Positions 1 to 64,000 of a DNA stretch of 64,000 nucleotides are shown in pieces. The notes under the pieces were generated by a model, which was given only the letters and a program-made list of their open reading frames with translations, did no database searches and had not been told where the DNA came from. This DNA is from a phage. Numbering within the stretch: the stretch's first letter is position 1; each line of letters begins with the position of its first letter. The DNA lies in assembly GCA_024672315.1 (NCBI GenBank), contig GCA_024672315.1_4714.1, one strand, 5' to 3'. The translations under genes were made by a program, and so were the position numbers.

Positions 1-325
1 GAGTCAGCAATGCTTCGGAGGGCAGACCCAGAGCAATCGATGCGGATTCTTGCATATTACGAACTAATGCAACGTCACTGTAGTTAGCCGATTCGATAGT
101 CGGAGCAACATCAAAACTGATTTCCCGCAGTGCAGCAACAGCAGGGAAAGCACGATCAAGTGCATCTTCATGTTCGTCGATTGTCGCTAAACGTAATTCA
201 ACGCCATCAGCATCGATGACTTCAGCGGTCGGCTCCACAGCAAGCGCCTCAGCAACAATAGGATCTTTTTCAAACGCCTCAAGGCTGATATCGCCTTGGG
301 TCGCAAATAGCGGTATGTGTACCAT
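1..325 (-). CDS. hypothetical protein, N-terminal part only (gene runs off the left edge of the window)
   Basis: Minus-strand frame opening with ATG at ~323-325 (MVHIPLFATQGDISLEAFEKDPIVAEALAVEP...) with a GGAGA Shine-Dalgarno-like sequence about 7 nt upstream; absent from the ORF track because no stop lies in the window. Confidence 0.55.
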   Translation of the reverse strand, partial: MVHIPLFATQGDISLEAFEKDPIVAEALAVEPTAEVIDADGVELRLATIDEHEDALDRAFPAVAALREISFDVAPTIESANYSDVALVRNMQESASIALGLPSEALLT

Positions 326-365
326 GTGTTGTCTCCAGTAATGATTCAAAAGATAAACCTGAGCG

Positions 366-411
366 GCATAGAACCCTCTCCCAACCCGTCAGGGAAGGGA
401 GAGGGAATATG
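366..411. promoter_or_regulatory. conserved GC-rich intergenic stem-loop, family copy 1
   Basis: gcatagaa CCCTCTCCC aacccgtcagggaa GGGAGAGGG aatatg; 9-bp perfect stem; between two minus-strand genes; no U-tract on either strand. Confidence 0.8.
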
Positions 412-427
412 TCAGTTTATTAACTGA

Positions 428-1750
428 TTACTGCTGTGCTGCGTCAGCCGGTTTCTCAGCCGCTTGGCCGCCGTACTCTTTCAGCATTTTAGCAACGCCA
501 TCCAGGACAGCGTTACCTGCCTGAACACCGTATTTCATCAGACCAGTCTGCGGGTTCACGTAGCAGGAACGTGCGTCTTTCAGTGCAGACAGTACAGCTT
601 GAACACGCTGTTTTTCCTGAGCGGAAACTTCGCCTTTCTTAGACAGATCGGCTTCCATATCGTCACCGAATTTAACAGCGTCTTTGAAGCCCTGGGATTT
701 CTTACCGATGTTGCCTTTCAGCGCCAGCAGTTTGTCAGCCAGTACTTCAACACCGCTAACCGCACCAGCCAGCTGGTTCAGGGACAGGACGGTAGCTTCA
801 ACTTCTTTTGCTTCGCCGGAGCGTTCCCAGGTTACTTTACCATCATTGGCTTTGAAACCCCAACCTGCCGGGCCAGCAACGTCAGCAATCGCCGGAGCGT
901 TCAGTTTATCAGTGTATTCGGTGTGGGACTTAGATTTGACTAACTCAACGAATTTATCAGCACGATCGTCAGCAGCCTTCATTGCTTTCTCGAAGGTGTC
1001 AGCGATTTTGGTCGCGCCGGTAACCAGATCGTCGCCACCGATGTAGCCAGAAACGCCGCTACCCAGTTTAACTTTGGTATTTTTAGCAGCGCCTTTACGC
1101 TTGGCGATCATTTCTTTCAGTTTAGCAGCACGTGCTTTCAGTTTGGTTGCGCCGTCGAAGATACGATCCATGAACTTCACGAAGGTTTCCCAGGAAGTTT
1201 TCAGGAAGTTCTTGATGGTTGCCCACAGTTTCTGCCACCATTTTTGTTCTTCCAGGAAGATCATGTTGGTTGCATCGTAACGGGAAGCGGAACCACCGAA
1301 GCTTTCGAAGGACGGCATGGTTTCCGGCATTTTGAAACCGATAGTACCACACAGACGTTTCAGATTACGCATGTGTTCCTGAGCGGTTTGTGCAGACATA
1401 CCACCGTCTTTCAGGTAGCTTTCGGTTGCAACAACGGTTTCCGTCAGTTCATCCATGGCTTCGTCCATGGCTTCTGCGGTTTCGTCGTCTTTTGCAATTT
1501 CGATAACAACAGCATCAACCTGCTCGATATCACCACGAACTTCGATAGCCAGTTCGGTTTCAGCTGCGGTATCTTCAGCGATTTCAGCACGTTCGGTCAG
1601 TTCAGCTACAGCGTTTTCATCCGCTGCTGCAGCATCAGCTGCCGGTTCTGCTTCAACGGTTGCCGCTGCATCCGGATCGATCTCAGCAGCCAGTTGAACC
1701 AGCTGTGCGTTAGATGGATTTGCGACAAGACGATCAAAAATAGAAGGCAT
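428..1750 (-). CDS. hypothetical protein, strongly acidic Ala/Glu/Asp-rich (possible virion-internal or scaffold-like protein)
   Basis: 440-aa ORF; ATG with AAGGAA RBS; acidic low-complexity N-terminal half and Lys-rich helical-looking C-terminal half; plus-strand ORFs 464..1771 are antisense shadows. Confidence 0.8.
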   Translation of the reverse strand: MPSIFDRLVANPSNAQLVQLAAEIDPDAAATVEAEPAADAAAADENAVAELTERAEIAEDTAAETELAIEVRGDIEQVDAVVIEIAKDDETAEAMDEAMDELTETVVATESYLKDGGMSAQTAQEHMRNLKRLCGTIGFKMPETMPSFESFGGSASRYDATNMIFLEEQKWWQKLWATIKNFLKTSWETFVKFMDRIFDGATKLKARAAKLKEMIAKRKGAAKNTKVKLGSGVSGYIGGDDLVTGATKIADTFEKAMKAADDRADKFVELVKSKSHTEYTDKLNAPAIADVAGPAGWGFKANDGKVTWERSGEAKEVEATVLSLNQLAGAVSGVEVLADKLLALKGNIGKKSQGFKDAVKFGDDMEADLSKKGEVSAQEKQRVQAVLSALKDARSCYVNPQTGLMKYGVQAGNAVLDGVAKMLKEYGGQAAEKPADAAQQ

Positions 1751-1814
1751 AATTTGTTTCCTTTACAATAAATTACACATTAGCTAATGTGGCTTAAGTG
1801 AACCGTCAGCTCAC

Positions 1815-2345
1815 TTAAAAGCCCTTAAAACCCGGTGCCATAGGTTGCCCAAACACCGCATTCAAAGTACATATGATGTCCTGGATGCCATTGTCCCAAT
1901 GGAGCCAAGTACGCACCATCTCTTCGTCTGACAACGTGATATAACTCATAAGTTTACCGCTGCTTTCCAGACGTTGGTGTGAACTTAGCGACTGGCGATC
2001 TGACCAGTTATCAATCAATTGACCAGCAATCTGAACGTTCGTGTCTCGTCTACCCGTGTGAATGAACCGCAGCATGTCACGGATAAACTCCAGACTGGTG
2101 AAGTTCAGATTTGGGTTATGGCTGTTCATTTCCACCCAATCGGTGATGGGGTACATCAAACGATAAAGGGTAGAAAGAACCTGACGCTCATATTTCCAGT
2201 CATCGAGAGGAGTACCATCGACCAGACGCTGATACAAACTAACAACGTCCCGATCGTAGTTCTCCTGGCGTTTTACACCGTTAACCGGGAATCCGAAGAA
2301 CCCGGTACCGTATAGCGTTAAAGGGACGTCACGAAGTGCACTCAT
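1815..2345 (-). CDS. hypothetical protein
   Basis: 176-aa ORF; its ATG overlaps the stop of the upstream gene (ATGA at 2342-2345). Confidence 0.75.
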   Translation of the reverse strand: MSALRDVPLTLYGTGFFGFPVNGVKRQENYDRDVVSLYQRLVDGTPLDDWKYERQVLSTLYRLMYPITDWVEMNSHNPNLNFTSLEFIRDMLRFIHTGRRDTNVQIAGQLIDNWSDRQSLSSHQRLESSGKLMSYITLSDEEMVRTWLHWDNGIQDIICTLNAVFGQPMAPGFKGF

Positions 2346-3244
2346 ACAGCCGCCTCTTCTTTTCGTTTAATATCGTAACGAAGTTTCTTCAGTCGCTCTT
2401 CGTGATATTCGATCTGCTGCTGGATTTTTGGATCGTTGCCCGCATTCTGTTGCTTTTGCTTCAGCGACAAAATCCAATACTCCAACGCTTGGGCTTCTTC
2501 TTTGGCCGCTTGTAACGACGCTTCTTCACGTTCACTGCGCCAGATGCGATAACGATAAATAAGCGTGTTGGTCATTTGAGTGTCGGACCATGAGCCCATA
2601 CGCATCGGGTCAGTATTACCCGCGTTGTATAAGCCATTACCAACACCGTCTTCATCAGAAACCACAACATCCGGGATTTTATCCAACCCAGCAAGAATCT
2701 GTTGTTTCTGTCCACACAGCACCTCGGTGGCGATGGCGAAACCGTACATGTTGGCGGTCAGGTAAGCAATCTCGTTTTTGGTGAAGAACTCACCAAGTGC
2801 TTTATCACCACCCGGCATGCTTTCGCAGATGACCGTTGCACGAAGTAGCGTACGAGCGTAGCTAACGTAGAAGCCCAGGGATTCAACAAGACGTACCAGA
2901 GCGGCTTCTTTGAAACTTAGGCCGTCAGCAGCAACATCGATTTCCAGGTTTTTGTTAACACGTTTAACAATTTCTGGAATCAGGTCAACAGCATTGCGTA
3001 GCGCTAAGTGAACGTTTTCTACCCAGCTTCCAGAGCGAACGCGGGTTAAACGCTGGTGCAGATCCTTATCAGCAAGTTTCCATAAGGCGCTTTCTCCCTT
3101 TTGGAGAAGCGAAGCGGATGTCTCGTAGTAAGGAATCGCGGTGTTGTTGATTTCGTCACGGATTGATTCGAGTGCGTCAGCAACACCGGTGCGTTTAAAA
3201 AGCGGCTTCAAACCGCGAATGAATTCTTTAAAATCGATTGCCAT
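2342..3244 (-). CDS. hypothetical protein
   Basis: 300-aa ORF with AGGTG RBS-like sequence upstream of ATG. Confidence 0.8.
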   Translation of the reverse strand: MAIDFKEFIRGLKPLFKRTGVADALESIRDEINNTAIPYYETSASLLQKGESALWKLADKDLHQRLTRVRSGSWVENVHLALRNAVDLIPEIVKRVNKNLEIDVAADGLSFKEAALVRLVESLGFYVSYARTLLRATVICESMPGGDKALGEFFTKNEIAYLTANMYGFAIATEVLCGQKQQILAGLDKIPDVVVSDEDGVGNGLYNAGNTDPMRMGSWSDTQMTNTLIYRYRIWRSEREEASLQAAKEEAQALEYWILSLKQKQQNAGNDPKIQQQIEYHEERLKKLRYDIKRKEEAAV

Positions 3245-3283
3245 GAGTGAGCACCTATGCTATTTCGAAACAGGTTGCATGTA

Positions 3284-4390
3284 TTAACGAATCTGTGGGA
3301 CGTTTCCGGTACGGAGCGCCTGGAGGATCGTCAGAAGATCGGAACCCGAGGTTGACGAACTGTTGGATTTTTCCAGTTGCTTGAAGCTTACGGTGGTCCC
3401 TTGATCCAAGCTGTGGAAATAGAAGGTCACCATCTCTTCAGCTTCGTCGATGATGATCAACTGCATTGCGAGGGCTTCAGCCATGACTTTCTGACGTGTG
3501 GTATAGTCAGATAAACGACGTCCGATCTTACGCTCGATGGCTTCCTGGTTAGCCTTAGAGATGATATAGGTGGAGGCAATGGCTCCAGAAGAAGGGATCT
3601 TTGTGCTCGCTGCAGCTTTTGCGGCATTGATGCGCGCAGCATTAACAGCCTTACGGATACCCTCTTTATCCATGCGTGAGATTCGTTTGTGTTCACGAAC
3701 CAGATCGCTAAGCAGGATCATATCGCTCCAGAAAGACAGCTCACCTGCCATCATGCGATGCCAACGTGCTCGCCAGGTGTTCTGTGGGCCGCCAATCGCT
3801 AAAATCGACGCAAGCACTTCCGCTGGAGAGCTTGCGATACGCATGCTGATATTCAGCGGCATTTTCATCGTTGCTTGACCATCGGTCAGCGTCACGGTTA
3901 AGAACTTGCCGGTGACCGCGTTCGCATCTTTGTTCAGCAATTCGATCGCTGCGTCGCTGGCTCCAACATCGATGCTATTTTTTTGTTTCCCCTGCAGGTT
4001 GAATCCTTTGTCATCAAGGAAAACAAGGCTTTTGCTATCCGCACTTTCCAGCGCTAATTTAACAGCCTTATCCGTCAGGTTAGCGTTACGGTTTGGATTC
4101 ACACGACCCAGCGTTTTATCGACACTGATATTACCCACCTGCATGATGGTATTCAACGCCAGTAAATAGAACCCGGTATACATGTTTTCAGCGGTGCGCA
4201 TGCAGTTGCCTAACGCATTGCGTGCGTCGCTATAATACAACTCACGTTCGAAGATCAACGGCGCGATAACGCGTGAAGGTTGTGAGAGTTCAACCAGCGA
4301 ACCTGGCTGGATAAGTTTATTAACTTCGTAGACTTTAGCGATACCGGACGCAACAACGTTAACAGCGTCGGCAATTTCTGATGCTACCAT
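3284..4390 (-). CDS. hypothetical protein
   Basis: 368-aa ORF, first gene of a minus-strand block; divergent from the plus-strand gene starting at 4425. Confidence 0.8.
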   Translation of the reverse strand: MVASEIADAVNVVASGIAKVYEVNKLIQPGSLVELSQPSRVIAPLIFERELYYSDARNALGNCMRTAENMYTGFYLLALNTIMQVGNISVDKTLGRVNPNRNANLTDKAVKLALESADSKSLVFLDDKGFNLQGKQKNSIDVGASDAAIELLNKDANAVTGKFLTVTLTDGQATMKMPLNISMRIASSPAEVLASILAIGGPQNTWRARWHRMMAGELSFWSDMILLSDLVREHKRISRMDKEGIRKAVNAARINAAKAAASTKIPSSGAIASTYIISKANQEAIERKIGRRLSDYTTRQKVMAEALAMQLIIIDEAEEMVTFYFHSLDQGTTVSFKQLEKSNSSSTSGSDLLTILQALRTGNVPQIR

Positions 4391-4424
4391 ATTGAAATCC
4401 TTATTTACAAATAAAGGAAAGAAA

Positions 4425-5630
4425 ATGTCTAATTACTACGACCAAGCTATTCAAACCATTCAGGAGAATAATGCGTCGTTAACACCCGAAGCTGTGGAGG
4501 CAGCGGGCAATGCGGTGTTATTCACTGATTCGGATTGGGCAATAGCGCGGAAGAATATTCGTACCAGTGTCGGTCAAGGGACATACGAGGACAGTATCGC
4601 CAGACGGTATCGGAATGTGTCACCTATTCCGGGTAACAGTCCGATTCCGATTAACCGCGATCATGCCGGTATTACCTTCTTCACACGACCTAATTTACAT
4701 CTTACCGACGCGAACTTAAAACGAGATCGACGTTTGTGGTCGTTACGTACGGATAATCCTAACAGTATTCAGGCTGTTGTCCGTGACTACTTGGACCCTG
4801 TGGGTGCCAGAAAGCGGAACCATCGAGGACGTGCCATCGTCGATGAGCGCAATCCATTCATAAGTATACTGACGGACAACCTAACGGATATCAGCGGTTT
4901 CAATGACATGGAAATGCAGGTTTACCAGGGTAAACCGGGATTACGTCAAGAAACCGTTGTGATGGCTGACGGTTCGGTGGATATGTTTCAACCCTATAAC
5001 CTGAACGCGACATTCAAGAACATCATGGGTAACCCTATCATGTTCCTTCATTATATTTGGTTGATTTACATCGCAGGCGTGCATAATGGTGAACTGACGC
5101 CAAGCCCTCAGGCCATCATCGACAATGAAATGGATTATTGGACAAGATGTTATCGCATCATCCTGGATCCAACTGGGATGTATGTTCGTTATATCTTCGC
5201 ACCGACCGCGATGTTTCCCGTCGGGTTACCGATCGGTAATATGGCTAACTACAGCATCGATAAACCCTTCACGCAGGATAACGAACGTATCACTATCCCA
5301 TACCAAGCGGTTGGTAACAACGCATTCGATGAAATTCTGAAGGATGAATTCAATCGCCTTGTCCTGATGTTCTATTACGGTGAGAACGATACCCGTACGT
5401 TCCTTGAAGATGAGGAGTTGGTACCTATCTCACCCTACGAGCGTCGAATCATGTCGTATCGTGTCGATATGTATCCATTTATTCATCCGTTGACCTCAGA
5501 GCTTCTTTGGTTCGTACCCGCTGATGATTACAACGAATTCTATCTGGATCTTGAACCATCGGCGTTACCACCGGATACGTTCAGTCGCGATCTTGTCCGA
5601 ACCACCATTCCGCAAAATTACGAGGGATAA
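4425..5630 (+). CDS. hypothetical protein
   Basis: ORF track starts at TTG 4392; I prefer the first ATG (residue 12, MSNYYDQAIQ...) which has an AAGGAAAG RBS; only ~34 bp separates it from the divergent gene 3284..4390. Confidence 0.75.
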   Translation: MSNYYDQAIQTIQENNASLTPEAVEAAGNAVLFTDSDWAIARKNIRTSVGQGTYEDSIARRYRNVSPIPGNSPIPINRDHAGITFFTRPNLHLTDANLKRDRRLWSLRTDNPNSIQAVVRDYLDPVGARKRNHRGRAIVDERNPFISILTDNLTDISGFNDMEMQVYQGKPGLRQETVVMADGSVDMFQPYNLNATFKNIMGNPIMFLHYIWLIYIAGVHNGELTPSPQAIIDNEMDYWTRCYRIILDPTGMYVRYIFAPTAMFPVGLPIGNMANYSIDKPFTQDNERITIPYQAVGNNAFDEILKDEFNRLVLMFYYGENDTRTFLEDEELVPISPYERRIMSYRVDMYPFIHPLTSELLWFVPADDYNEFYLDLEPSALPPDTFSRDLVRTTIPQNYEG

Positions 5631-5633
5631 TAA

Positions 5634-8627
5634 ATGAGCGTAACCAACAAAGATCTTGCTGAACAGCTCAATCGCTATATGCTTTCACCTATTGAAATGC
5701 AGGCTGTTGCAAGCGATATGATCCGTTTGGCCTCTGATGGCGAGTTAACCCTGGTTGACCCCAGCTGTCCGTTTGTTTATCTGCTGGAGGTTGCAACGGC
5801 AACGGCTGCGAACCAGAACGCACGAGATGAGTCCCGTGTTCGCGAACTGTATCCGAAGCTTGCAACCAACTGGAGCCAGCTCTATCGTTGGATGTATGAT
5901 GAGTCGTACGTCGGACGTTTCGCAATGCCAGGTAAAACGGAAATCATTTATTCGTTAGGGTATCAGGAAATCCTCGATCGCGCTGTAGAAATTCCAAACA
6001 CCGCCACCTCCGATGATTTAAGCCGTTCTTACAGCCGTAAGTTAGTGATACCGCGTACGACGGCGTTTACGGTGGCCGGAATGGATTTCGGGTTGCATTA
6101 TCCCATCGAAATCCAGGTGCAAGCGCACGACCAGATCCGTGTCGTTTATAACACTGATAACATCAGCCCGCTGCAAACCTTGGAGAGTAACCAAGTTGAG
6201 TACGGGGTTGTTCGTGTAAAAGCGGGTAAAGTGTTGGTGATGCGTATCCCGCTGTTCCAGTTTAAAACGCTGGTAAAAGATGTGCCGTTTAACAGCGTTC
6301 ACGGGATGAACAGCAGCATTACCTTCGAAGATCAGTTTTACCATTGTCGTGCGTATATGTCGTCGGATAATGATACCTGGACGGAGATAGCGACAACACA
6401 CAGTCAGCAGATCTACGATCCGTTAACACCAACCATCGCGTTACAAGTGGAAGGGAACAAACTGAACTGGCGTGTTCCTGAAATTTATTTGTCTCAAGGC
6501 ACGATGGATAAAAGCACCATTCGGCTTGAGGTGTTGACGACGAAAGGGAAAATCAGTGTCGACCCGTCTGATTACGACGTGACCGATTGGAAAGATAACT
6601 ACATCGATTTGTCGCCAAAAGCCGAACAGAAATACAGTGCGCCGCTAAGCGCGTTCAACATTAAAGGGATTTATAGCGAAGGGGCATTGTCGGGTGGACG
6701 ATCTGCGTTAACGTTCGAGGAACAACGTGAACGCGTTATGGCAGGCGTGAACAAAACCAAGGTGCCAATCACAGGAACGCAGGTAGAGCTGGTACTTCAA
6801 GATGCGGGTTACGGGATGGTGACCACTATCGACAACGTAACCAATCGTTCGTTCCTGGCAACCCGAGATTTACCGCAATTGAGCGACAGCGTGCCGCAAG
6901 CCGGTTCGTTGATGGGGTCTTTCTATACGTCAGCCGCAGCATTGGTGAAAAGTAAGTTTGTCGCTGATAACGGTGATCGTATTACGATTAAACCGGATTG
7001 CTTGTATCGTGACAGTAACGGAAGCATCGCGCTGTTGTCAGACGATGAAATTGACCGTATTAATGCAGGCAACTCCGATGCGAAGTTGAACGCGGTAAAC
7101 AACGCCATGTTGTTTTACAGTCCGTTTCATTACGTATTAGACGCAACAAGCGATTTCGACATCCATGCTTATTACCTGGATGCCCCTAAGATCGGCACAC
7201 AAGCATTCCTCGACGCGAACGAGACAATCCCGTTAACCGCTATGGTGACCGGATACCGTCTGGATCGTATCGCTGAAGGATATCGTCTAAGCCTCATTGT
7301 AGAAGGTAACGACGCATGGAAGGCGCTCGACGATAAAAACGTGCATATCCAGCTGGGGTTCAATCCGCGGGGTGAGGGTGATTATGCGACGATGTTAGCA
7401 TCACCGACAACCGATGAACAAGGTCGTCGTTTGTTCACCTTCGATATCACCACGAATTATGATTTTACGCGAATCCTGGCCGATGATTCCACGGCGTATG
7501 AACCATATATCGCATTGACTTCGTTCTCGATGTATGAATCAACACCGCGGGATTATTGGGCATCGCTGCAGCAGTATTTGGAAATCTTCCATGTGGTGAC
7601 GGATTACGCACCGGAAGATGTCGACGGTATTTTACACAGTGCTTCCGATAATTACCTGGTTAAGAAACTCACGCTTCAAAATGGGTATTGTTTCTACCGT
7701 GAACGTCTCACCGCAACCTTTGGTTATGATCTGGACGGTCTTTGGATGCGCTCTCGTACGGTGGCCTCGGAGATTACGTATAAACGTTATACCGAGAACA
7801 TCCCGTGGGTGTATGATGAAGATATTCCAGCGACGGATGAGACCGGTTCGGTTATCATCGAGCAAGGTGATGATGGTACGTTGTCGGTTAAATATCTACA
7901 TCGTAAAGGTGACCCGAAATTAAACAGTGATGGAAGCCAAGCCTATCGTTATCTGAAAGGCGACATCATGAAAGATAATTACGGTAATCCGATCCCTGTC
8001 GATGAACGTGAAGTTCTGCGTAACCTGGACATGTTCTTTATTGATGCGTCGTATCTGCTAGCGAACGATACGGACGTGATTGACTATCGTAACACGATTC
8101 CTACTCAGCTTATTGAGTGGATTCAGAACGATATCAGCACGTTCAGGAATTTCTGTTATGAGGAAACAGAGATTTCACTGTATCCTAAGCAATCGCTGGG
8201 GTATGTGGATGTGATTGTGGAAAACGGATTGGAAACAACGCTTCCTGCTGCCTTATCGTTCAACGTGACGCTTTACTTACCAGCTAAGCAATACGCGGAT
8301 TTGGATCTACGTCAAGTCCTTCAAGCGATGGTATCGAAAGTCATCAACGAATGCTTAACGTCCCGTACGGTGGCTAAAGCAGAAATGATCGCGATGATTC
8401 GTGATGAGGGTGGTGATGACATCCTGAACGTTGAAATCGATGATTTTGGACCAGGTAAGAACCTCAGTGTTTATACCGCGAAGAACGATGGTGTTCGTTG
8501 TGCGGTGAAGAAAGAGCTTTATGTTAAAGCGGATGGTATCTTGTCCGTACGTGAAGCGATCGATGTAAGTTTTGTGAAACATGCACAAAGCAACAGTTCA
8601 GCGCTAGCGCAAGGCCTTCGTGTCTAA
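5634..8627 (+). CDS. hypothetical large protein (997 aa), probably structural
   Basis: Long ORF starting 4 nt after the previous stop with GAGGGA RBS; no catalytic motif recognised. Confidence 0.85.
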   Translation: MSVTNKDLAEQLNRYMLSPIEMQAVASDMIRLASDGELTLVDPSCPFVYLLEVATATAANQNARDESRVRELYPKLATNWSQLYRWMYDESYVGRFAMPGKTEIIYSLGYQEILDRAVEIPNTATSDDLSRSYSRKLVIPRTTAFTVAGMDFGLHYPIEIQVQAHDQIRVVYNTDNISPLQTLESNQVEYGVVRVKAGKVLVMRIPLFQFKTLVKDVPFNSVHGMNSSITFEDQFYHCRAYMSSDNDTWTEIATTHSQQIYDPLTPTIALQVEGNKLNWRVPEIYLSQGTMDKSTIRLEVLTTKGKISVDPSDYDVTDWKDNYIDLSPKAEQKYSAPLSAFNIKGIYSEGALSGGRSALTFEEQRERVMAGVNKTKVPITGTQVELVLQDAGYGMVTTIDNVTNRSFLATRDLPQLSDSVPQAGSLMGSFYTSAAALVKSKFVADNGDRITIKPDCLYRDSNGSIALLSDDEIDRINAGNSDAKLNAVNNAMLFYSPFHYVLDATSDFDIHAYYLDAPKIGTQAFLDANETIPLTAMVTGYRLDRIAEGYRLSLIVEGNDAWKALDDKNVHIQLGFNPRGEGDYATMLASPTTDEQGRRLFTFDITTNYDFTRILADDSTAYEPYIALTSFSMYESTPRDYWASLQQYLEIFHVVTDYAPEDVDGILHSASDNYLVKKLTLQNGYCFYRERLTATFGYDLDGLWMRSRTVASEITYKRYTENIPWVYDEDIPATDETGSVIIEQGDDGTLSVKYLHRKGDPKLNSDGSQAYRYLKGDIMKDNYGNPIPVDEREVLRNLDMFFIDASYLLANDTDVIDYRNTIPTQLIEWIQNDISTFRNFCYEETEISLYPKQSLGYVDVIVENGLETTLPAALSFNVTLYLPAKQYADLDLRQVLQAMVSKVINECLTSRTVAKAEMIAMIRDEGGDDILNVEIDDFGPGKNLSVYTAKNDGVRCAVKKELYVKADGILSVREAIDVSFVKHAQSNSSALAQGLRV

Positions 8628-8642
8628 AACAAAATAGCATGA

Positions 8643-8687
8643 GCATAACCCTCCTCCAACCCAACAGGGAAGGAGGAGGGAATATGC
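8643..8687. promoter_or_regulatory. conserved GC-rich intergenic stem-loop, family copy 2
   Basis: gcataa CCCTCCTCC aacccaacagggaa GGAGGAGGG aatatgc; between convergent genes 5634..8627 (+) and 8690..11476 (-). Confidence 0.8.
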
Positions 8688-8689
8688 TG

Positions 8690-11476
8690 TTATCTTACGT
8701 TATTGCTATTCTGCTGTTCGCTGAACCAACCGTACACCTTGAGATCGGTACCGTATTTCAATGCGATATACGCATTCAATGCAGCACAGAACAAAGACAC
8801 GAATGCCCATATCAGCGAAGGATCAACATCTTCCGTTACCACCGGGAGAGTATTATCCGGTTCCCACGATGGAGAACTGTCCATGAACGTCGTGTACCAT
8901 TCCCGCCGTTGTTCTTCAGTGGTAAAGTCGCTATGAGGTTCCAACGCTTCTTTTGCCAGACGTCGATATTCGAACACATACGTTGCGAAAGCCGATGAGT
9001 TACCAGATTCGCCTTCATAGTTCGGATCCACCGCACAACAGAGTTCTGTGGAATCTAACAAAGCAATCGCTTGTGTGATGCTGTCGGCAGTGCCTGCACC
9101 ATAGAGCTCGATAGACCGCGAAAGCTTTTCACAGAACGTATTTAACGCGGCAGGATTGGACACCTGAAGGTCAAGGCCTAATGTCCACGGATAGTTACTG
9201 AACACGCCCGTAAACCGCGGCAGGACACCCAACAGATGTTGTCCGATTACAGCACGGTTATAAACAGCCCGGTTATAGACTTGAAACGCAGCCTCCAAGG
9301 CTTGGTTATAATGACGACGAAGTTCGTCACGCGAGTTGCGGAATCTGTTTGCCGCAAGACTCGTGGCTGCGACGCTACAAACATCGTAATTGGTGGACGA
9401 GAGCACAGTTTCGTTAAGATCGAACGATTCCTGTTTCAACGATCCGCTAACCGCTGCTGCTTCGCTGTTTGCTTTATCGACAACTGTACTCAAAGCGTTG
9501 ATGTAACGCTTAGCCCGGACTTCCAGCCATTGTGCGATACCGAGAACATCCACAGCGGCTTTAGCAAGGTCACGTGCGTTCACGATTTCGTTCTTCAATG
9601 CCCCTAAACCTTTATTCTCAGGCGAAGAGGCTTGTTGACGAATCATGCTGTTCAACATGGTAAGCAGATTATCCAACTCATGTCCACTGACCTTGTTACG
9701 TGCATCGGTAACTGGTCCTTGCAGGAATTTACGACAACCATCGTTGTATCGAATCAGTTTGTCCACATCGATAGATTCGTTCGTGGATTCCTTGAACTGA
9801 TCCTTCAATTCTTCACGGTAGTCATGGATTTCACTTGCGAGATTATCGATAGTGATACCATCGTGTCCAAGAAGAACTTTATTGAAGTTACCTTTCTCGA
9901 ATGCAAGAGCAAGACCTTCACGAATCTTAGCGAGTTTATCCTGATCGAGTTCGCGACCGTTCGATAGCTCTTTCACTTCCGAGCTGATTAGTGCCGCAAC
10001 GTTACCCAGATTGTCGGTAACGCCTTTGAATGTTCCCGACCAGATCGTTCCTGCTTCAGCATATTTCGCAATGGTCTGAATACCGACGGTGTGCAGCGAC
10101 GCTAAACGTTTCTTCGTGCCTTCGGTAAGCAGAGCGTCTTTAGCTCGCGTAAGCTGGCTGTTATTCGCTTCCGCCTGCTGAATCGCCGCTTTCGCACTTC
10201 CATTACGCCAGCTCTTAACCAGCCAATCGACCAAACGTTTTAGGATGTTGACGGTGTATTCCATCGTCCGCCGTAACGTTTCCCACGCGCTTTCTGCGGT
10301 ATAGATGCCGTACCCTTCCTGCACGAGATCGGTACGTGTGTATCCGTCGGCCGCTTCGATTTCTTCTTGCGTTTTATCCCAAAGCTCTTCGCTACGAACA
10401 GCAGTAGCGGTTTCAGATACCGACATAACAAGCTCAGCAACAGCTTCAGCGTAAGTCAGTACGGTACGCACACATTGCACTAACATGCGCTGGTAAACGA
10501 TACGTGCGTTTTGCAGACGTGCGATAACCGCTAAATAACCGATGTTATCAAGATTTTCATCGGTTTGAGCAGATTCAACGCGTTCTAACAGTTGTTTAAC
10601 TAGCGCCGCTGTTTCTGGGTAATCGTTCACGACGTCACGCATGATTCGTGATGCGAAAACCGCAGTACCTAAAACGGTGAGAAGTGTTTTACCGTCCCAT
10701 TCTTTCGGTGCCGCTACCGATTCAGCAGGGATGAGATTTCCCGCTTGGTCGAAGTACGGCATAAGGACATTGATATCAGTCGACGGAACAGCAGTAATTG
10801 CGTTGTACTCTTCATCCACGCCATCGTTGCCAGACGGTTGTAATGCGAGCGCTTGTTCGAGGATTTTGCGGTCAACAGCGTAAAGCGCCGACAGAGCCTG
10901 TGTTACCGCAACCAGATCAACGATCGGCGACCAGAGCTGTGCGAGCTTACCTTCGTATTTCTGTACAGCGATAGCAAGGTCTTCTTTTACGTCTGGATGA
11001 TCGATCAAACCACCCAATGTTTCATGGATGGCAGAAAAACGTTCAGAATGCGCTTGAGTCAATGCGGTAAAATCGTCAACGTACGACGCATTTTCTTCAA
11101 GACGCGTAAGTTCCTGCTCCAGAAGATCTTTTACTTGCGTGGCGGATGCGTTTCTCAACTGTTCCCCGATAATCGCGATGGCTTTATCGACAACACGGCA
11201 GGCTTCATTGAAACCGGTCGTTGAAGGTAACTCGGTCCATAATGCCAGCGGCTTACCTTCCATTGCGTCAGGAAGGGAATATGACAGCATTGCTAGTTGT
11301 TGACGTGATACCTGTTTGTCACGATGTAATGTTTCTTTCAACGCCAGAAGCTCATCAAGACCCACGCTGCTAGGGATCGTGGGATGTGATACGGCGTTGA
11401 TATTTCCTGTCAATGACTCAAGAACCAATAAACCATTTTCAGCGGAAGATAACCCTGCTTTAAGGTATTTGTTCAT
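8690..11476 (-). CDS. hypothetical large alpha-helical protein (928 aa)
   Basis: Long ORF, helical/coiled-coil-like composition; convergent with 5634..8627; GGAG RBS sits directly 3' of a perfect 12-bp hairpin. Confidence 0.85.
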   Translation of the reverse strand: MNKYLKAGLSSAENGLLVLESLTGNINAVSHPTIPSSVGLDELLALKETLHRDKQVSRQQLAMLSYSLPDAMEGKPLALWTELPSTTGFNEACRVVDKAIAIIGEQLRNASATQVKDLLEQELTRLEENASYVDDFTALTQAHSERFSAIHETLGGLIDHPDVKEDLAIAVQKYEGKLAQLWSPIVDLVAVTQALSALYAVDRKILEQALALQPSGNDGVDEEYNAITAVPSTDINVLMPYFDQAGNLIPAESVAAPKEWDGKTLLTVLGTAVFASRIMRDVVNDYPETAALVKQLLERVESAQTDENLDNIGYLAVIARLQNARIVYQRMLVQCVRTVLTYAEAVAELVMSVSETATAVRSEELWDKTQEEIEAADGYTRTDLVQEGYGIYTAESAWETLRRTMEYTVNILKRLVDWLVKSWRNGSAKAAIQQAEANNSQLTRAKDALLTEGTKKRLASLHTVGIQTIAKYAEAGTIWSGTFKGVTDNLGNVAALISSEVKELSNGRELDQDKLAKIREGLALAFEKGNFNKVLLGHDGITIDNLASEIHDYREELKDQFKESTNESIDVDKLIRYNDGCRKFLQGPVTDARNKVSGHELDNLLTMLNSMIRQQASSPENKGLGALKNEIVNARDLAKAAVDVLGIAQWLEVRAKRYINALSTVVDKANSEAAAVSGSLKQESFDLNETVLSSTNYDVCSVAATSLAANRFRNSRDELRRHYNQALEAAFQVYNRAVYNRAVIGQHLLGVLPRFTGVFSNYPWTLGLDLQVSNPAALNTFCEKLSRSIELYGAGTADSITQAIALLDSTELCCAVDPNYEGESGNSSAFATYVFEYRRLAKEALEPHSDFTTEEQRREWYTTFMDSSPSWEPDNTLPVVTEDVDPSLIWAFVSLFCAALNAYIALKYGTDLKVYGWFSEQQNSNNVR

Positions 11477-11491
11477 AAAACACTCCGTTGA

Positions 11492-11522
11492 CCTAGGTGG
11501 AGGCCAATAACCTCCACCTAGG
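11492..11522. promoter_or_regulatory. perfect 12-bp-stem hairpin between the two ~930-aa genes
   Basis: CCTAGGTGGAGG ccaataa CCTCCACCTAGG; on the coding strand its 3' arm ends ~16 nt before the ATG of 8690..11476, directly 5' of the GGAG RBS. Confidence 0.8.
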
Positions 11523-11557
11523 GTTGAACAACGCGTACGGTTATACGGTACGCACGA

Positions 11558-14350
11558 TTACGCTAATTTACCGAAACCGGCTTTCTGTAGTTTCTCGTTG
11601 ATCAGTTTTGCTTCAGCGAAAACATAATCACGATACGCAGTGACTAATCCATCCACCCGTGAACGCAAGGCTTCTTCGAAGCTATACCACGCAGCGATTT
11701 CACGAATCTGTGCGTTGATATAATCAACGGTTGAGCGAAGCTCGGTTGCGTTTTCTTGCGGGATGGCTTTCACCTGGCGAGCAACGTCATTTAAACGACG
11801 GAACTGTGTTTCGATTTCTTTAAACTTACTGTCGGCAAGTTTGCTGAATTCGTCACCGGAACGGGTAAATAACAGATAGCTGTTGCCGTCAAGTGCGGTT
11901 GCTAACTGCTGAAGTACGTTGGTGTCCGGATACACAGGAGTACCGCTTTGCAGTACTTTCTCACCGAATTCCGCGAAGTCCTTCGGCGGTAAGTGTGCAG
12001 ACGTTGTTAACTCGTTGAAACGGAAAGTCAGCGAATTATCATACAGCATCCGGTACGCTTCCATACCCTGTTTCATAGTACCGGCCAGGTTAGCCAGACG
12101 CGGAGCAATCTCGCCTTCTTTAGCGCGTTTCTGGTCTTCTAACGCCCCTTCGAGTTCTTTACACTGGTCGTTCAGATACACGATACGATCGGGACGCAGA
12201 CGACGCATCTCACGAAGAATAGTATCCAGCTTACCTTCCTGGAAATAACCTAACGTTAATGACGTACACGCTTGCTGAAGACGATCGAACACCGGTAAGG
12301 TCACCATCTCCTTACGGATACCATCAACAATCGCAGAAACAGCCGAAAGTTTCTGTTCGGTGGTTAATGGAACGTCAGAGACCGACTTGCTGGGCGCACC
12401 AACAACGTTACGCATTGCGTCGGTATCCTCGGTTTTATCAACCTCTTTACGAACATGCTCATCAGGAACATAAACGTTCGCGTTACGTTTCGCCTGCTTG
12501 ATGGCGTCGTTGGCCGCTTTTTCGGTGGCTGCTACGCTATCAGCACGTTTCTTCAAGAGTTCAATAATCCAGAGCAACAGACGACGAATCGCAGTATAGG
12601 CCGTCGTGATGATGACACCGATAACAGCCATCTTCATGATACCGAACGATTCCATGGTCGGCTCTAATGCCTGGTCTGGCATATACCGTTCACGCAGTTC
12701 CAGATAGATCTGCTCATCTGGTTTGCTGATCTCACCACGATGCGAAGTCCGATAGATGGCTTCGTCAATCTCAACAAGATCTTTGCGTGCCTGACGATCG
12801 GATTCTGTTAAGTAAGCACAACCGGATACATCATCTTCGAAGCTTAAGAATTTGAAGAAGTCGCTGACATCGATCTTGATCTTCTTCGTTTCATTGTCAA
12901 CGTTAATGAAATCCGTTTTACGAGACTGCTGTTGAATCTTAATATCCTTTATCGGTTTAAGCGCTTTGTCTTTTAATGCCTGCATGATCTGTTTCCAGCT
13001 GGCATCGCGTTCAAGAACAAGGAAATAGTTCTTGAGTTCGAATGCGCGATAGCGGGCAACAAGTTGTTCTACCTGGACATGAGCGAGTTGTACGTCCATC
13101 AGCCAACGCGACAGCGCAGAAACCAAACGGCTATACGCAAGCAGCGTCTGGTACGTCAGCTTCATGTGTTTCTCGTAGAGCTCGATGTCTCCGCCCTGGA
13201 TGTCGGCTGTCGGGTTCATTTCCTTCGTTGCTTTGAAGACTTGTTCGGCTTCATTCAGCATCTGCTCGAACTTGACTTCATTGAACGCGTTGAATGGTTC
13301 GGCCAGTTCGTTCATCCGATCGTGCAGTTCGCGAACCCAAGCTTCTTTGTGATTACGAATGACCGCATCAGCGTGGAGTTCGGTTTGATGTTTCTGTACC
13401 CATTCTTCAATGATATCCGCAGCTGCAACAACGCCCGTGTTGTCAGAAATCAATGGAATGACGTTAGAGAGCGTACCCGCACATGCTGGTGTTTTCCAAT
13501 GATCGTTAAGCGTGTTGCGGAACGTAATGATGTCCGTCATAGACGTAGTGATATCGAGGAACGTGTTACCGTTACGACTCATGCTTGTGATGTTTGTGGC
13601 AAACGTCTTTTGTTGTTCTACAACGAATGGAATCAACGCCATCAACCAATCAGCAATACATTTTGCTTTTTCTTTCAGGTTTTTGTCGGCGATTTCTTTG
13701 AGATTAATTGCGCCGCCGTAACCTGCAAGTTCGTTATACACATCGTTCAAGGTCATCTGCGCGTCAAGCATTTCTTTGAAACGCGGATAATCTTCCCCTA
13801 ACGCATCGATGATATCCTGGATAACGTCGTCGGTTGTAGCGATAAATTTCTTCGTGTCGACTTTAGATTTCCAGATTATTTTCACCGCTTCTTTCATAAC
13901 GGTGAACATGATCTGCCAAATACGCTTAATAAGTTCCCAGACTTTCTTCGCACCATCGACAAACAGTTTAGAGACCTTGGCAACGAATCCTTCCTGCACC
14001 AATTCAACGCCGTTACGTGATGGGATTTCCGTGAAGAAAGCATCCGGCAGTTGTTTCGGGAATGCGTCACCAAGACGCATACGTAGTTCCGGTACATCAG
14101 CACGAGAAATACCGCGTGTTACTAATTGTTCGTGAAGACGAACGTTTTCTTCACCGGCAGCCACGAATTCGTCAACATCGAAGGAGACCATTGTTTCCTG
14201 ATCTTCGGTGGTAACGACGCTTGAACCATCGCTGGTCTGGATGTCCTCGTCAGGGAACGCCATGAGCATACCGTGACGCATTTCAACCACTCCGTAATCG
14301 GTTGCTAAACCGAATTCGTTGTGATCGGGGGTAATAACTGGAATACTCAT
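11558..14350 (-). CDS. hypothetical large alpha-helical protein (930 aa) with a hydrophobic segment; tape-measure- or ejection-protein-like composition
   Basis: Long ORF; hydrophobic stretch MAVIGVIITTAYTAIRRLLLWII; Lys/Glu-rich helical regions; assignment by composition only. Confidence 0.85.
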   Translation of the reverse strand: MSIPVITPDHNEFGLATDYGVVEMRHGMLMAFPDEDIQTSDGSSVVTTEDQETMVSFDVDEFVAAGEENVRLHEQLVTRGISRADVPELRMRLGDAFPKQLPDAFFTEIPSRNGVELVQEGFVAKVSKLFVDGAKKVWELIKRIWQIMFTVMKEAVKIIWKSKVDTKKFIATTDDVIQDIIDALGEDYPRFKEMLDAQMTLNDVYNELAGYGGAINLKEIADKNLKEKAKCIADWLMALIPFVVEQQKTFATNITSMSRNGNTFLDITTSMTDIITFRNTLNDHWKTPACAGTLSNVIPLISDNTGVVAAADIIEEWVQKHQTELHADAVIRNHKEAWVRELHDRMNELAEPFNAFNEVKFEQMLNEAEQVFKATKEMNPTADIQGGDIELYEKHMKLTYQTLLAYSRLVSALSRWLMDVQLAHVQVEQLVARYRAFELKNYFLVLERDASWKQIMQALKDKALKPIKDIKIQQQSRKTDFINVDNETKKIKIDVSDFFKFLSFEDDVSGCAYLTESDRQARKDLVEIDEAIYRTSHRGEISKPDEQIYLELRERYMPDQALEPTMESFGIMKMAVIGVIITTAYTAIRRLLLWIIELLKKRADSVAATEKAANDAIKQAKRNANVYVPDEHVRKEVDKTEDTDAMRNVVGAPSKSVSDVPLTTEQKLSAVSAIVDGIRKEMVTLPVFDRLQQACTSLTLGYFQEGKLDTILREMRRLRPDRIVYLNDQCKELEGALEDQKRAKEGEIAPRLANLAGTMKQGMEAYRMLYDNSLTFRFNELTTSAHLPPKDFAEFGEKVLQSGTPVYPDTNVLQQLATALDGNSYLLFTRSGDEFSKLADSKFKEIETQFRRLNDVARQVKAIPQENATELRSTVDYINAQIREIAAWYSFEEALRSRVDGLVTAYRDYVFAEAKLINEKLQKAGFGKLA

Positions 14351-14787
14351 GCATTCTCTCCTTGCAGTGCGTTAGCGAAAGCTGTTGCAAGTTGTGCAAC
14401 CAGTTTCGGATCGACGCCTTCGATAACGTCAGGAAGCCCTGCGGTTTCTTGGTCACGAACAGCAGCTGCTAATAACAGCATGGTTTCAGGTGCGGTCGGC
14501 TCATGCACCATGCGGTAACGCAGGCACCAGAAGTAGCGAGCAACGTCTAACGCATCAGCCAGCCCAATAACCAGTACCTTGTTCAGCTTATCCAACCCTT
14601 CACGGATTTTAGGGAGATGCTCGCGAACGAAAATGCTATCTGCGGTCAGATCTTCTTTTTCAGCGAATACCGGCATGCTGTAACCAGCAATGTAACCTGC
14701 GGCAATACTTAATGCGCGGGTCTGTTGTTCGGCCGGGAAATCACGAACCAGGTCTTTCAGCTGAACGGCGAAATCAGAAATATTCAT
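14347..14787 (-). CDS. hypothetical protein
   Basis: 146-aa ORF; stop overlaps the start of 11558..14350 (ATGA). Confidence 0.75.
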   Translation of the reverse strand: MNISDFAVQLKDLVRDFPAEQQTRALSIAAGYIAGYSMPVFAEKEDLTADSIFVREHLPKIREGLDKLNKVLVIGLADALDVARYFWCLRYRMVHEPTAPETMLLLAAAVRDQETAGLPDVIEGVDPKLVAQLATAFANALQGENA

Positions 14788-14819
14788 GTTAAATTCCTTT
14801 ATAGTAAAAATAGAAGAGA

Positions 14820-16130
14820 TTAGGCGATAATGGAATCAAGAGTCGCTGCGGTTTTGAACAGATCGCTGTTCATTGTAGAAGAAAGGGCTTGCTGAATTTC
14901 TTCCTGTTTAACCGCCTTACGAACCCCAGGACGAAGGGCGATAGTCACCATTTGCATGAACGTACGGTTGTTGTTCATTTCTTTCAGTGTATCATCGATT
15001 GTTTTAATCGTGTCTAGCGTAGTTGAACGGATATCGTTAGGGAGATCGCGATCTTTCAGGCGTATAATCAGATCCTGTTTGATCTTACGGAATCGTTCCA
15101 TATCGTTATCGTAAATGTTGTATGTTGGATCTAACCAAACTGCAAGCGCCATAGCGGCAACAAATATTGCCATACCGAGAATATTAACCGAGGTGAAACT
15201 GATTGCAATCAGAATAGCCACGGCGGCATCTTTAATGAAGGAGAGCCAGAACATCGTTTTGGACTTCATGGAGTCTTTGCTATAAAGCCGATACATTTTA
15301 GCAAGCCCGCTAACGAGATACTCCCCACCACCATGACGCGTAGCGAACTGATCAGCCATGAATTCGGAAGCAACGTCGGTATATCGTCCAGCGTTATTTA
15401 CATTTCGTAATTGCATCGCTTTGTTAGATACGTAAACCGTGTACCAGACACTACCATCGTCTGAATCACTGATTTTATTTACGTCGACGTTGGTATCCAG
15501 CGTTTTGTTTAACGCTTTAGCCAGTTCGATACGTTTTACCTTATCGGTTGTCCCCAACAGTTCACGCTGCACGGTCATGATTGAGGCTTCGACACGAACC
15601 GTTTCCGACAATGTTTCGAGGAAAGTAAATGCGTGCCCGATTTCATGCAGCATTATGGCTGCTTTTTCTTCCGGAAGAAAGGGTTCTGTCGCTGTTAGCA
15701 GTTCATACGTGATGGCAGAACGAATCTTCAACTCTTCAAAGATACCGTAAACACGACCTTTTTCTAAATCGACGTAACCGACAGGCACATCTTTAATCTT
15801 CTTAAGGAGTGCGACACCATCAGCACCGCGCATCCATAACCGATGATAGTCTGCCAGGATCGTGTTGTTTGTCGAAATATCCGGCGGGTACACGTAGGCA
15901 TTCATCTGGCCCATTTTCACGTCGACCGAGAATTCGATGTTCAACCCCGTATAGCGTTTAACCATCTCGGTTAAATGTCCGTCCTTGAAAACGTTTAAAA
16001 CATCTTTTTTATCCAGTCCCTGTTTGCTTCTGAAGAACTCGGTCATTTCCTTGAACAAGGAACCATCCTGAAACTTGATGGCCTCCATCGTTAATTCGTC
16101 ATGACCATACACGCGTTGTAGTAATGACAT
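14820..16130 (-). CDS. HExxH zinc-metallopeptidase-like membrane protein
   Basis: 436-aa ORF; HEIGH motif (..AAIMLHEIGHAFTFL..) and a C-terminal hydrophobic region (FWLSFIKDAAVAILIAISF..AIFVAAMALAVWL). Confidence 0.6.
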   Translation of the reverse strand: MSLLQRVYGHDELTMEAIKFQDGSLFKEMTEFFRSKQGLDKKDVLNVFKDGHLTEMVKRYTGLNIEFSVDVKMGQMNAYVYPPDISTNNTILADYHRLWMRGADGVALLKKIKDVPVGYVDLEKGRVYGIFEELKIRSAITYELLTATEPFLPEEKAAIMLHEIGHAFTFLETLSETVRVEASIMTVQRELLGTTDKVKRIELAKALNKTLDTNVDVNKISDSDDGSVWYTVYVSNKAMQLRNVNNAGRYTDVASEFMADQFATRHGGGEYLVSGLAKMYRLYSKDSMKSKTMFWLSFIKDAAVAILIAISFTSVNILGMAIFVAAMALAVWLDPTYNIYDNDMERFRKIKQDLIIRLKDRDLPNDIRSTTLDTIKTIDDTLKEMNNNRTFMQMVTIALRPGVRKAVKQEEIQQALSSTMNSDLFKTAATLDSIIA

Positions 16131-16141
16131 TGTACACTCTC

Positions 16142-16159
16142 TAAATTTACGTAAATTTA
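16142..16159. promoter_or_regulatory. 18-bp perfect palindrome (operator-like) in divergent intergenic region
   Basis: TAAATTTAC|GTAAATTTA; ~12 nt upstream of the ATG of the HExxH gene (14820..16130) and ~190 nt upstream of the divergent exonuclease gene. Confidence 0.6.
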
Positions 16160-16351
16160 AGGGCTAATGGATCGGCTGGCCGCACCAATCACAATGTGTC
16201 CGCTGCTATGCAACGGCATTCATAGAAATACCTTTTGACGGTAACATCACCGTTCATACCCCAAGCAATAAGAGTGGTCGGTTAAAAACAACAGAACGTG
16301 GGGATGATATAGAAAATCACCTTTTAACACTTATTACGAGTTTATCAAGCC

Positions 16352-17851
16352 ATGAGCGAACAAGAACGAAAACCTAAGAAGAAACTGCTCGGTATTCAAT
16401 GTCGACACATCAGTTATAACGAAGCGAACGATGGCAGCAAGAACGACCTCATGATCGCAAAAGAGATCATGTTCTTTGATGATAACACACAAGCGACGAA
16501 TCTTCGCTTCTTCGAGAATTACAAACGTCCGTTTTGGGTGACGGTAGAGAGTAAACGCAAGAACAAATATAAAAAGGAAAGCGAGAAGCTCTCGCACGTG
16601 CGTCGCTACGATGTCCGTCAAAGTGAACTGGTTGAAAAGATCAGTTCGGTGCTTTATAAAAGACGTGCTGATGATAACACCCGTCTACAGCAGCTTGCAC
16701 GGAGTCCATACCTCTATGGCACGGACGTTAGCGCCAGCTGTTATTTAAAAACTCAGTACAACACAAAATGGCCGGAATACGTCGATAAATTACCCGCTTC
16801 CATTGCCTGTTTCGATATCGAAACCGACGTTGTCCATGGACACGGTAAGATCGTCTGTATGTCTATTACAATGGGATACAATGCGATACTTTGCTATACC
16901 AAGGACTTCGTTGGTCATATTCCGAATGCCATTGAGAAAACCCATGAGAAGATTCGATATTACCTGGCCGAACGTCTGAACACCAAAGAAGATCCTCACG
17001 CGTTCGAAAAATATCAGTACGATGTGCGAATCGTAGAAAGTCCGGCACAAGCGGTCATCCAATGCATGCAGAAGGTTCACGAATGGCAGCCGGATTATCT
17101 CCTTGGCTGGAATATCGCGTTCGATATTCCGCGCATGCTCCAGGCACTGAACGAAGAAGGGTATCGTCCCGAGGATGTTTTCTCCGATCCTCGTGTACCA
17201 CCTAAATATCGCATTGCTCGCTGGGTACCACCGAAGACCGACAAGGTATCTGCTTCAGGGCGTAAAACCAACCTTACCCTTGAGCAAACCTGGCCGATGT
17301 TTTATACGATGGCTACGTATCAGGTTATGGATGCGATGTGTGGTTATAAGTTCGTTCGTTTAGGAAGACCGGATGAGGGACGCTATTCACTCGATGCGGT
17401 ATTAGAGCGAAATAAATGCCATACGAAATTAAAAGCAATTCCTGGTACAGAAGGGTTCACGGAGCTCGCCTGGCACGAAGAGATGCAAACGAACCATCAA
17501 ATCGACTACGGCGTATATAACCTTTGGGATAACCAGGGTATCGAGGCGTTGGACCAGAAAACAAAAGACTATTCGATGACCATCCCTATTCGTTTAGCGG
17601 CGTCGGATTTGAAAGATTTCAGTTCTAACCCTAAACGTATCTGCGATAAACTTTTCTTCGTTTATCTTAACCGTGGGGAAGTCATGGGATGCACCGCCGA
17701 CGACATGACCCAGGAAGAAGATAAGTGGGTTATCTCACGAACCGGACATATCGTCACATTGCCGTGCGATCTCATGGCGGACAACGGCATCCATCTCTTC
17801 TGGGATATGCCTAATTTAAGGAGCTATATTCGATTATTTGTTGCGGATTAA
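16352..17851 (+). CDS. DEDDy-type 3'-5' exonuclease protein resembling the proofreading domain of family-B DNA polymerases (no polymerase domain)
   Basis: 499 aa; Exo I-like FDIETD, Exo II-like WNIAFDIP, Exo III-like YNLWD in the right order; none of the polymerase motifs (DxxSLYPS, KxxxNSxYG, YGDTDS) in this ORF or downstream. Confidence 0.75.
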   Translation: MSEQERKPKKKLLGIQCRHISYNEANDGSKNDLMIAKEIMFFDDNTQATNLRFFENYKRPFWVTVESKRKNKYKKESEKLSHVRRYDVRQSELVEKISSVLYKRRADDNTRLQQLARSPYLYGTDVSASCYLKTQYNTKWPEYVDKLPASIACFDIETDVVHGHGKIVCMSITMGYNAILCYTKDFVGHIPNAIEKTHEKIRYYLAERLNTKEDPHAFEKYQYDVRIVESPAQAVIQCMQKVHEWQPDYLLGWNIAFDIPRMLQALNEEGYRPEDVFSDPRVPPKYRIARWVPPKTDKVSASGRKTNLTLEQTWPMFYTMATYQVMDAMCGYKFVRLGRPDEGRYSLDAVLERNKCHTKLKAIPGTEGFTELAWHEEMQTNHQIDYGVYNLWDNQGIEALDQKTKDYSMTIPIRLAASDLKDFSSNPKRICDKLFFVYLNRGEVMGCTADDMTQEEDKWVISRTGHIVTLPCDLMADNGIHLFWDMPNLRSYIRLFVAD

Positions 17852-17940
17852 CCTTCGTTCTGTAAAAGTTTACTTCATGTAAGAATTGTGTGCGGCATAA
17901 GAGAGGCCGATACATCTAGATATTACATGAGGTTTACGAG

Positions 17941-19131
17941 ATGGAAAAATCTATACATACTCAAACTGGAACTATTGACTATCGCGATTCAGCATATTTG
18001 CCGTACACAAATCATCGTTATCGTATATTTGAAGATGGCGAGTTGTACGACTATAAAGAAGATAGGGTCGTCCCTTACGAAGTTGTAGACGGTGTCCCTT
18101 ATGTTGAAATCGATTGGTATAGAGGCATTGGAAAATACGATCTCGGTATGATCATTCTCACCGTTCTTGAACGGGTTGCTTTACCAGATCACCTTTACGA
18201 TGAAATTGAATCGTTGTTTGTGGACGGAGATCCGACTAACTTTTCGTATAGCAATCACATCTACCGTTTCCGTAATGGGCCGTTAGAAGTTGAGGGATTC
18301 GAAGGTTATTGTTATATTCCGTTTGCATCTCGTTACGCGATAAATAAAGAAGGACATTGTATTAGTCTTCTTTCGTTGGATCCTATCACGTGGACGAAAA
18401 CGGTTCAGCAAGGCACACGTCTTGGCGGATACGCTTATCGTAAAGTGGTTCCTGATAGCGGGTTTACACCGCAGTTGTATCGTCACCGAGCTATCATGTT
18501 AGCGTTTACGAGATATGATGCTAACGTTGTGAACTTAACCGTAAATCATAAAAACGGAATTAAAGGTGACGATTGGTTTGACAACCTCGAATGGGCGACA
18601 TATGCCGAGAACAATCAACATGCTCGTATGGCAGGGTTGTGTATAGGTACGTCAAAACCTGTTTTGGTTTATGATTACCGTGCACGAATCGAACGTCGTT
18701 TTAATAGTATCGCAGAAGCGGAACGTGCTTATCCGTACGTACCGAAAGGACGTTTCAAATGGTGGGTAAACAATCCCCCGAAACGTATCCCAGAATGCGA
18801 TTTATACATCAAGTTTGCCACGGACAATACGCCTTGGCCAGAGTGGAAACTTGGAGAAGATCGTCGTGTCGAGGACACCGATGGTCGCGGTATTCTCGCT
18901 ATTAATAAAGAGACGAACGAACGACATGTGTTTCCATCAGTAACTGCTGCCGCAAATGCGTTAGGAATCTCCTGGATTACCGTAAGACGTCATTGCGATC
19001 GTCGTGCAGTACCTACGAAACAGCCTTGGTGTTTTCGTTATGCTGATGATATTGCCGCTATGCCCGATTTCGATGTTAGTAAATTAGTTCCTAAGAAGAA
19101 GCGTGTATTTAATGTTCCATTAGAACGATAA
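17941..19131 (+). CDS. HNH homing endonuclease
   Basis: 396 aa; HNH signature VNHKNGIKGDDWFDNLEWATYAENNQHA; GAGG RBS; immediately downstream of the exonuclease gene. Confidence 0.8.
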   Translation: MEKSIHTQTGTIDYRDSAYLPYTNHRYRIFEDGELYDYKEDRVVPYEVVDGVPYVEIDWYRGIGKYDLGMIILTVLERVALPDHLYDEIESLFVDGDPTNFSYSNHIYRFRNGPLEVEGFEGYCYIPFASRYAINKEGHCISLLSLDPITWTKTVQQGTRLGGYAYRKVVPDSGFTPQLYRHRAIMLAFTRYDANVVNLTVNHKNGIKGDDWFDNLEWATYAENNQHARMAGLCIGTSKPVLVYDYRARIERRFNSIAEAERAYPYVPKGRFKWWVNNPPKRIPECDLYIKFATDNTPWPEWKLGEDRRVEDTDGRGILAINKETNERHVFPSVTAAANALGISWITVRRHCDRRAVPTKQPWCFRYADDIAAMPDFDVSKLVPKKKRVFNVPLER

Positions 19132-19134
19132 CAG

Positions 19135-19649
19135 GTCCCCCTACTTGTAATGAGTGGGTGAACTCTCTTTAATTGCTGGAAACCTTTAATGCCCCTCCAC
19201 ACCACAACGCAATCCGAAAGGGTAAACGTGATGGTTGTCGAAAGACAGAAAAAAGTTGGAGGGGATTACCTATGTTGCAATAAAAGCCACCGCTTTCTTG
19301 GATAACGAAAGATGACGGTGGTACTAAGGGTAGAAGATAGAAATAAGGTAACCGTAGCAGCGAAGACCCTACGGACTGTCGTGACCGACTCGATGAGTTG
19401 GCGTGGTTAACACGGACAGGCTACGGGTAACGTTCAACGACCATCCGGTTGCGCGGAGTAGGAGAATTAGGATGTTCTCCGAAAAGGGAGAAGTCGGTCG
19501 AGGTGTTGTAGAAACACCGTTGGGTTTGCTAACGCGAATATAAGACAGGCTAAGATATGGTCTATTTTTCGTTGTGTTCATGTATAGAAATTACTGAACC
19601 ATCGTAAGAGCTCGATATATCTTCAAGCTATCCAAATGGGCAGATCCTG
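19135..19649. other. ORF-poor, stem-loop-rich region downstream of the HNH gene (candidate structured RNA or intron remnant)
   Basis: ~0.5 kb with no convincing ORF on either strand; nested hairpin CCACCG ctttc ttggataac gaaag atga CGGTGG (~19287..19320); no tRNA-like T-arm seen. Confidence 0.3.
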
Positions 19650-19865
19650 TTGAATCTATCCAGAGCATGTGTTTTTCGTGAGCTCTCGCGCATTGAGGGC
19701 GTCTCTGACTATCAATTCAGGAAGTTAGGTATCAACTTTATTACCGGAGGTAAAACGAACGCTGTAGACTTCTGTAGAATCGTTTATAAAGCACCGTCGA
19801 TGTTTGAACTTTTAGAACATTTCGATGCGACGCGCCCAAAAGAGGAAGCGCGGACCATCGAATGA
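19650..19865 (+). CDS. hypothetical small protein (doubtful)
   Basis: 71-aa ORF at the end of an ORF-poor region; weak RBS; could be non-coding. Confidence 0.2.
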   Translation: MNLSRACVFRELSRIEGVSDYQFRKLGINFITGGKTNAVDFCRIVYKAPSMFELLEHFDATRPKEEARTIE

Positions 19866-19910
19866 ATCAAGTATGTTGATCCTCGTTTAACAAAAAGAAA
19901 ACGCATGCGA

Positions 19911-19957
19911 AGCCCCTCCCCCTGGCGGAAGCCGGAGGGAGGGGTGAGGTTTATGCG
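19911..19957. promoter_or_regulatory. GC-rich intergenic stem-loop (related family)
   Basis: CCCCTCCC cctggcggaagccgga GGGAGGGG tgaggtttatgcg; 8-bp outer stem with inner GGC/GCC stem and GGAA loop; between the ORF-poor region and minus gene 19951..20436. Confidence 0.7.
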
Positions 19958-20436
19958 CGTTCGTTGCCAACCGTTACTTTGTAGTCAGCGTCGGTTAAGA
20001 AAATAGACAGGAATCCATGTTCTTTGCAAATCTGACTAAGGATGTCAGCAATGATTTCGTTGATCATCGGTTTGTTTGCAAGGGCATAGATGTACCCGGG
20101 TGTAAAAGAAAGTGCATGATTGATCATAGGCTCATGAGAAGCCAAGATAAGGATCACGTGATGCTTCCCATCGTCGGTAACGACCGCTTGCGTAGACACG
20201 AAGAAATCAGTGAAGCAGCAGCGATCACAGGCTTTAGGTATATACAAATCACCCAGAGCTTCGTCGCGTGCTTTTATGTGTGTTTCAGGGGTGATGCTGC
20301 TAAGTTGATCTTCAGCGAGATCCAAGACATCCTCAATCGTTTTAAGAATAGCGTTGCGGAAATCCTCGCGGTAGAATGGGATGATATCACGATCGTTCAT
20401 GTAATCGCCGGATTCGATAGTAAAGTTGATGTTCAT
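19951..20436 (-). CDS. hypothetical protein
   Basis: 161-aa acidic ORF with AGGAG RBS; preferred over the overlapping plus-strand ORF 20017..20439 by strand context and RBS. Confidence 0.7.
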   Translation of the reverse strand: MNINFTIESGDYMNDRDIIPFYREDFRNAILKTIEDVLDLAEDQLSSITPETHIKARDEALGDLYIPKACDRCCFTDFFVSTQAVVTDDGKHHVILILASHEPMINHALSFTPGYIYALANKPMINEIIADILSQICKEHGFLSIFLTDADYKVTVGNERA

Positions 20437-20546
20437 TGAATGCTCCTAGTGGTTATGTCGATTGATTGACGTGTTAATTTATGTTTGATGAGGTATACTT
20501 GAAACTACAAATAAGGCTCTTGGCGTTGCTGTTATGGTTCAGTTCT

Positions 20547-20999
20547 TTATCCCTTGTTGGATTCGTCAATATACTTGGTGTCGTAAGACAAATGCTGAAT
20601 TAATTTTCTAGGTCTGATGAATATACGACATGTGATAAACACATCAGGATCGTATTGTTCCACGCAACGTCCGAAGGCTCGTTTTGCGGACTGACGCATC
20701 AAGGTTAATTCCTGATCGTTCATCTCATCATCAAATTCGATGTGTATCGTGATTTTATCGGGAAATAAATAGATAGAGTAGTCGCTACCGATATCACCGT
20801 CGTCAAAACGATAATCGTTGTGGTAATGGTGGAGTTTACCTTCGTGTATCGTCTGGTACCACCCGACGATACTATCAAGACCCATACCCAGGCGTCCGAA
20901 TGCCTGATTAATAATATCTTCGACGATGGATGCGGGTGTGGGACCATTGAATAGACGATCTAAGCGCTTTTTCATCGATTTGTCGGTTTTCATGTTCAT
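20547..20999 (-). CDS. hypothetical protein
   Basis: 150-aa ORF with AGGAAAAG RBS. Confidence 0.7.
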   Translation of the reverse strand: MNMKTDKSMKKRLDRLFNGPTPASIVEDIINQAFGRLGMGLDSIVGWYQTIHEGKLHHYHNDYRFDDGDIGSDYSIYLFPDKITIHIEFDDEMNDQELTLMRQSAKRAFGRCVEQYDPDVFITCRIFIRPRKLIQHLSYDTKYIDESNKG

Positions 21000-21027
21000 T
21001 GTTTCTTTTCCTGTGTAGTCGGTATAC

Positions 21028-21067
21028 AGCCCTTCCCCGGCCTTGATGGCTAGGGAAGGGGCTATGC
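21028..21067. promoter_or_regulatory. GC-rich intergenic stem-loop (related family)
   Basis: AGCCCTTCCCC ggccttgatggcta GGGAAGGGGCT atgc; imperfect ~11-bp stem; between minus genes 20547..20999 and 21075..21473. Confidence 0.65.
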
Positions 21068-21074
21068 TACGTTG

Positions 21075-21473
21075 TTATGCTTCGCAATCAGCTGAAGGCG
21101 TCGCGCCTTTCTTACCAGCGATACGCCAAATCCGACACGCTGGGTAATGGTTAACCTCTAGAGAGCAAGGAATGTTATATTTCTCTTCCAGCGCATAAAG
21201 ACATTTCGTTAGCTGCTCCAGCGCGTTCTCGTCGTGTCGTAACGCGTGGTGGCCTAATCGATGTTGGTCGTTCTTTATATACGCCTCGAAGAGAACATGT
21301 TGGCGATGTACGCTGACGTTTACAGCCTCGAGTATAGCTTGGTCGAGCATACGACTAAAGCACATCAACGAGTCAGATACGTTTTCTCGCTTAACCAGAT
21401 CGATCATGGTGGGAATATACGAATGGTCGATGTTATCGATGACCGCTTTAGCGACGGAATCAGCAACGTTCAT
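21075..21473 (-). CDS. hypothetical protein, paralog of 21510..21905
   Basis: ORF track starts at 21503; ATG at residue 11 (MNVADSVAKAVIDNIDH...) aligns with the N-terminus of the neighbouring paralog (MSIVESIVKAVNDNIDH...); shared C-terminal EEKYNIP(C/F)SLEVN. Confidence 0.7.
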   Translation of the reverse strand: MNVADSVAKAVIDNIDHSYIPTMIDLVKRENVSDSLMCFSRMLDQAILEAVNVSVHRQHVLFEAYIKNDQHRLGHHALRHDENALEQLTKCLYALEEKYNIPCSLEVNHYPACRIWRIAGKKGATPSADCEA

Positions 21474-21509
21474 CTTTTTAATCCCTAGTTTGTTATTGAT
21501 CACGTATAT

Positions 21510-21905
21510 TTACTCTTTGACGTCAGTTGTCGTTTCGACATGCTTCTCACTACTGACGTACCAGAGCAGGTACGTTGGGAAAAGATTGACCTCTAAGCTA
21601 AATGGGATATTGTATTTCTCTTCCATTTTACAGAGATGTTCTTTAAGTAAATTTCTCGCGTCTCTGTCACCACGAACAGAGTGCCAGTCTAGTTCTTTGT
21701 TCTCCTTTACCAGGACCTCTACGATGATACGTTGCTCGTGAACCTCGGTTTTCACAGTGAAAAGTAAATCGCTGCTATCAAAACGGGTAAAACGAATGTA
21801 TGAACCAGGTGTTTTTTCTTGTTTGATAATATCGATCATGGTAGAAATGCGCGGATGATCGATGTTGTCGTTAACAGCTTTAACGATGGATTCTACAATG
21901 CTCAT
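21510..21905 (-). CDS. hypothetical protein, paralog of 21075..21473
   Basis: 131-aa ORF; clear similarity to the adjacent gene. Confidence 0.75.
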   Translation of the reverse strand: MSIVESIVKAVNDNIDHPRISTMIDIIKQEKTPGSYIRFTRFDSSDLLFTVKTEVHEQRIIVEVLVKENKELDWHSVRGDRDARNLLKEHLCKMEEKYNIPFSLEVNLFPTYLLWYVSSEKHVETTTDVKE

Positions 21906-21938
21906 TTTTTTATCCTTAATGTTATCGATTTGTAAATA

Positions 21939-22706
21939 TTACTTATTTTTGCTTTCTTTATAGACAGTTGTTACCCACGATGGGAAAGCCGGATGGAAAC
22001 AGAGCGTGAACGTAACTGTCGTATCGTATTTAAACGCACAGTTCACTAACCGGGTATCGAACGTTTTCCTTAGACCATCATCATCGTTATCGATGACAGC
22101 CATATCTCTTAATATCCCAAGCACGTTAACGCCGTCGAGTGTCTGGGTTACAACAAGTCGTCGTAATGGCCCGCATGTATAGTTACGTACAAATCCTTTC
22201 TTCGGGTCCGATACCCTGTTTAACGCATCGTGATTTTTGATGAATTCATCGGCGATCCAATAGATTTGTTCCCTTGCTTTATCGGGATCGTATTCTGCTA
22301 ATAGTTCCTTCGTGTCGAACGTTATCACGTTATTATCATTCGATTCAGAAGGGAAACATAAAACTAAACGAACAGGGTATTCGTATTGATCTGTTCTTGT
22401 TTCGAAAGCATTAGCTAAACACGGCTTGTATGCCTTTGCGTCGACATTGTCCAAACATGGATGCAATAATGCGTGAATAACGGCACCATCGTCAGTTAAA
22501 CCGAATTCCAGAAATTGTACCCTATCAGTATCCGCTACGGTTTTCTGAAGATACGCTTTACCGTTTACGATATCGGTATCCCACATATCGTCGTTTAACG
22601 ATTCTTCAAACTTATCGAATATATGGTTTACGAGATTGACGAGTTCATCAATACGGCACTGTTGGTTGAATTCGATTAATCGCTGAACTTTATCTTTGAT
22701 AGACAT
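21939..22706 (-). CDS. hypothetical protein
   Basis: 255-aa ORF; contains an EYDPD segment like the small paralog family downstream. Confidence 0.75.
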   Translation of the reverse strand: MSIKDKVQRLIEFNQQCRIDELVNLVNHIFDKFEESLNDDMWDTDIVNGKAYLQKTVADTDRVQFLEFGLTDDGAVIHALLHPCLDNVDAKAYKPCLANAFETRTDQYEYPVRLVLCFPSESNDNNVITFDTKELLAEYDPDKAREQIYWIADEFIKNHDALNRVSDPKKGFVRNYTCGPLRRLVVTQTLDGVNVLGILRDMAVIDNDDDGLRKTFDTRLVNCAFKYDTTVTFTLCFHPAFPSWVTTVYKESKNK

Positions 22707-22708
22707 GA

Positions 22709-23167
22709 TTACCCCTTAGCTCCTTCTTCGTCTGGAGAGTATTCCATCGTGTAGAATTCATAACCGTCGGAAAACTTGAGTGTTAATGTAATAGGGAAAT
22801 CGCACGGCATAGCTGATTTCGTAAATGCGTTATTAGCAACATCCGCCAACCGACGTATAGCATCAACCCCGCTGACGCTGAATGGTAGTTGTATGTTGAT
22901 AAGGATACGATGCTTGTAAACATAGAAAACAACGGTACTGTCAAGATAAACGCTATGAAACGGTATTGTTGGGATGCGTTCCACGATGGTAAAATACGTG
23001 CCGTCATTATCGCTATGTCCCATCGACCAAATATCGGATTTACGTAGATTTTGTTTGAGGGATTCGATACTTCGAGTGACGGTCTCAGCAACAGGCGTGA
23101 CGTAAGTGTCTCTATGCGAGTCGAAAAGTTCGTTGACGTTAGATTCGAATGAATACATTGTTGCCAT
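22709..23167 (-). CDS. hypothetical small acidic protein, paralog family member
   Basis: 152 aa; shares QLPFSV(S/N)G ... (F/L)T(M/L)EY(S/E)PD with 23167..23628. Confidence 0.75.
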   Translation of the reverse strand: MATMYSFESNVNELFDSHRDTYVTPVAETVTRSIESLKQNLRKSDIWSMGHSDNDGTYFTIVERIPTIPFHSVYLDSTVVFYVYKHRILINIQLPFSVSGVDAIRRLADVANNAFTKSAMPCDFPITLTLKFSDGYEFYTMEYSPDEEGAKG

Positions 23168-23628
23168 TATTCTACCTCTTTCTTCATCTTCATCGGAACA
23201 GAGAGTGCTGTTATCTCTGTTCCATTATCCGGTTCATACTCCAATGTAACGAGATTGCAGCCATCCGATAATTCATAATCGATCGCTAGGGGGAACGAGA
23301 TACCGTGCGACTTTATGCATTTACCAAATGTCTCGTTGGCTGTATACATTAGAAGTTGCTTTGCGGCAAGCCCGTTTACGCTGAAAGGTAATTGTGCTGT
23401 CGCAGCGATACGATTATTGTAAACTCTGATATCGGTGATATCTACAATCGTAGCATTGCCGTGTTGTGTTGTTGGAACGGATAGGTTGTAGAAGTAAGGT
23501 TCGGAGTCGGAATCGGACTCATTAAATAATTCCCAGCATCCGTCCTCCTGCAATCTTACCTCGAGTATTTCAAAGCTTTTAATTATCGATTCTACCAGCT
23601 GCTCACCGTAAGAATCCCACGTCGTCAT
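23167..23628 (-). CDS. hypothetical small acidic protein, paralog family member
   Basis: 153 aa; paralog of 22709..23167; stop and start overlap by 1 nt (TAATG). Confidence 0.75.
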   Translation of the reverse strand: MTTWDSYGEQLVESIIKSFEILEVRLQEDGCWELFNESDSDSEPYFYNLSVPTTQHGNATIVDITDIRVYNNRIAATAQLPFSVNGLAAKQLLMYTANETFGKCIKSHGISFPLAIDYELSDGCNLVTLEYEPDNGTEITALSVPMKMKKEVE

Positions 23629-23699
23629 TTTTTAACACCTTCGACACCTTTTAACCGATACGTGTCCCACCTAACAAGGGACACGATATCGTCGATTAA

Positions 23700-24194
23700 T
23701 TACTCTTCTGTGTTTTCATTGTCAGGATCGTAGTGGAATTCGAACAGCCCTGAACCGTCGTGTCCGTTGATTGTTAGTATAACTGGCATATCGAATCCTC
23801 GGACGCGCGAATGAAAACACTGTGCTAATTTTAGTTTGGCGTATGCCGCTATTTCATTGACGGCAATACACGACTCACCTGTTATACTCAGTATAACGTC
23901 GATACTAACAATGTTGTCGTGCAACGCAAAACGCCAGCGATCGATACGATTATTATCTTTAGCAGCTGTCTCGTTTACGAGATAGACTTTATCGTCAACC
24001 GACAAAGCAGGTCTCCAGCAACTGTTGTTCCTTAAATTCGCCTCGAATCGCAGCATCGTTGTGTCGATAATATCCCAACATGCAACTAGTACGGTATTGG
24101 GCACTAAATTGAGAAGAGCTGATACCCTATCCTTTATTTTAAGTGCTTCCGCAGGACGCCCGCAAATACCATGCATTTCAACTTTCTTATCCAT
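23700..24194 (-). CDS. hypothetical small acidic protein, probable paralog family member
   Basis: ORF track starts at GTG 24200; ATG at residue 3 has GAGGTG RBS; C-terminal ..FEFHYDPDNE resembles the family. Confidence 0.7.
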   Translation of the reverse strand: MDKKVEMHGICGRPAEALKIKDRVSALLNLVPNTVLVACWDIIDTTMLRFEANLRNNSCWRPALSVDDKVYLVNETAAKDNNRIDRWRFALHDNIVSIDVILSITGESCIAVNEIAAYAKLKLAQCFHSRVRGFDMPVILTINGHDGSGLFEFHYDPDNENTEE

Positions 24195-24237
24195 ATTCAC
24201 CTCTTTTTTAATCTAAATGTTAGTTGGGATAGGGCGA

Positions 24238-24840
24238 TCACATGCTTTCTAACATATCGATGATCATGGAACCCATACCGAAACTCGGTCTCTCGCCGAT
24301 GTACTCAGCAAGCTGACGATGAACGTCTTTTGGATTTCCTTCTTCACCATCAGCATCGATGTAGACCGAAAAAGAAAATGAATCGGAATCCACACTGATA
24401 ACCAGACGGCGTTCATTGCGTTCCTTAAGTGTATCGACAATAGCTGCTTTCAGTATTGCGATCGCATTCATCGCGTGCATGATATCTCCATCGGGTTTCG
24501 GCAGATCGATCTTTTCTTTCAGGTCGATATTGATGTTGGTTACAATTGGGTTGAGGTCGACCTTGACATAATCGTTGGGATACATGCGAATAATCGCACG
24601 ATCGATATCTGAACCGTAAAAGTCAACACGTGGCTTTAACACCTCTTTGTTTGGATCCATGTTTTCATCCATCCCTGCCTGCAAGAAACGTTCGACGTTA
24701 TCCAGTTCACGATAGACTGACGCTTCGATTTCTTTCAGATAGTTGGCTGCGGTTTCATGTTCTTTACGTAGCTCGTCTTTAAGGAGCTGTACTGTGGTTT
24801 CACTGGAACGAATGCTGTTCGCGAATTGGGTAATTGACAT
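24238..24840 (-). CDS. hypothetical protein
   Basis: ORF track starts at TTG 24870; first ATG (residue 11, MSITQFANSIR...) has AAGGAA RBS. Confidence 0.7.
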   Translation of the reverse strand: MSITQFANSIRSSETTVQLLKDELRKEHETAANYLKEIEASVYRELDNVERFLQAGMDENMDPNKEVLKPRVDFYGSDIDRAIIRMYPNDYVKVDLNPIVTNINIDLKEKIDLPKPDGDIMHAMNAIAILKAAIVDTLKERNERRLVISVDSDSFSFSVYIDADGEEGNPKDVHRQLAEYIGERPSFGMGSMIIDMLESM

Positions 24841-24888
24841 ATCGAATTCCTTAAATTCTCTTGGGTTCAATTAATGATGAAAAGCTGT

Positions 24889-24915
24889 AAAAAAAGAGGT
24901 GGGGCGAACCCCACC
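24889..24915 (-). terminator. rho-independent terminator candidate
   Basis: Hairpin GGTGGGG cgaa CCCCACC; on the minus strand it is followed by a T7 run (plus-strand aaaaaaag just upstream); directly downstream of 24941..25366. Confidence 0.7.
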
Positions 24916-24940
24916 AAAACGTCAGACACACGCAGGAAAA

Positions 24941-25366
24941 TTAATTCAGTGATGCATATAAGGCATAACGACTGTAGATCTCAACCGCCGGTCCGTTATG
25001 TGTTAACAGACCGTCTCGGCCGTAATACTGGAAAAATGAATAACGTTTGTCGAAGTGATAAACAAAAGCAATGTCTTTGCCGTCAAAACCCATGACGCGC
25101 GGCCTGTTTTTATCTAGCAACGCTTTGACTTTTAACAGTGTTGCCGCACGCGCTTTAACGTTAGGGATTAATCCATCACAATCGATATAAACCGTGTAAC
25201 CTGTTTCAGATGTTGCGACGGTTGTATTGCGATTGACGCGAAAGATTTTTGTTTTGTACGTATCATCTTCAAGAATTGGGTTTTGTTTTTCGTATTTTCG
25301 TTTACGTAGAAATTCTACAACGGTGATATAGTTAGCGGTAATATGCCCGGTTATAGCTTGTAACAT
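24941..25366 (-). CDS. hypothetical protein
   Basis: 141-aa ORF; preceded by the conserved ~110-bp upstream block also found before 51588..51905. Confidence 0.7.
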   Translation of the reverse strand: MLQAITGHITANYITVVEFLRKRKYEKQNPILEDDTYKTKIFRVNRNTTVATSETGYTVYIDCDGLIPNVKARAATLLKVKALLDKNRPRVMGFDGKDIAFVYHFDKRYSFFQYYGRDGLLTHNGPAVEIYSRYALYASLN

Positions 25367-25500
25367 CTTGACATCCTTTTATATTGGATTGATTGCAATT
25401 GTCTTAAATAGATGATAAGATATTTTGCTCTTATCACTAAGGTAATGCTTACGCGTCGCGTTCATGATGCATGGCATCATGAAGGTAATATAGTCGTGAA
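25364..25500 (-). promoter_or_regulatory. conserved upstream regulatory block, copy A (5' region of 24941..25366)
   Basis: Coding-strand sequence ..TTTCACGACTATATTACCTT..(spacer)..GCAATCAATCCAATATAAAAGGATGTCAAG-ATG; near-identical blocks precede 51588..51905; copy A carries an extra 8-bp-stem palindrome (CATGATGC atg GCATCATG). Confidence 0.7.
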
Positions 25501-25530
25501 ATAAACTGCGTTAACACGAAATAAAAACAG

Positions 25531-25589
25531 CATAGAAACCTCCTCCCCCATCCTTCAAGAGGACGGTGGGAAGAGGGAGAGATTAAATG
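25531..25589. promoter_or_regulatory. GC-rich intergenic stem-loop (related family, imperfect)
   Basis: catagaaa CCTCCTCCCCCATCC ttcaaga GGACGGTGGGAAGAGGGAGAG attaaatg; same catagaa(a) left flank as copy 1; downstream of 25583..25984. Confidence 0.55.
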
Positions 25590-25984
25590 TCGTGGACGGC
25601 AACGCCGTTTAACCAACAATACAGCTTAACGCGACAGGAATACCGCTTCGTTGCAGCAACCATTTCATCGCGTAAACGCTGGTAGATTTCATCCTGGTGT
25701 TCACGATCAATGGGGTAATCAGCCCAACATTCGATCATGACGTCACCATTCGTCAGAATCGTCGTACGCATCCTGTCCTGGATACGGCGGTCTTTCCCGG
25801 CATTAGGGAAATACATTCCTTCGGTACGAATAAGGTCGCCGCAGGGCATGACTAACCATTCGTTCGTTTTGCCGGTATTCTTATAATCCATTACGGCTTG
25901 CATTGCGGTGTCAACGCTAAAAGAAACATAATTCCAAACGGATGTCCAACGATAGATTGCGGGTTGTTCGAGTGTTTCGTTCAT
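25583..25984 (-). CDS. hypothetical protein
   Basis: 133-aa ORF with AGGAAAAG RBS. Confidence 0.7.
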   Translation of the reverse strand: MNETLEQPAIYRWTSVWNYVSFSVDTAMQAVMDYKNTGKTNEWLVMPCGDLIRTEGMYFPNAGKDRRIQDRMRTTILTNGDVMIECWADYPIDREHQDEIYQRLRDEMVAATKRYSCRVKLYCWLNGVAVHDI

Positions 25985-26030
25985 GGAGTGCTTTTCCTAT
26001 TTTTATTTTCTGCACAGGATAAATTCAACG

Positions 26031-26076
26031 GCATAAAGCCCTTCCCTGCCCTTATATGGGGCGGGAAGAGTTTATG
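26031..26076. promoter_or_regulatory. GC-rich intergenic stem-loop (related family)
   Basis: gcataaag CCCTTCCCTGCCC ttatat GGGGCGGGAAGAG tttatg; stem with two bulges; TATG-like flank on both strands. Confidence 0.65.
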
Positions 26077-26197
26077 ACCGCAATGAGAATCTCTCACGAC
26101 AAGCTCACGACGATTATCGCATCACCCCGCGAGTGAGGGAGATCAGGATCACCTCCTACGTCGTAACGACAGCAATCCCGTTACGTCGCTTTAGACG

Positions 26198-26824
26198 TTA
26201 TGCAAAGCGACGCATGTAACCTGCCAGATAGTTACGCGTATCGAAGTAGGCAATTTCAGGAATTGCGATATTAAGGTCGATAGCGCGGATTTCAACTTGG
26301 CGACGGCTTTCATCATAGATCGCATCCATCAGACGCAGTACTGTCAGGAAAGCCATGCGGGTATGGTAGTCCAGCGGCATGTTGTCGATACCGCGATACA
26401 GATAACGGTTTGCATTAAATGCCCCTTCGCTGTTATCTTTCCAGATCTTCAGAATATCAGCAAAGGCGGTGCGGAAAACCTCAGGATTATCCACATCCAG
26501 TAACGCACGGAAAGCAGACATTAAAGACCGCTGATGACGGATCAACGACTGCGGTGTTTGCGGCATGGTCGGACCCATTTCTTCCGCGTATTTCTGGAAC
26601 GGGGCAACCAGGGTTGCGGCACGAGAAGCCACGATAGAAACAGCTGGCGATTCTTTCGCCGCTGGTTTCGCAGGCTTTTCTTCAACAACGGTTTCCTTCT
26701 TCTCAACAGCGACCGTTTCCGGCTGTGCTACAACATCACTAACCGGAGCATCTGCAACGGTGGTTTCTACCGCAGTAATCTCCTCGTCCATTTTTGCAGA
26801 ACGTTGGTCTTTATTCTTGCTCAT
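26198..26824 (-). CDS. hypothetical protein
   Basis: 208-aa ORF, acidic low-complexity N-terminus; directly downstream of the RNAP beta-prime-like gene. Confidence 0.7.
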   Translation of the reverse strand: MSKNKDQRSAKMDEEITAVETTVADAPVSDVVAQPETVAVEKKETVVEEKPAKPAAKESPAVSIVASRAATLVAPFQKYAEEMGPTMPQTPQSLIRHQRSLMSAFRALLDVDNPEVFRTAFADILKIWKDNSEGAFNANRYLYRGIDNMPLDYHTRMAFLTVLRLMDAIYDESRRQVEIRAIDLNIAIPEIAYFDTRNYLAGYMRRFA

Positions 26825-26849
26825 GTTTATTTCCTTTTGTTTAACAAGG

Positions 26850-28151
26850 TTAACTAATATAAAGTTCAGGATCGTAAGGCGCTAACGATACACTGGCGTT
26901 ATGCATTGCTTTCATCATAGTGTTCATGAAAACGTTGTTTACACCGGTGATCTCTGCCCCGATCGCATCTGGGGTTGGAGCCATCGCGTTACCGCAACAG
27001 GTAGCACAGTATTCCAATGGGCCTGCTTTACAACGTTGAGGATCACGTAACTTGATGGTTTGTCCTTCCAAGGAAGCGAGTAATTCAGCATCGATAAGTT
27101 TAAGAGCCGCGCCGTCGATCATGTAACGGCCGACAAGCAGCTTATCTTTGATGTGGTCGCGGTTTACCGTGAAAAGAATATGCTCGTGGGTACCGCAGTC
27201 GTCCATCGTGATTTTAAGGTTCTGTGTCGCACGTTGTGATTCTTTCGCCGTCTGTCCAGCTAAAGCGGTCAACGCACCACGTGAGAACGAACCGGCACGT
27301 GCACTGTTGTTGTACTCCGCCCAATGGTCGACACGCATCCCTTCGGCCAGGCTGTGTGTGATAACGTTACGTTTACCGGGGTCAACGAAGTCGGCTTCAA
27401 CCCCCATCATGATGTGCGTTTTCTTTCGAGTATTACCGAAACTCTTGCCTGGGTTAATATAGAACCCTTCCGACTCATCGCCCTTAAAGGATTCCTTATC
27501 CATTTTGGTTAGCGTGGCTTCGAGTTTGATCAGTTCTTCAGGCGTGAACTTACCTTCCTCTTGTAAGCGCGCCAACTCTTTATCACGATAGGCAATAATA
27601 TCATCATCGACCGTTAACGCTTTATCACTCATTGACGGGACAATTAAACGGTTGATAGCGGTTAATGCGCTGATATTGTTGGTGAATTTCTTCACTTCGC
27701 TTGCGTACAACGGACCAATAGGACGTTCATTAGGATCGGGTATTCCCTCTTCGGGATCGTCCGCTACGCGTGGCGCAATCAGTGACTCCAGTGTGCCGCT
27801 GGTCAACCGTCCTGCCTGATATTCAATCTGAATACCGAAAGCATCATAAAGGACGTACATATTGAACAACGCTTCACCGAAGGTTGTGGTGGTTGTGTTC
27901 TTAACCGACGGTAAATCGCCAGGTGCGAGCTCCAACGGCTCCCAGAAACTCAACAAGGGTTTTGTTGGCTCGGTTTCCCATTGGTGTTCTTCACCGTCGA
28001 TGGTAACCGTAACGACGTTACCTTGACGACGTAATTTAGGCTGATACTTCTCAGCGCCGCCTTCCGTAAAAGCAAATGCGTCGTTAATCCATTCAAGATA
28101 TCGGTAGTGCCCTTCACGCATCGCGTAAAGGAAATATTCACGAGGTGTCAT
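26850..28151 (-). CDS. multisubunit RNA polymerase beta-prime-like subunit, middle fragment (bridge helix through Zn-binding segment)
   Basis: 433 aa; ..EGMRVDHWAEYNNSARAGSFSRGALTALAGQTAKESQRATQNL.., TMDDCGTHEH and RCKAGPLEYCATCCGNAM...DAIG...MMKAMHN align by eye with E. coli beta-prime ..[36 protein letters not shown].., TEDDCGTHEG and SCDTDFGVCAHCYG...EAIG...LTMRTFH (recalled from memory); the NADFDGD catalytic motif is absent, so the subunit is split. Confidence 0.75.
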   Translation of the reverse strand: MTPREYFLYAMREGHYRYLEWINDAFAFTEGGAEKYQPKLRRQGNVVTVTIDGEEHQWETEPTKPLLSFWEPLELAPGDLPSVKNTTTTTFGEALFNMYVLYDAFGIQIEYQAGRLTSGTLESLIAPRVADDPEEGIPDPNERPIGPLYASEVKKFTNNISALTAINRLIVPSMSDKALTVDDDIIAYRDKELARLQEEGKFTPEELIKLEATLTKMDKESFKGDESEGFYINPGKSFGNTRKKTHIMMGVEADFVDPGKRNVITHSLAEGMRVDHWAEYNNSARAGSFSRGALTALAGQTAKESQRATQNLKITMDDCGTHEHILFTVNRDHIKDKLLVGRYMIDGAALKLIDAELLASLEGQTIKLRDPQRCKAGPLEYCATCCGNAMAPTPDAIGAEITGVNNVFMNTMMKAMHNASVSLAPYDPELYIS

Positions 28152-28164
28152 GTAACAACTCCTT

Positions 28165-29037
28165 TTAAACCCGGGTCAGGTCACCGTGACGTGAAACGAA
28201 CTCTGATAACGCTCGGGTTGCTTCTTTGGATTCTTCAGCCATCGGGAAGTTTGCGGTAATAAGTTCTCGTAAGACAGGGACGAGTTCGTTATCTTCGAGA
28301 TCGGAAGCTAAAGCGAATGCGATCAGTTCTTGGGTGTATGCATACGGTTGCTGACGTAATGTAGTAAGCTGATCCCGACACTGCGCCATCAGCAGGTCCA
28401 GTGGAACCGCTATCGTACCCCCTTCATCAATATACTGGCTGAACACCGGTGGGAACGCATCACTGATGACACGAATACGTCGACGGATGCGATCAGGAAT
28501 CTGGATGTTTTCCTCGTCGACTACGTTCTCGCTGTCTTTCTCCAGCTTCTTGGTCAGCACCTGCTGAATGCGTGGAAGCAAGCTTGAATGCACGAAACTG
28601 ATTAATGGGGTTACATTCGCAGCATCGACGCCGTAAATGTGTCGCGTACATTCTGCTAACGCTTCAGCTGCGGTGTAGTCTTCATCTTCAACGATAGCGA
28701 GTAGAAAAGCGGTATCGTCGTGTGTTTCCAGGTCTAATAACGTAGACGCCAGCGCGTGAAGATATTTCAGGCTATCCAGAGATAGTTGCCCTTCGTTAAT
28801 TCGGATCCCGAAGGCAAGCAATTGTTGTTTATAAAGTTCGATACATCCGTTTGTTAAAATGATATCTAATTCGTTTAAATCGTATTGTTCCCCAGCACCC
28901 GACAACATCGTACTGCAGAACGTTTCCAGTTGTTCACATTTAAAATCTTGGTATAAACGATGCATGCAGTGCTGTAACAGCGTACGCCTTGTTTCAGGGA
29001 TCTTACCTTCTAACAAAGCCAAGACGGAATCAATCAT
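28165..29037 (-). CDS. hypothetical protein
   Basis: ORF track starts at GTG 29043; ATG at residue 3 has GGAG RBS; divergent from the plus-strand block starting at 29134. Confidence 0.7.
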   Translation of the reverse strand: MIDSVLALLEGKIPETRRTLLQHCMHRLYQDFKCEQLETFCSTMLSGAGEQYDLNELDIILTNGCIELYKQQLLAFGIRINEGQLSLDSLKYLHALASTLLDLETHDDTAFLLAIVEDEDYTAAEALAECTRHIYGVDAANVTPLISFVHSSLLPRIQQVLTKKLEKDSENVVDEENIQIPDRIRRRIRVISDAFPPVFSQYIDEGGTIAVPLDLLMAQCRDQLTTLRQQPYAYTQELIAFALASDLEDNELVPVLRELITANFPMAEESKEATRALSEFVSRHGDLTRV

Positions 29038-29133
29038 ATCCACTCCGATGCGGTAAATGTCTACTAGCTCTCATAATCTATTGAAGAAACTACCGGCTTA
29101 CGCCAACTTAGATTAATCAGGAGTAACCATCCC

Positions 29134-29607
29134 ATGCCAGTTTCATCCAAACCAAGAAAAAAATCCGTAGGAAACCCTAAAGCTCAGGAAACAACAGCAA
29201 TTCGTTGGGACGAGTTACGCGAACCTATCGAAAACTGCGAATTGTTATTAGGCACCCTGGGTGCGGCTATTTACCAAGCGACGCAGCCCTGTCGTTTACG
29301 ATTAACCCAAAACAAACGTGATGAGTTCGTTGCGTTATCAACAAGTACGAATAAAGATCTGACCGAACTTCAAACCGAGTTGACGACGATCAAGAACTCC
29401 ATCACACCGATGTACGGTAAAGAAGTTGATGAACAAAGTATTCTGTTACAGTACAACTACGGGATGTCGTTAATGAACATCCTGGAACGCGCATCCGATA
29501 TTCTGCGTCCTGACGTTGCACGCCTGAGCCAACTGCGTGTTGAAGGGATGGAGAACCAGATCCGATTCGCTAACAGTGTTAAATCTCAAGGAGCCACCGA
29601 AGCATGA
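29134..29607 (+). CDS. hypothetical protein
   Basis: 157-aa ORF with AGGAG RBS; stop overlaps next start (ATGA at 29604-29607). Confidence 0.7.
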   Translation: MPVSSKPRKKSVGNPKAQETTAIRWDELREPIENCELLLGTLGAAIYQATQPCRLRLTQNKRDEFVALSTSTNKDLTELQTELTTIKNSITPMYGKEVDEQSILLQYNYGMSLMNILERASDILRPDVARLSQLRVEGMENQIRFANSVKSQGATEA

Positions 29608-31289
29608 GCGAACAAGAAAAAGAAGTCGTGACGAATCAGGAAGCCGTTGAGCGTTCAGAGTCGTCCGCTGAAACAACGATTCCGGCAAGTTCCGATCCTG
29701 TTGGTTCCGCACAGCAGGAAAGTAAAGACGAAGTAAACACTACTAAAGAAGATGTAGTGGCTCCAGAAGCAACCCGTGAAGAAGAACCGTCACATCCGCC
29801 GTTGGTCGATTTCTCGAAGGCAACGATACGTTTCCAATGCGAAGACATTCGTCCTAAGAGTCCGAAGAAAACAAAACGCCAGCCGCTGGTGTTACCGCTG
29901 TATTCTCCGCGTGTACAGACAACGTATTACCGGGAATACATCAACGAAGCAATGGATACCGTACAAGCCATTGTCGCTCAACGCGGTAAACCGACAGACG
30001 AACAGTTTGATAAATTCAGTAAAGCGGTGGTGCAATCGGTTGCTGATGGTCAATACCATCCGCGTGGTCCAGCTCACGATCGCGCGTTGGAACGTAAGGG
30101 CAGTCAGTGGACTAACGTACCCGTAGACTCATCGGGTGTTGGTCGCGTTATTCCAGGCATTCCGCAACCGAACCATATTCCTGATGATGTCGAAGCGCCG
30201 CTGACAGGAACCGATGCGATCTATTTTGCTATCCGTAATACGAAATCAGGCGCACCTGCGGTAATGCCGTTATGGCATAGCGGTATTAAGCTGCAGTTCA
30301 ATCCGCCGTCAAATGAACGTGTTGCTATTATGCACGAACGTATTGCACGCGATAAAATCCTGGGTGGACGTGATAGCACCGGTTTCCTGTTTTCGGCAAC
30401 CTCGATTATCACCATGAAGCATGCTATCGAATTAGCATTAGAATGCTGTTACATGGCCAACGTACCGAACCTGGATATCCAGCGTTTGAAAGACATTATT
30501 CCGGTTACCGATGTTCCGGCGTTGTTGTTGAACGTGCTGGTAACCATGTACCCGTACGGATATCCTTACGTACAGACCTGCTATCAGAATCCAGAAACCT
30601 GCGACTATCGTGTCGAAGATACCGTAAGCTTTGCGAAACTCTATCAAGTTGACAACAGCGCAATTACCAAACGTATGCGACAGATCATGACCGAAGGTCC
30701 GGTCATGACCGATGAACTTTTGCGTGAGTATGCAAACGAGCTGGGTGAAACGAACTCCCGTACGCTGGATCTGTCCGACAACGGTTCTGTTATCATTGAA
30801 CTCGAAGTACCGAAGATCTCACGACAAATCGCCATGGGTGAACGTTGGTTAAGCGATACGCTGGAAGATCTGCGTGATATTCTATCGCGTCCGTCAATGA
30901 CCGAAGAAGAACGTGATCGTGTTATTCGTGAACGTCAGTTCTATAGCTGGATGCGTCAGTATGATGCGTGGATCAAATCTATGCATGTATCGGTAAACGG
31001 TACTATGCGTCGTGTAAGCGATGCAGATACGGCAACGGTATTAGCGCAGCTGTCTCGTGACAGCGACCTTCGTGAACGTTATATCGATGGGTTGATGCAA
31101 TTCATCGGTGATTCGACGATTGCGCTCGCAGCAATGCCTGCCTGGAAATGTCCGAAATGTAATGCCGATATTGCTGACAATCTGCGTGACCAGAAATACT
31201 ACGATCTGATTGCTTTGGATGTACCCCAGCTTTTTTTTACCCTAAACTCCGTCCAATCTCTTCAGGAGGGGATGGACGCGGTATTCTAA
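29604..31289 (+). CDS. hypothetical protein (561 aa), acidic N-terminus
   Basis: Long ORF; contains a T8 run at 31231..31238 forming a T_TTT_TTT heptamer in the zero frame 17 codons before its stop. Confidence 0.8.
   Translation: MSEQEKEVVTNQEAVERSESSAETTIPASSDPVGSAQQESKDEVNTTKEDVVAPEATREEEPSHPPLVDFSKATIRFQCEDIRPKSPKKTKRQPLVLPLYSPRVQTTYYREYINEAMDTVQAIVAQRGKPTDEQFDKFSKAVVQSVADGQYHPRGPAHDRALERKGSQWTNVPVDSSGVGRVIPGIPQPNHIPDDVEAPLTGTDAIYFAIRNTKSGAPAVMPLWHSGIKLQFNPPSNERVAIMHERIARDKILGGRDSTGFLFSATSIITMKHAIELALECCYMANVPNLDIQRLKDIIPVTDVPALLLNVLVTMYPYGYPYVQTCYQNPETCDYRVEDTVSFAKLYQVDNSAITKRMRQIMTEGPVMTDELLREYANELGETNSRTLDLSDNGSVIIELEVPKISRQIAMGERWLSDTLEDLRDILSRPSMTEEERDRVIRERQFYSWMRQYDAWIKSMHVSVNGTMRRVSDADTATVLAQLSRDSDLRERYIDGLMQFIGDSTIALAAMPAWKCPKCNADIADNLRDQKYYDLIALDVPQLFFTLNSVQSLQEGMDAVF
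31232..31238 (+). other. candidate -1 ribosomal frameshift slippery heptamer
   Basis: T_TTT_TTT in the zero frame of 29604..31289 (codons CTT TTT TTT at 31230-31238); -1 frame is open from 31190 to 31711. Confidence 0.35.
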
Positions 31290-31351
31290 TCGATCCGCGA
31301 TACGGGTTACACGACGGACAACTTGTTCGTAATGATGAAAAAATCTGGGAA

Positions 31352-31711
31352 TTGCTGTTAGCGCGTAAAGGCGACGGTGGCATGAAACTGAACATCGAAA
31401 TGGGTATTGCGTACGACACCATGTTTGGCTTGTACGACCGTGTTAACGAATGGACACCGTTGAAATGGGTTGCTCAGCATCCCGCTGAAGATCCCTGGGA
31501 CAGATTAGGGATTAAACCCTTAATCGAGGATTATGTTCGATTCGGTATTAAAGAGTTCATGACGCTGGATGCGTTTTTAAAAGCACCGTATCCTTACGCG
31601 CAAACGGTACTCAAAATCGCACAAGACGAACTGCGGAAACGTAGTGCGGTACTGGACGACGATGAGGACAAGTTACGACGAGAAGAAGAACGTTTACGAA
31701 ACGGAAAATAA
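31352..31711 (+). CDS. hypothetical protein; may be expressed as a -1 frameshift extension of 29604..31289
   Basis: ORF track start is TTG with no SD; the frame is open back to 31190 and is the -1 frame of the upstream gene; first ATG (31379) has only a weak, tightly spaced RBS. Confidence 0.45.
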   Translation: MLLARKGDGGMKLNIEMGIAYDTMFGLYDRVNEWTPLKWVAQHPAEDPWDRLGIKPLIEDYVRFGIKEFMTLDAFLKAPYPYAQTVLKIAQDELRKRSAVLDDDEDKLRREEERLRNGK

Positions 31712-31712
31712 A

Positions 31713-32222
31713 ATGGCGAGATTTACCAGTTTGATTGGGTTGGATATTTGGGAAACACCGGCTGACGTTCGGGTTATTCCTGTTAACACCGTCGGTGTGA
31801 TGGGACGTGGTCTTGCTAAGCAGGCAGCCGATCGTGTGCCCGGTCTTCTTGAAGCGTACCGTAAGCAATGTCAAGATGGGTTTAAGGTGGGCGAAGTCGT
31901 GTCATATCAGCATGGCGAGAACGATCAGCTCACCTACGTGTTGTTTCCATCAAAATCGGATTGGCGCGAAAAAACACGACGTGAGTATATCGTTAATGGT
32001 TTACTGGCGTTAAAAGCGTGGTTATTGGAGCTTCAGTTCGAAAGAGACGGCTTCTCATATCGGCGTCCGGCTGAACCGCTGATCGTTGCAATTCCTCCGG
32101 TTGGTTCTGGCTGCGGTAATATCGGCTACGGACAATCCGAAACAATCCAGCCTCAATGGGTACGCGCACAAATCAAACAGTATCTTGCCACCGTGCCAAA
32201 CGTTCATTTCTACTTGTTCTAA
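31713..32222 (+). CDS. macro domain protein (ADP-ribose binding/processing-like)
   Basis: ORF track starts at 31644 inside the previous gene; ATG at 31713 lies 2 nt after the upstream stop; motifs VIPVNTVGVMGRGLAKQ and IVAIPPVGSGCGNIGYG match the two glycine-rich macro-domain loops. Confidence 0.7.
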   Translation: MARFTSLIGLDIWETPADVRVIPVNTVGVMGRGLAKQAADRVPGLLEAYRKQCQDGFKVGEVVSYQHGENDQLTYVLFPSKSDWREKTRREYIVNGLLALKAWLLELQFERDGFSYRRPAEPLIVAIPPVGSGCGNIGYGQSETIQPQWVRAQIKQYLATVPNVHFYLF

Positions 32223-32232
32223 TGTAAAGGTA

Positions 32233-32277
32233 ACATAGCCCTCTCCCTTCCCTTACGGGTTGGGAGAGGGCTTATGC
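32233..32277. promoter_or_regulatory. conserved GC-rich intergenic stem-loop, family copy 3 (inverted orientation)
   Basis: acatag CCCTCTCCC ttcccttacgggtt GGGAGAGGG cttatgc; near-identical to the reverse complement of copy 1; between convergent macro-domain gene and 32288..32662. Confidence 0.8.
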
Positions 32278-32287
32278 TGTTATGTTA

Positions 32288-32662
32288 TTAATGTTCGTTC
32301 CAGATGGCATCTTCCGGTGGAACAATAGGATCTTTCTTCGGCATTGATGGCACTTCATGACGATGCTTACGGAACTGCCTATCAATAACCTCACGAAGCC
32401 GGTACGCGTCAACCCACGTTGATTTATTGAACAGCTCCAATGTCACAGTTAATCGTGTTCTCGACATTGAATAGCTTTTCTTTGCAATCAAATTGGGATA
32501 ATTCAGTTGAGCGAACCACGCACGTATTTGTGCTTCGGTAAAAGCGATGCTGTAATAACTAAGTTTACCGTCATTAAAATCGTGCGCGTGGGTGTAACGT
32601 CCAGCGTAACGCCAGACAAGATGCACATTCAGATCGATCCATGGTGGGGTGGTATCAGCCAT
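32288..32662 (-). CDS. hypothetical protein
   Basis: 124-aa ORF with GAGGG RBS; last gene of the tail-module block. Confidence 0.7.
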   Translation of the reverse strand: MADTTPPWIDLNVHLVWRYAGRYTHAHDFNDGKLSYYSIAFTEAQIRAWFAQLNYPNLIAKKSYSMSRTRLTVTLELFNKSTWVDAYRLREVIDRQFRKHRHEVPSMPKKDPIVPPEDAIWNEH

Positions 32663-32671
32663 GTGTTACCC

Positions 32672-33241
32672 TCAACGATTCTTCATCACTTTACCCAGGC
32701 TTTCGATATTATCCCAAAAGCGATTTTTACTTGGCGCATCGCCGACGATAACCGACATCAAATCACGACGTTCGCGACTGATGATGCCTTGTGATTTCCA
32801 GATCACCATCGTCCAGCAAGCAGCCAGAACGAACAGATGGTTAATGCTCGGTTTGGTTTGTGCGACGAACGCAAGCCATGCCCAGATACCGGTATATACC
32901 AACGTCACTAAAAAGAGAGAGATTGTTGCAACGACGACAACGAAGTTTTGGACAGCGGGCTGATTAGCCTTATCATGAATAGCGGTAAGATCAGGAAGAT
33001 TACCTTCAACTGAACTCGTTTCATCGATTTCCAATTCTTCGATTTCTTTTCGTGTGTCAGGAGCTAATCCAGCATCATCGAGATAGTTTTTTAACCGCTG
33101 AATACTTAATCGTTGACCGACAGGAATGTTGATGTTGTCGTAACTATTAAGCGCATCGACCAGTGAGCGCCCGTCAACGAGAACCAAGCTCGCAGTACCC
33201 ATCGTTTGCGGTTTTATTTTGTAAAGGTCTTTTACTTTCAT
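32672..33241 (-). CDS. hypothetical membrane protein
   Basis: 189 aa; two central hydrophobic helices (FVVVVATISLFLVTLVYTGIWAWLAFVA, LFVLAACWTMVIW); GGAGGTG RBS. Confidence 0.7.
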   Translation of the reverse strand: MKVKDLYKIKPQTMGTASLVLVDGRSLVDALNSYDNINIPVGQRLSIQRLKNYLDDAGLAPDTRKEIEELEIDETSSVEGNLPDLTAIHDKANQPAVQNFVVVVATISLFLVTLVYTGIWAWLAFVAQTKPSINHLFVLAACWTMVIWKSQGIISRERRDLMSVIVGDAPSKNRFWDNIESLGKVMKNR

Positions 33242-33262
33242 CTAGACACCACCTCCAACGTG

Positions 33263-35875
33263 TTAAGCGTCCGGCGTAAAATCAAAAGGAATGTCCGTAC
33301 GAATGATATCATAACGTTTTCCGAGGAAATAAAACTCTTCGGGAACCTGGCCTGGAATGATGCTATCACCGATGAACTGCGGATACGCCCAGATGTACTG
33401 AGTGAGTCCTTCGAACATATCCAGGTTATTTGCGTGGTTACCCATGATACGTTTCCAGAGTTCGCGTTTATACGGCGTTTTAACATCGAACCCATAAAGC
33501 GGTGCAAGATCTTCACCAGGAACAAATCCCAGGTAATAGTGGATCTGACTAACCGGGAAACCAAGCGTATCTCGCGGAATGGTGATCGCTTGCTCAGCCT
33601 TGGTGACATGCGTCTCAATAATCCAGTCATAGCACTCCGAATAGAACCGATCGAATTTCTCTGGATTATACCATGCTTTGGGAAGATTGAGTTTCTCCGT
33701 GAACGCATTCGACATGATCGTCGGTAAGAACGGAAGAATACCGGTTTTGATCTGCGTGTATTTCGATTTTACCCGGTTAACGAGATTCCAGCAACTGTAT
33801 CCTAATTGGTCGTTACAAAACTCAACGTAGAGATCGTAGTCACCGCCGGATAATGGGTTGTTGATGTCACCGATGTCTGCGGCATATTTGTTGGGATATC
33901 GGTTATTGAAAGCCAGTTTGGTTTGGTAATCGTAGATACACGGTTTGTTGTTCGCTGTATTGATCCACCACCAAGGTTCACCTACCTGCACACAAATGTC
34001 CTGGACATGAGGGTAGATGATATCAGCAAATGCGGTTAACACATCCCCTAACCACGCCATCGCCTGTTGGTTACACGGAGACAACAACCAAGACGGTGGC
34101 GTATATCCGGTTGCTGCGATGTTTCCTTCCCAATCCTGCTGCGCCCATTCGAACGGGCATGCGGTACTCATCAATTCGTAACTTAAACTGATAGTGACAG
34201 AGAAATGGTGTTTTGCAGCATATGCAGCGAAAGCTTCATGCCACGCGATACAGGGCGGATTTAATACATCCGTGGTGTTCACCAGTAACTTACCCGCACT
34301 TGGTGTCCAGACAGTATCGTAGAAATGCGACATGCCAACATAATGCACTAATTCATCCTGATATCCCGCATAAACCAGGTTCTCAAATACACGCTCCGGC
34401 GTGATGTTGTAATGGTCATCATAAGCGGTTATCGCACGAAGTTCGTGTGGCGTACAGTGGTGGCGATTAACCGTCATTTCCTGATACACCCCATCGATAG
34501 GAAGAATCTCGATGGTTAAGCCGAGGTCGATCGGTGTTTCCAGATAGGTCGTTTCAGTCGCATCTTCCTTATAATGTCGAGAACTCATGCTGAACATCAA
34601 CGACGTTACCGATTCGAGTTCGATAGGTTCGTCAGCATAGAACCCCGCCATTGCGTCGTTGAAATCGATCGTTACGATTGCGCTTCTACCGTCTTCAGAG
34701 ACATCTGTCGCATATCGGGTTAATGAGATATACTGACGGCTATCGTCTTTGTGTACAACGGTTAAAACCGGCGGGTGTTCGGTATCTGCAAAGTTACGCT
34801 GATCGCCAGTAAACGTGATCTTCGCTTTAAAGATCAAACCAAGCAACGACGTCATGGGATCATACGCAATACAGCCGTGATCCAGCGTATCCGTTGTCCG
34901 CCATTCTATCCCGACCAACCCGTTAGCGGTATGGCATCGCATATACGCATTAAGTACCATGTCTTCACTGACAACCGCGAAGTTCTCTGTTGACTGACCG
35001 TTGATAATCCAATACATCGGCTGCCAGAGGTTACGCGTACCTTTTGCGTAGCGGTAGGTTGGTGCGCCTTTAGGGTTGCCGTTATTGAGATGGAATACGG
35101 CAGTACCTTGATAATGGTCGTTCGTATTAATCGGAACACTGTAAGCATCACCGAGGTCCGTACGTTCCACCTTCGTGATTGTTGCGTTTTCAAATAACCT
35201 ACGTAGCGCGGGTAAACCGATATCTTCAGGCGCGTTTTCTCGACGAATCGCATCCGCGATGCGGTGGGCTAAGGCGGGGTAAATGACTTCACCCTGTTGT
35301 AGGTTTGCAAGACCTACAAAGCGATCGGGGCCGATACCAGCAATCAATAACTCGACACCACCCTTCGTTCTATCGTCGTTAAGATATTTCAGTCCGGTAA
35401 GGTCAAGATGCTGAATAAGCGACAACAGGTTGTAATTACGGTTCTCAACAGTTAGTACAAGATCGCCCGCCCAAACCAAACTTCCCTCATCCGCTGTTAC
35501 TTTAACGGATTGTCGGCCTGTTGTAGACGTTGTTGTCGTTTTATTTAATTGTCCTTGTAGGAAGTCGGTTGCGAGGTCAAAGGCAATACCGTAACGGTCA
35601 GCGACCGCTTGCATGATTTCACGTAACTGGGTATCTTCTTCAATGATAATCTTGACAGGTATTCCCAAGAACGCTTTAGCAAGGTCTCGTTTAACCAACG
35701 AGACGAATACGGATTTGTAGTATCGGCTTCCATCTTTCCCTTTAAAAAGAATGGAGGTTGTTTCGGGTGCCGATAGAACACGTGCAAATACAACATCGTC
35801 GGAAGTAAGAGAAAGTCCGTTTTTCTCGTTGACCAATCTTAGTATTTCATTTTGCGCGGTTTCATGTAACTTCAT
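33263..35875 (-). CDS. putative receptor-binding / tail-associated protein (870 aa) with shared N-terminal module
   Basis: N-terminal ~100 aa (..VFVSLVKRDLAKAFLGIPVKIIIEE..YGIAFDLATDF) is paralogous to the N-termini of 41064..41591 and 45408..46238; sits in the tail-fibre cluster. Confidence 0.6.
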   Translation of the reverse strand: MKLHETAQNEILRLVNEKNGLSLTSDDVVFARVLSAPETTSILFKGKDGSRYYKSVFVSLVKRDLAKAFLGIPVKIIIEEDTQLREIMQAVADRYGIAFDLATDFLQGQLNKTTTTSTTGRQSVKVTADEGSLVWAGDLVLTVENRNYNLLSLIQHLDLTGLKYLNDDRTKGGVELLIAGIGPDRFVGLANLQQGEVIYPALAHRIADAIRRENAPEDIGLPALRRLFENATITKVERTDLGDAYSVPINTNDHYQGTAVFHLNNGNPKGAPTYRYAKGTRNLWQPMYWIINGQSTENFAVVSEDMVLNAYMRCHTANGLVGIEWRTTDTLDHGCIAYDPMTSLLGLIFKAKITFTGDQRNFADTEHPPVLTVVHKDDSRQYISLTRYATDVSEDGRSAIVTIDFNDAMAGFYADEPIELESVTSLMFSMSSRHYKEDATETTYLETPIDLGLTIEILPIDGVYQEMTVNRHHCTPHELRAITAYDDHYNITPERVFENLVYAGYQDELVHYVGMSHFYDTVWTPSAGKLLVNTTDVLNPPCIAWHEAFAAYAAKHHFSVTISLSYELMSTACPFEWAQQDWEGNIAATGYTPPSWLLSPCNQQAMAWLGDVLTAFADIIYPHVQDICVQVGEPWWWINTANNKPCIYDYQTKLAFNNRYPNKYAADIGDINNPLSGGDYDLYVEFCNDQLGYSCWNLVNRVKSKYTQIKTGILPFLPTIMSNAFTEKLNLPKAWYNPEKFDRFYSECYDWIIETHVTKAEQAITIPRDTLGFPVSQIHYYLGFVPGEDLAPLYGFDVKTPYKRELWKRIMGNHANNLDMFEGLTQYIWAYPQFIGDSIIPGQVPEEFYFLGKRYDIIRTDIPFDFTPDA

Positions 35876-35897
35876 TAAAAACCTCAGCCCTTTAGAA

Positions 35898-36539
35898 TTA
35901 GATGTACTGCTTACCGCCCACGAAGGAAGTTAACCAGTTCCCGCTGACGAGTTGTGATACCCAGCCTGGAACGGCTCTACCATTCTGGCTCATGATGTTA
36001 CCACACCAACCAGGGAATCCGGGACGGATGTAATAGAAAGTTAAATTGTAGAGATGACAGTTCCATACCGCAACGTTATGTTTACCAGAAACCGCTTTAA
36101 AGACAAACGCGACAGGTAAAGGAGACGATAACAATTCGGTCACAGGGACGGCTGACCAGTTCGCATTCGCGTTCCACGGCTGCCAGGTATGACTACGCGA
36201 GTCGCAATATACGTTACCGTTGTTACCGCGCCCACCCGCATGCCACCACAGCGACGGACTCATGTTCTTAAGTGAGGTAAATTGTTGCGGTGGAATATTA
36301 GGAATAATAACAGGGTTGGTACCTTGTCCATGTTTCTTTTCTTTTGCGTTCACATACCCGCTTATCGATTCGAGGTATTTGGTACCAGGATAATTGTTCT
36401 GGACTTGTGTCGCAATATCACGAACGTCGAACGTCCAGCAGATCATGGTGTTATAGTAAGCGTCGGTGTTATCGTGCCATGAGTTACCATCTTGTAAACG
36501 TGCGCCGCTATTCGGTGTTTTATCTGTACTTATAGCCAT
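35898..36539 (-). CDS. hypothetical protein
   Basis: 213-aa ORF, Trp/Asn/Gly-rich; AGGA RBS. Confidence 0.7.
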   Translation of the reverse strand: MAISTDKTPNSGARLQDGNSWHDNTDAYYNTMICWTFDVRDIATQVQNNYPGTKYLESISGYVNAKEKKHGQGTNPVIIPNIPPQQFTSLKNMSPSLWWHAGGRGNNGNVYCDSRSHTWQPWNANANWSAVPVTELLSSPLPVAFVFKAVSGKHNVAVWNCHLYNLTFYYIRPGFPGWCGNIMSQNGRAVPGWVSQLVSGNWLTSFVGGKQYI

Positions 36540-36671
36540 GGTCTTGTCCTATACGTTGGTGGTTGAGGTGACGGATATCGGATGCGTGCTGGACGTGAAC
36601 CCTATAGTTCACGCTATCGCCATTTTCTACCTCGTTTCTATTCTCAAAAAGGAAATTTCATACGATGACGC

Positions 36672-36712
36672 CATAGCAGCTCCTCCTTCCCTGACGGGTT
36701 GGAGGAGCATAC
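36672..36712. promoter_or_regulatory. conserved GC-rich intergenic stem-loop, family copy 4
   Basis: catagca GCTCCTCC ttccctgacgggtt GGAGGAGC atac; loop identical to the reverse complement of copy 1's loop; between lipoprotein gene and 35898..36539. Confidence 0.8.
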
Positions 36713-36716
36713 TTAA

Positions 36717-37223
36717 TTACTTACTGATAACCTCAACGGAGTTGGGATCAGCGATCAATGCACGGTCGGTAGAACAATTGAAGAAGACCATCCCAACACC
36801 ATCGCCGTTCGAGTTCAGGGTTGAACTTGCGTAAGACAATGTTGGTTTGTTCATGCGGTAGAAGCGTTCGCTGGTTGCGGTATTGAACCCCAGGTCAACG
36901 TAGTCTTTCACCGTGGTATACAACTGGGTGGACTCGAAAACGGTTACCGGAGAGTCAACGGTAAACTGACTGCCTTCATCCACAACCAGAACTTTATCGT
37001 TCCAGATTTCAGTGGTTGAGAACTTCGGTTTCCAATGTTCGAATTCCTGGGTTGCGCCCCAGCAAGAATACACAGCGAGATTGCTGTTCTTCTCAACAGG
37101 TTTCAAACCCACCAGTTGCGTCAGGTCTTTATCCAGGTTCGGTAAACCTTCCAGCGTAGCACACCCACCCAGAGAAAGCACCATCAACATACCAAGAACG
37201 ATCGCGCAAAGTTTCTTCATCAT
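36717..37223 (-). CDS. putative lipoprotein
   Basis: 168 aa; N-terminus MMKKLCAIVLGMLMVLSLGGCATLEG = basic n-region, hydrophobic h-region and lipobox-like LGGC; AAGGAA RBS; immediately downstream of the tail-fibre gene. Confidence 0.7.
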   Translation of the reverse strand: MMKKLCAIVLGMLMVLSLGGCATLEGLPNLDKDLTQLVGLKPVEKNSNLAVYSCWGATQEFEHWKPKFSTTEIWNDKVLVVDEGSQFTVDSPVTVFESTQLYTTVKDYVDLGFNTATSERFYRMNKPTLSYASSTLNSNGDGVGMVFFNCSTDRALIADPNSVEVISK

Positions 37224-37277
37224 CGGATTTCCTTATGTGTTAACGGAAGTGATTTCCATAAGAATAATCGTCCGATG

Positions 37278-40200
37278 TTAATATCCCTGGTTTGTAGCTC
37301 CTGCTGTACCTGCGAACTTCAGCCATTGCCCTTCCGGCGACAATGCGCTCCGATAATGATACACTACAATCATATTTGTCAAACCGCTATAATCTGCTTT
37401 ATGTTGCGTAGTAATACGTATCGTATAATCCAACCCGTTAGGGAAGTTGAATACTTCAATGATCGTACCGGCGAGCTGGAGAGCACCGAACCCGGTGATT
37501 GTTCCTGTGCTTCCGGCGTTCATGCCCATCGCATCGCCGAATCCAATCCAGTAGCGTTTCCGAAACGCACCTTCGCTTTTCAGATAGTTGATGAAGTCAC
37601 TAAACGACATGTTCATACCACCAGATGAAAGCGTGGATGTTTTAATCGCCATGTTAGGGATATCGCTACTGGATGCTTTATATCCTAATTTCGTATCGAT
37701 TTCTGACTTCGTATACGTAGACAGATCCGCCGCAGTTAACGTGATATTCGCCGAACCATCGAACGCTTTCCCGTTGATCGTACGCGCAGTCCGCAACTTC
37801 GTTGCCGTTGCTGCGTTTCCTGAAGTATTCTGATTACCAGCGGTGTTGACACCTGGTAGGTTAATATTAGCGCTGCCGTCAAAAGACACTCCGCCTATTG
37901 TCCGGGCCGTCTTTAACTTGGTCGCTGTCGCCGCATTTCCTGTGGTATCTTGGTTACCTGTGGTATTAACACCAGGTAAGTTGATGTTTGCTGTACCGTT
38001 GAATGATACCCCACCTATCGTTCTTGCCGTTTGAAGCCTTGTCGCTGAAGCGGCATTACCCGTCGTGTTTTGGTTACCTGTTGCATTCACACCCGGGATA
38101 CTATCCTTAGATGTGTAAATCTGTGCCCATTCCGACCATTTCGCATCGGTTGTATCGCGACGTGAACGTAAATAAGCTGGAGCGTGCGCGCCCGAGGTAC
38201 CCGACCATCCAATGAGGATTTCACCTTCACCAACCGATGAAGCACCTTTAAGATGAACAATGTTACCGTAGGCTGTAGGGTATCCGTTATTGTACACTTC
38301 ATACATCTGAATACCCGTATTGCTGCCCTGGGTCGCATTAGCTAAAGCGGTGACCCGTCCCTTGGAAGCGAGCACGTTAATGCTAAAGCTAATATCAGTT
38401 GTACCGTCAAAGGCGACCCCATTAATCCTCCGCGCCGTTTGGAGTTTCGTGGCAGTAGCCGCATTACCAGAGGTACTCTGATTACCCGCTTTGTTCACAC
38501 CCGGTAAATCAATGTTGGCGGTCCCATCAAAGGACACACCCCCTATGGTTCTCGCCGTCCGAAGTTTTGTTGCTGAACCAGCGTTTCCGGAAGTGCTTTG
38601 ATTCCCCGACGCGTTGACACCCGGTAGGTTAATGCTCGCAGAACCATCAAAAGAAACTCCGCCGATCGTGATCGGTGTTTGCAGCTTCGTGGCTGTCGCA
38701 GCATTACCCGTCGTATTCTGATTGCCAACCGCATTAACGCCTGGTAATGCGATATCGGCCGTACCATCGAACGCAACACCACCGATTTTACGGGCGGTCT
38801 GTAGCTTGGTCGCTGTCGCCGCGTTGCCGCTGGTATTTTGCGTGCCCGCTTCATTTACGCCTGGTAAATCAATGTTCGCAGTACCGTCAAAAGAAACACC
38901 CCCGATGGTTCTCGCGGTCTGCAACTTCGTTGCACTTCCTGCGTTTCCGCTGGTGCTTTGATTTCCCGCTGCATTAACACCTGGTAGACTGATGCTGGCT
39001 GAACCATCGAAACTCACACCACCGATCGTAACAGCGGTTTTCAATTTCGTGGCGGTTGCTGCGTTACCGGTTGTATTTTGGTTGCCTGTCGCATTCACGC
39101 CAGGTAATGCAATATCCGCTGTTCCGTCAAAGGCAACGCCACCGATTTTACGTGCAGTTTGTAGCTTGGTTGCACTAGCAGCGTTACCGCTGGTATTCTG
39201 GGTGCCCGCTTTGTTAACACCGGGGAGATCGATGTTAGCAGAACCATCGAAGCTGACGCCACCTATCGTTCTTGCGGTAGCGAGTTTAGCTGCTGTGGCT
39301 GCATTATTACCCACTTTCAGCCAATCATCCCATGGACCATCCTGGCCGTTCCATGATGCCGTTAAACTACGTACGTAAATATTGCCGGTACGTACAGTGT
39401 AACGTTGCGTTCCACCGAATTGCCCGGTTGGGAGCACTTCAATGTAACCTGCGGCGTTTGCTTCAGGGAAATTGTGGGCGATGTCCGCGTTCGTTGTTAC
39501 TGGTTTAGACCAAATACCCACAGACGCTTCGACTGGGCCGAAGGTATTCAGATTTGCGTCTATCGCCATAGCGCCATTAAATTTCAGGTATGTCTCTGAC
39601 GATAACCCGATCGTTTTAGCAAACGCAGCTTTATCTACGATATCACTACCGTTATTCCCTGCTTGCAACGCCGTCTTAGCTGCCTTTATGGTTTCGGTCA
39701 ATCCAAGATACTGTAAGATCGCATCAACGCTTCCTTTGTTTAGCAGATTCAGACCTGTTGACGTTACGTTAGTTAGTCCGATTTGGTTCCGTCCAGTAAA
39801 ATAAGGGAGTTTATTCGCTTCTGTTGTTAGGTTAGACCACGCAGTCAACAACGCGTTCAAAGGCTGTTTACCCGCCAACGCATTGGTTACTGTCGTTGCG
39901 AAATTAGGATCGTTCCCTAAAGCTTGAGCCAGCTCATTAAGCGTATTTAGCGCTTCTGGAGACGAGTCGATCAGCGATGCGATAGCGCGCATCACAAATT
40001 CCGTGTTGGCAATCTGTCGACTGCTATCGTTCTCTGCAGCCGTAGGCGCTGCCGGGATACCGGTGAACACGGGGCTATTAAGATCTGCCTTGAGCGCGAT
40101 GAGACGTTTAAGTGCGTCGACATCGACTTTCAGGTTTTCCCACCCGATGAGAGAACCACCACTGCTGGCATGATAACGGTTATACCAGAAGTCACCGTTA

Positions 40201-41057
40201 ATGCCTAAAAAGAATATTCCCTTCTCTTCGTTTTGTGGGCCAGAACTGTTCCGTGACGAGCTGATGTAATTGATTTCAATAAGACCGGTAAACGTCACTC
40301 CTGGAATTATTTTATTGTCTCCAGCTGACTGTGATACCTGGTAAATCCCCGGGGTTGCGGCTTTAACCCATGTTAAGAATTCTGTTACTCCAGCGGTGCC
40401 GCTAAAATTCTTAACGTCGGTAAGTATTGCCCCATAACCGAACATACCGGGTAGAGCCACTCGTCCGCTGGTACGATCACGAATATCTGTTGCAACAACA
40501 GGCAATTGTTTACGAACGGCATTAACCGCTTTAGGTGTAGCCGATTTTGTCTCGTCGTCGCTATCGGTTGCATTACTTAGAATAGTTAAACCGCGCGTAG
40601 CAGTCGTTGCATCAGGAAGAAATGCGTTATCCAACACCTTAAGCTGTACTGCACTCGTATTACTAACAACGACATGCACTTGACAGTTAAGAACGCTGGT
40701 TGCGCCTTCGGCAGGCGTAGGCTTATATCTTTCTGGTGCACTGCAGACGGCAATCAGAACACCTTGGTCATCATACAGACCGATCTCACGTACCCAGAAC
40801 CCACCTTGACCAGCAGGAATAATACCCTCAACGATAATCCTGGTTGTGCTGTCACCATCCGCATGGATATTAGAAACTTCCCCACGATAAACTTCGTGAA
40901 CAAGCGCTGTTTGGCTGGCGGTCGGAGTTGGGATCGAGCCGTTACCATCACCAACGGCAAAGTGTGTGATTTTTAGTTTCTCACCGTCGGGAAGTAACGC
41001 GGCGGTGATACGTTCTGCTCCTTTATCGGTAACTACCGTTATATATGCTGTACTCAT
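37278..41057 (-). CDS. tail fibre protein
   Basis: 1259 aa; N-terminus (..FAVGDGNGSIP..ALVHEVYRG..GGFWVREIGLYDDQGVLIAV..YKPTPAEG..ATPKAVNAV) matches the conserved N-terminal domain of P2 gpH-type tail fibres (from memory); about ten tandem 40-aa repeats of type ATKLQTARTIGGVSFDGSANIDLPGVN..GNQNTSGNA. Confidence 0.9.
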   Translation of the reverse strand: MSTAYITVVTDKGAERITAALLPDGEKLKITHFAVGDGNGSIPTPTASQTALVHEVYRGEVSNIHADGDSTTRIIVEGIIPAGQGGFWVREIGLYDDQGVLIAVCSAPERYKPTPAEGATSVLNCQVHVVVSNTSAVQLKVLDNAFLPDATTATRGLTILSNATDSDDETKSATPKAVNAVRKQLPVVATDIRDRTSGRVALPGMFGYGAILTDVKNFSGTAGVTEFLTWVKAATPGIYQVSQSAGDNKIIPGVTFTGLIEINYISSSRNSSGPQNEEKGIFFLGINGDFWYNRYHASSGGSLIGWENLKVDVDALKRLIALKADLNSPVFTGIPAAPTAAENDSSRQIANTEFVMRAIASLIDSSPEALNTLNELAQALGNDPNFATTVTNALAGKQPLNALLTAWSNLTTEANKLPYFTGRNQIGLTNVTSTGLNLLNKGSVDAILQYLGLTETIKAAKTALQAGNNGSDIVDKAAFAKTIGLSSETYLKFNGAMAIDANLNTFGPVEASVGIWSKPVTTNADIAHNFPEANAAGYIEVLPTGQFGGTQRYTVRTGNIYVRSLTASWNGQDGPWDDWLKVGNNAATAAKLATARTIGGVSFDGSANIDLPGVNKAGTQNTSGNAASATKLQTARKIGGVAFDGTADIALPGVNATGNQNTTGNAATATKLKTAVTIGGVSFDGSASISLPGVNAAGNQSTSGNAGSATKLQTARTIGGVSFDGTANIDLPGVNEAGTQNTSGNAATATKLQTARKIGGVAFDGTADIALPGVNAVGNQNTTGNAATATKLQTPITIGGVSFDGSASINLPGVNASGNQSTSGNAGSATKLRTARTIGGVSFDGTANIDLPGVNKAGNQSTSGNAATATKLQTARRINGVAFDGTTDISFSINVLASKGRVTALANATQGSNTGIQMYEVYNNGYPTAYGNIVHLKGASSVGEGEILIGWSGTSGAHAPAYLRSRRDTTDAKWSEWAQIYTSKDSIPGVNATGNQNTTGNAASATRLQTARTIGGVSFNGTANINLPGVNTTGNQDTTGNAATATKLKTARTIGGVSFDGSANINLPGVNTAGNQNTSGNAATATKLRTARTINGKAFDGSANITLTAADLSTYTKSEIDTKLGYKASSSDIPNMAIKTSTLSSGGMNMSFSDFINYLKSEGAFRKRYWIGFGDAMGMNAGSTGTITGFGALQLAGTIIEVFNFPNGLDYTIRITTQHKADYSGLTNMIVVYHYRSALSPEGQWLKFAGTAGATNQGY
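37740..39300 (-). repeat. in-frame tandem repeats (~120 bp / 40 aa, about 10 copies in two blocks) inside the tail-fibre gene
   Basis: Repeating peptide ATKLQTARTIGGVSFDGSANIDLPGVNxxGNQNTSGNA; DNA periodicity visible (same motif recurs 120 nt apart, e.g. near 38404, 38524, 38644, 38764, 38884); blocks of ~7.5 and ~2.5 copies separated by a ~285-bp non-repeat insert (~38100..38380). Confidence 0.85.
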
Positions 41058-41063
41058 GTTGTT

Positions 41064-41591
41064 TTATCCTGGATAAATAGTGATGATATCACCAATGACG
41101 GTTGTGGCACCGGCGTAAAGATGAGCCGGAGATACATCGTGTTGGTTTGTCACAGTAAGATCCAATCGACCACGCCAAACCATGGAGGTATTCGCGATGG
41201 GGATAGAAATCTTTTTGGATATATCGTCACGAAAATCAATAACAGTGGCAAGGGTAACTGCATCAAAATCAACGTCGGGATCAAAGACGAACCCGTATTG
41301 ATCTGAAATCGCCCGAATAATCGCATGTATAGTTGTTGTCTCAACGGACTCTAAAACGATTTTTACCGGTATTCCTAAAAATGCCTTCGCGATATCGCGT
41401 CGAGCGTAAACGATAAAACTTTCACCGCACCACTTTGTTCCTTCATTTGCTGTGACGATCACTTTTGCCCTGTTAGCACCAGAACTCCCATCCAAGGTTA
41501 ATGTAAGATCGGAGCTGCTGAACACGCTACCGTTACGTTGGTTTATCAACGTAATCAGTTCGTCTTTCCATGGCGGGTAAAGTGAACGCAT
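41064..41591 (-). CDS. hypothetical protein with the shared N-terminal module (short paralog)
   Basis: 175 aa; ..FIVYARRDIAKAFLGIPVKIVLE..YGFVFDPDVDFD aligns with the N-terminus of 33263..35875. Confidence 0.7.
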   Translation of the reverse strand: MRSLYPPWKDELITLINQRNGSVFSSSDLTLTLDGSSGANRAKVIVTANEGTKWCGESFIVYARRDIAKAFLGIPVKIVLESVETTTIHAIIRAISDQYGFVFDPDVDFDAVTLATVIDFRDDISKKISIPIANTSMVWRGRLDLTVTNQHDVSPAHLYAGATTVIGDIITIYPG

Positions 41592-41697
41592 AAGCGCAAC
41601 CCTCCTCCAACAGTCAAATTAAATTGTAAAACTCCTCGAGATCAGAGTGCGATTCGAGGTAAACGTAAACAGTCCAGACGACCGCATAAAATTCCGC

Positions 41698-41755
41698 GCA
41701 TATTGCCCCTCTATCTCGCTTTGTCGAGATAGAGGGGAGGATAATACGATTATGC
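41698..41755. promoter_or_regulatory. GC-rich intergenic stem-loop (related family)
   Basis: gcatattg CCCCTCTATCTCG ctttgt CGAGATAGAGGGG aggataatacgattatgc; perfect 13-bp stem; a second perfect hairpin (ATGGGGCGG taa CCGCCCCAT, ~41774..41794) sits directly after the stop of 41798..45394. Confidence 0.8.
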
Positions 41756-41797
41756 TGCCGCACTCCAAAGTTCATGGGGCGGTAACCGCCCCATCGG

Positions 41798-44700
41798 TTA
41801 AATGGTTGGTTTTACATCACGTAATAAGGCAATATAATAGCCTAATCCTCGGAGGATCTCCCCACTCCAGAAACCAAAATACATTCCGTCTCTGCCGAGA
41901 TTAGCGCTATCTGGTGCAGGACTCCACCCACCATTCATTACGTCGTCAACAGTGTAATGGTTGATGTAGTTCTCAACGATTTCGTTATAAGCATTAACCG
42001 CAACAGAATAGCCTTTATCGTTGGGATGTCCGTACAACATTGCTAACGACGCACCCGCCAACCATAATCCCGCCATGTGACCAGTAAAGTCATTAGGGAT
42101 AAAAGCAGGGGGTTTATCCATCGGAAAATCCGTAGGGGATTGATAAGCGTTTTCCTGTTGATACGTAAACAAGAAATCGATCCAATGACTGATGTAAGTG
42201 GTTAATTTCTCAGGGACAGCCAAACCATGATCAAGCAGTCCAGCATAAAGCCTCACCGCTGAGAAGAAAGCCCTCGGCTGATAACCGGACCATGCCGTCT
42301 GATCGCCGAAGTGGTACATCGTAAAATCGTTAACTTTTGATCCGCTTGGCGCATCCCAACGATCCCACACGTACGCACTTGCCCCTGGCCCTAAAACCCC
42401 GAATTTCTGATAATACCACTGTTGTGAGTCATACCAGAAATTCACAACGTTCTGAATCATGAGGTCACGTCGTTCAGTCGGTACTTCCATATCCAGGAAG
42501 ACCCATGGATGTTGGTAGCCGGGATAAGGCTGACCACGCCAACTGTCGAACGTCGGTGCGTTAGGGATATAGTTGTTCGAGAACGGAATAATACCAGGAG
42601 TATAAGGCAGTGGGTCAAGACGTTGGTTGACAATCGTGCAATCGCCAACACGTAATGTTCCCTCTGCCTCAAAGGTTGCTTTTAACGTAAACAACATGGT
42701 ATATCCGTCATCCGTGGTGTAAGTTGACGGTGGATTGTTGATGGCGTAAAGCTTAAATACCCCTTCAGCGATATCGCTGTCGTCAGGCAAGAACAGAATT
42801 TCAGTTGAGCCATCGCCCCACACAGGTGCAGAAGGTTTAGGGTCAGTATCAGCGTGGCCCGGTTGATACCCTGAAAGCGTCCATCCGTTCACCGAAAGCG
42901 TCAACGTATTTCTTGCCGTGGTGGCCGGTAGCATATACCACCATCGCCAACCATTTGCATCTTCTACACGAACGTTGTAGTCAATCGACGCGAAATAACT
43001 GACCTGTCTTACGATCTGTTTTGCTGTTGGATTGAATTCAAATTGCCCGCCTGCTGCAGTAAGCTGCGCTTTTAGGAACAACCCATCCCAGGAATCTTCC
43101 ACCGCTTCGCTGAATTCTGTTGTGATGGCGACATCATCTTTCCAGCCGACTTTATCAGCCGATATCAACACAGAACCTGTAACAACATCACCGGTTGGTG
43201 TTGAAGCTTCATCAACCGCATCGGCAGGAATCAACGAGCCTATTTTGAAATCCCATTCTTTCGGTTCAGCGCTGGAAGGTAGTACCAGTTTGTACGTTTT
43301 GGCGTTCGCTTCGGTTTTGTCCAAAGAAAGCGATAATGAGATCTCAACCGGAATTGCAACACCTGCTGTATCTTTACCTCCGCAGGTTACACGAAGAATT
43401 GAATCACGATTGACGCGGAACGGAATGGCCTGCTGCTCAAGGTAAATTTGTGCTGAAGATGCTTGAATCACGATCCAGCCATCGGTATCACGCGTGATTG
43501 TAAACGGTGCTTTCGATGGGTATGTATACGTGTAAGCGATACCGTCGGTGTCGTAACGATCGGTTCCTTTTACCTGACGGAAGAACTTATCATTGGCGTC
43601 GATACGGGTATATTCTTCAATCGTAAACAACGATGCCTTGTACGCTTTCTGATAACGCTCCTGCTGCGTTAAACGGTATAAGGTGTAGGCTGCTTCACAA
43701 AACCACTGTTCAGCGTCTGACGCGTTTCCCATGTAGTCTCTGGTGACCGGCACCTGGATCGGTCGGTTATGCTGACATTCGTTCGTTTTGATAAGGTATC
43801 CGCCATATTCAACAGGAACACGGGGTGCCCATGCAACCAAGTAAGAACCGTTGACGGATTTATCTTTGAGTACGATAGTACCTACTTCATCGTCAGTACA
43901 CGCTTCAAGATCGTCTCCGTCAGCACTTACGTAACGTTTTGTGCGTAACGCAACTTTCTCGATAGGGAACACCGTACCCTTTGTATCCCAGTCAATTGTC
44001 CCATCATCATTGGTTTTGAACACATCCGCGTTCAAATTCTGCCAGCCGAGTTTACCCTCATAGACCTGAACAACAAGATCCATGTATTCCCCGAACGTTG
44101 GCGCACCGTGTGTTATTTTTCCGATACCGTTGGTGAATGTAACCGCTGTGTCATGGAAACCGCCATGTGTTGGGTAATCGTCTTTTGCAAGAGGATAATG
44201 GGCCAACACAGGTTGTTTACCATTAACAATCCAGTTAGCGATCCAGCGTGCTGGTGTATCCGGTGGTTCAAGGCCTGCATAGAACGCATTTATATACGCA
44301 TCGAACGATGCCTCCGCTAATGTGAGATAATGCGCTTTAAGCTTGGTATCATCCGTTGTATGACTGAATATACCCGCACCCAGAATTAACAACGACTGTC
44401 CTTCTGTTGTTGCGTCACCGTCCGGTTGTGCTTCTTGTCGTGTTGCTGCAATGAAATGACGGTTGTTTACCATGACTCCGCTTTCATTTAACACGTAATG
44501 ATCGGTTTCTGGATCGGTAAACGTTCCTGTGTTTCGGGTTAAGAATCTTGCATGACCATAACCAACGAAATTAACCGGCGACGCCGTAAGCACCCATTTA
44601 CCGATAAGTTGAGCGACGTCATTATAACGCTCCGATGCGGTGATTTGTTTCACGTACCAATCTTTACGGTTAAATGTCCAGAGCAGGAAGTAATAGGTTG

Positions 44701-45394
44701 TATTGATTTCCATCACTGGGAACGTCGGCGTTAACGGCTCCAGCGTTAAGTAGTTGCTCCAATCAATCTGTCCACCAACCACCGATGGGGTAATCTCTAA
44801 TAACTGACACCATTCATAACGGTTCGGTACACTACCGGACGTTGTTGGTAAAGGTAACTTGTATACGCCAGTACGATTCAGATCGAACGCTTTTCTAGCC
44901 GATCCTAAATCAACATAAATACTCGATGATGCGCTTGCATCAGATGCCTCCAAAGCACCTAGCGTTGACCGATACATTGAGATGAACAACGTATCTTTCC
45001 AGTAAGGGTTATCCTCGGTTGGTTCTAAAGCGATTTGTGCGGAGATGCTGTTCCATGTCCCTAACTGGTATGCTGCATTTAAAGATTCTTCCGTGAAATA
45101 ACTTTCCGCAATCGCCAGATGGAACTGTTCATTCAATAACGCGAGTGCACTGCGACCGGTAACATCCTCGTTACCGGTTTCTTTTTTCATGATCGCGCCG
45201 AACGGAAACAGTGTCGCGAATGACCGTTTTGGTTTATTAACCGTAACCGTCCCCGTGTATTTTCCAACACCATCAAGTTTTTGACTATCGCCAACAGCAG
45301 TGACTGCGATACCATCAACCGGGATATCTGTTTTATTTAGTATATTGAGTTGGTCAACCAGATCCTGCTTATCGTCAGGTAAGAATGTCGCCAT
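41798..45394 (-). CDS. large tail-associated protein (1198 aa), possible tail spike/fibre
   Basis: Long ORF in the tail-fibre cluster with AAGGTGGAG RBS; Trp/Tyr/Gly-rich C-terminal part; no motif recognised, call rests on position. Confidence 0.55.
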   Translation of the reverse strand: MATFLPDDKQDLVDQLNILNKTDIPVDGIAVTAVGDSQKLDGVGKYTGTVTVNKPKRSFATLFPFGAIMKKETGNEDVTGRSALALLNEQFHLAIAESYFTEESLNAAYQLGTWNSISAQIALEPTEDNPYWKDTLFISMYRSTLGALEASDASASSSIYVDLGSARKAFDLNRTGVYKLPLPTTSGSVPNRYEWCQLLEITPSVVGGQIDWSNYLTLEPLTPTFPVMEINTTYYFLLWTFNRKDWYVKQITASERYNDVAQLIGKWVLTASPVNFVGYGHARFLTRNTGTFTDPETDHYVLNESGVMVNNRHFIAATRQEAQPDGDATTEGQSLLILGAGIFSHTTDDTKLKAHYLTLAEASFDAYINAFYAGLEPPDTPARWIANWIVNGKQPVLAHYPLAKDDYPTHGGFHDTAVTFTNGIGKITHGAPTFGEYMDLVVQVYEGKLGWQNLNADVFKTNDDGTIDWDTKGTVFPIEKVALRTKRYVSADGDDLEACTDDEVGTIVLKDKSVNGSYLVAWAPRVPVEYGGYLIKTNECQHNRPIQVPVTRDYMGNASDAEQWFCEAAYTLYRLTQQERYQKAYKASLFTIEEYTRIDANDKFFRQVKGTDRYDTDGIAYTYTYPSKAPFTITRDTDGWIVIQASSAQIYLEQQAIPFRVNRDSILRVTCGGKDTAGVAIPVEISLSLSLDKTEANAKTYKLVLPSSAEPKEWDFKIGSLIPADAVDEASTPTGDVVTGSVLISADKVGWKDDVAITTEFSEAVEDSWDGLFLKAQLTAAGGQFEFNPTAKQIVRQVSYFASIDYNVRVEDANGWRWWYMLPATTARNTLTLSVNGWTLSGYQPGHADTDPKPSAPVWGDGSTEILFLPDDSDIAEGVFKLYAINNPPSTYTTDDGYTMLFTLKATFEAEGTLRVGDCTIVNQRLDPLPYTPGIIPFSNNYIPNAPTFDSWRGQPYPGYQHPWVFLDMEVPTERRDLMIQNVVNFWYDSQQWYYQKFGVLGPGASAYVWDRWDAPSGSKVNDFTMYHFGDQTAWSGYQPRAFFSAVRLYAGLLDHGLAVPEKLTTYISHWIDFLFTYQQENAYQSPTDFPMDKPPAFIPNDFTGHMAGLWLAGASLAMLYGHPNDKGYSVAVNAYNEIVENYINHYTVDDVMNGGWSPAPDSANLGRDGMYFGFWSGEILRGLGYYIALLRDVKPTI

Positions 45395-45407
45395 TATTTA
45401 CTCCACC

Positions 45408-46238
45408 TTAATCGTAACTAAAATAAAGTTTGCTGCTGACGCCGCTATCGGAATGAGGTTTTAACACCAGAACAGAGCTTCCGAACGACGGAAGTATTGG
45501 AACATTTAAATCGTTTGCGTCGGCAACTTTTCCATTATAAACGACACTGGCTGTTGTGATGAGTTCCCAAGCCGAGGCATAACTCATTGAAATCAGCGAT
45601 GAGGCTAAACGGAATGCGTTGTATCCTTCGGGAGTATCTCCAACCGACATCGAACGTATCGCATCTTGCGGCGGTAAATTTAGCTTGATGCCGTATGTAC
45701 TGAATGTGTGGAAATCCCCTTGTTTACTATCTTCTGGATAATACGAGGTTAGTGGTTCTCGTACCGTAAACAGTTCGCTAATATCGGCACTTACATCTTT
45801 TCGTGCGAGGAATTGAAACGTACCGTACCACGATGCTGACGCGTCAGAAAGAACGGGAACAGATATGGTTTTCTCGCCGCTTTCAAATTTAACCTGTGAC
45901 GCTAACGCTGAAGAATCAAAGATCGTTAAATCGATCTTCAACCCATACTTCTTAAACAGCTGCGTTAAGCAGTCTGCTGTCGTCGTCTTATCAGCAACGA
46001 CAATAAAAGGTTGGTGTTTGATAAAGAGCTTATTAATATCGCGACGTTGAAGATAAACCTGTACGGGGTCTTCGACGTAGTAAACCGATTGTGGTGTGGG
46101 GGCTATAGAAAGGCGTAACCGACCTGATGCACCATACCAGGCTGGCGTTAACGTAATGTCTGACAGAGACAGCGGATGCTGGAGATAAGCGTTTATTTTA
46201 GATAACGCTTCTTCCTGCCACGATGCTTCAGGATACAT
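45408..46238 (-). CDS. hypothetical protein with the shared N-terminal module
   Basis: 276 aa; ..VQVYLQRRDINKLFIKHQPFIVV..YGLKIDLTIFD resembles the N-terminal module of 33263..35875 and 41064..41591. Confidence 0.7.
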   Translation of the reverse strand: MYPEASWQEEALSKINAYLQHPLSLSDITLTPAWYGASGRLRLSIAPTPQSVYYVEDPVQVYLQRRDINKLFIKHQPFIVVADKTTTADCLTQLFKKYGLKIDLTIFDSSALASQVKFESGEKTISVPVLSDASASWYGTFQFLARKDVSADISELFTVREPLTSYYPEDSKQGDFHTFSTYGIKLNLPPQDAIRSMSVGDTPEGYNAFRLASSLISMSYASAWELITTASVVYNGKVADANDLNVPILPSFGSSVLVLKPHSDSGVSSKLYFSYD

Positions 46239-46296
46239 ACTGACCTCATAGATGATCGTTGATAGGAAAGAAACCTAATTCATACCATGGGAACCT

Positions 46297-46351
46297 CAAA
46301 AAAAAACGAAAAATAGGAAAACGGTGTTCATCCCTAAAAAGGATGAACACC
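46297..46351 (-). terminator. rho-independent terminator candidate
   Basis: Perfect 11-bp hairpin GGTGTTCATCC ctaaaaa GGATGAACACC followed on the minus strand by GTTTTCCTATTTTTCGTTTTTTTTT; directly downstream of 46373..46948. Confidence 0.75.
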
Positions 46352-46372
46352 GTGTACCGTTATATCGAACGA

Positions 46373-46948
46373 TTAGTAAGGAATCAGATCGTTAAGCTTT
46401 TCTTCTTCAATGACAAAGAAGTTGTTCTGGTCGTCTAAATCTGTTAACAGGACTTGTCCGACAGTAAAGCAAGTGCCGCCCTTCTTAGGCATCCATACCG
46501 GCTCATTCGTTACCTTATCGGGATACCATTTGAAACGATTGGTGTCTAAGAAGAACGCTGCTTTGTTCGCTTTATCGGTTGAACGATAGCTAACCAATGC
46601 AGGCCACTCAATCCAGGTGTTTGTGCACGGCACATGTAAAGGATACCATGCGCGCCAGCGTTTGCCTGGCCTGTTAGGATCAACCCAATACTCGGCAGTC
46701 AATACAGCATCTTTATAATGTTTCTGCATTAACATTTCGAGCACAAGCTCATTGCCTTTAGACGCATCTAAAGTCACTTCCGTCATATAAAGCGATTTAG
46801 GTAATTCAGACTGTTTTGCGGGTGTTACAACACCGGTAACCAACGGTCTGCTCGGTTTACGTTTCTGTTCTTTCCGACGTGTGTAAAAGAATAGTCCGAT
46901 AGATACAGCAACAAGGATAATAAACAACACTACCTTAATCCAATTCAT
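46373..46948 (-). CDS. hypothetical membrane-anchored protein
   Basis: 191 aa; N-terminal helix WIKVVLFIILVAVSIGLFFY followed by RRKEQKRK; stop followed by a hairpin plus T-run terminator. Confidence 0.7.
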   Translation of the reverse strand: MNWIKVVLFIILVAVSIGLFFYTRRKEQKRKPSRPLVTGVVTPAKQSELPKSLYMTEVTLDASKGNELVLEMLMQKHYKDAVLTAEYWVDPNRPGKRWRAWYPLHVPCTNTWIEWPALVSYRSTDKANKAAFFLDTNRFKWYPDKVTNEPVWMPKKGGTCFTVGQVLLTDLDDQNNFFVIEEEKLNDLIPY

Positions 46949-47694
46949 TCGTCAATATCTCCTTCTACAAACAGAGTCAATTTGATTTCAGGATCATAGA
47001 ACATGGTAATCACATCATCTTGCTCTACTGAACGCTGTGCTGTCCATATTAACTGTTCATCCCGAATATCAAATTTATGTCGTTCGTCACTCACCACAGC
47101 TTCCGCATCAACGTAATGGTAAACATCACCGAGAGGATTCTCAATCCAGCCGCGTACCATCAAACGTTCTTTTTGTTTACGTGTAAAGAAGCGATAAGGA
47201 TCTTCGCATGTGCGCCATACGTCCCCGTTCTCGTTAACCAGTTCATCATAAACTTTAGAGAGTTCGTCAGGTACCGGAATCAAAATGTTATCTTGATAGT
47301 TCGACCAGAAACGACGTACATCTTGGATCAACTCGTCGCCCGGGAGTTTAGTCGCTATGTTACTATAATCGATTTCAACAGTATCGATATCAAGACGGGT
47401 AAACGGAAGAGCGTCTAGGTTTCCCACCATGACCTCGATACCATCATGATGGACACGAATCCATCCGTCGAACCATCTGTACCCATCAGCTTGATATAAC
47501 GTTGTGTGATAAGTGACGACGTTAATATCCTCGAACGATTCTAATAAGGCTTTAGCGGCTAAAAGCGGCGAAAAGTTCTTCGATTGTCCTGGTTTACGTA
47601 TTTCTTCTTTGATGAACAATTTACCAAGCGTCGGGTGTTCAACAACAAAACCACAGGAAAGCATGATGCTTCCTTGATAACGTGCTTCTTGCAT
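46945..47694 (-). CDS. hypothetical protein
   Basis: ORF track starts at TTG 47712; ATG at residue 7 has GAGGAA RBS; stop overlaps downstream start (ATGA). Confidence 0.7.
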   Translation of the reverse strand: MQEARYQGSIMLSCGFVVEHPTLGKLFIKEEIRKPGQSKNFSPLLAAKALLESFEDINVVTYHTTLYQADGYRWFDGWIRVHHDGIEVMVGNLDALPFTRLDIDTVEIDYSNIATKLPGDELIQDVRRFWSNYQDNILIPVPDELSKVYDELVNENGDVWRTCEDPYRFFTRKQKERLMVRGWIENPLGDVYHYVDAEAVVSDERHKFDIRDEQLIWTAQRSVEQDDVITMFYDPEIKLTLFVEGDIDE

Positions 47695-47771
47695 TTTCCA
47701 TTCCTCAAACAAAAGATTGTCTTTTACGCGACATGATTACTAATACACAGGTTACTGAATTTCTGTAAAAG

Positions 47772-48272
47772 TTAATGTTTGTTCTTTACGAACTCTACCG
47801 CTTCCAGAATAGCAGCGTTTAATCGTTGACCGCGTTCCTCCATTGTCCCGCCATCGCGATGTTTGAAATTAACCGAGTGGATATCCCAAGCCCAGTAATG
47901 TGTCTCCGGCGTGTCGTCTTCTTTGGTGGGATCGCTCAATCTGTTAACCCCGATTCGCCAAATATAATCAGCGGGTTGTCGTCGTAAGCATTCACCTATA
48001 GCGTCTATATAAGACAACCCTTCGGTCGTCACAGCGACGATAACGTGCGGATGCTTACGAACAACCTTTGTGCTTGTTTTCCCATCAACGACCACTTTAC
48101 GGGTTACATTATCGTGTCCTTCGCATGACCACATCGGTGCAATACCAGGCGCATCTAACAACGCCTGGCACGCGGGTAATATTCCGGGTTCAATGACTCC
48201 TTCCTTGATAGCCATCCATGCACGTTCTTTGAATATCGCTAATTGTTCTTCGCTGACAACAAAAGAAAACAT
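47772..48272 (-). CDS. hypothetical protein
   Basis: ORF track starts at GTG 48302; ATG at residue 11 (MFSFVVSEEQ...) has AAGGAG RBS. Confidence 0.7.
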   Translation of the reverse strand: MFSFVVSEEQLAIFKERAWMAIKEGVIEPGILPACQALLDAPGIAPMWSCEGHDNVTRKVVVDGKTSTKVVRKHPHVIVAVTTEGLSYIDAIGECLRRQPADYIWRIGVNRLSDPTKEDDTPETHYWAWDIHSVNFKHRDGGTMEERGQRLNAAILEAVEFVKNKH

Positions 48273-48344
48273 AATTACTCCTTTCTGGTTCTTCCCCTCC
48301 ACAGCCTCAGGAAGAGAAGAACCGTTTGCTAAGTTGCTAAGTAA

Positions 48345-48602
48345 TTAAAATGCGTTGATTGGGTTGTTCAGCGCTTTATCGCGGATTTGAATCGCCGCCA
48401 ACATCGCTTTCTGGTACGAATCGTAAGCATCAACAGAAACCGTCATATCAACCAATTTCTCTAATACGGATTCAGCCGCTTTTACACGAACGCGGAACTT
48501 GGTGATGGCGTTATCTTTGTTACGGTAAACCGTGATATGGTGCAGCGGCTGAACGTTAGTTTTATTTGTTTTAACGGATTTAGTTGCTTTGATCGTTTTC
48601 AT
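48345..48602 (-). CDS. hypothetical protein
   Basis: 85-aa basic ORF with AAGGAA RBS. Confidence 0.65.
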   Translation of the reverse strand: MKTIKATKSVKTNKTNVQPLHHITVYRNKDNAITKFRVRVKAAESVLEKLVDMTVSVDAYDSYQKAMLAAIQIRDKALNNPINAF

Positions 48603-48649
48603 GATGATTTCCTTCTTTATTAGGATGATTACATTTAGTCAGTTTAACA

Positions 48650-48686
48650 GCATAAACCCTTCCTGCGTAATGCAGGAAGGGCATAC
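48650..48686. promoter_or_regulatory. GC-rich intergenic stem-loop (related family)
   Basis: gcataaa CCCTTCCTGC gtaat GCAGGAAGGG catac; perfect 10-bp stem; on the coding (minus) strand it is followed by TTTATGC, ~45 nt, AAGGAA RBS and the ATG of 48345..48602. Confidence 0.8.
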
Positions 48687-48695
48687 GGATTTGTT

Positions 48696-49193
48696 TTACG
48701 TGTGACGTCGTTTACCAAAGAAAATGTGACTGTCTACCACGGTGATATTGGTAGCATGTTTTCTGAAATGTTTAGGGCGAAGATGTTTCGCGTTAAAGAA
48801 TACGGCTCCTCGTGTTGGGTCGGCTTTATGGTAAGCCGCAATGTCAGTATAACGTAATGTTGCGACCTCTCGCGCTATTGCTCTTGCTCGCTCAAAAGCA
48901 GCATGATCGCGTATGATAATACGCCTTTGTTTTGTCCAGGGGAATTGACCTCTTTGCAGTACGACGTCTTTGACGTTCGTAGGGAATCGGTAGTCCATAG
49001 ATCGATTATGTATTAAAAACGCCACGGAGTATTGCCCTTTTACAGATTCGCCTCTGGCTTCCATATACACAGCGCATGCGACGATCTCTTTCCGGCAATC
49101 GATTCTAGGTCCTGCGTTCACTGATGCTTGACTGAACGGTGTGATAAGCAACATAACAAGCCCTAAAATCAACGTGTGTAAAATACCTTGCAT
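48696..49193 (-). CDS. secreted cell-wall hydrolase, SleB/CwlJ-like (candidate endolysin)
   Basis: 165 aa; signal-peptide-like N-terminus MQGILHTLILGLVMLLITPFSQASV; catalytic-domain pattern ..AVYMEARGESVKGQYSVAFLIHNRS..FP..V..QRGQFPW.. and ..GAVFFN.. typical of that family. Confidence 0.75.
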   Translation of the reverse strand: MQGILHTLILGLVMLLITPFSQASVNAGPRIDCRKEIVACAVYMEARGESVKGQYSVAFLIHNRSMDYRFPTNVKDVVLQRGQFPWTKQRRIIIRDHAAFERARAIAREVATLRYTDIAAYHKADPTRGAVFFNAKHLRPKHFRKHATNITVVDSHIFFGKRRHT

Positions 49194-49445
49194 CTTAATA
49201 ACCTCACGATAAGGTGCTGTCCACTGGCGTCTTGATAACGCATCCCATCATCGGGTTGTTCTATTCAGCGGGCAGCAGGTTAGCGTCAGATGTTTGCCCG
49301 ACATCCACGACAGAAATAAGCGGTACTGAAATTACGGTCTCCTCTGGTTTGGCAATAAACATAACGTTGGATAACAGAACCCATTTCCCGCATCCAACGC
49401 GGTAAAGGTGTACATCGTTTGAATTCATATAGTTTCTCAAAGATG

Positions 49446-49757
49446 TTAACCTCTACCGTCAAGCCATAGGTTGTATTTATCCCGAACATACGGATCGCGA
49501 TAAATACGTCGATAGACTTGATGTGGTATAAACTCGCAATGTACGAGTTCGTCGCTTAATTTATGACGTCGCTCCATACCGTTGTGTATACGACGTATCT
49601 CCCGGATATTAAAGGTTGTTTTATTCAAGAGAATAGACATAATGGCGGATCGATGATCCAGATTAAAGATCGCCATCACGCTTCGTATCTCACGTAAAAC
49701 AACTTCTCTATCGACAAGGATGCGATTAGTTAACTTAAGATTCTCCGTGATACCCAT
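49446..49757 (-). CDS. hypothetical protein
   Basis: ORF track starts at 49814; ATG at residue 20 (MGITENL...) has GAGGA RBS and reduces overlap with the upstream gene to ~23 nt. Confidence 0.55.
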   Translation of the reverse strand: MGITENLKLTNRILVDREVVLREIRSVMAIFNLDHRSAIMSILLNKTTFNIREIRRIHNGMERRHKLSDELVHCEFIPHQVYRRIYRDPYVRDKYNLWLDGRG

Positions 49758-50106
49758 AACCTTCATCCTCGACACGTCGACACATCGGTAAAAATAAACA
49801 CCAGCTTGTTGCACTGAGGATCGCTGTTGCGATGATATTTGCGATATCGCTCAGTCGAGCATCGACCTGCCACATAACAAGCATAAAAAGAACGTACGCG
49901 AACCCATACACAACAAACCGTTTGATGTTACGCGTCGACCATGTACAAATATACAAAAGGGGAAGCTGCCCTATAACACAAACGATGGTTCGGATAACGT
50001 AATAAACGCGTTCCGTCGTTGTTTCAAAATCGATATTCGCTGCAGAAATCCCAATCATTATAAAAGTGAAAATGAAATAGATTTTTGCGTATGTCTTTAA
50101 ACTCAT
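49735..50106 (-). CDS. hypothetical multi-pass membrane protein
   Basis: 123 aa; three to four hydrophobic helices. Confidence 0.6.
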   Translation of the reverse strand: MSLKTYAKIYFIFTFIMIGISAANIDFETTTERVYYVIRTIVCVIGQLPLLYICTWSTRNIKRFVVYGFAYVLFMLVMWQVDARLSDIANIIATAILSATSWCLFLPMCRRVEDEGYGYHGES

Positions 50107-50122
50107 GGTTTTTCCCGATCGT

Positions 50123-50317
50123 TTATTTGTGTTTTCCTACATTCCTCAACAAGGTAACGATAACGAATACCGCTATCATCAAGAAGACGAACCATAACCC
50201 TACGTTAATTCGGGCAGCAGGTTCATCGACCATGAAGAACATCATCCCACAAAACCCAATGACCATCCATGCTAGAACCATCCCCGTTAATCCCCGTAGT
50301 AGCATATGTCCCATCAT
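50123..50317 (-). CDS. small two-helix membrane protein (holin-like topology)
   Basis: ORF track starts at TTG 50356; ATG pair at residue 14 (MMGHMLL...) has AAGGAG RBS; two hydrophobic helices and basic C-terminus. Confidence 0.6.
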   Translation of the reverse strand: MMGHMLLRGLTGMVLAWMVIGFCGMMFFMVDEPAARINVGLWFVFLMIAVFVIVTLLRNVGKHK

Positions 50318-50327
50318 GAACTCCTTC

Positions 50328-50498
50328 TTACTTTTTCTGATAAAGCGATGATTCAAATTTTAGAAACATCACTAATGCGAATGCGAGTAATAACGCACGT
50401 ACCCACATACCTCCTTGATAACTGTTGTACAACATAAAGACCAGAGCGATGCCGCCCATATGCAGGCGGCACTTATCGAACAGTGTTGGTTTATACAT
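50328..50498 (-). CDS. hypothetical small membrane protein (not in ORF track; coordinates approximate)
   Basis: Hand-translated ~56 aa (MYKPTLFDKCRLHMGGIALVFMLYNSYQGGMWVRALLLAFALVMFLKFESSLYQKK); ATG overlaps the stop of 50491..50718 (ATGTATAA); no clear SD. Confidence 0.3.
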   Translation of the reverse strand: MYKPTLFDKCRLHMGGIALVFMLYNSYQGGMWVRALLLAFALVMFLKFESSLYQKK

Positions 50499-50718
50499 AA
50501 GTGATTAAACGTTGAATGATTTTTACTTTGCCTTTACCTGGACCTTTCTTGCGGCGATTCAACAGACGGATACGGGTTCGAGTTACAACGTCGCCGTCAT
50601 AATCAGCCTGGAACTGTGATAAAAAAGCAGGCTGTATCGGATCGACACCAGGATTGCTATAGAAAGGATTGAGACCTAAAAGAGGGTTAACTGGAATCAT
50701 CGCATTGTCCTTACTCAA
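50491..50718 (-). CDS. hypothetical protein
   Basis: 75-aa ORF abutting the stop of 50719..51069. Confidence 0.55.
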   Translation of the reverse strand: MSKDNAMIPVNPLLGLNPFYSNPGVDPIQPAFLSQFQADYDGDVVTRTRIRLLNRRKKGPGKGKVKIIQRLITYV

Positions 50719-51069
50719 TTATTTACCCAGATAGAGGTATTCACCACCCTGAACAACACCGGTTGCTGGATCAACAAGTATACGAACCCGTGCGTAGGTC
50801 TTGAAAGAGGGGTTGAAAACTTCGAAGTCTGCCACTTTCAATTTCACGCTGGGGTTGGTAGGGTTCTTAACTCCGGGAAGTTCTTTCGGGGTACCGAAAT
50901 CAACACCACATTCTTCAAGGTCTGCTGGCGTCATGCTCTCCATGGCCATGTAGATTGCTTTTGCTTTATCGTAAACCTCTGGGCTATCCAGCAATCCAGC
51001 CTGTGCTGAACCGACAACACTACCGAACAGAATAGCAACAGCAACAAACAATTTAGTTAACGTTTTCAT
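50719..51069 (-). CDS. hypothetical secreted protein
   Basis: 116 aa; signal-peptide-like MKTLTKLFVAVAILFGSVVGSAQA. Confidence 0.7.
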   Translation of the reverse strand: MKTLTKLFVAVAILFGSVVGSAQAGLLDSPEVYDKAKAIYMAMESMTPADLEECGVDFGTPKELPGVKNPTNPSVKLKVADFEVFNPSFKTYARVRILVDPATGVVQGGEYLYLGK

Positions 51070-51105
51070 GATATTTTCCTCGAAAGTAAAATGTTACAAT
51101 ACCTA

Positions 51106-51528
51106 TTAACGTACGGCCGCTACGCTGTTAGCGCATGCCTGAATATCATCGGTATTTACGATGATGGTTTCGTTAAACGCACGAATACGCGCACGACGTG
51201 CTTCTTTAAGGCTGGCGATTGCGCTAGTAGCTTGATCTGTATTCGCAAGGCTAATAACCGGGATCAAACGCATGTCAGGACTGCAGATATTCAATGCTTG
51301 GTATACACGTCCATTGATTCCTACGGTATCAGACATCGGATAGTGCGCACGGCATTGAAATTGACCCATGACAACAAGCGAACGATCGGAGATACCAATC
51401 TGATAACGACCGTCTTCGCTGTAGGCGTAACAGTTATTCCCACGAGCCATCCAGTTAGCCTGTGCTTGCGTGCTAACAAAAGCCAGAGTGGTGACGATAG
51501 CGAATACGATATTTTTGAACAGTTTCAT
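51106..51528 (-). CDS. hypothetical secreted protein
   Basis: ORF track starts at 51573; ATG at residue 16 (MKLFKNIVFAIVTTLAFVSTQAQA, signal-peptide-like) has GAGGA RBS. Confidence 0.7.
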   Translation of the reverse strand: MKLFKNIVFAIVTTLAFVSTQAQANWMARGNNCYAYSEDGRYQIGISDRSLVVMGQFQCRAHYPMSDTVGINGRVYQALNICSPDMRLIPVISLANTDQATSAIASLKEARRARIRAFNETIIVNTDDIQACANSVAAVR

Positions 51529-51587
51529 GATAAAGATCCTCGTTGAAATAAAATCGGTATAAAGGCCCCCCATTTAGGGGGACCTGA

Positions 51588-51905
51588 TTAGTTTGCGCGT
51601 AAGAAACGACCCAGAACCGTTACGATTGGAAACAGCCCTGTAACAGTATCATCGCCCGAAAACATCATCATTGTTCCGTTAACGGTGATGAAACGGATGT
51701 CTGTTGCGGACCCATCGATAGCGACAAAACGCATCGAGTTCGGTGGAAGGTCCTCAACCACTTCCACGAGATACTCGCGATTGTCAAAGGCTTCTTTAAC
51801 ACGACGCATGAAACGAATCAATGTTCCTTCCGCGTCGGCTTCCAAATGACCTAAGATATCGCGATTATTACGAATAGCAAATACAGCCATTTTAAACATA
51901 CACAT
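51588..51905 (-). CDS. hypothetical protein
   Basis: 105-aa ORF; preceded by the same conserved upstream block as 24941..25366. Confidence 0.65.
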   Translation of the reverse strand: MCMFKMAVFAIRNNRDILGHLEADAEGTLIRFMRRVKEAFDNREYLVEVVEDLPPNSMRFVAIDGSATDIRFITVNGTMMMFSGDDTVTGLFPIVTVLGRFLRAN

Positions 51906-52010
51906 CTTGACATCCTTTTATATCGGATTGATTGCTAATAATTCAAGGTGAAGCTGATTACTGCATTGCTTCACCTAAGTAATATAGCCGTGAAAATTAA
52001 TGTATTAACC
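51903..52010 (-). promoter_or_regulatory. conserved upstream regulatory block, copy B (5' region of 51588..51905)
   Basis: Coding-strand ..TTTCACGGCTATATTACTTA..(spacer)..GCAATCAATCCGATATAAAAGGATGTCAAG-ATG; identical to copy A over ~33 nt at the start codon and ~20 nt in the distal block. Confidence 0.7.
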
Positions 52011-52013
52011 TAT

Positions 52014-52970
52014 TCACGCTTTTGCTAAGTAGGGTTGGATCTCATTAATCCGTTTAACCACAACTTCAGGGAAAAGTTTGAGTATTTCATCAGGTGGTAT
52101 TGAACCTTCTGTCCAACGATAGCGTTCAACCATCTCGATGCGCGGACTCCCTCCGACGTCAGCGATACGAAAGATACAGGCGATGCCTAAATCGAAACAT
52201 ACGCTGTAAATATCTTCCGTACCTCCTTTATCAGCAAGTATTTTCGCAAAATGCTCGTTATCGGGAAGAATGGCTAAATTACGGATACACCAAACATTAT
52301 TCCCCATTTCTTCAAGTTTTGGGTAGGTTAAAGTGTGCCCGTATTGCGTTAACCATCGATGATTTTCGAGGTAGAAGTCCTTATCCCCTGGCCGATAACC
52401 CAGTATCACTCCCGTGTAGAAGAAATTGGGCATATCAAGCAGTTCTTGCACTGTCGGGCCGGTATGCTCCCAAAGACAGATTTGTTTACGGTCTATATCG
52501 TAATCTGTGACGTTACTCACCTCCCAACTTATCGTAAGTTCATCGGCAACGTGCCAACCTAAAGCGTGTTCGCCGCCAAGCAGATTAACAATGGTTGACA
52601 CTTCATACTTGTCAAATACGCCTAAATTACGCGGTGGTTGCATCGTACGTAATGGCTCCCACAACACACTGTAATCATAGAGCAAATGGCGACATAAACT
52701 TTTTGTTAGGGGCGTCTGTTCAGTGAACAGGGGAAGAATCACCGTATCCAATAACGGGCGTAACGGATGATCGTTCGGTGGTAACGGGGTAGCCAGCCGA
52801 CCTCCTTCTTTGGGGTAATCGAGACCAAACCCGTAACGCTCCGAAATGAGTGCAATCAGCACTTTTGCTACGCGGTTACGTAGTATGCGATGGATATCAT
52901 CACTGTAACTGAATTTCGGTTTATTACCGCAAACGAAGGTGAAGTATCTGGGCGTTAGCACAGCCATCAT
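52014..52970 (-). CDS. hypothetical protein
   Basis: 318-aa ORF; no motif recognised. Confidence 0.75.
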   Translation of the reverse strand: MMAVLTPRYFTFVCGNKPKFSYSDDIHRILRNRVAKVLIALISERYGFGLDYPKEGGRLATPLPPNDHPLRPLLDTVILPLFTEQTPLTKSLCRHLLYDYSVLWEPLRTMQPPRNLGVFDKYEVSTIVNLLGGEHALGWHVADELTISWEVSNVTDYDIDRKQICLWEHTGPTVQELLDMPNFFYTGVILGYRPGDKDFYLENHRWLTQYGHTLTYPKLEEMGNNVWCIRNLAILPDNEHFAKILADKGGTEDIYSVCFDLGIACIFRIADVGGSPRIEMVERYRWTEGSIPPDEILKLFPEVVVKRINEIQPYLAKA

Positions 52971-52977
52971 CTTTCCC

Positions 52978-53424
52978 TCAATCTAAATAGTACGTGATGG
53001 ATAGGTCTTTTCCATCGAATACAATATCCGTGCAGTCGTGAATGGTCGGTAATACCATTTTTGCTGCTATTGGGACGTATGCCTGCAGTTCCATGAAGTT
53101 ATTCATGCGGAACGCACGACGTACCATCAGCGGTGTTAGCGTAAACGTTACGCTGACGTTACCGCTTGGAAGCAGGTGCATTATCGCATGTCCGTGATCG
53201 CACCAGCAATGGTTTTCGATCCATCCGGTGTAAATCAGAATGTCTTTATCTTCGTCGTAATAAGCAATGCCGGTCTGCTTTAGATGACTAGTGAATCGAG
53301 AGGCTTGCTCGTAGCCTGCACGCAACATTCGAGCAACCAGTCGAGTATTGTTAGCGATTCGATTCTGTTCGTTGGTTTTTGTGGTTTTGAAAATTTCGAT
53401 ACGTTCTGCTTTTGTAATTTGCAT
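52978..53424 (-). CDS. hypothetical protein
   Basis: 148-aa ORF; Cys/His cluster HCWCDHGH. Confidence 0.7.
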   Translation of the reverse strand: MQITKAERIEIFKTTKTNEQNRIANNTRLVARMLRAGYEQASRFTSHLKQTGIAYYDEDKDILIYTGWIENHCWCDHGHAIMHLLPSGNVSVTFTLTPLMVRRAFRMNNFMELQAYVPIAAKMVLPTIHDCTDIVFDGKDLSITYYLD

Positions 53425-53502
53425 GATTACTGTCCTTTTGAAATATGTTTAGATAAGGAGGATTTACCCGGTATTAAAAGTTATTTGGTGTATGTAATGT
53501 TT

Positions 53503-54102
53503 TTACTTAGGTTCCAGTATTGGTCCGAACAACCAGAATGTCAGACGCTGGTAAACCTGTTCGATGACTGCAGCTTCTGTTTGCTCTTCTAGTGCTTTCC
53601 CTTTCTTATGTTGTATTTCTGGCGGGATGTCGCCGTTGTAAACATACCCTGTTGAGAAGTCCCACGCCAACCGTTTACCGAAAGTGGGTAAGAACACCTC
53701 TTCGAATCGGAACGCTTTCGAATTCCAATGAAGCAGCTGATCGGATTCAACATGTAAGGCTTTATTACGTTTGCTTGGCGTGTTTCCGAAGTACTGAACG
53801 ATAGCTGATTTCATAACCCGATCGGCGAAGTCTTTGGCTTCGGCCTCATCGAGGGGAGGCAGACGATGTGATAGATTCAGCTTGCGTTGTTCAACATCAA
53901 TCTTACGCATCGCTTTAATCAAATCACCAGGAACGATTTTACCCTTATGGCCTTCCTGTCGGTGTACGAAACACCCCTGGAATAGCACGCAAAGTTCTTG
54001 AGGTGCGCTACTTTCCATTCGCCCATAAGCAACAATCACCGATCGACGACGATCAATAACTTCGCGGATAAACCGCGGCTCAGTAATACTCACCACTGTC
54101 AT
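53503..54102 (-). CDS. hypothetical protein
   Basis: 199-aa ORF. Confidence 0.7.
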   Translation of the reverse strand: MTVVSITEPRFIREVIDRRRSVIVAYGRMESSAPQELCVLFQGCFVHRQEGHKGKIVPGDLIKAMRKIDVEQRKLNLSHRLPPLDEAEAKDFADRVMKSAIVQYFGNTPSKRNKALHVESDQLLHWNSKAFRFEEVFLPTFGKRLAWDFSTGYVYNGDIPPEIQHKKGKALEEQTEAAVIEQVYQRLTFWLFGPILEPK

Positions 54103-54146
54103 TTAAAGCCCTCTTTATCTTTTTCCATTTCTCTTTACATAACCAC

Positions 54147-54851
54147 TTAAGACGTTGCCATCTTACCTTCCAGAGACTTCTTCGGTAAACCATGGATAAC
54201 TCCTTCCGGGGTTAAGAACACACAGTCTGGATTCTGCGTTCGTGAACGGTCGTCTGGACTGTTCAACGAAAACAGCAATGCAGAAATACCTTTTGTCCGA
54301 TTTAACGTTGCGACGATCACATCAAGCTGCCGTAGCGCATCCGATACTGTTCGATGTGGAACGATTCGCGACTGTTTGAAGCTGGCTAACCGCCAAGTCT
54401 CGAACAAACAACGCAGTTTAAACACGTCGGACGGAATAGCTGTAGATCCCTGTTCGATAACCTCAACCCGATCCGCTTCAGGATAACCTACAGCAACCGC
54501 ACTAAAGTGTTTTACCCCATTATGAAAATCATCGATAGACGCTTCAGCGTATTTACATACCGTGCCAGAAACGACCATCACTTTTGCTAAACCGCGATAA
54601 TTGATCGTTAACGGAATACGAAATACGCGTAAAGCATGTTCCGGATTTAATGAGACGTCATTCACTTTCGCAGATACCAGCGCACCTCGTTCATATCGAG
54701 CTTTGAACGGCAGCCCATTATAAACGGGATTGATCACAACGCCCCCTGGGGAGGCGTTAGCGTTAAGATGGGTGTTAAGCCAATCGGATACTTCCTGTCT
54801 GCTGGTTACGATTAACATAAAACGGTCCTCCATTTCTTTTCCTTCATTCAT
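54147..54851 (-). CDS. hypothetical protein
   Basis: ORF track starts at 54872; ATG at residue 8 has GGAAGA RBS and overlaps the methyltransferase stop by ~8 nt. Confidence 0.65.
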   Translation of the reverse strand: MNEGKEMEDRFMLIVTSRQEVSDWLNTHLNANASPGGVVINPVYNGLPFKARYERGALVSAKVNDVSLNPEHALRVFRIPLTINYRGLAKVMVVSGTVCKYAEASIDDFHNGVKHFSAVAVGYPEADRVEVIEQGSTAIPSDVFKLRCLFETWRLASFKQSRIVPHRTVSDALRQLDVIVATLNRTKGISALLFSLNSPDDRSRTQNPDCVFLTPEGVIHGLPKKSLEGKMATS

Positions 54852-55494
54852 GGCGCATATCTTCCAAATCATCCTTTTGTTTTGTAAATTCTGATTGCTT
54901 GCGATAAACCTCCCATGAGTCGTATATACCGTAAAAGTTCAAATGGCGTGCATTTAAGTTCACAGTAAATTCTTCCACAGAGGCAAAATCCGAACGAAGC
55001 ATCGAATGGAAGGTGTCATCTCCAGTGCAGCCTCCGTATCCTTCACCCTGATAGACCAAAAGCTGGTGAGGTTGGATACGTGCGGCAACCAATGCAGCTT
55101 GTGGTTCGTCGTAAGGTGGCCATGACAGTAGAATAACGTCGTACTGTGAAAGATCGATGTTTGTGTAGTCGGCTTGCTGAATGTCCTCGATAAACGGGTG
55201 GGGATGTAATTCCGTATCGTAAGCGGTAATATCCTCAACACCGAGTTTACGTAACACGTAAGTCAGGTAACCTGTCCCACAACCCAGGTCAGCGACGCGT
55301 CGCCCGTAACAGATGCTCGCTAACTGGAGCGCGGTATCCATGGTTAACAATGACCACCCGATGCGCTGGGTATATTCTTCACGCACGATCCATTGTTGAT
55401 GGTGCGTCATTGGTTCTAAGATAGCAGCAAGCTGCTGGTACGGCAACGGCATTTTGGTTTCGCCTTGCGTGACTAATGCAATAACGTCGTTCAT
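54844..55494 (-). CDS. class I SAM-dependent methyltransferase (substrate unknown)
   Basis: 216 aa; motif I VADLGCGTGYLTYVL; a downstream ..LLSWPPYDEP.. resembles but does not exactly match the (D/N/S)PPY motif of amino-methyltransferases. Confidence 0.7.
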   Translation of the reverse strand: MNDVIALVTQGETKMPLPYQQLAAILEPMTHHQQWIVREEYTQRIGWSLLTMDTALQLASICYGRRVADLGCGTGYLTYVLRKLGVEDITAYDTELHPHPFIEDIQQADYTNIDLSQYDVILLSWPPYDEPQAALVAARIQPHQLLVYQGEGYGGCTGDDTFHSMLRSDFASVEEFTVNLNARHLNFYGIYDSWEVYRKQSEFTKQKDDLEDMRHE

Positions 55495-55512
55495 TTTGTT
55501 TCCTTTTTATCG

Positions 55513-55544
55513 GCATAAGCCCTCCCATGCCGGGAGGGTACAAT
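55513..55544. promoter_or_regulatory. GC-rich intergenic stem-loop (related family)
   Basis: gcataag CCCTCCC atgcc GGGAGGG tacaat; on the coding strand followed by TTATGCC, A-rich leader with AAGGAAAC RBS and the methyltransferase ATG. Confidence 0.75.
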
Positions 55545-55636
55545 TATTCATTTATGTGGGTAAAGGTGTGGATCGGCAGCCGTTGAGGCGATAACGCAAT
55601 AGAACGGCCGTTCATTAATAACTACTGTTTTGATGC

Positions 55637-56143
55637 TCATGCTAAAATTCCCTCATTACCTAACAGTCGATTACGATGACGTCGGTACATTTGACAAAGT
55701 GTTGTGATTTGATAATGTTTGTTGTAGCGTACCTCGATACGTTTTTGCACCTCTTTCCATGGAAGTTTATCGTATTGTCGATAACGATGGATTTCATTTA
55801 ACATACGAAGACGAGTAGGATCGGTGTTCTTTATCGTCGTGAGCTTCACGCGTTGATATCCACGCTGTAGTCCCGATTCGGAATACGTGACATCAAACTC
55901 ATCCTGAATGATGGTGATGATCTCCCGCCACCGACGGTTCTCGCCATCACGTAAATGGACAACCCGCGATAAGATATCGTTCCGATTACGATGACTCAGT
56001 TTGATGTTAAGCATTGAAGCAATCGCGCTAATTGCTCTCTGACTCCGTCCTAACGCTTCACCGATTTCTTTCGATGTCATGACGCCCGCGTTTCGGCGTA
56101 TGAATGCGATTTCGGTTGTTGTGTATTCTTTACCTACTGCCAT
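55637..56143 (-). CDS. Myb/SANT-like HTH-repeat protein, paralog 1 of 6
   Basis: 168 aa; HTH-like repeats (TEIAFIRRNAGVMTSKEIGEALGRSQRAISAIASMLNI) shared with the five upstream genes. Confidence 0.7.
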   Translation of the reverse strand: MAVGKEYTTTEIAFIRRNAGVMTSKEIGEALGRSQRAISAIASMLNIKLSHRNRNDILSRVVHLRDGENRRWREIITIIQDEFDVTYSESGLQRGYQRVKLTTIKNTDPTRLRMLNEIHRYRQYDKLPWKEVQKRIEVRYNKHYQITTLCQMYRRHRNRLLGNEGILA

Positions 56144-56607
56144 TTCTTACCACGTGTGTTATAATAGTAACGCTGACAAAGATGTGTGTGACGATACTCC
56201 CGTTTGAACTCGACGCTGATAATGCGAGCAACTTCTCTCCAGTTAACCCCTTCACGTCGAAGTGCTGTAATACGGTCTGAAATTCTGCACCATTCATCCG
56301 GGTCGTATCGTCGTAGCTTGAGTCGTCGTATTACGGAGGCGACGCTCGCTCTCGATCGGCCAAGATGATTTGACAGCTGTTTGACCGAGTATCTGTGGAT
56401 ATTGTCGCGAATATAGGAAATCTCGTTGTCCGTATATGCCTCATTGGTTCTCGACGAAGGGAACAGCATATACAGCTTATTCTTAATCGCGCTTTCTGTG
56501 CGTTGAAATACAGCAGCCAGCTCACTAACCGGTGGTCTGGGTATCCGGTCCGCGTAATCCTCGAGGCGTGAGAGTTCCTCATCTGTCCAGCGATGGTACT
56601 TGCGCAT
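56134..56607 (-). CDS. Myb/SANT-like HTH-repeat protein, paralog 2 of 6
   Basis: ORF track starts at 56709; ATG at residue 35 (MRKYHRWTDEELSRL...) has AAGGAG RBS; contains ..IRDNIHRYSVKQLSNHLGRSRASVASVIRRL.. Confidence 0.7.
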   Translation of the reverse strand: MRKYHRWTDEELSRLEDYADRIPRPPVSELAAVFQRTESAIKNKLYMLFPSSRTNEAYTDNEISYIRDNIHRYSVKQLSNHLGRSRASVASVIRRLKLRRYDPDEWCRISDRITALRREGVNWREVARIISVEFKREYRHTHLCQRYYYNTRGKKWQ

Positions 56608-57082
56608 GGGCAACTCCTTTGTTTTTCGTGTAGTAACACCAACGTTGATACAACGCATGTTTATTCGTTGTAATCCCAAATTTAACAACAACGTCGTAGG
56701 TAATAACATCCCAATTTTGGGTGACGTTAAGTCGTTCCGCGATAAACGCGATAATCGCTTCCCGTTCTTGCTTGGTTAGCGCACGACGAATTCCATTAAG
56801 CCGTATAAACTGACGAACCGAGTCATACGAACGGTTTAAATCGTACGCAATCTCCCGCAGCGATTTTTGTCTGATTACCGACTTGATGTACGCACGTTCT
56901 TCTTCCGTATACGGCCGATGCTTTTGACGTTGACGTATTCCTAAGCGTCCCAGACGCGCGTCGACGCTGGCGCGTGTTCGTCCTGTCCGTTGCGCGATTT
57001 CATCAATCGTCATCGACGTGTTCAAATACAGATGCGTAACATCTTTCAGCTCGTCGTCACGCCACGGTTGAGATCGTCCCAT
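56579..57082 (-). CDS. Myb/SANT-like HTH-repeat protein, paralog 3 of 6
   Basis: 167 aa; W-x2-(D/E)EL ... IDEIAQRTGRTRASVDARLGRL, then ..SLREIAYDLNRSYDSVRQ..; GAGGGA RBS; start overlaps upstream stop by ~26 nt. Confidence 0.7.
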   Translation of the reverse strand: MGRSQPWRDDELKDVTHLYLNTSMTIDEIAQRTGRTRASVDARLGRLGIRQRQKHRPYTEEERAYIKSVIRQKSLREIAYDLNRSYDSVRQFIRLNGIRRALTKQEREAIIAFIAERLNVTQNWDVITYDVVVKFGITTNKHALYQRWCYYTKNKGVAHAQVPSLDR

Positions 57083-57560
57083 CTTGTATCCCTCTTTTCT
57101 TTCTATGATGCCACCAACGCTGATAGACAGCCTGCTTCGTACGTGTTATACCGAAATGCGCATTAACCCGTTCAGCAATGTGGTGCCAATCCTGCGTTTC
57201 TTCCAACAATGTATCAACGAAGGCTATGAAGATCTTAGTATCAGCCTCGCTTAACCGCTTGAAACCATGACGATGTGCTATCGTTCTGATACTGTTTGGA
57301 TCCCTGTTTAAATCGCGCGCGAGCTGTTTATAACTTTTGTGTTTGCAGTGCACTCTGATGTATTCCAACTCATCGACACTGAAACGTTTATGCGGTTTAC
57401 GACGTTCAACATTTAAGTATATCAACCTCGATTTAATTGCACCGTACGTTGTTTCCATGATTTCTGCGATTTCACGGATTTTTAATTTCGGGTGACGATA
57501 GTACAATTCCAGCAACTGTTCATCATCCTTACGATTCCATCGTCGTACTGGAGGTTTCAC
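57057..57560 (-). CDS. Myb/SANT-like HTH-repeat protein, paralog 4 of 6
   Basis: 167 aa, GTG start with AGGAG RBS; three repeats (W..KDDEQLLELYYR..IREIAEIMETTYGAIKSRL; ..SYKQLARDLNRDPNSIRT..; ..WHHIAERVNAHFGITRTKQAVYQRW). Confidence 0.7.
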   Translation of the reverse strand: MKPPVRRWNRKDDEQLLELYYRHPKLKIREIAEIMETTYGAIKSRLIYLNVERRKPHKRFSVDELEYIRVHCKHKSYKQLARDLNRDPNSIRTIAHRHGFKRLSEADTKIFIAFVDTLLEETQDWHHIAERVNAHFGITRTKQAVYQRWWHHRKKRGIQDGTISTVA

Positions 57561-57573
57561 AACGAGATTTCTC

Positions 57574-58041
57574 CTATTCTACGCGTTTTAATGCTTGAGT
57601 GTAGTAGAGGCTATGAACACCGCTTAACGTGTAATGGGTGTTAAATTCGTTATTGATGATATTCCGTATTCTCTCCCAGGTGTTATTCTCTTTTCTAAGC
57701 GTATGTATTCGATAATAAATCATCTCTCGACGTTGCGCTTTGCATGCAACAATACCGTAACGGTAGCAGAGTTTAGCGATTGCGTCCACGCTACGGTTGA
57801 ACATCGCTGCAGCTTCTTTTACGCTATGCGTCTTAAGATAATCGGCTAACATCACGCGTTCTTCGAAACAGCAATAGCGGTGACGCGACATGAGTTTCCA
57901 GCGCTTGCGATTACGGTTAATTCGACCTTGAACAGAGCCTTCTGTTCGGTCAAGCCGTGCCGCAATCTCTTGCATCGGGATACCGTTTCGGTACAGGGTA
58001 ATCAATATCGCGTCTTCTTCGGGTGTCCAGTCCTTGACCAT
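57574..58041 (-). CDS. Myb/SANT-like HTH-repeat protein, paralog 5 of 6
   Basis: 155 aa; WTPEEDAILITLYRNGIPMQEIAARLDRTEGSVQGRINRNRKRW is a near-canonical Myb-type repeat. Confidence 0.7.
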   Translation of the reverse strand: MVKDWTPEEDAILITLYRNGIPMQEIAARLDRTEGSVQGRINRNRKRWKLMSRHRYCCFEERVMLADYLKTHSVKEAAAMFNRSVDAIAKLCYRYGIVACKAQRREMIYYRIHTLRKENNTWERIRNIINNEFNTHYTLSGVHSLYYTQALKRVE

Positions 58042-58053
58042 AGTGCCACCCCA

Positions 58054-60789
<2,736 letters not shown>

Positions 60790-60824
60790 GATGGGAGGGA
60801 CACAGGCAATACGCTTTTATTTCG

Positions 60825-61433
60825 TCACGACTTCACGACGCATTCGACTTCGTCGTTCATATAAGCTTCGTATAACGACAGCACTTCCTTCATTTTAATT
60901 TCAGGTAACGCGACGGAACGAATCGCTTTCAGGATATTCCGTGTTTGATGGTGTTTAACCTTCGCTTCACGGGATTTACAGAATTGACGGATACAGGTAT
61001 TAACCTTACCCCCTTCAGCACGTTCGAGGGCGACATGCAGTTTCAGGTCAAGTAATACTTCTGTGAGTTCCTGGGTGGCAGGATCGTTACGAATAAGCCG
61101 CACCGTCCGTTCATCTGGATTCAGCATCTCGAGGAACTGAAGCTTGATCTGTTCAGGTACGGGTTTCGTGTTCATCATGATGGCATCAAGCTGTTCCTTA
61201 ACACCCGGCTCATTAAACACGTAACGTTCGATGCTTACGACGTGTTCTTTTCCTGACTCGCCATAAACCGCCATCGCACGATAGTCATCAAACAGCACGG
61301 CATACAACAAATCCTGTTCCGGTCCGATGGTACCATCGATGAGCTTCGGCGCGTGCTTCTTCAGGAAGCCATAGCGAACAGCTTCATCCGGCATGAGCGT
61401 CCACGCATTAACGGGTTGCTTTACGAGTTCCAT
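60825..61433 (-). CDS. hypothetical protein
   Basis: ORF track starts at 61457; ATG at residue 9 (MELVKQPVNAW...) has GAGGTG RBS. Confidence 0.7.
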   Translation of the reverse strand: MELVKQPVNAWTLMPDEAVRYGFLKKHAPKLIDGTIGPEQDLLYAVLFDDYRAMAVYGESGKEHVVSIERYVFNEPGVKEQLDAIMMNTKPVPEQIKLQFLEMLNPDERTVRLIRNDPATQELTEVLLDLKLHVALERAEGGKVNTCIRQFCKSREAKVKHHQTRNILKAIRSVALPEIKMKEVLSLYEAYMNDEVECVVKS

Positions 61434-61701
61434 GTAACACCTCATCAAGATTATCACTTACACCTGGCGGTACCACGATACCGGTACGAATCACGGCAGC
61501 AACTTCCTGCATGCCTTTACCCTTCAACGCATAGGTTTCATGTACCGTATTACGTCGCGTCGTTAACCCAACAAATTTACATACAACCATGTTGTTTTCT
61601 GAAAGGTAAGCGGTGTCGAGTTCACCATGCAACAATTCTTTCTCTTTGGTATCAATACCCAATAACGCAATTTGATAAGCTGAAAGTTTCCAATAGCGCA
61701 T
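61408..61701 (-). CDS. hypothetical protein
   Basis: ORF track starts at 61728; ATG at residue 10 (MRYWKLSAYQ...) has GGGTG RBS; overlaps downstream gene start by ~26 nt. Confidence 0.55.
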   Translation of the reverse strand: MRYWKLSAYQIALLGIDTKEKELLHGELDTAYLSENNMVVCKFVGLTTRRNTVHETYALKGKGMQEVAAVIRTGIVVPPGVSDNLDEVLHGTRKATR

Positions 61702-61717
61702 GTTATCACCCAAACTG

Positions 61718-62134
61718 TTAAGAAGCATCCTGTTTAATGTTGATGAGTATTTCCGTTCGAACCGAATTAGTCAGCACAGCACGCATACGTTCAAGCATCA
61801 TCGGGTTATCCGTAACCACCACATCGGCGTAACACAACGGATGGCTTTCGAATGCTTCGGTGTCACTTACTAACAGAACACCCATCACATTTACGTATTG
61901 CGGTATGCGTCCACGGATGCGTTGCCACATGTCTTGAGTAAGGTCTTCGTTTTCTAATGCGACCACGATAACAGGGCTGATATTTACCGGGAAACGCGGA
62001 TGCACCGTGCGGCGAAAGGTTACCCAGCTTTCGACGTGGGATAATGCAAGTTCGAGAGAACAGCACTTTGGAGAAATCTGTATGTTTATTTGCTGAATCA
62101 ATGAAAGGGGGTTTTGTACAGTCGCTTCAGCCAT
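61718..62134 (-). CDS. hypothetical protein
   Basis: 138-aa ORF abutting the stop of 62135..63112. Confidence 0.7.
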   Translation of the reverse strand: MAEATVQNPLSLIQQINIQISPKCCSLELALSHVESWVTFRRTVHPRFPVNISPVIVVALENEDLTQDMWQRIRGRIPQYVNVMGVLLVSDTEAFESHPLCYADVVVTDNPMMLERMRAVLTNSVRTEILINIKQDAS

Positions 62135-63112
62135 TTACTTTTTCCTGAAAATTAATGTCGGTAAGCCGTTTCTTACAGCATAATACAACACTAAGAGGTT
62201 AATCTTGCCAGCGGATACCGTAAGCATTTTACGACGACGTGGTAAACTAACCGGTACGGTAGATGCCATCGTTGCGCTGTTCTTGAACGTTTGGGAATAA
62301 CGTCGCAGCGACGCTTCACCTAACAATGGAAGGAACAGATCCTCGGTAAGAATATCATCGCAGATATACGTAATCGCAAGTAACGGCGGATTCCATTCGT
62401 TCAGGAACTCGAAAATCTCGTTTGCGATACCCATCGCGTTATTGGGAAGCGGAACCTCACGAACGTATTTCTGATTGCCTTTATCCAACAGGATTCTTGA
62501 CATACAGTAGTCGTGGATTATACCCGCAACGTCATCCGCTGTTTCTGCGTTCTGCATCAACGCTCGTGCTTCTTCCCAGGTCAGTTGACGTTTTGTTTCG
62601 TAGTAGGTTGGTTTCAAAACCGCGTAAAAATCGTGGATTAAGCGACCAACATCCCCACGGGTTTTCTCCGCCAACGCGATCGCGTACGCTTTCTTCTCCG
62701 CATCCGTTAAGATCTGATTACGCCACAGCTCGTATTCGTCTAACAGCTCGGTGTATTTGGCTGTCCATTCAGAGGAAAGATAATAACCAATACTGTCAAT
62801 CAATGCGTGCGTTAAAACACCCAGACGCTCGCGTCTTGGATCGACCGACGGCTCATAGACAAAAGGTAGCTTCGGTTTTTCAAAGCCGCTGGCTACGACG
62901 GTATCTGAAAAAGCGTTAGCGAAAACACCCATCGGTTTCCATGACGTAAGGAGATCCTGATACAGCATTGGATGAACGTTATTAATCGCTGTGAGTTTAT
63001 CATCGAAAAGACTCACGCTTGGATGTTCGGCATTCGCAAGCTCAAAATAAATTCTTTCGAGCAACGCCTTTACCGCATCGCGTGTCTTATCGATTGGGCC
63101 AACAGAAGCCAT
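62135..63112 (-). CDS. hypothetical protein
   Basis: 325-aa ORF; plus-strand ORF 62422..62919 is its antisense shadow. Confidence 0.75.
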   Translation of the reverse strand: MASVGPIDKTRDAVKALLERIYFELANAEHPSVSLFDDKLTAINNVHPMLYQDLLTSWKPMGVFANAFSDTVVASGFEKPKLPFVYEPSVDPRRERLGVLTHALIDSIGYYLSSEWTAKYTELLDEYELWRNQILTDAEKKAYAIALAEKTRGDVGRLIHDFYAVLKPTYYETKRQLTWEEARALMQNAETADDVAGIIHDYCMSRILLDKGNQKYVREVPLPNNAMGIANEIFEFLNEWNPPLLAITYICDDILTEDLFLPLLGEASLRRYSQTFKNSATMASTVPVSLPRRRKMLTVSAGKINLLVLYYAVRNGLPTLIFRKK

Positions 63113-63126
63113 GTAAATTATCCTCG

Positions 63127-63393
63127 TTAAAAAGTACCCATGATCGATAGGGCAATATGGTCTTTATTCGCACGCGCTTGTAACGACATATCAAGACCGC
63201 TTTTCTTAATATGCCAACGTGCCACCAGTTCCGGTTGGTCAACGGAATACAGCCCTTCTCGATGTTGATTCAACCATTTAGCAATTGGATGCAATTTATC
63301 AGGATCGACCACACCCAATTCCAACCCACCGGGTGTTAATGGTTTAGAATAAAAGTCAAGTGCGTTCCGTAAAAAGTCATCCTCGATGCTCAT
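63127..63393 (-). CDS. hypothetical protein
   Basis: 88-aa ORF; ATG overlaps the stop of a small upstream ORF (ATGA). Confidence 0.65.
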   Translation of the reverse strand: MSIEDDFLRNALDFYSKPLTPGGLELGVVDPDKLHPIAKWLNQHREGLYSVDQPELVARWHIKKSGLDMSLQARANKDHIALSIMGTF

Positions 63394-63506
63394 CGTAGCA
63401 TACCTACCATGCCAATTACGGCAAACAGTACGCCGACGGCGCTATACGCAAGCAGCGCTTTAGCAACCCAAGATTTTATTTCCGTAAGCTCGTCATTATT
63501 CACCAT
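63390..63506 (-). CDS. hypothetical small membrane protein (not in ORF track; coordinates approximate)
   Basis: Hand-translated 38 aa (MVNNDELTEIKSWVAKALLAYSAVGVLFAVIGMVGMLR) with GAGGTG RBS 5 nt upstream of ATG; single hydrophobic helix. Confidence 0.35.
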   Translation of the reverse strand: MVNNDELTEIKSWVAKALLAYSAVGVLFAVIGMVGMLR

Positions 63507-63556
63507 GTTTCACCTCGTTCGGTTATTGTCTGATCTCATACCTTTACCTAAGCGTA

Positions 63557-63579
63557 TCCCCCGTCATTAAGACGGGGTG
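63557..63579. promoter_or_regulatory. GC-rich hairpin immediately 3' of gene 63584..63958
   Basis: CCCCGTC attaa GACGGGG; no U-tract. Confidence 0.6.
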
Positions 63580-63583
63580 CTTA

Positions 63584-63958
63584 TCACCAGAGACGATTAC
63601 CTTCCTCATCCCACCAAGCAATCGCTTGTGTCGACTCGAATGCATTAGGGCGTAACGTCATGCCCTTGTGGTCAACGATTAACCGCAACTCAGTACCGAA
63701 CCACTCAATCGAGATAAACAAACCCTTCCGAATGATTGCTTGATAACCTGATAGCCGGTCAAAGAGTCGTTGAAAGATTTCATCATGCTCACACGACACT
63801 AATGCTTCTGAATAGCGTCGCATCGATTTTGCATCGCTAGGTAAGCGTGTTTTACAGTCCCACCATAACACAGCGTACATCAATGCGGCATTACGCAATC
63901 GTAACGATTGAACTGGCGTTAGCTGCCGTCCTTCAACATCATCGATAATAACGTACAT
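63584..63958 (-). CDS. hypothetical protein
   Basis: 124-aa ORF; stop followed immediately by a GC-rich hairpin (63557..63579). Confidence 0.7.
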   Translation of the reverse strand: MYVIIDDVEGRQLTPVQSLRLRNAALMYAVLWWDCKTRLPSDAKSMRRYSEALVSCEHDEIFQRLFDRLSGYQAIIRKGLFISIEWFGTELRLIVDHKGMTLRPNAFESTQAIAWWDEEGNRLW

Positions 63959-64000
63959 TGCGTCTTATTCCGCGTTTGTTTCCTTAACATGGACACATTC

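Follow-up and report, generated by a model that had tools for sequence, protein, structure and literature searches.

The locus between positions 33263 and 46238 of the 64,000-nucleotide stretch of phage DNA that we analysed (hereafter the window; contig GCA_024672315.1_4714.1) raises the question of what a phage gains from neighbouring proteins that begin alike and end differently. The first-pass annotation had read three such proteins, of 870, 175 and 276 aa, as a conserved anchor domain that attaches interchangeable distal domains to the virion in a modular host-range system. All three ORFs are present at the positions it gave, on the minus strand, as are all other features described below. 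Over the whole region, the window shares 94% nucleotide identity with Escherichia phage Goslar, and its source is a Goslar-like E. coli jumbo phage, that is, a myovirus of the Goslar type, whose sheath is contractile. The 870-aa protein is the orthologue of Goslar gp86, the 175-aa protein of gp91, an intervening 1198-aa protein of gp92, and the 276-aa protein of gp93, with 91-100% identity per segment and the same order, domains and genomic place. Four members of the chimallivirus DUF7941 family (PF25613) are encoded at the locus, and their common domain probably serves to string proteins that bind or cut sugars onto the baseplate. A 2026 preprint on Goslar (bioRxiv 10.64898/2026.04.21.720040) names gp86, gp91, gp92 and gp93 as DUF7941 proteins present in virions, counts ten such proteins in that phage (gp22, 23, 31, 33, 34, 86, 91, 92, 93 and 161), and suggests that they join head to tail into filaments attached to the baseplate periphery. 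The shared-module observation is real, is in part re-interpreted here, and was known already for Goslar; the window contributes a second isolate and comparative detail rather than a discovery, the idea having been published earlier for Goslar.

The N-terminal module is common to the 870-, 175- and 276-aa proteins, as had been claimed. All three exceed the PF25613 gathering cut-off of 27 bits (143, 57.9 and 37.2 bits, respectively), and BLASTP links the 870- and 175-aa proteins (E = 2e-22, 31% identity, 143 aa), the 175- and 276-aa proteins (E = 3e-10, 30% identity, 148 aa), and the 870- and 276-aa proteins (E = 0.002, 46 aa). The globular part in common is ~150 aa rather than the ~100 aa first estimated, and the Pfam match of the 870-aa protein reaches residue 277. 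When the window's 469 six-frame ORF segments were all searched with an HMM built from 165 family domains, the four proteins stood out at E = 6e-73, 1.6e-69, 7.9e-57 and 3.6e-6, and the runner-up segment reached 0.1. The motif RRDIAKAFLGIPVKI is maintained by protein-level selection, because its coding DNA is identical at only 29 of 42 positions between the 870- and 175-aa genes, a divergence that rules out recent gene conversion behind the identical motif.

The family-HMM score of 3.6e-6 belongs to the 1198-aa protein and falls in register at its N-terminus (residues 5-136, 44987..45382). This protein, initially taken for an interleaved non-member, very probably carries a diverged N-terminal copy of the domain. 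Its PF25613 score lies under the cut-off (16.2 bits, E = 0.0074), and hhalign, run with the single N-terminal sequence against an alignment of seven, fell short of significance (E = 0.1). The helix and strand order of its N-terminal AF2 model matches that of the 276-aa protein, and in two relatives (P0049 and P0050) a Pfam-positive DUF7941 domain is joined to a distal module of the 1198-aa type.

Only the 870-aa and 1198-aa proteins among the window's four have distal domains. In the 870-aa protein, a full DUF7941 module (residues 2-277, 35045..35872), of which residues 151-300 alone score 39.6 bits on PF25613 profile positions 160-275, is followed by a distal part (33263..35023) that comprises an NCTSP_N domain (residues 285-442; PF23844, 40.9 bits) and an NCTSP TIM barrel (residues 476-837; PF23845, 286 bits). 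Against the PDB, this part matched gp64 (9lc0_M, E = 3.5e-30) and gp65 (9lc0_I, E = 1.6e-7) of coliphage N4, and it is homologous to the gp64/gp65 receptor-binding sheath of that phage (the N4 receptor-binding protein; PDB 9lc0, 9yf4), in which the same two domains occur. Whereas N4 is a podovirus whose gp64 and gp65 wrap the tail tube, the window's domains hang from a DUF7941 module in a contractile-tailed jumbo phage. The gp65 match is limited to the region around residues 56-441, and gp65 D9-D10, which gate the N4 tail plug, were not matched by the 870-aa protein. The N4-type non-contractile sheath and plug-gating role does not apply, and the resemblance is confined to the receptor-binding domains.

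In the 1198-aa protein, the distal part (residues 272-1198, 41798..44581) is predicted to consist of β-sandwich domains and an (α/α)6 barrel. In the models, the β-sandwiches resemble carbohydrate-binding modules, and the barrel resembles glycoside hydrolases (GH8, GH105, GH76 and GH88-like), whose (α/α)6 fold it has at 8-14% sequence identity.

Distal domains behind the module are thus present in the 870-aa protein but not in the 175- and 276-aa proteins, which are the module alone. The 175-aa protein (41064..41591; Pfam match at residues 7-150; 99% identity to Goslar gp91) is a short form in which the N-terminal domain is followed by a linker as a short tail, while the 276-aa protein (45408..46238; 94-97% identity to gp93) is a full-length DUF7941 protein; neither has a separate distal domain. 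In the latter, an N-terminal domain at residues 5-149 (nt 45792-46226), modelled by AF2 with a pLDDT of 80-90, precedes a low-confidence linker at residues 150-222 (pLDDT < 50) and a small C-terminal part. The C-terminal half is not recognisable on its own as DUF7941 by Pfam, and with a profile of the C-terminal part, made from the members of 256-330 aa, no link emerged between the C-terminal parts of the 870- and 276-aa proteins (E = 0.18), so we do not claim a sub-domain common to the two.

Of 150 members of the family, 145 have the domain at the N-terminus; by length, members fall into three classes (137-213, 256-330 and 340-1537 aa). Its fusion partners are DUF285/LRR, GP38 adhesin, ConA-like lectin, β-propeller and N4-sheath TIM-barrel domains; payloads in the 64 long members comprise DUF285 (13), GP38 (2), Laminin_G_3 (2), β-propeller (2), LRR_5 (1) and the NCTSP TIM barrel (1). 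At least two matched stretches occur in 13 family proteins, mostly as two or three tandem units, each an N-terminal domain with its linker. Divergence within the family exceeds what BLAST can follow: tblastn with the 175-aa protein against 50,697 phage records matched Goslar alone; a phmmer search of PDB sequences with this single protein gave chance-level matches only, and a search of NCBIfam gave nothing useful. Reaching the PDB match required the family profile, which identified PHIKZ127 in the 9xqd baseplate (E = 5.4e-28). Foldseek with the AF2 N-terminal domain of the 276-aa protein, the one protein searched in this way, found the same chain (9xqd_0, phiKZ gp127; E = 3e-6, probability 1.00, target-normalised TM 0.56) as the sole PDB match at E <= 0.001.

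This match places the domain on a virion. The phiKZ baseplate model has gp127 at the outer tip of every spoke, where the gp139 band of each star lobe terminates in a single gp127 (PDB 9xqd; PMC13250141). It lies with gp126 in the outer peripheral baseplate, belongs to the same family by profile and has the same N-terminal fold, and for no other member has a position been seen by experiment; it differs from the window's proteins in having ~21% identity and no payload domain. In Goslar, the orthologues were found in purified virions (Table S4, bioRxiv 10.64898/2026.04.21.720040), in line with the virion location first proposed, at median copies per virion of 4.5 (gp86), 4.9 (gp92), 4.8 (gp93) and 1.2 (gp91, barely detected with 2 peptides). 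That preparation also held nucleus fragments, PhuZ and host proteins, so these low-copy detections could reflect co-purification; the four proteins would then work inside infected cells or on released debris, perhaps as free depolymerases, and not on the virion. The lack of assignable DUF7941 density in the Goslar cryo-EM map (same preprint) fits this explanation, yet we regard it as very improbable: the genes sit in a late tail-gene block adjoining the tail fibre gene, the proteins are homologous to a phiKZ protein seen in a virion structure, and their abundant paralogues gp22 and gp23 rank among the top Goslar virion proteins.

A virion location leaves two ways for the proteins to be attached. 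Each DUF7941 protein might dock independently on the baseplate in six copies and form no chain, like the N-terminal adaptor domains of other phages' tailspikes. The ~5 copies of gp86, gp92 and gp93 per virion fit six-fold sites, and the N-terminal domain of phiKZ gp127 is seen docked on the baseplate protein gp139. Against such independent docking, there is one gp127 site per phiKZ star lobe, yet Goslar has ten DUF7941 proteins that total > 2500 copies per virion; gp22 forms filaments in vitro by negative-stain EM, with AlphaFold predicting head-to-tail dimers (bioRxiv 10.64898/2026.04.21.720040); the fit of gp126-gp127 into phiKZ density is published support for chaining; and members with two or three tandem units in one polypeptide are what a self-chaining unit would lead one to expect. 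Independent docking is thus rather unlikely in our estimate, and the evidence favours a self-binding head-to-tail unit that makes chains or filaments. The anchor role first proposed for a host-range system stands as regards attachment to the virion, which agrees with the Goslar virion data, the phiKZ spoke position and the N-terminal placement of the domain across the family, but not as a plain one-to-one anchor, since the published evidence points to self-chaining.

We consider it somewhat probable that the four proteins form a family of docking units, chained head to tail at the baseplate corners, that carry glycan-directed payloads. Starting from the homology, domain content, fold matches, presence of the Goslar orthologues in virions and baseplate position of phiKZ gp127, we infer that the window's four proteins form chains, that they follow an order within them, and that they bind or cleave sugars. 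The ~150-aa N-terminal domain would be the docking unit at the outer spoke end, as phiKZ gp127 is on the last gp139 dimer, and would also receive a second DUF7941 protein by its linker and C-terminal part; because it would bind both the spoke and other DUF7941 proteins, assembly would proceed head to tail into chains hanging from the six baseplate corners. The 870-aa protein would bring a receptor-binding TIM-barrel module like that of N4 gp64/gp65, and the 1198-aa protein carbohydrate-binding β-sandwiches and a glycosidase-like (α/α)6 barrel; at about six copies per Goslar virion, gp86 and gp92 would amount to roughly one each per chain. These payload proteins would be expected to bind or cut surface polysaccharide, letting the tail fibre and baseplate reach the outer membrane, while the 276- and 175-aa proteins would serve as payload-free connector or spacer units.

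Alternatively, the 175- and 276-aa proteins could be decaying duplicates or assembly helpers rather than functional virion parts, so that only the 870- and 1198-aa proteins matter. Their genes are the least conserved among relatives (60-65% identity) and are lost or truncated in some (L004, L009), and the gp91 orthologue reaches only ~1 copy per virion. We think this improbable, however, given that intact copies of both ORFs, with the family motifs conserved, occur not only in the window but also in Goslar and many metagenomic relatives, and that the copy number of gp93 equals that of gp86 and gp92.

Variation among relatives does not follow the pattern of a conserved anchor with a variable tip. 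In close relatives this pattern is reversed: DUF7941 parts are 57-86% identical while distal domains are mostly 92-96% identical, the exception being the NCTSP_N segment of gp86 (75%), and the DUF7941 parts thus diverge faster than the distal domains. Variation arises by gain and loss of whole genes, with one to four DUF7941 genes at the locus in relatives. One relative has a chimeric gene in which the first 63 residues are of the DUF7941-DUF285 type and the rest of the gp91 type, with the crossover at the conserved RRDIAKAF motif. From the variable gene number and this chimera, we tentatively raise the possibility, itself doubtful, that the DUF7941 N-terminal coding segment, especially the invariant RRDIAKAF, acts as a built-in recombination joint for adding, deleting or re-heading receptor-binding genes. 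The gap between the 1198-aa and 175-aa genes (41592..41797) is occupied in relatives (loci L003 and L004) by an extra 584-aa DUF7941-DUF285 gene, of which no remnant or deletion scar was found in the window. A bacterial chromosome also carries a captured fragment of the locus, flanked by the cellulose and PGA operons, which hints at domestication of the glycanase.

The block holds other genes as well. A P1 S-like tail fibre with ~13 repeats (37278..41057; Pfam Phage_tail_fib and Phage_fiber_2; Goslar gp90 orthologue) has a tip (nt 37278-37888) unlike that of Goslar, with a similarity break at 37260-37888 and 69% identity to the tail fibre of phage Cyrano; the window isolate differs from Goslar in this tip and in a fibre without a separate assembly chaperone. 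A 168-aa protein (36717..37223; Goslar gp88 orthologue) starts with a lipoprotein-like signal sequence, MMKKLCAIVLGMLMVLSLGGC, and a 213-aa protein (35898..36539), assigned by orthology to Goslar gp87, gave no match in family searches; relatives hold a second, 255-aa paralogue of it. Their Goslar counterparts are present at an estimated ~737 (gp88) and at ~19 (gp87) copies per virion (bioRxiv 10.64898/2026.04.21.720040). Just upstream of the 276-aa gene, a 15-bp stem-loop with a T-rich tail behind it (46321..46353) probably delimits the transcription unit on its upstream side. The search for sigma-70 promoter-like sites gave 18, against a mean of 27 in shuffled sequence; such a deficit is to be expected where a phage brings its own RNA polymerases.

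The arrangement has partial parallels elsewhere. The phiKZ fibre base proteins gp131, gp133, gp134 and gp135 (PMC13250141) are also chimallivirus paralogues with a common N-terminal attachment segment and differing C-termini, but they use another domain, a six-helix bundle, at fixed stoichiometry, and no relation to DUF7941 was detected.

The branched tailspike systems of CBA120/Vi01-like and G7C-like phages and the adaptor-tailspike pairs of SP6/K1-5 likewise place several enzymatically different receptor-binding proteins on one virion via conserved N-terminal modules; these are trimeric β-helix proteins with defined branching and are not self-chaining, and our searches found no similarity to them by sequence or fold. 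Chimalliviruses are candidates for phage therapy because their genome replicates inside a phage nucleus, out of reach of host defences that target DNA, and how they find their hosts is poorly known. If the chain reading is true, a self-chaining domain with exchangeable heads that bind or cut sugars would account for long-range host capture of a new kind and would offer a handle for re-targeting chimalliviruses.

The region at 33263-46238 is 94.2% identical in DNA sequence to Escherichia phage vB_EcoM_Goslar, a nucleus-forming jumbo phage of 237 kb, and agrees with it in gene order; a 15-bp hairpin carrying a T-rich tail (46321-46353) immediately precedes the block. The three ORFs reported in the first-pass annotation to share an N-terminal module were located exactly where claimed, on the minus strand, and correspond to Goslar gp86 (870 aa, 33263-35875), gp91 (175 aa, 41064-41591) and gp93 (276 aa, 45408-46238). 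Their N-terminal similarity was significant in BLASTP (870- versus 175-aa protein, E = 2e-22 over 143 aa; 175- versus 276-aa protein, E = 3e-10 over 148 aa; 870- versus 276-aa protein, E = 0.002), and all three scored above the Pfam curated cut-off for PF25613 (DUF7941). Their PHROGs families (1037 and 2935) are annotated as 'virion structural protein'. Since the coding DNA of the near-identical motif RRD(I/L)AKAFLGIPVKI matches at only 29/42 positions, this motif has been kept at the protein level rather than copied recently.

The shared module is longer than the ~100 aa first proposed, with a globular common part of ~150 aa: for the 276-aa protein, AF2 gave a pLDDT of 80-90 at residues 5-149 and <50 at residues 150-222. 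The Pfam DUF7941 match in the 870-aa protein reaches residue 277, and its residues 151-300 by themselves scored 39.6 bits against the second half of the profile. The 175-aa protein ends after the first half (profile positions 7-154), while in the 276-aa protein the second half of the chain lies inside the Pfam alignment yet lacked significance when scored alone.

The 1198-aa protein (41798-45394, minus strand; gp92 orthologue) had been regarded as an interleaved non-member, but it probably begins with a diverged DUF7941 copy. A family HMM built from 165 domains of an exhaustive HMMER search was scored on each of the window's 469 ORF segments; it recovered the 870-, 175- and 276-aa proteins at E = 6e-73 to 8e-57 and residues 5-136 of the 1198-aa protein at E = 3.6e-6, with the next segment at only 0.1 and no further DUF7941 copies among the segments scored. 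Although the Pfam score was sub-threshold (16.2 bits), membership is supported because helices and strands in the AF2 model of this N-terminus follow one another as in the 276-aa protein, with low confidence thereafter at 145-270, and because in two relatives from other jumbo-phage contigs (P0049 and P0050) a Pfam-positive DUF7941 domain is fused to the same distal module (48% identity). The first-pass observation is thus confirmed, and a fourth gene probably shares the module.

Two of these proteins carry distal payloads. In the 870-aa protein these are the domains NCTSP_N (residues 285-442) and TIM-barrel_NCTSP (476-837), and the protein matched gp64 (E = 3.5e-30) and gp65 (E = 1.6e-7) of the solved N4 tails. 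Together gp64 and gp65 make up the N4 non-contractile sheath, gp65 being the receptor-binding protein of N4. Residues 272-1198 of the 1198-aa protein were predicted with high confidence, and the model contains CBM11-like β-sandwiches and an (α/α)6 barrel. This ~920-aa module also recurs widely as a stand-alone 'tail protein', its N-terminal head varying among the many phages and prophages that carry it. The payloads may bind or cleave sugars.

Searching 1.84 billion proteins exhaustively with HMMER returned 256 DUF7941 representatives at E <= 0.001. Among the matches listed, the domain begins in the first 40 residues in 145/150 members, and lengths form three classes (137-213, 256-330 and 340-1537 aa). 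Pfam payloads in 64 long members comprised DUF285 (13), T-even adhesin GP38 (2), ConA-like lectin domain (2), β-propeller (2), LRR_5 (1) and N4-type TIM barrel (1), all of which are typical receptor-binding payloads. A profile of 83 family sequences matched PDB chain 9xqd_0 (PHIKZ127) over the whole domain (E = 5.4e-28), and the same chain was the only significant PDB fold match to the 276-aa AF2 model (E = 3e-6).

DUF7941 is a known family, here in a near-identical phage, and the finding is already known. An April 2026 bioRxiv preprint reporting the Goslar virion cryo-EM structure and proteomics (10.64898/2026.04.21.720040) names ten DUF7941 proteins, including gp86, gp91, gp92 and gp93, states that chimalliviruses alone have the domain, and describes carbohydrate-binding, glycoside-hydrolase or LRR domains on gp86, gp92 and gp161. 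Its text and Figure S17 legend give the phiKZ outer-baseplate entry as 9QXD and twice write 'DUF4391'; our searches matched entry 9xqd, and the domain concerned is DUF7941. Rather than being absent from virions, which would have refuted the first-pass reading, the Goslar orthologues are present at median copies of 4.5 (gp86), 4.9 (gp92), 4.8 (gp93) and 1.2 (gp91) per virion, compared with 43 for the tail fibre gp90, 577 for gp22 and 2144 for gp23 (Table S4, 10.64898/2026.04.21.720040). That such low-copy detections reflect co-purifying material, or that the 175- and 276-aa proteins are decaying duplicates or assembly helpers, seems improbable even when these options are taken jointly.

In phiKZ, the gp139 band of each of six star lobes carries one gp127 at its outer end (PMC13250141). 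The four DUF7941 proteins could simply be anchored at six such sites without forming a chain, which we consider rather unlikely, if less so than the preceding options. Purified gp22 forms filaments, head-to-tail dimers are predicted, with one protomer's linker and C-terminal part docked on the following protomer's N-terminal domain, and the preprint envisages a 'fibre cloud' attached to the peripheral baseplate (10.64898/2026.04.21.720040). Thirteen family proteins have two or more matched stretches, mostly 2-3 tandem units of N-terminal domain plus linker; these fit a chain model, since it predicts such units in series. Tandem or multi-match members include P0195, P0201, P0268, P0262, P0246, P0267 and P0230, the last with six partial matches confined to the first 60-70 profile positions. 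On balance we favor the chain model, with some reservation. The N-terminal domain would dock on the terminal dimer of a baseplate spoke or on the linker of the preceding DUF7941 protein; payload-free members would serve as connectors, and payload-bearing members, about one per chain, would engage surface polysaccharide. Homology, folds, the occurrence of the orthologues in virions and the site of phiKZ gp127 are established; the four window proteins may form chains of this kind.

Other components of the locus also differ between isolates. At the 3' end of the tail-fibre gene (37278-41057, minus strand; gp90 orthologue), the tip (37260-37888, with 37224-37277) is unlike that of Goslar, which has its own tip type and a separate tail-fibre assembly gene (gp89); no assembly gene was found at the window's fibre 3' end (37224-37277). 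The window tip is shorter, 69% identical to the Escherichia phage Cyrano fibre and ~40% to P1/P7 Sv, and in Cyrano, too, a holin gene comes directly after the fibre gene. A third tip type, which includes a Peptidase_S74 chaperone domain, occurs in two related loci, L003 and L009. The tip is likely a host-range difference between isolates. A 213-aa Trp/Gly/Asn-rich protein (35898-36539, minus strand) is the orthologue of gp87, present at ~19 copies per Goslar virion; family searches with it gave no match, relatives carry a second paralogue (255 aa, 37% identity), and proteins of this type may be a further tail-fibre-associated component. The 168-aa gp88 orthologue (36717-37223, minus strand) starts with a lipoprotein-like signal sequence (MMKKLCAIVLGMLMVLSLGGC). 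At ~737 copies, Goslar gp88 is among the most abundant 'virion' proteins (10.64898/2026.04.21.720040), which is unexpected because an exported lipoprotein should be absent from cytoplasm-assembled particles. Co-purification on membrane vesicles could explain this, or the protein could, by analogy, be a receptor-masking lipoprotein. T5 Llp is such a lipoprotein, its gene likewise adjoining a receptor-binding gene.

Relatives differ in gene content. In L003, the orthologues of gp92 and gp91 are separated by an extra gene for a 584-aa DUF7941-DUF285 protein, and the second gp87 paralogue is present as well. The exact place of this extra gene in relatives is, in the window, a 206-nt gap after the 1198-aa gene (41592-41797) with two strong stem-loops, GGGGCGGTTACCGCCCC and CCCCTCTATCTCG...CGAGATAGAGGGG. 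A deletion in L004 (6635-8054), either natural or assembly-derived, fuses the first 214 residues of gp93 to the C-terminal 255 of gp92, eliminating the glycosidase-like protein and leaving the remaining locus intact. Between gp94 and the tail fibre, the L009 contig has a single DUF7941 gene (176 aa) and no gp93, gp92 or DUF285 gene. That single gene encodes P0040 (L009 5426-5956), which is chimeric: over residues 1-63 it shows 85-93% identity to the DUF285 protein and 9-37% to gp91, over residues 64-176 it shows 78-88% identity to gp91, and the crossover falls at the conserved YVRRDIAKAF motif. A chimallivirus receptor-binding locus fragment also lies inside a bacterial chromosome (L007 9563-15405; Scandinavium sp. 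H11S7 contig JALIGE010000076.1), as an island bounded by IS elements, with the bcs (cellulose) and pga (PGA) operons on either side and a GC content of 0.44 versus 0.54-0.55 in its flanks. Its genes encode a truncated, 142-aa homologue of gp93 (42% identical), a 1512-aa homologue of gp92 whose N-terminal domain is DUF7941 (E = 2.7e-9) and a DUF7941 protein of 289 aa.

The idea of an unchanging anchor that bears a drifting tip was not borne out: between the window and L003, conservation is lower in the DUF7941 parts than in most of the payload. Identity is 76% for the N-terminal domain of gp92 and 93-96% for its distal part, 60% for gp93 and 65% for gp91. The exception is the NCTSP_N segment of gp86 (75%), which falls below that protein's own DUF7941 parts (86-90%). 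The earlier picture, in which the proteins of a host-recognition module share a domain for virion attachment, stands in spirit, although three of its details were wrong. Taken together, the comparisons indicate that variation in this locus proceeds by gain, loss and re-heading of whole genes.

What the first reader, a model, noticed from the sequence alone, without database searches (positions are those of the whole stretch)
36717..37223. Lipoprotein gene embedded in the tail-fibre/receptor-binding cluster
A 168-aa protein with a lipoprotein-type signal (MMKKLCAIVLGMLMVLSLGG|C) is encoded immediately downstream of the tail-fibre gene. By analogy with T5 Llp, encoded next to the T5 receptor-binding protein gene and blocking the receptor after infection, this could be a superinfection-exclusion or receptor-masking lipoprotein rather than a virion component. 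It is about twice the size of Llp, so the analogy is positional only.
Basis: inference. Interest (0 to 1): 0.5.

Follow-up and report, generated by a model that had tools for sequence, protein, structure and literature searches.

The report
Jumbo-phage outer-membrane lipoprotein, function unproven
A Goslar-like giant E. coli phage carries a real, well-conserved gene for an exported, lipid-anchored small barrel protein that is not part of the virus particle in a related phage and most likely alters the infected cell's envelope, perhaps to keep further phages out, but its target and function have not been shown.

Summary
Window 36717..37223 (minus strand) encodes a 168-aa lipoprotein precursor 54 nt after the 1259-aa tail-fibre gene. 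The window is about 95% identical to E. coli jumbo phage Goslar, and the gene is Goslar_00088.

- **Family:** small, found only in enterobacterial nucleus-forming jumbo phages (Goslar-like, SPN3US, several Erwinia genera). 31 of 32 members keep the lipobox, none has Asp at +2, and two further Cys are invariant.
- **Selection:** window versus Goslar shows 15 synonymous and 1 non-synonymous change.
- **Fold:** AlphaFold gives an 8-stranded beta-barrel on a flexible tether, with no convincing structural or sequence relative.
- **Virion:** the SPN3US homologue gp159 is absent from the published 86-protein virion proteome.
- **Transcription:** the gene looks like an autonomous unit, with a conserved TATG late-type promoter motif and a hairpin after the stop.
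- **Position:** it sits in a hot-spot where fibre genes are swapped, yet stays unchanged when the fibre tip is exchanged.
- **Not Llp, not a spanin:** it is unrelated to T5 Llp, and SPN3US has a separate spanin-like pair (gp204/gp205).

Best reading (about 0.35): a non-virion outer-membrane lipoprotein that makes the infected cell refractory to further phage attack through a conserved envelope target. The function is untested.

The parts
36717..37223 (-). Coding sequence of the 168-aa lipoprotein precursor (Goslar_00088 orthologue; PHROG 9559). The conserved start is probably the second ATG at 37220.
   Evidence: ORF and translation; 99% aa identity to Goslar; 15 synonymous versus 1 non-synonymous codon difference; PHROG 9559 E=1.4e-21.
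37164..37223 (-). Signal peptide (residues 1-20: MMKK, hydrophobic core, LGG of the lipobox).
   Evidence: Sequence. All 32 family members have a short basic n-region and a hydrophobic core, and 31 of them also keep L-[AGST]-[GS]-C.
37161..37163 (-). Cys21, the predicted lipid-modified first residue of the mature protein. The +2 residue is Ala, which predicts outer-membrane sorting.
   Evidence: Codon TGT. Cys conserved in 31/32. The +2 residue is A/S/K/V/T/Q and never D. The Lol-avoidance rule (Asp at +2 retains in the inner membrane) is established knowledge for Enterobacterales.
37077..37160 (-). Low-confidence tether (residues 22-49) between the lipid anchor and the folded domain. It is about 9 residues shorter in the SPN3US clade.
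   Evidence: pLDDT 44-63 for residues 21-40; Cys-to-Cys54 spacing is 32-33 versus 23-25 residues.
36771..37076 (-). Predicted 8-stranded beta-barrel domain (residues 50-151), with invariant Cys54 (37064..37062) in the first strand and Cys150 (36776..36774) in the last strand, a probable disulfide.
   Evidence: AlphaFold2 pLDDT 87-95 over residues about 41-150, eight strands. Invariant columns Y52 C54 D82 G84 R120 Y122 S134 G140 G142 C150. Exactly three Cys in the mature protein of 31 of the 32 members. Cys-Cys proximity could not be measured because no coordinates were available.
37256..37260 (-). TATGG, a candidate late-type (non-virion RNA polymerase) promoter with G 37257 as the putative +1. 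It coincides with the left edge of homology to Goslar.
   Evidence: Conserved as [CT]TATGG about 37 nt before the start in window, Goslar, L012, L004 and L005 despite unrelated upstream genes. [CT]TATG[GC] occurs 24 times versus 7.7 expected in 132 Goslar upstream regions, mostly 33-56 nt from the start. TATGAC lies 40-65 nt upstream in 5/5 SPN3US-clade genomes. phiKZ late promoters are TATG with G = +1 (PMC4666361). Inferred, not mapped.
37228..37234 (-). Shine-Dalgarno-like AAGGAAA, 4 nt before the first ATG and 7 nt before the second.
   Evidence: Sequence; conserved in Goslar and L011.
36679..36708 (-). GC-rich hairpin (GCTCCTCC...GGAGGAGC) 8 nt after the stop codon, a probable transcript end, followed by another TATG at 36675..36672 that may start the next unit.
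   Evidence: The 181-nt stretch 36540..36720 (the 177-nt intergenic region plus the stop codon and one more base) folds at -51.9 kcal/mol, z = -2.6. An equivalent hairpin directly after the stop is seen in all 7 Goslar-clade loci and, with a T-run, in 5/5 SPN3US-clade loci. There is no T-run in the window, so termination is inferred.

Best explanation
The gene encodes a non-structural lipoprotein. It is made from its own late-type transcription unit, exported by Sec, lipidated at Cys21, and sorted by Lol to the inner leaflet of the host outer membrane. There, a disulfide-stapled 8-stranded beta-barrel hangs on a flexible tether of about 25 residues in the periplasm. Its most likely job is to change the envelope of the already-infected cell, and of the debris left after lysis, so that further phage particles cannot infect productively or are not wasted. 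This is superinfection exclusion or progeny protection in the broad sense.

The protein is kept unchanged while the neighbouring fibre tips are swapped, and it is conserved across phages of E. coli, Salmonella and Erwinia. Its target is therefore more likely a conserved envelope component, or the incoming phage's own penetration machinery, than the variable receptor read by the adjacent fibre.

- Shown: the gene is real and under purifying selection; the signal and Cys pattern are conserved; the barrel fold is predicted with confidence; a homologue is absent from virions; the gene is independent of the fibre tip.
- Inferred: outer-membrane location, late timing, the disulfide, and the exclusion function itself.
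For: 1. Canonical and conserved lipoprotein signal, no Asp at +2, and exactly two further invariant Cys, as expected of an oxidised periplasmic domain.
2. 15:1 synonymous to non-synonymous changes against Goslar.
3. SPN3US gp159 is absent from the 86-protein virion proteome although its neighbours gp155, gp157 and gp160 are detected.
4. Promoter-gene-terminator ('moron'-like) architecture in both clades. In the SPN3US clade the gene stands alone on the opposite strand, as T5 llp stands divergent from the pb5 gene.
5. It is an accessory gene. Only 15 representatives were found among 1.84 billion proteins, all from enterobacterial jumbo phages. No homologue was detected in PCH45 or PhiEaH1 in the phage-collection search, and in phiKZ neither lipoprotein found in the 35-kb region examined (gp141.1, gp156) is related.
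6. It resides in the locus where fibre-type genes (DUF7941, Phage_tail_fib, GP38, DUF285, LRR) come and go.
7. It is not the spanin. SPN3US has a separate i-spanin-like/o-spanin-like pair, gp204/gp205.
8. The known precedents for non-spanin outer-membrane lipoproteins in virulent coliphages are exclusion proteins (T5 Llp, annotated). This is prior knowledge.
Against: - No functional data exist for any member.
- There is no similarity to Llp beyond the signal peptide, and no hit in Pfam, NCBIfam, PADLOC or PDB sequences.
- A late promoter would give protection only from mid or late infection, unlike the early T5 llp.
- SPN3US is, from my recollection and unverified here, a flagellum-dependent phage, a receptor that a periplasmic lipoprotein could not mask.
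- Goslar has no other lipoprotein and no recognisable spanin, which leaves room for a lysis role.
Confidence: 0.35

Rival explanations
1. Lysis accessory acting at the outer membrane or periplasm: a non-canonical outer-membrane disruptor, or a periplasmic modulator of lysis timing, made late together with virion parts.
For: - It is the only convincing lipoprotein ORF in the whole Goslar genome, even with a relaxed lipobox. The same scan recovers the phiKZ o-spanin gp141.1 and an embedded Pro-rich o-spanin in PhiEaH1.
- Goslar has no tblastn homologue of the phiKZ, PhiEaH1 or PCH45 spanins or spanin candidates, or of the SPN3US gp204/gp205 pair.
- In relatives L004 and L013 the gene lies directly upstream of the w_189/w_124 pair. 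That pair has the architecture of the phiKZ class IIIb holin plus regulator: a large cytoplasmic N-domain followed by transmembrane segment(s), then a small soluble protein.
- In the SPN3US clade the gene is within 3 kb of a GH108+PG_binding_3 hydrolase and small transmembrane ORFs.
- The promoter motif is of the late type.
Against: - No i-spanin-like gene is adjacent or overlapping.
- There is no C-terminal transmembrane segment, so it is not a u-spanin.
- The periplasmic part is a confidently folded barrel, not the short Pro-rich chain typical of o-spanins.
- SPN3US carries gp159 as well as a canonical-looking spanin pair, gp204/gp205.
- The family was not detected in PCH45 or PhiEaH1, or among the phiKZ lipoproteins examined, and these phages also have to breach an outer membrane.
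- The w_189 family has a different phage distribution and no detectable homology to the phiKZ holin.
- In Goslar the GH108 gene is about 80 kb away.
Confidence: 0.15
2. Periplasmic inhibitor of a peptidoglycan hydrolase. It would be MliC/PliC-like in architecture and T4 Spackle-like in purpose, protecting the infected cell from tail lysins of superinfecting phages or from premature action of the phage's own exported hydrolases.
For: - The architecture matches MliC-type inhibitors: a lipoprotein with a small 8-stranded barrel and a Cys in the first and in the last strand.
- SPN3US gp159 is convergent with gp158 (PHROG 'endolysin', M15-like) and close to gp156 (GH108).
- The window encodes a SleB-type hydrolase with its own signal peptide at 48696..49193.
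Against: - No Pfam MliC or other inhibitor family hit in any of the 32 members at E<=1.
- Foldseek finds nothing significant in the PDB.
- Hydrolase linkage is absent in the Goslar clade.
Confidence: 0.12
3. One reading: an Llp/Cor-type mask of the specific receptor recognised by the adjacent tail fibre.
For: The position is immediately after the fibre gene. It is a lipoprotein. The homologue is non-virion. The Llp precedent sits next to pb5.
Against: - The fibre tip and chaperone were exchanged between the window and Goslar with the breakpoint 37 nt upstream of the start, while the lipoprotein is 99% identical.
- The new tip is related to P1/P7-type S variable parts and to phage Cyrano.
- L011 has a third fibre/chaperone and L004 has none.
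- The exact window protein occurs on phage-sized contigs from E. coli, Salmonella and Shigella isolates.
- There is no homology to Llp.
Confidence: 0.1
4. A virion or assembly component whose hydrophobic N-terminus is not a real export signal.
For: It lies among structural genes and is probably expressed with them.
Against: The lipobox is conserved through 25-30% identity. Two invariant Cys suit an oxidising compartment. SPN3US gp159 was not detected in purified virions at a depth that found 86 proteins, including few-copy ones.
Confidence: 0.03

Closest known systems
T5 Llp (and the Cor lipoproteins of T1/phi80/N15-type phages): superinfection-exclusion lipoproteins that inactivate FhuA
   Same: A phage-encoded SPase II lipoprotein with outer-membrane sorting expected. 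The mature protein has the lipid Cys plus two further Cys. The gene sits beside adsorption-apparatus genes as its own transcription unit, divergent from the neighbour both in T5 and in the SPN3US clade. It is non-virion, by homologue.
   Different: No sequence similarity beyond the signal peptide. The mature protein is 148 aa versus about 62 aa. It has a beta-barrel fold. It does not co-vary with the adjacent receptor-binding tip. The promoter motif is probably late rather than early. The target is unknown.
o-spanins (lambda Rz1, phiKZ gp141.1, candidate SPN3US gp205)
   Same: An outer-membrane lipoprotein made late by a phage of a Gram-negative host. It is the only such protein detectable in Goslar.
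   Different: There is no adjacent or overlapping i-spanin gene. The domain is folded rather than short and Pro-rich. It is unrelated to gp141.1 and gp205. It coexists with a spanin-like pair in SPN3US.
MliC/PliC-type lysozyme inhibitors and, functionally, T4 Spackle
   Different: No family-level sequence match. The structural similarity is not above the generic barrel background. No activity is known.
Morons of lambdoid phages (e.g. lambda bor, a lipoprotein gene with its own promoter and terminator inside the late region)
   Same: An autonomous promoter-gene-hairpin unit inserted between late structural genes. The product is an envelope lipoprotein not needed for the particle.
   Different: It is found in strictly virulent jumbo phages and is transcribed, by inference, by a phage RNA polymerase. 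No Pfam family, Lambda_Bor included if that library carries it, reached E<=0.1 for the window protein or appeared among the seven weak families that the other members matched at E<=1.

Membership tests
Bacterial-type lipoprotein (SPase II substrate) | Basic n-region, hydrophobic h-region, lipobox [LVI]-[ASTG]-[GAS]-C within the first ~35 residues | tested here: met
   MMKK / LCAIVLGMLMVLS / LGGC in the window. 31/32 homologues have L(V/A)-[AGST]-[GS]-C. This was pattern-based; LipoP and SignalP were not available.
Bacterial-type lipoprotein (SPase II substrate) | Actual lipidation and signal peptidase II cleavage; outer-membrane localisation | not testable with these tools
   Outer-membrane sorting is inferred from the absence of Asp at +2 in all 32 members.
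T5 Llp / Cor superinfection-exclusion lipoproteins | Sequence homology of the mature protein | tested here: not met
   hhalign of the family profile against T5 Llp aligns only 17 signal-peptide columns, probability 38%. The only PHROG hit is 9559, 'unknown function'.
T5 Llp / Cor superinfection-exclusion lipoproteins | Gene adjacent to the receptor-binding protein gene and matched to its receptor | tested here: inconclusive
   Adjacency to fibre-type genes recurs. However, the gene is unchanged when the fibre tip is swapped, and it has no fibre neighbour in L004.
T5 Llp / Cor superinfection-exclusion lipoproteins | Blocks the receptor or infection when expressed; not in the virion | not testable with these tools
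   Only the non-virion part has indirect support: SPN3US gp159 is absent from the virion proteome.
Two-component spanin, o-spanin subunit | Gene embedded in, overlapping or directly following an i-spanin gene (N-terminal transmembrane segment plus coiled-coil) | tested here: not met
   The upstream neighbour is the tail fibre (or Tfa/DUF4376) and the downstream neighbour is a soluble 213-aa protein. The positive-control scan finds phiKZ gp141.1, an embedded o-spanin-like ORF in PhiEaH1, and SPN3US gp205.
Two-component spanin, o-spanin subunit | Short, Pro-rich, largely unstructured periplasmic domain | tested here: not met
   A 100-residue barrel predicted at pLDDT 87-95.
Unimolecular spanin (T1 gp11 type) | Lipoprotein signal plus a C-terminal transmembrane segment | tested here: not met
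   The only hydrophobic segment is the signal peptide, residues 1-27.
MliC/PliC lysozyme inhibitors | Match to the family profile or its conserved motifs | tested here: not met
   No such Pfam hit in any of the 32 members at E<=1. The PDB profile search gave nothing below E 0.08.
MliC/PliC lysozyme inhibitors | Small 8-stranded beta-barrel with a disulfide, periplasmic or lipoprotein | tested here: inconclusive
PHROG 9559 (unknown function) | Profile match | tested here: met
   E = 1.4e-21, residues 1-153.
Moron-type autonomous unit | Own promoter and terminator between late structural genes | tested here: inconclusive
   A conserved TATG motif and post-stop hairpins occur in 12 loci of both clades. 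No transcript ends have been mapped.

The most novel reading that the evidence does not exclude
In Goslar-like phages I could find no spanin pair and no other lipoprotein. In these phages this beta-barrel lipoprotein may be the outer-membrane-acting component of lysis. That would be a new kind of outer-membrane disruptor, or a spanin partner encoded away from its inner-membrane counterpart, possibly working with the nearby holin-like w_189/w_124 pair.
Probability: 0.1. Interest if true: 0.7.

Novelty: new variant of a known kind. Interest (0 to 1): 0.4.

Why it matters
Nucleus-forming jumbo phages (Chimalliviridae) are studied intensively for how they shield their DNA inside the cell. Almost nothing is known about how they manage the cell envelope, whether to keep competitors out or to get progeny out.

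This family is a clean, testable candidate. It is a single small gene and the only lipoprotein of Goslar. It is conserved across phages of E. coli, Salmonella and Erwinia, and it is absent from virions in SPN3US.

- If it excludes superinfecting phages through a conserved envelope target, it would be a new exclusion protein family with a new fold. It would also matter for designing jumbo-phage cocktails.
- If it acts in lysis instead, it would help explain how Goslar-type phages breach the outer membrane without recognisable spanins.

If neither holds, it remains an ordinary accessory lipoprotein of unknown role.

Tried and rejected
- **Family libraries:** Pfam, NCBIfam and PADLOC gave no family for the protein or its relatives.
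- **PDB sequence profile search:** only noise, best E 0.08.
- **Exhaustive profile search of 1.84 billion representatives:** 15 hits, all jumbo-phage. The two long outliers (P0045, P0046) are unrelated secreted beta-rich proteins.
- **'DUF2846' label** on one GenBank homologue: not reproduced by Pfam.
- **Homology to the phiKZ o-spanin gp141.1, phiKZ lipoprotein gp156, SPN3US gp205 and T5 Llp:** signal peptide or lipobox only.
- **Homology of the neighbouring w_189 family to the phiKZ holin gp142:** none.
- **Obligate partnership with w_189:** rejected, because the two families have different phage distributions.
- **Sigma-70 promoter and intrinsic-terminator scan:** no better than shuffles, as expected for phages that use their own RNA polymerases.
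- **Infected-cell proteome paper for SPN3US (PMC6384053):** not held, so the expression timing of gp159 could not be read.
- **Literature searches** for gp159, Goslar plus lipoprotein, and jumbo phage plus superinfection exclusion: nothing specific.
- **Complete E. coli genomes:** no copy.
Full report
**What the window is.** The region around the finding is 95.5% identical at the DNA level to Escherichia phage vB_EcoM_Goslar, a 237-kb nucleus-forming jumbo phage. The window is collinear with Goslar over its whole length at about 89-96% identity. The ORF in question is the orthologue of Goslar_00088, annotated 'hypothetical protein'.

**The observation.** On the minus strand, 36717..37223 encodes 168 aa beginning MMKKLCAIVLGMLMVLSLGGCATLEG.
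- It starts 54 nt after the stop of a 1259-aa tail-fibre gene (37278..41057; Pfam Phage_tail_fib 1.8e-41 and Phage_fiber_2).
- The N-terminus has every element of a signal-peptidase-II substrate, with Cys21 at 37163..37161 and Ala at +2.
- Goslar has ACG instead of the first ATG, so the second ATG (37220) is probably the real start.
- A pattern scan of all 1712 start-stop combinations in the window finds no other long ORF with such a signal.

The only omission is the strand.

**It is a real, constrained gene that defines a small family.**
- A word-indexed search, a profile search, tblastn against 50,697 phage records and an exhaustive HMM search of 1.84 billion representatives all find the same small set. 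These are Goslar-like phages and metagenomic relatives (48-98% identity), plus SPN3US-like Salmonella, Escherichia and Proteus phages and four genera of Erwinia jumbo phages (25-35% identity).
- There are no cellular homologues. The 'E. coli', 'Salmonella' and 'Shigella' accessions sit on contigs of 236-259 kb, which are co-assembled phage genomes. No complete E. coli genome has the gene.
- In a 32-sequence alignment the lipobox Cys is present in 31. The exception is a 471-nt partial contig.
- The lipobox is L/V/A-[AGST]-[GS]-C, and the +2 residue is never Asp.
- The mature protein contains exactly two more Cys, both invariant (C54, C150), in 31 of the 32 members. Other invariant positions are Y52, D82, G84, R120, Y122, S134, G140 and G142.
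- Against Goslar the gene has 16 nucleotide differences, of which 15 are synonymous. This is the most conservative ratio among seven neighbouring genes.

**Predicted structure.** AlphaFold2 on the 32-sequence alignment gives mean pLDDT 77.9, and 87-95 across residues about 41-150. The model has three parts:
- a signal helix;
- a low-confidence tether (residues 22-49);
- eight beta-strands forming a barrel (residues 50-151).

C54 lies in the first strand and C150 in the last. A barrel-closing disulfide is therefore plausible but was not measured.

- OmpW, lipocalins, and the neisserial surface lipoproteins NHBA, TbpB and fHbp;

Foldseek finds no PDB hit at E<=0.001. In the viral library it finds only the family itself plus weak matches to other uncharacterised phage lipoproteins. 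Pfam, NCBIfam, PADLOC and PDB sequence searches are empty. The only profile match is PHROG 9559, 'unknown function'.

**Not a virion protein, by homologue.** Ali et al. 2017 identified 86 proteins in purified SPN3US virions, down to few-copy components. The list contains gp153, 154, 155, 157, 160 and 167-171, but not gp159, the homologue (PMC5694885, Supplementary Table 1).

**Genomic context: a fixed resident of a fibre hot-spot, not a partner of one fibre.** In the window the order on the minus strand is:

| Gene | Coordinates | Note |
|---|---|---|
| w_1198 tail protein | 41798..45394 | conserved |
| w_175 | 41064..41591 | DUF7941 |
| tail fibre | 37278..41057 | 1259 aa |
| lipoprotein | 36717..37223 | the finding |
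| w_213 | 35898..36539 | orphan |
| w_870 | 33263..35875 | DUF7941 + non-contractile-sheath TIM barrel |
| w_189 | 32672..33241 | membrane protein |
| w_124 | 32288..32662 | small soluble protein |

Relatives keep the outer genes but vary the middle:
- L004 has w_1198 homologue, lipoprotein, w_189 homologue, w_124 homologue, with no fibre gene.
- L005 has DUF7941-LRR, a 150-aa gene, DUF7941 (604 aa), lipoprotein, DUF7941-DUF285, w_189 homologue, w_124 homologue.
- L011 (lipoprotein 86% identical) has a 1024-aa fibre plus a DUF4376 chaperone-like gene before the lipoprotein.
- Goslar has a 1324-aa fibre plus a Caudo_TAP assembly protein before it.

Between the window and Goslar, homology is interrupted only from 37261 to about 38550, which covers the fibre tip and the chaperone. 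The breakpoint falls 37 nt upstream of the lipoprotein start. The new tip resembles the fibre of E. coli phage Cyrano and P1/P7 S variable segments. The receptor-binding end has therefore been exchanged at least three times around an unchanged lipoprotein. This argues against a receptor mask matched to that fibre.

In the SPN3US clade the gene stands alone on the opposite strand.
- On its 5' side lie one to four short DUF7941 paralogues. SPN3US gp160 is an abundant head-associated protein.
- Within 3 kb lies a module of GH108+PG_binding_3 hydrolase, tiny transmembrane ORFs, DUF1353 and, in some genomes, an M15-like hydrolase. The DUF7941+GP38-adhesin protein gp155 is also close.
- The hydrolase linkage is not kept in Goslar, where the GH108 gene is about 80 kb away.

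**Transcription unit.** The upstream homology between the window and Goslar begins exactly at a TATGG (37260..37256).
- The same [CT]TATGG lies about 37 nt before the start in L012, L004 and L005.
- L004, L005 and L013 also have a terminator hairpin just upstream.
- All seven Goslar-clade loci have a GC-rich hairpin directly after the stop (window 36708..36679), followed by another TATG.
- In five SPN3US-clade genomes an invariant TATGAC lies 40-65 nt upstream, and a hairpin plus T-run follows the stop.
- In Goslar, [CT]TATG[GC] occurs 24 times in 132 upstream regions against 7.7 expected, mostly 33-56 nt from start codons.
- In phiKZ, TATG with G as +1 is the late promoter of the non-virion RNA polymerase (PMC4666361).
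- The early-type motif TATATTAC is enriched genome-wide but absent from 28-47 kb of the window.

I infer a self-contained, late-type promoter-gene-terminator unit, which is a 'moron' architecture. This is inference from a short motif. No transcript has been mapped.

**The spanin question.** A 2026 study showed that phiKZ has a canonical lysis cassette: i-spanin gp141, o-spanin gp141.1, class IIIb holin gp142, regulator gp143 and endolysin gp144 (PMC12894885). I therefore asked whether this lipoprotein could be the o-spanin.

Against:
- There is no adjacent i-spanin.
- There is no C-terminal membrane segment.
- The domain is a folded barrel.
- There is no similarity to gp141.1.
- A whole-genome scan of SPN3US finds a second lipoprotein, gp205. 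It directly follows gp204, which has an N-terminal membrane segment, a coiled-coil-like stretch and a Pro-rich tail. This is a canonical-looking separated spanin pair, unrelated to the family. In SPN3US the family therefore coexists with spanins.

For:
- In Goslar the target is the only convincing lipoprotein even with a relaxed lipobox. The same scan recovers phiKZ gp141.1 and an embedded Pro-rich o-spanin in PhiEaH1.
- Goslar has no homologue of any of these spanins.
- In L004 and L013 the gene sits directly before w_189/w_124, a pair with the architecture of the phiKZ holin and regulator. There is no detectable homology, however, and the w_189 family has a different phage distribution.

I keep a lysis role as a live rival at 0.15.

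**Most likely mechanism.** Three kinds of step should be kept apart.
- Shown by sequence: a conserved export and lipidation signal, a Cys pair and purifying selection.
- Following from established rules: Sec export, Lgt/LspA/Lnt processing, and Lol transfer to the outer membrane because +2 is not Asp.
- Inferred: late synthesis, and a periplasmic barrel on a tether that binds a conserved envelope component or the incoming phage's penetration apparatus. The result would be exclusion of further infection or protection of progress from debris.

The inference rests on several points:
- the non-virion status of the homologue;
- the accessory distribution;
- the moron architecture;
- residence in the adsorption-gene hot-spot;
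- independence from spanins in SPN3US;
- the precedent of Llp.

It is weakened by the complete absence of functional data and of any informative homology. I give it 0.35. The rest is unassigned.

**Comparison with known systems.** It works, at best, like Llp/Cor, but it is not a member of that family. Homology was tested and not found, and size and fold differ. It fails the defining features of o-spanins and u-spanins. It shares architecture but no family signal with MliC/PliC inhibitors. It is a member of PHROG 9559 and carries UniProt's automatic 'Lipoprotein' label, so its existence is recorded but its function is not.

**Verdict.** It is not supported in its specific form (a mask for the neighbouring fibre's receptor). 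Interest is moderate: an uncharacterised family of new fold in a much-studied phage group, cheaply testable, with a small chance of bearing on how Goslar-type phages lyse without recognisable spanins.

Noticed in passing
window 37261..~38550 (C-terminal part of the tail-fibre gene 37278..41057, minus strand): Relative to Goslar, the distal part of the fibre is replaced and the Caudo_TAP assembly gene (Goslar_00089) is missing. The last ~190 aa are 69% identical to the fibre of E. coli phage Cyrano and related to P1/P7 S variable segments. No chaperone gene follows the fibre here.
   Followed up: partly
window 32672..33241 and 32288..32662 (minus strand): The 189-aa protein has a ~95-residue soluble N-domain, two membrane segments and a conserved charged tail (GIISRERRDLMSV.VGD). 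It is followed by a 124-aa soluble protein. The architecture recalls the phiKZ class IIIb holin gp142 plus regulator gp143, but hhalign finds no homology. In PCH45 and PhiEaH1 the homologue follows RuvC-Tmk, where phiKZ has its spanin and holin genes after RuvC-like gp140. This may be the Goslar holin.
   Followed up: partly
window 46373..51573 (minus strand): A cluster of exported or membrane proteins: a 191-aa protein with an N-terminal membrane anchor (46373..46948); a SleB-type cell-wall hydrolase with its own signal peptide (48696..49193); a multi-pass 123-aa protein (49735..50106); a 56-aa membrane protein (50328..50498); and two proteins with cleavable-looking signals (50719..51069, 51106..51573). 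This is a candidate lysis region.
   Followed up: no
Goslar genome (L006-L010); SPN3US 180017..180976; PhiEaH1 locus L021 8713..9297: No canonical spanin pair could be found in Goslar. SPN3US gp204/gp205 look like an unannotated separated i-spanin/o-spanin pair next to the gp206 nuclease. PhiEaH1 has a Pro-rich lipoprotein ORF (82 aa) embedded in a 194-aa membrane-anchored protein.
   Followed up: partly
Goslar genome-wide; window 41684..41690, 37256..37260, 36672..36675: Two motifs are enriched upstream of genes. TATATTA(C) resembles the phiKZ early promoter core as I recall it, and T(T)TATGC/[CT]TATG[GC] is late-type. The latter often directly follows a GC hairpin, suggesting compact terminator-promoter junctions. 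TTTATGC at 41690 may drive w_175 and the fibre gene.
   Followed up: partly
window 33263..35875 and 41064..41591; SPN3US gp141, gp160 and paralogues: The DUF7941 N-domain shared by several 'fibre' genes here belongs, in SPN3US, to 'paralog family B'. Its members were assigned to the head in tailless-mutant proteomics, with gp160 and gp141 at more than 300 copies. Part of this 'tail-fibre cluster' may therefore encode head-attached fibres or decorations.
   Followed up: no
window 35898..36539 (minus strand): The 213-aa gene just downstream of the lipoprotein has no family hit. It is absent from L004 and L005, evolves faster than its neighbours (8 non-synonymous of 38 changed codons versus Goslar), and has distant matches only in Serratia phage PCH45 and Salmonella phage SPLA10.
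   Followed up: partly
loci L004 10001..10051 and L013 748..813: The database proteins P0005 and P0004 carry spurious N-terminal extensions of 17-22 residues. In P0005 the called start is the ATG inside the upstream TATG promoter-like motif. The real start is the MLKR/MNKY methionine that precedes the signal peptide.
   Followed up: yes
cluster of the window protein: The exact 168-aa sequence occurs on 104 contigs, up to 259 kb, deposited as E. coli, Salmonella Enteritidis and other isolates. Near-identical cluster members are deposited as Shigella flexneri and further Salmonella serovars. Goslar-like phage genomes seem to be co-assembled with clinical or surveillance isolates fairly often (carrier state or contamination). 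None is found in complete E. coli genomes.
   Followed up: no
phiKZ locus L019 20185..20598 (gp156): phiKZ gp156 also has a convincing lipoprotein signal (LISGC). It is unrelated in sequence to the family studied here, so it is a second non-spanin lipoprotein in a chimallivirus.
   Followed up: partly

Follow-up and report, generated by a model that had tools for sequence, protein, structure and literature searches.

What kind of protein is encoded by the long open reading frame (ORF) at positions 37278..41057 of a 64,000-nt stretch of phage DNA (hereafter, the window), and how has its array of repeats changed during evolution? A preliminary description of the window had delimited this ORF, a minus-strand reading frame of 1259 aa, correctly and had called it a tail fiber. 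We find that its product is the ortholog of gp090 of jumbo phage Goslar, which is a virion protein; Goslar gp90 has been found by mass spectrometry in purified virions. The window is ~94% identical to Goslar, and the flanks of the fiber gene are 94-96% identical to it, with gene order kept. The locus has the features of a Goslarvirus gp090 ortholog, namely the DUF7941-175, fiber, and 168-aa genes together with a near-identical proximal half. The tail-fiber assignment is borne out by this orthology and by matches to Pfam families, P2 gpH, and many PHROG tail-fiber families, while a search of NCBIfam with the fiber returned nothing useful. The same protein (100%) is deposited at NCBI as HCJ8148410.1 ("phage tail protein"). 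We estimate a probability of roughly 85% that the gene encodes the long tail fiber of an E. coli-infecting, Goslar-like jumbo myovirus (Chimalliviridae), put together from interchangeable modules (Table 1).

Table 1. Coordinates of the fiber gene, its modules, and its neighbors in the window.
Feature	Position	Strand	Remarks
DUF7941 gene, 175 aa	41064..41591	-	ends 6 nt upstream of fiber start codon
Tail-fiber CDS, complete	37278..41057	-	1259 aa, ATG start; stop codon 37278..37280
Tail-collar-fiber domain PF12571 (Phage_tail_fib), aa 1-141	40635..41057	-	P2 gpH-type baseplate-attachment end
One Phage_fiber_2 repeat PF03406, aa 151-182	40512..40607	-	34.6 bits vs cutoff 22
K1, non-repeat, aa ~190-315	40113..40490	-	insertion relative to P2 gpH
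gpH-like proximal shaft, aa 316-465	39663..40112	-	includes SSPEALNTLNELAQALGNDPNFATTV; pairs with P2 gpH 240-393
K2, non-repeat, aa 491-588	39294..39587	-	directly ahead of array; ends W..W
Repeat block 1, 8 units of 40 aa (120 nt)	38382..39293	-	last unit stops after 24 aa
K3, 92-aa insert, aa 893-984	38106..38381	-	between repeat blocks 1 and 2
Repeat block 2, 20-aa half-unit, two full units, 26-aa terminal unit	37728..38105	-	
Fiber tip, linker + terminal knob K4, aa 1111-1259	37281..37727	-	unrelated to Goslar glycine-rich tip
Spacer, 54 nt	37224..37277	-	fiber stop to next gene; Goslar has Caudo_TAP gene gp089 here
Downstream gene, 168 aa, Goslar gp088 homolog	36717..37223	-	lipoprotein-like signal peptide; context

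The order of the 175-aa DUF7941 gene and the fiber gene is kept in all related contigs. On the other side, the 168-aa gene accompanies every tip type in the related contigs compared, and it is the distal border of an exchangeable cassette. Promoter-like sites around the fiber gene do not exceed the shuffled expectation. Terminator-like sites are about twice as frequent as in shuffled sequence (11 versus 5.4 ± 2.0 expected), but the gaps on either side of the gene contain none. The antisense ORFs at 37588..39378 had been dismissed as repeat artifacts, and rightly so: differences from Goslar are distributed 18/17/85 over positions 1/2/3 of the fiber codons. We also rejected these ORFs as genes in their own right, as the 128-aa ORF at 38992..39378 has an in-frame stop in Goslar.

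The fiber begins like P2 gpH. With Pfam membership defined as a score over the gathering cutoff (23 for PF12571, 22 for PF03406), both families pass; PF12571 scores 142.1 bits (E 1.8e-41) over profile positions 1-140 of 150. The likeness to gpH had been placed in the first ~190 aa. It extends considerably further, since BLASTP aligns aa 1-465 with gpH 1-393 (E 5e-71, 37% identity, with a ~125-aa insertion), residues 1-140 of the two proteins being counterparts. Beyond gpH residue 393, BLASTP finds no significant similarity. The first 190 aa are 97.4% identical to Goslar at the nucleotide level. At the position of K1, some related jumbo-phage fibers have two Phage_fiber_2-type repeats instead. 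Within the proximal shaft, aa 355-414 match the tail-collar fiber gp4 (9d93). We suspect a knob fold for K2; a phmmer search of K2 against the PDB gave only two weak matches, probably due to chance.

The distal shaft is dominated by a repeat of 40 aa, with the consensus ATKLxTARTIGGVSFDGSANIxLPGVNxxGNQNTSGNAA. The "~10" tandem copies of the preliminary description were a fair count: we find 11 unit starts, all in register and arranged as 8 + 3, or ~10.7 unit equivalents. Its two blocks (~38380..39300 and ~37740..38100) and the ~95-aa insert between them also lie where they had been placed (Table 1). Units start at aa 589, 629, 669, 709, 749, 789, 829, and 869 in block 1 and at aa 1005, 1045, and 1085 in block 2, with the half-unit ahead of the latter three. 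Block 1 is arranged A-B-C-A-B-C-A-B', a higher-order repeat of 360 nt. The suggested Tandem Repeats Finder (TRF) check recovers both periods (120, score 375; 360, score 884). Autocorrelation in block 1 reaches 0.65, 0.68, 0.74, and 0.63 at lags of 120, 240, 360, and 480, well above the chance baseline of 0.254 ± 0.052 over all lags. Protein columns across units have a mean identity of 86%. The repeat is widespread, matching 6204 cluster representatives at E ≤ 1e-3, with at most 15 matched stretches per protein. In a profile search of PDB sequences, no solved structure contained it; the one weak match was the C-terminus of phage L Dec (E 0.36).

It had been proposed that these repeats are recombination-prone and can change fiber length. 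Comparison supports the second part of this proposal. We surveyed 29 fibers encoded on contigs of Goslar-like phages and related jumbo phages and counted 2 to 11 units; close relatives differ in layout, with 8+3 in the window, 7+4 in Goslar, and 5+3 in the metagenomic contig L007. The Goslar array corresponds to that of the window without unit 4, and the window array to that of L007 plus one 360-nt block. Such differences would fit a contingency locus, at which frequent slippage or unequal recombination alters fiber length within populations over short time scales, as would a period divisible by 3, which keeps any gain or loss of units in frame. The units themselves make this reading very improbable and qualify the recombination-prone part of the claim. 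Full-length units share only 60-79% DNA identity, and the two truncated end units 41-54% (random 120-mers from the same gene, 25 ± 4%); exact matches between units reach 18 nt at most. Efficient RecA-type exchange usually needs roughly 20-30 bp, and 18 nt falls short of this. Moreover, the 360-nt copies have diverged by ~24% (TRF), which exceeds the 6-8% between genomes, and their duplication is therefore old. Differences between units and between genomes are mostly synonymous (in block 2, 61 of the 70 that separate the window from contig L008), pointing to long-term retention. We reject a slippage hot-spot on the DNA divergence between units. Judging from this divergence, change in fiber length appears to be a slow evolutionary exchange between diverged units.

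The insert between the two blocks, K3, is a globular beta domain, a knob of the type present in the fibers of T4 (gp34) and R-pyocins. It has a fold-level match to the solved knob domains of these fibers, at 11-18% identity to the C-terminal region of T4 gp34 (4uxe/4uxg/5nxf/5nxh) and the R2 pyocin fiber PA0620 (6cl6, 6cu2). A phmmer search of K3 against the PDB gave no match. The idea that K1-K4 are four homologous knobs finds no support in their sequences, as their profiles show no significant mutual similarity (hhalign; best pair K2-K3, probability 47%). The knob nature of K3 had gone unremarked in the preliminary description, as had the A-B-C order of the 360-nt repeat, the tip swap, and the absence of a chaperone gene.

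The array is also where the ancestry of the gene changes. Positions 38554..43000 are 92.8% identical to Goslar, and 35001..38918 are 94.4% identical to L007, such that the Goslar-like and L007-like best matches overlap within repeat block 1. In block 2, nucleotide identity to Goslar drops to 74-78%, compared with 94% to L007, and past aa 1110 identity to Goslar falls to background level. The tip, at 9% amino acid identity to Goslar, is likewise at background. These alignments show a mosaic gene, with a proximal part that is Goslar-like and a distal part as in L007. Among the 29 fibers, there are four tip types on an otherwise conserved fiber. Gly_rich_2 tips (Goslar, L012) are followed by a Caudo_TAP gene, while the 168-aa gene comes directly after both the Peptidase_S74 tip (L010) and the knob-only tips (window, L007, L008, L009). 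Tip type thus covaries with the chaperone gene.

The knob that ends the window fiber has relatives well outside jumbo phages. K4 matches Mu S 222-307 (8ju3; phmmer domain E 1.2e-5), the tip is 35-36% identical to P1/P7 Sv over 90% of its length, and 92 records of E. coli phage-plasmid size have tip homologs at 66-68% identity. The fold ascribed to the tip derives from sequence similarity only, because the AF2 model of aa 1085-1259 (11-sequence alignment) was unusable (pLDDT 40). We infer that K4 is the receptor-binding end. Counting against this role, K4-type knobs in Mu, P1, and Cyrano are also internal, with further domains after them. A different reading is that the knob-only tip is a truncated fiber without a true receptor-binding domain, either defective or an adaptor for a separate adhesin. 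The docking of gp38 on gp37 in T2-type phages is a precedent for this. In its favor, further C-terminal domains follow the homologous knob in Mu S, in the S proteins of P1/P7, and in Goslar-like fibers of the Peptidase_S74 type, and the window fiber stops 21 aa past the region aligned with Mu S. We nevertheless consider this reading quite unlikely. The C-terminal end of the window fiber (…GQWLKFAGT.GAT..) is common to three independent jumbo-phage contigs and many phage-plasmid fibers (60-68% identity). Differences in the tip fall at third codon positions in 18 of 31 cases and in 26 of 39, with 8 of 149 residues changed; these mostly synonymous substitutions are unlike those of a degenerate remnant and show a tip under purifying selection. 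Furthermore, the cassette has no tip-specific extra gene, the 168-aa gene being next to every tip type.

No homolog of Caudo_TAP, Goslar gp089, or P2 gpG adjoins the fiber gene or occurs anywhere in the 64-kb window of this ~236-kb genome. The knob-only tip probably folds independently of a chaperone, although the missing adjacent gene does not prove such independence.

Taken together, we propose a fiber of four modules, which is probably a homotrimer with the baseplate as its likely docking partner. The P2 gpH-type N-terminal domain would anchor the fiber on the baseplate, and the gpH-like proximal shaft with its one extra inserted segment would form the second module. The distal shaft would consist of eleven 40-aa repeats of beta structure, 8 + 3 around the gp34/pyocin-type knob, and the terminal knob would be the fourth module and presumed receptor-binding end. 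Specificity and length would evolve by homologous exchange, with cassette arms provided by the array of repeats and by the 168-aa gene downstream, both of them conserved. Each cassette would carry distal repeats, a tip, and a chaperone gene if that tip type needs one: "knob-only" without Caudo_TAP in the window, and "glycine-rich tip + Caudo_TAP" in Goslar. The fiber gene is in this respect ordinary and neatly modular, a standard case of tail-fiber mosaicism of a known kind.

The fiber gene sits among DUF7941 genes bearing enzymatic or binding domains. The cryoEM study of Goslar, in which the fibers were not resolved, proposed DUF7941 filaments and collar filaments as host-recognition elements, so the window fiber may not be the primary host determinant. 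If the fiber were accessory, with DUF7941 and other nearby tail proteins mainly setting host range, the tip swap would be nearly silent. This is unlikely, given that at least four tip types occur on the conserved fiber, each with a matching chaperone arrangement; diversifying selection acting on a receptor-binding end usually leaves such variety.

Goslar serves as a model for nucleus-forming jumbo phages, and the window phage provides a natural experiment: a proximal fiber as in Goslar, joined to a different distal cassette, with no chaperone gene. The pair could help to locate the receptor-binding module and to identify the tips for which a Caudo_TAP chaperone is required. The 29-fiber survey could, in turn, supply rules for host-range engineering, comprising cassette joints, chaperone-linked tips, and tolerated repeat numbers. 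More tentatively, the 40-aa array might be a universal in-frame splice site that moves distal cassettes between very different phages, with the knob-only, chaperone-free tip common to nucleus-forming jumbo myoviruses and SSU5-type phage-plasmid siphoviruses. Selection may also fix total shaft length, which is 11 units in both the window phage and Goslar despite their different layouts.

Goslar gp090 (YP_009820775, "tail fiber protein") and the window fiber are alike in locus, gene order, and N-terminal domain, with 94.4% DNA identity over window aa 1-708. They share the K1/K2 segments, the K3 knob, and the 40-aa repeat with its total of 11 unit starts. Gp090 is longer (1324 aa versus 1259 aa), has 7+4 units and a Gly_rich_2 (PF21722) tip, and is followed by the Caudo_TAP gene gp089. 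The window fiber has 8+3 units and a knob, with neither PF21722 nor gp089.

P2 gpH (NP_046775) also has the PF12571 N-terminal domain, the Phage_fiber_2 repeat (two copies versus one in the window fiber), and the proximal shaft. It is, however, only 669 aa long and lacks the 40-aa array, K1, and K3. It has its own C-terminal receptor-binding part, including one match to PF21446 (Gp34_trimer), a family absent from the window fiber at E ≤ 1 in the Pfam search, and the chaperone gene G lies downstream. The window fiber is therefore of gpH type in its N-terminal domain and proximal shaft, and it has neither a gpH-like C-terminal region nor an adjacent Caudo_TAP chaperone gene (gpG).

The knobs of T4 gp34 and R2 pyocin PA0620 are surrounded by shaft repeats that differ from those of the window fiber. 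Mu S/S' (8ju3) and the variable segments of P1/P7 S have short shaft motifs in common with it, but the knob in Mu and P1 is internal, with a distal receptor-binding domain after it. A chaperone (U) serves it there, as does an invertible segment; the window knob is terminal, with neither chaperone nor invertible segment.

The side tail fiber of Cyrano / pLF82, an SSU5-type E. coli phage-plasmid (CYRAN_21, 1341 aa), belongs to a siphovirus, not to a jumbo myovirus. Unlike the window fiber, it has a lambda Stf / P1 S-type N-terminus, and its repeat units number only 5 and are scattered. Nevertheless, it is built from the same 40-aa repeat and knob, its tip is 67% identical, and its gene is followed by a holin gene, again with no chaperone gene. 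Its terminal unit, linker, and knob finish at the same residue as the window fiber.

In the phage collection, the gene and its flanks match only Escherichia phage vB_EcoM_Goslar (237 kb, Goslarvirus), with flanks at 94-96% identity and in the same gene order. An identical fibre protein is deposited in NCBI (HCJ8148410.1, "TPA: phage tail protein [Escherichia coli]"), encoded on a contig of 236,002 bp. The window therefore belongs to a Goslar-like jumbo phage genome of complete size that is stored under an E. coli assembly and not as a phage record. The Goslar fibre, gp90, was found in purified virions by mass spectrometry, and the fibres were unresolved in cryoEM (bioRxiv 10.64898/2026.04.21.720040). 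DUF7941 proteins encoded near the fibre gene are counterparts of the "DUF7941 fibre cloud" proposed for Goslar in the same study; the 870-aa member additionally carries NCTSP_N and a non-contractile-tail-sheath TIM-barrel domain.

Features of the fibre gene and its neighbourhood
Feature	Position (nt)	Strand	Position (aa)	Remarks
Fibre ORF	37278..41057	-		1259-aa protein
PF12571 tail-collar-fibre N-terminal domain			1-141	Pfam E 1.8e-41
Phage_fiber_2 repeat			151-182	Pfam; single copy
Block 1, 40-aa units	38382..39293		starts 589, 629, 669, 709, 749, 789, 829, 869
Insert separating the blocks (K3)			893-984	92 aa
Block 2, 40-aa units	37728..38105		starts 1005, 1045, 1085	20-aa half-unit at its beginning
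168-aa ORF directly 3' of fibre	36717..37223	-		starts MMKKLCAIVLGMLMVLSLGGC; signal peptide with lipobox-like LGGC
DUF7941 gene cluster around fibre	41064..41591, 33263..35875, 45408..46238	all -

A preliminary description had assigned the N-terminal ~190 aa to the P2 gpH type and named Pfam profiles as a check; two profiles match there. PHROG contributes 55 matching families at E ≤ 0.01, the majority of the 25 listed being annotated as tail fibre or tail protein. By direct BLASTP, aa 1-465 align with residues 1-393 of P2 gpH (NC_001895; 37% identity, E 5e-71). Thus, the likeness to gpH is genuine and extends well beyond the length first claimed. Within this alignment, a segment of ~125 aa (K1, aa ~190-315) is without gpH counterpart. 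At aa 440-500 (nt ~39558..39740), the window and Goslar share a segment resembling Mu S and P2 gpH and including LGLTETIKAAKTALQAGNNGSDIVDKAAFAKTIG that is 32 aa longer than the different segment found in the 20 closest fibres (P0017-P0036), which marks a further internal mosaic boundary.

The two in-frame blocks of ~120-bp repeats, described earlier with an insert of ~95 aa, are borne out. Spacing inside each block is exactly 40 aa for every unit. Tandem Repeats Finder (TRF) recovered periods of 120 (score 375) and 360 (score 884, 76% matches), and block 1 autocorrelation was 0.74, 0.68, 0.65, and 0.63 at lags of 360, 240, 120, and 480, respectively (all-lag 0.254 ± 0.052). Full-length units share 60-79% DNA identity (random 120-mers from the gene, 25 ± 4%) and a mean protein column identity of 86%. 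The array is additionally a higher-order repeat three units long, with unit types in block 1 ordered A-B-C-A-B-C-A-B', the last being shortened. No Pfam family covers aa 589-1110, and the repeat was absent from solved structures in a PDB search. A profile built from nine full units, searched among 1.84 billion proteins, retrieved 6204 cluster representatives with E ≤ 1e-3, of which 690 reach E ≤ 1e-30. Matched stretches reach 15 per protein, placing this fibre, with about ten matched copies, near the upper end of the range. The 40-aa repeat is common yet uncurated.

For the K3 insert, an AF2 model (aa 889-988, 26 homologues) reached pLDDT 81.9, and its top 12 PDB hits in Foldseek were T4 gp34 C-terminal structures and the R2 pyocin fibre; the modelled fold identifies the insert as a predicted knob domain. 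The tip model reached only pLDDT 40, too low to assign a fold, and profile-profile comparisons among K1, K2 (aa 491-588), K3, and the tip (K4, aa 1111-1259) found no significant mutual similarity.

Antisense ORFs across the repeats had been regarded as artefacts, and we agree. Read in the fibre frame, the 120 differences from Goslar in aa 1-708 fall 18/17/85 at codon positions 1/2/3, and a stop in Goslar interrupts the 128-aa antisense ORF 38992..39378. These ORFs are thus by-products of sequence composition.

We find that the gene is a recombinant carrying a chaperone-less tip cassette. Positions 38554..43000 are 92.8% identical to Goslar, while 35001..38918, spanning K3, block 2, tip, spacer, and downstream genes, align ungapped at 94.4% to a related contig, L007 (Logan SRR9988193). 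The two best matches overlap inside block 1, which places the change from Goslar-like to L007-like sequence among the repeats. Before block 2, the gene is 88-97% identical to Goslar; the figure drops to 74-78% across block 2 and to background beyond aa 1110. Homology restarts at 37260, immediately past the position of gp089, the Goslar Caudo_TAP chaperone gene. Third codon positions hold 18 of 31 tip differences from L007 and 26 of 39 from another related contig, L008, with 8 of 149 residues changed; the tip is under purifying selection. Between block 2 and its L008 counterpart, 70 of 378 nt differ, 61 at third positions, and only 5 of 126 residues change. Synonymous divergence is near saturation, and the protein sequence of the repeat is strongly conserved.

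The copy-number comparison proposed earlier took in Goslar, the window, and about 27 fibres of Goslar-like or related jumbo-phage contigs found by searching with the proximal 590 aa. Units per fibre vary from 2 to 11, which gives comparative support to the claim that such repeats can change fibre length. A second alignment to L007 is offset by exactly 360 nt; the window therefore has one A-B-C triple more (8 versus 5 units). Its fourth unit is missing in Goslar. Fast slippage does not hold up: the longest exact match between any two units is 18 bases, and the 360-nt copies are ~24% diverged (TRF), more than the compared genomes are from each other.

Only the window, Goslar, P0041, and P0049 combine the K3 knob with a second block. 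Tips are of four types: Gly_rich_2 (Goslar and others), knob plus Peptidase_S74, Collar with His-rich repeats, and knob-only (window, P0041, and P0049). The presence of a chaperone gene follows tip type. A Caudo_TAP gene comes after the Gly_rich_2 tip in Goslar and L012, while the 168-aa gene comes directly next, with no chaperone gene, after the S74 tip (L010) and the knob-only tips (window, L007, L008, and L009); the Collar-type contig stops at the fibre gene. Searches of the 64-kb window with Goslar gp089 and the P2 chaperone gpG (tblastn) found no match. The 168-aa gene is kept after the fibre or its chaperone gene in Goslar (gp088) and every related contig reaching past the fibre. Its only match is phrog_9559, of unknown function; as a putative lipoprotein encoded next to a fibre gene, the product is reminiscent of lipoproteins of the receptor-blocking or exclusion kind, for example T5 Llp.

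Could the knob-only tip be a truncation artefact? Its C-terminal end is common to all the homologues named below, which argues against this. Similarity extends to Mu S residues 222-307, to P1/P7 Sv segments (35-36% identity), and, at 66-68%, to fibre ends of E. coli plasmids sized about 105-115 kb, almost all of them classed as non-mobilizable. The 60-80% identity band holds 92 records, including phage-plasmid Cyrano/pLF82. The Cyrano fibre (1341 aa) shares repeat and knob blocks with the window fibre and ends at the same residue; a holin gene, and no chaperone gene, lies 3' of it. A phage-plasmid-like contig (L003; ENA ERZ27238616 k111_30655) carries at 7863..8726 a 5'-truncated half K3 knob, one unit, and a knob-only tip. 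This copy, possibly a remnant or silent cassette, adjoins two ParB genes, and its fibre homology begins abruptly mid-knob.

The first reading of the fibre holds overall, refined by the knob insert, the three-unit higher-order repeat, and the recombinant tip cassette. Most likely, the fibre works like those of the P2 and Mu types: the N-terminal domain would dock the fibre trimer onto the baseplate, as described for Mu gp49 (PMC11915804), the shaft would consist of repeats and knobs, and contact with the host surface would be made by the terminal knob. Homologous exchange would alter length and specificity. Since its arms would be the repeat array and the conserved downstream gene, the distal cassette and any chaperone gene would travel jointly. 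This fibre is thus a further case of the well-known mosaic tail fibres of enterobacterial phages.
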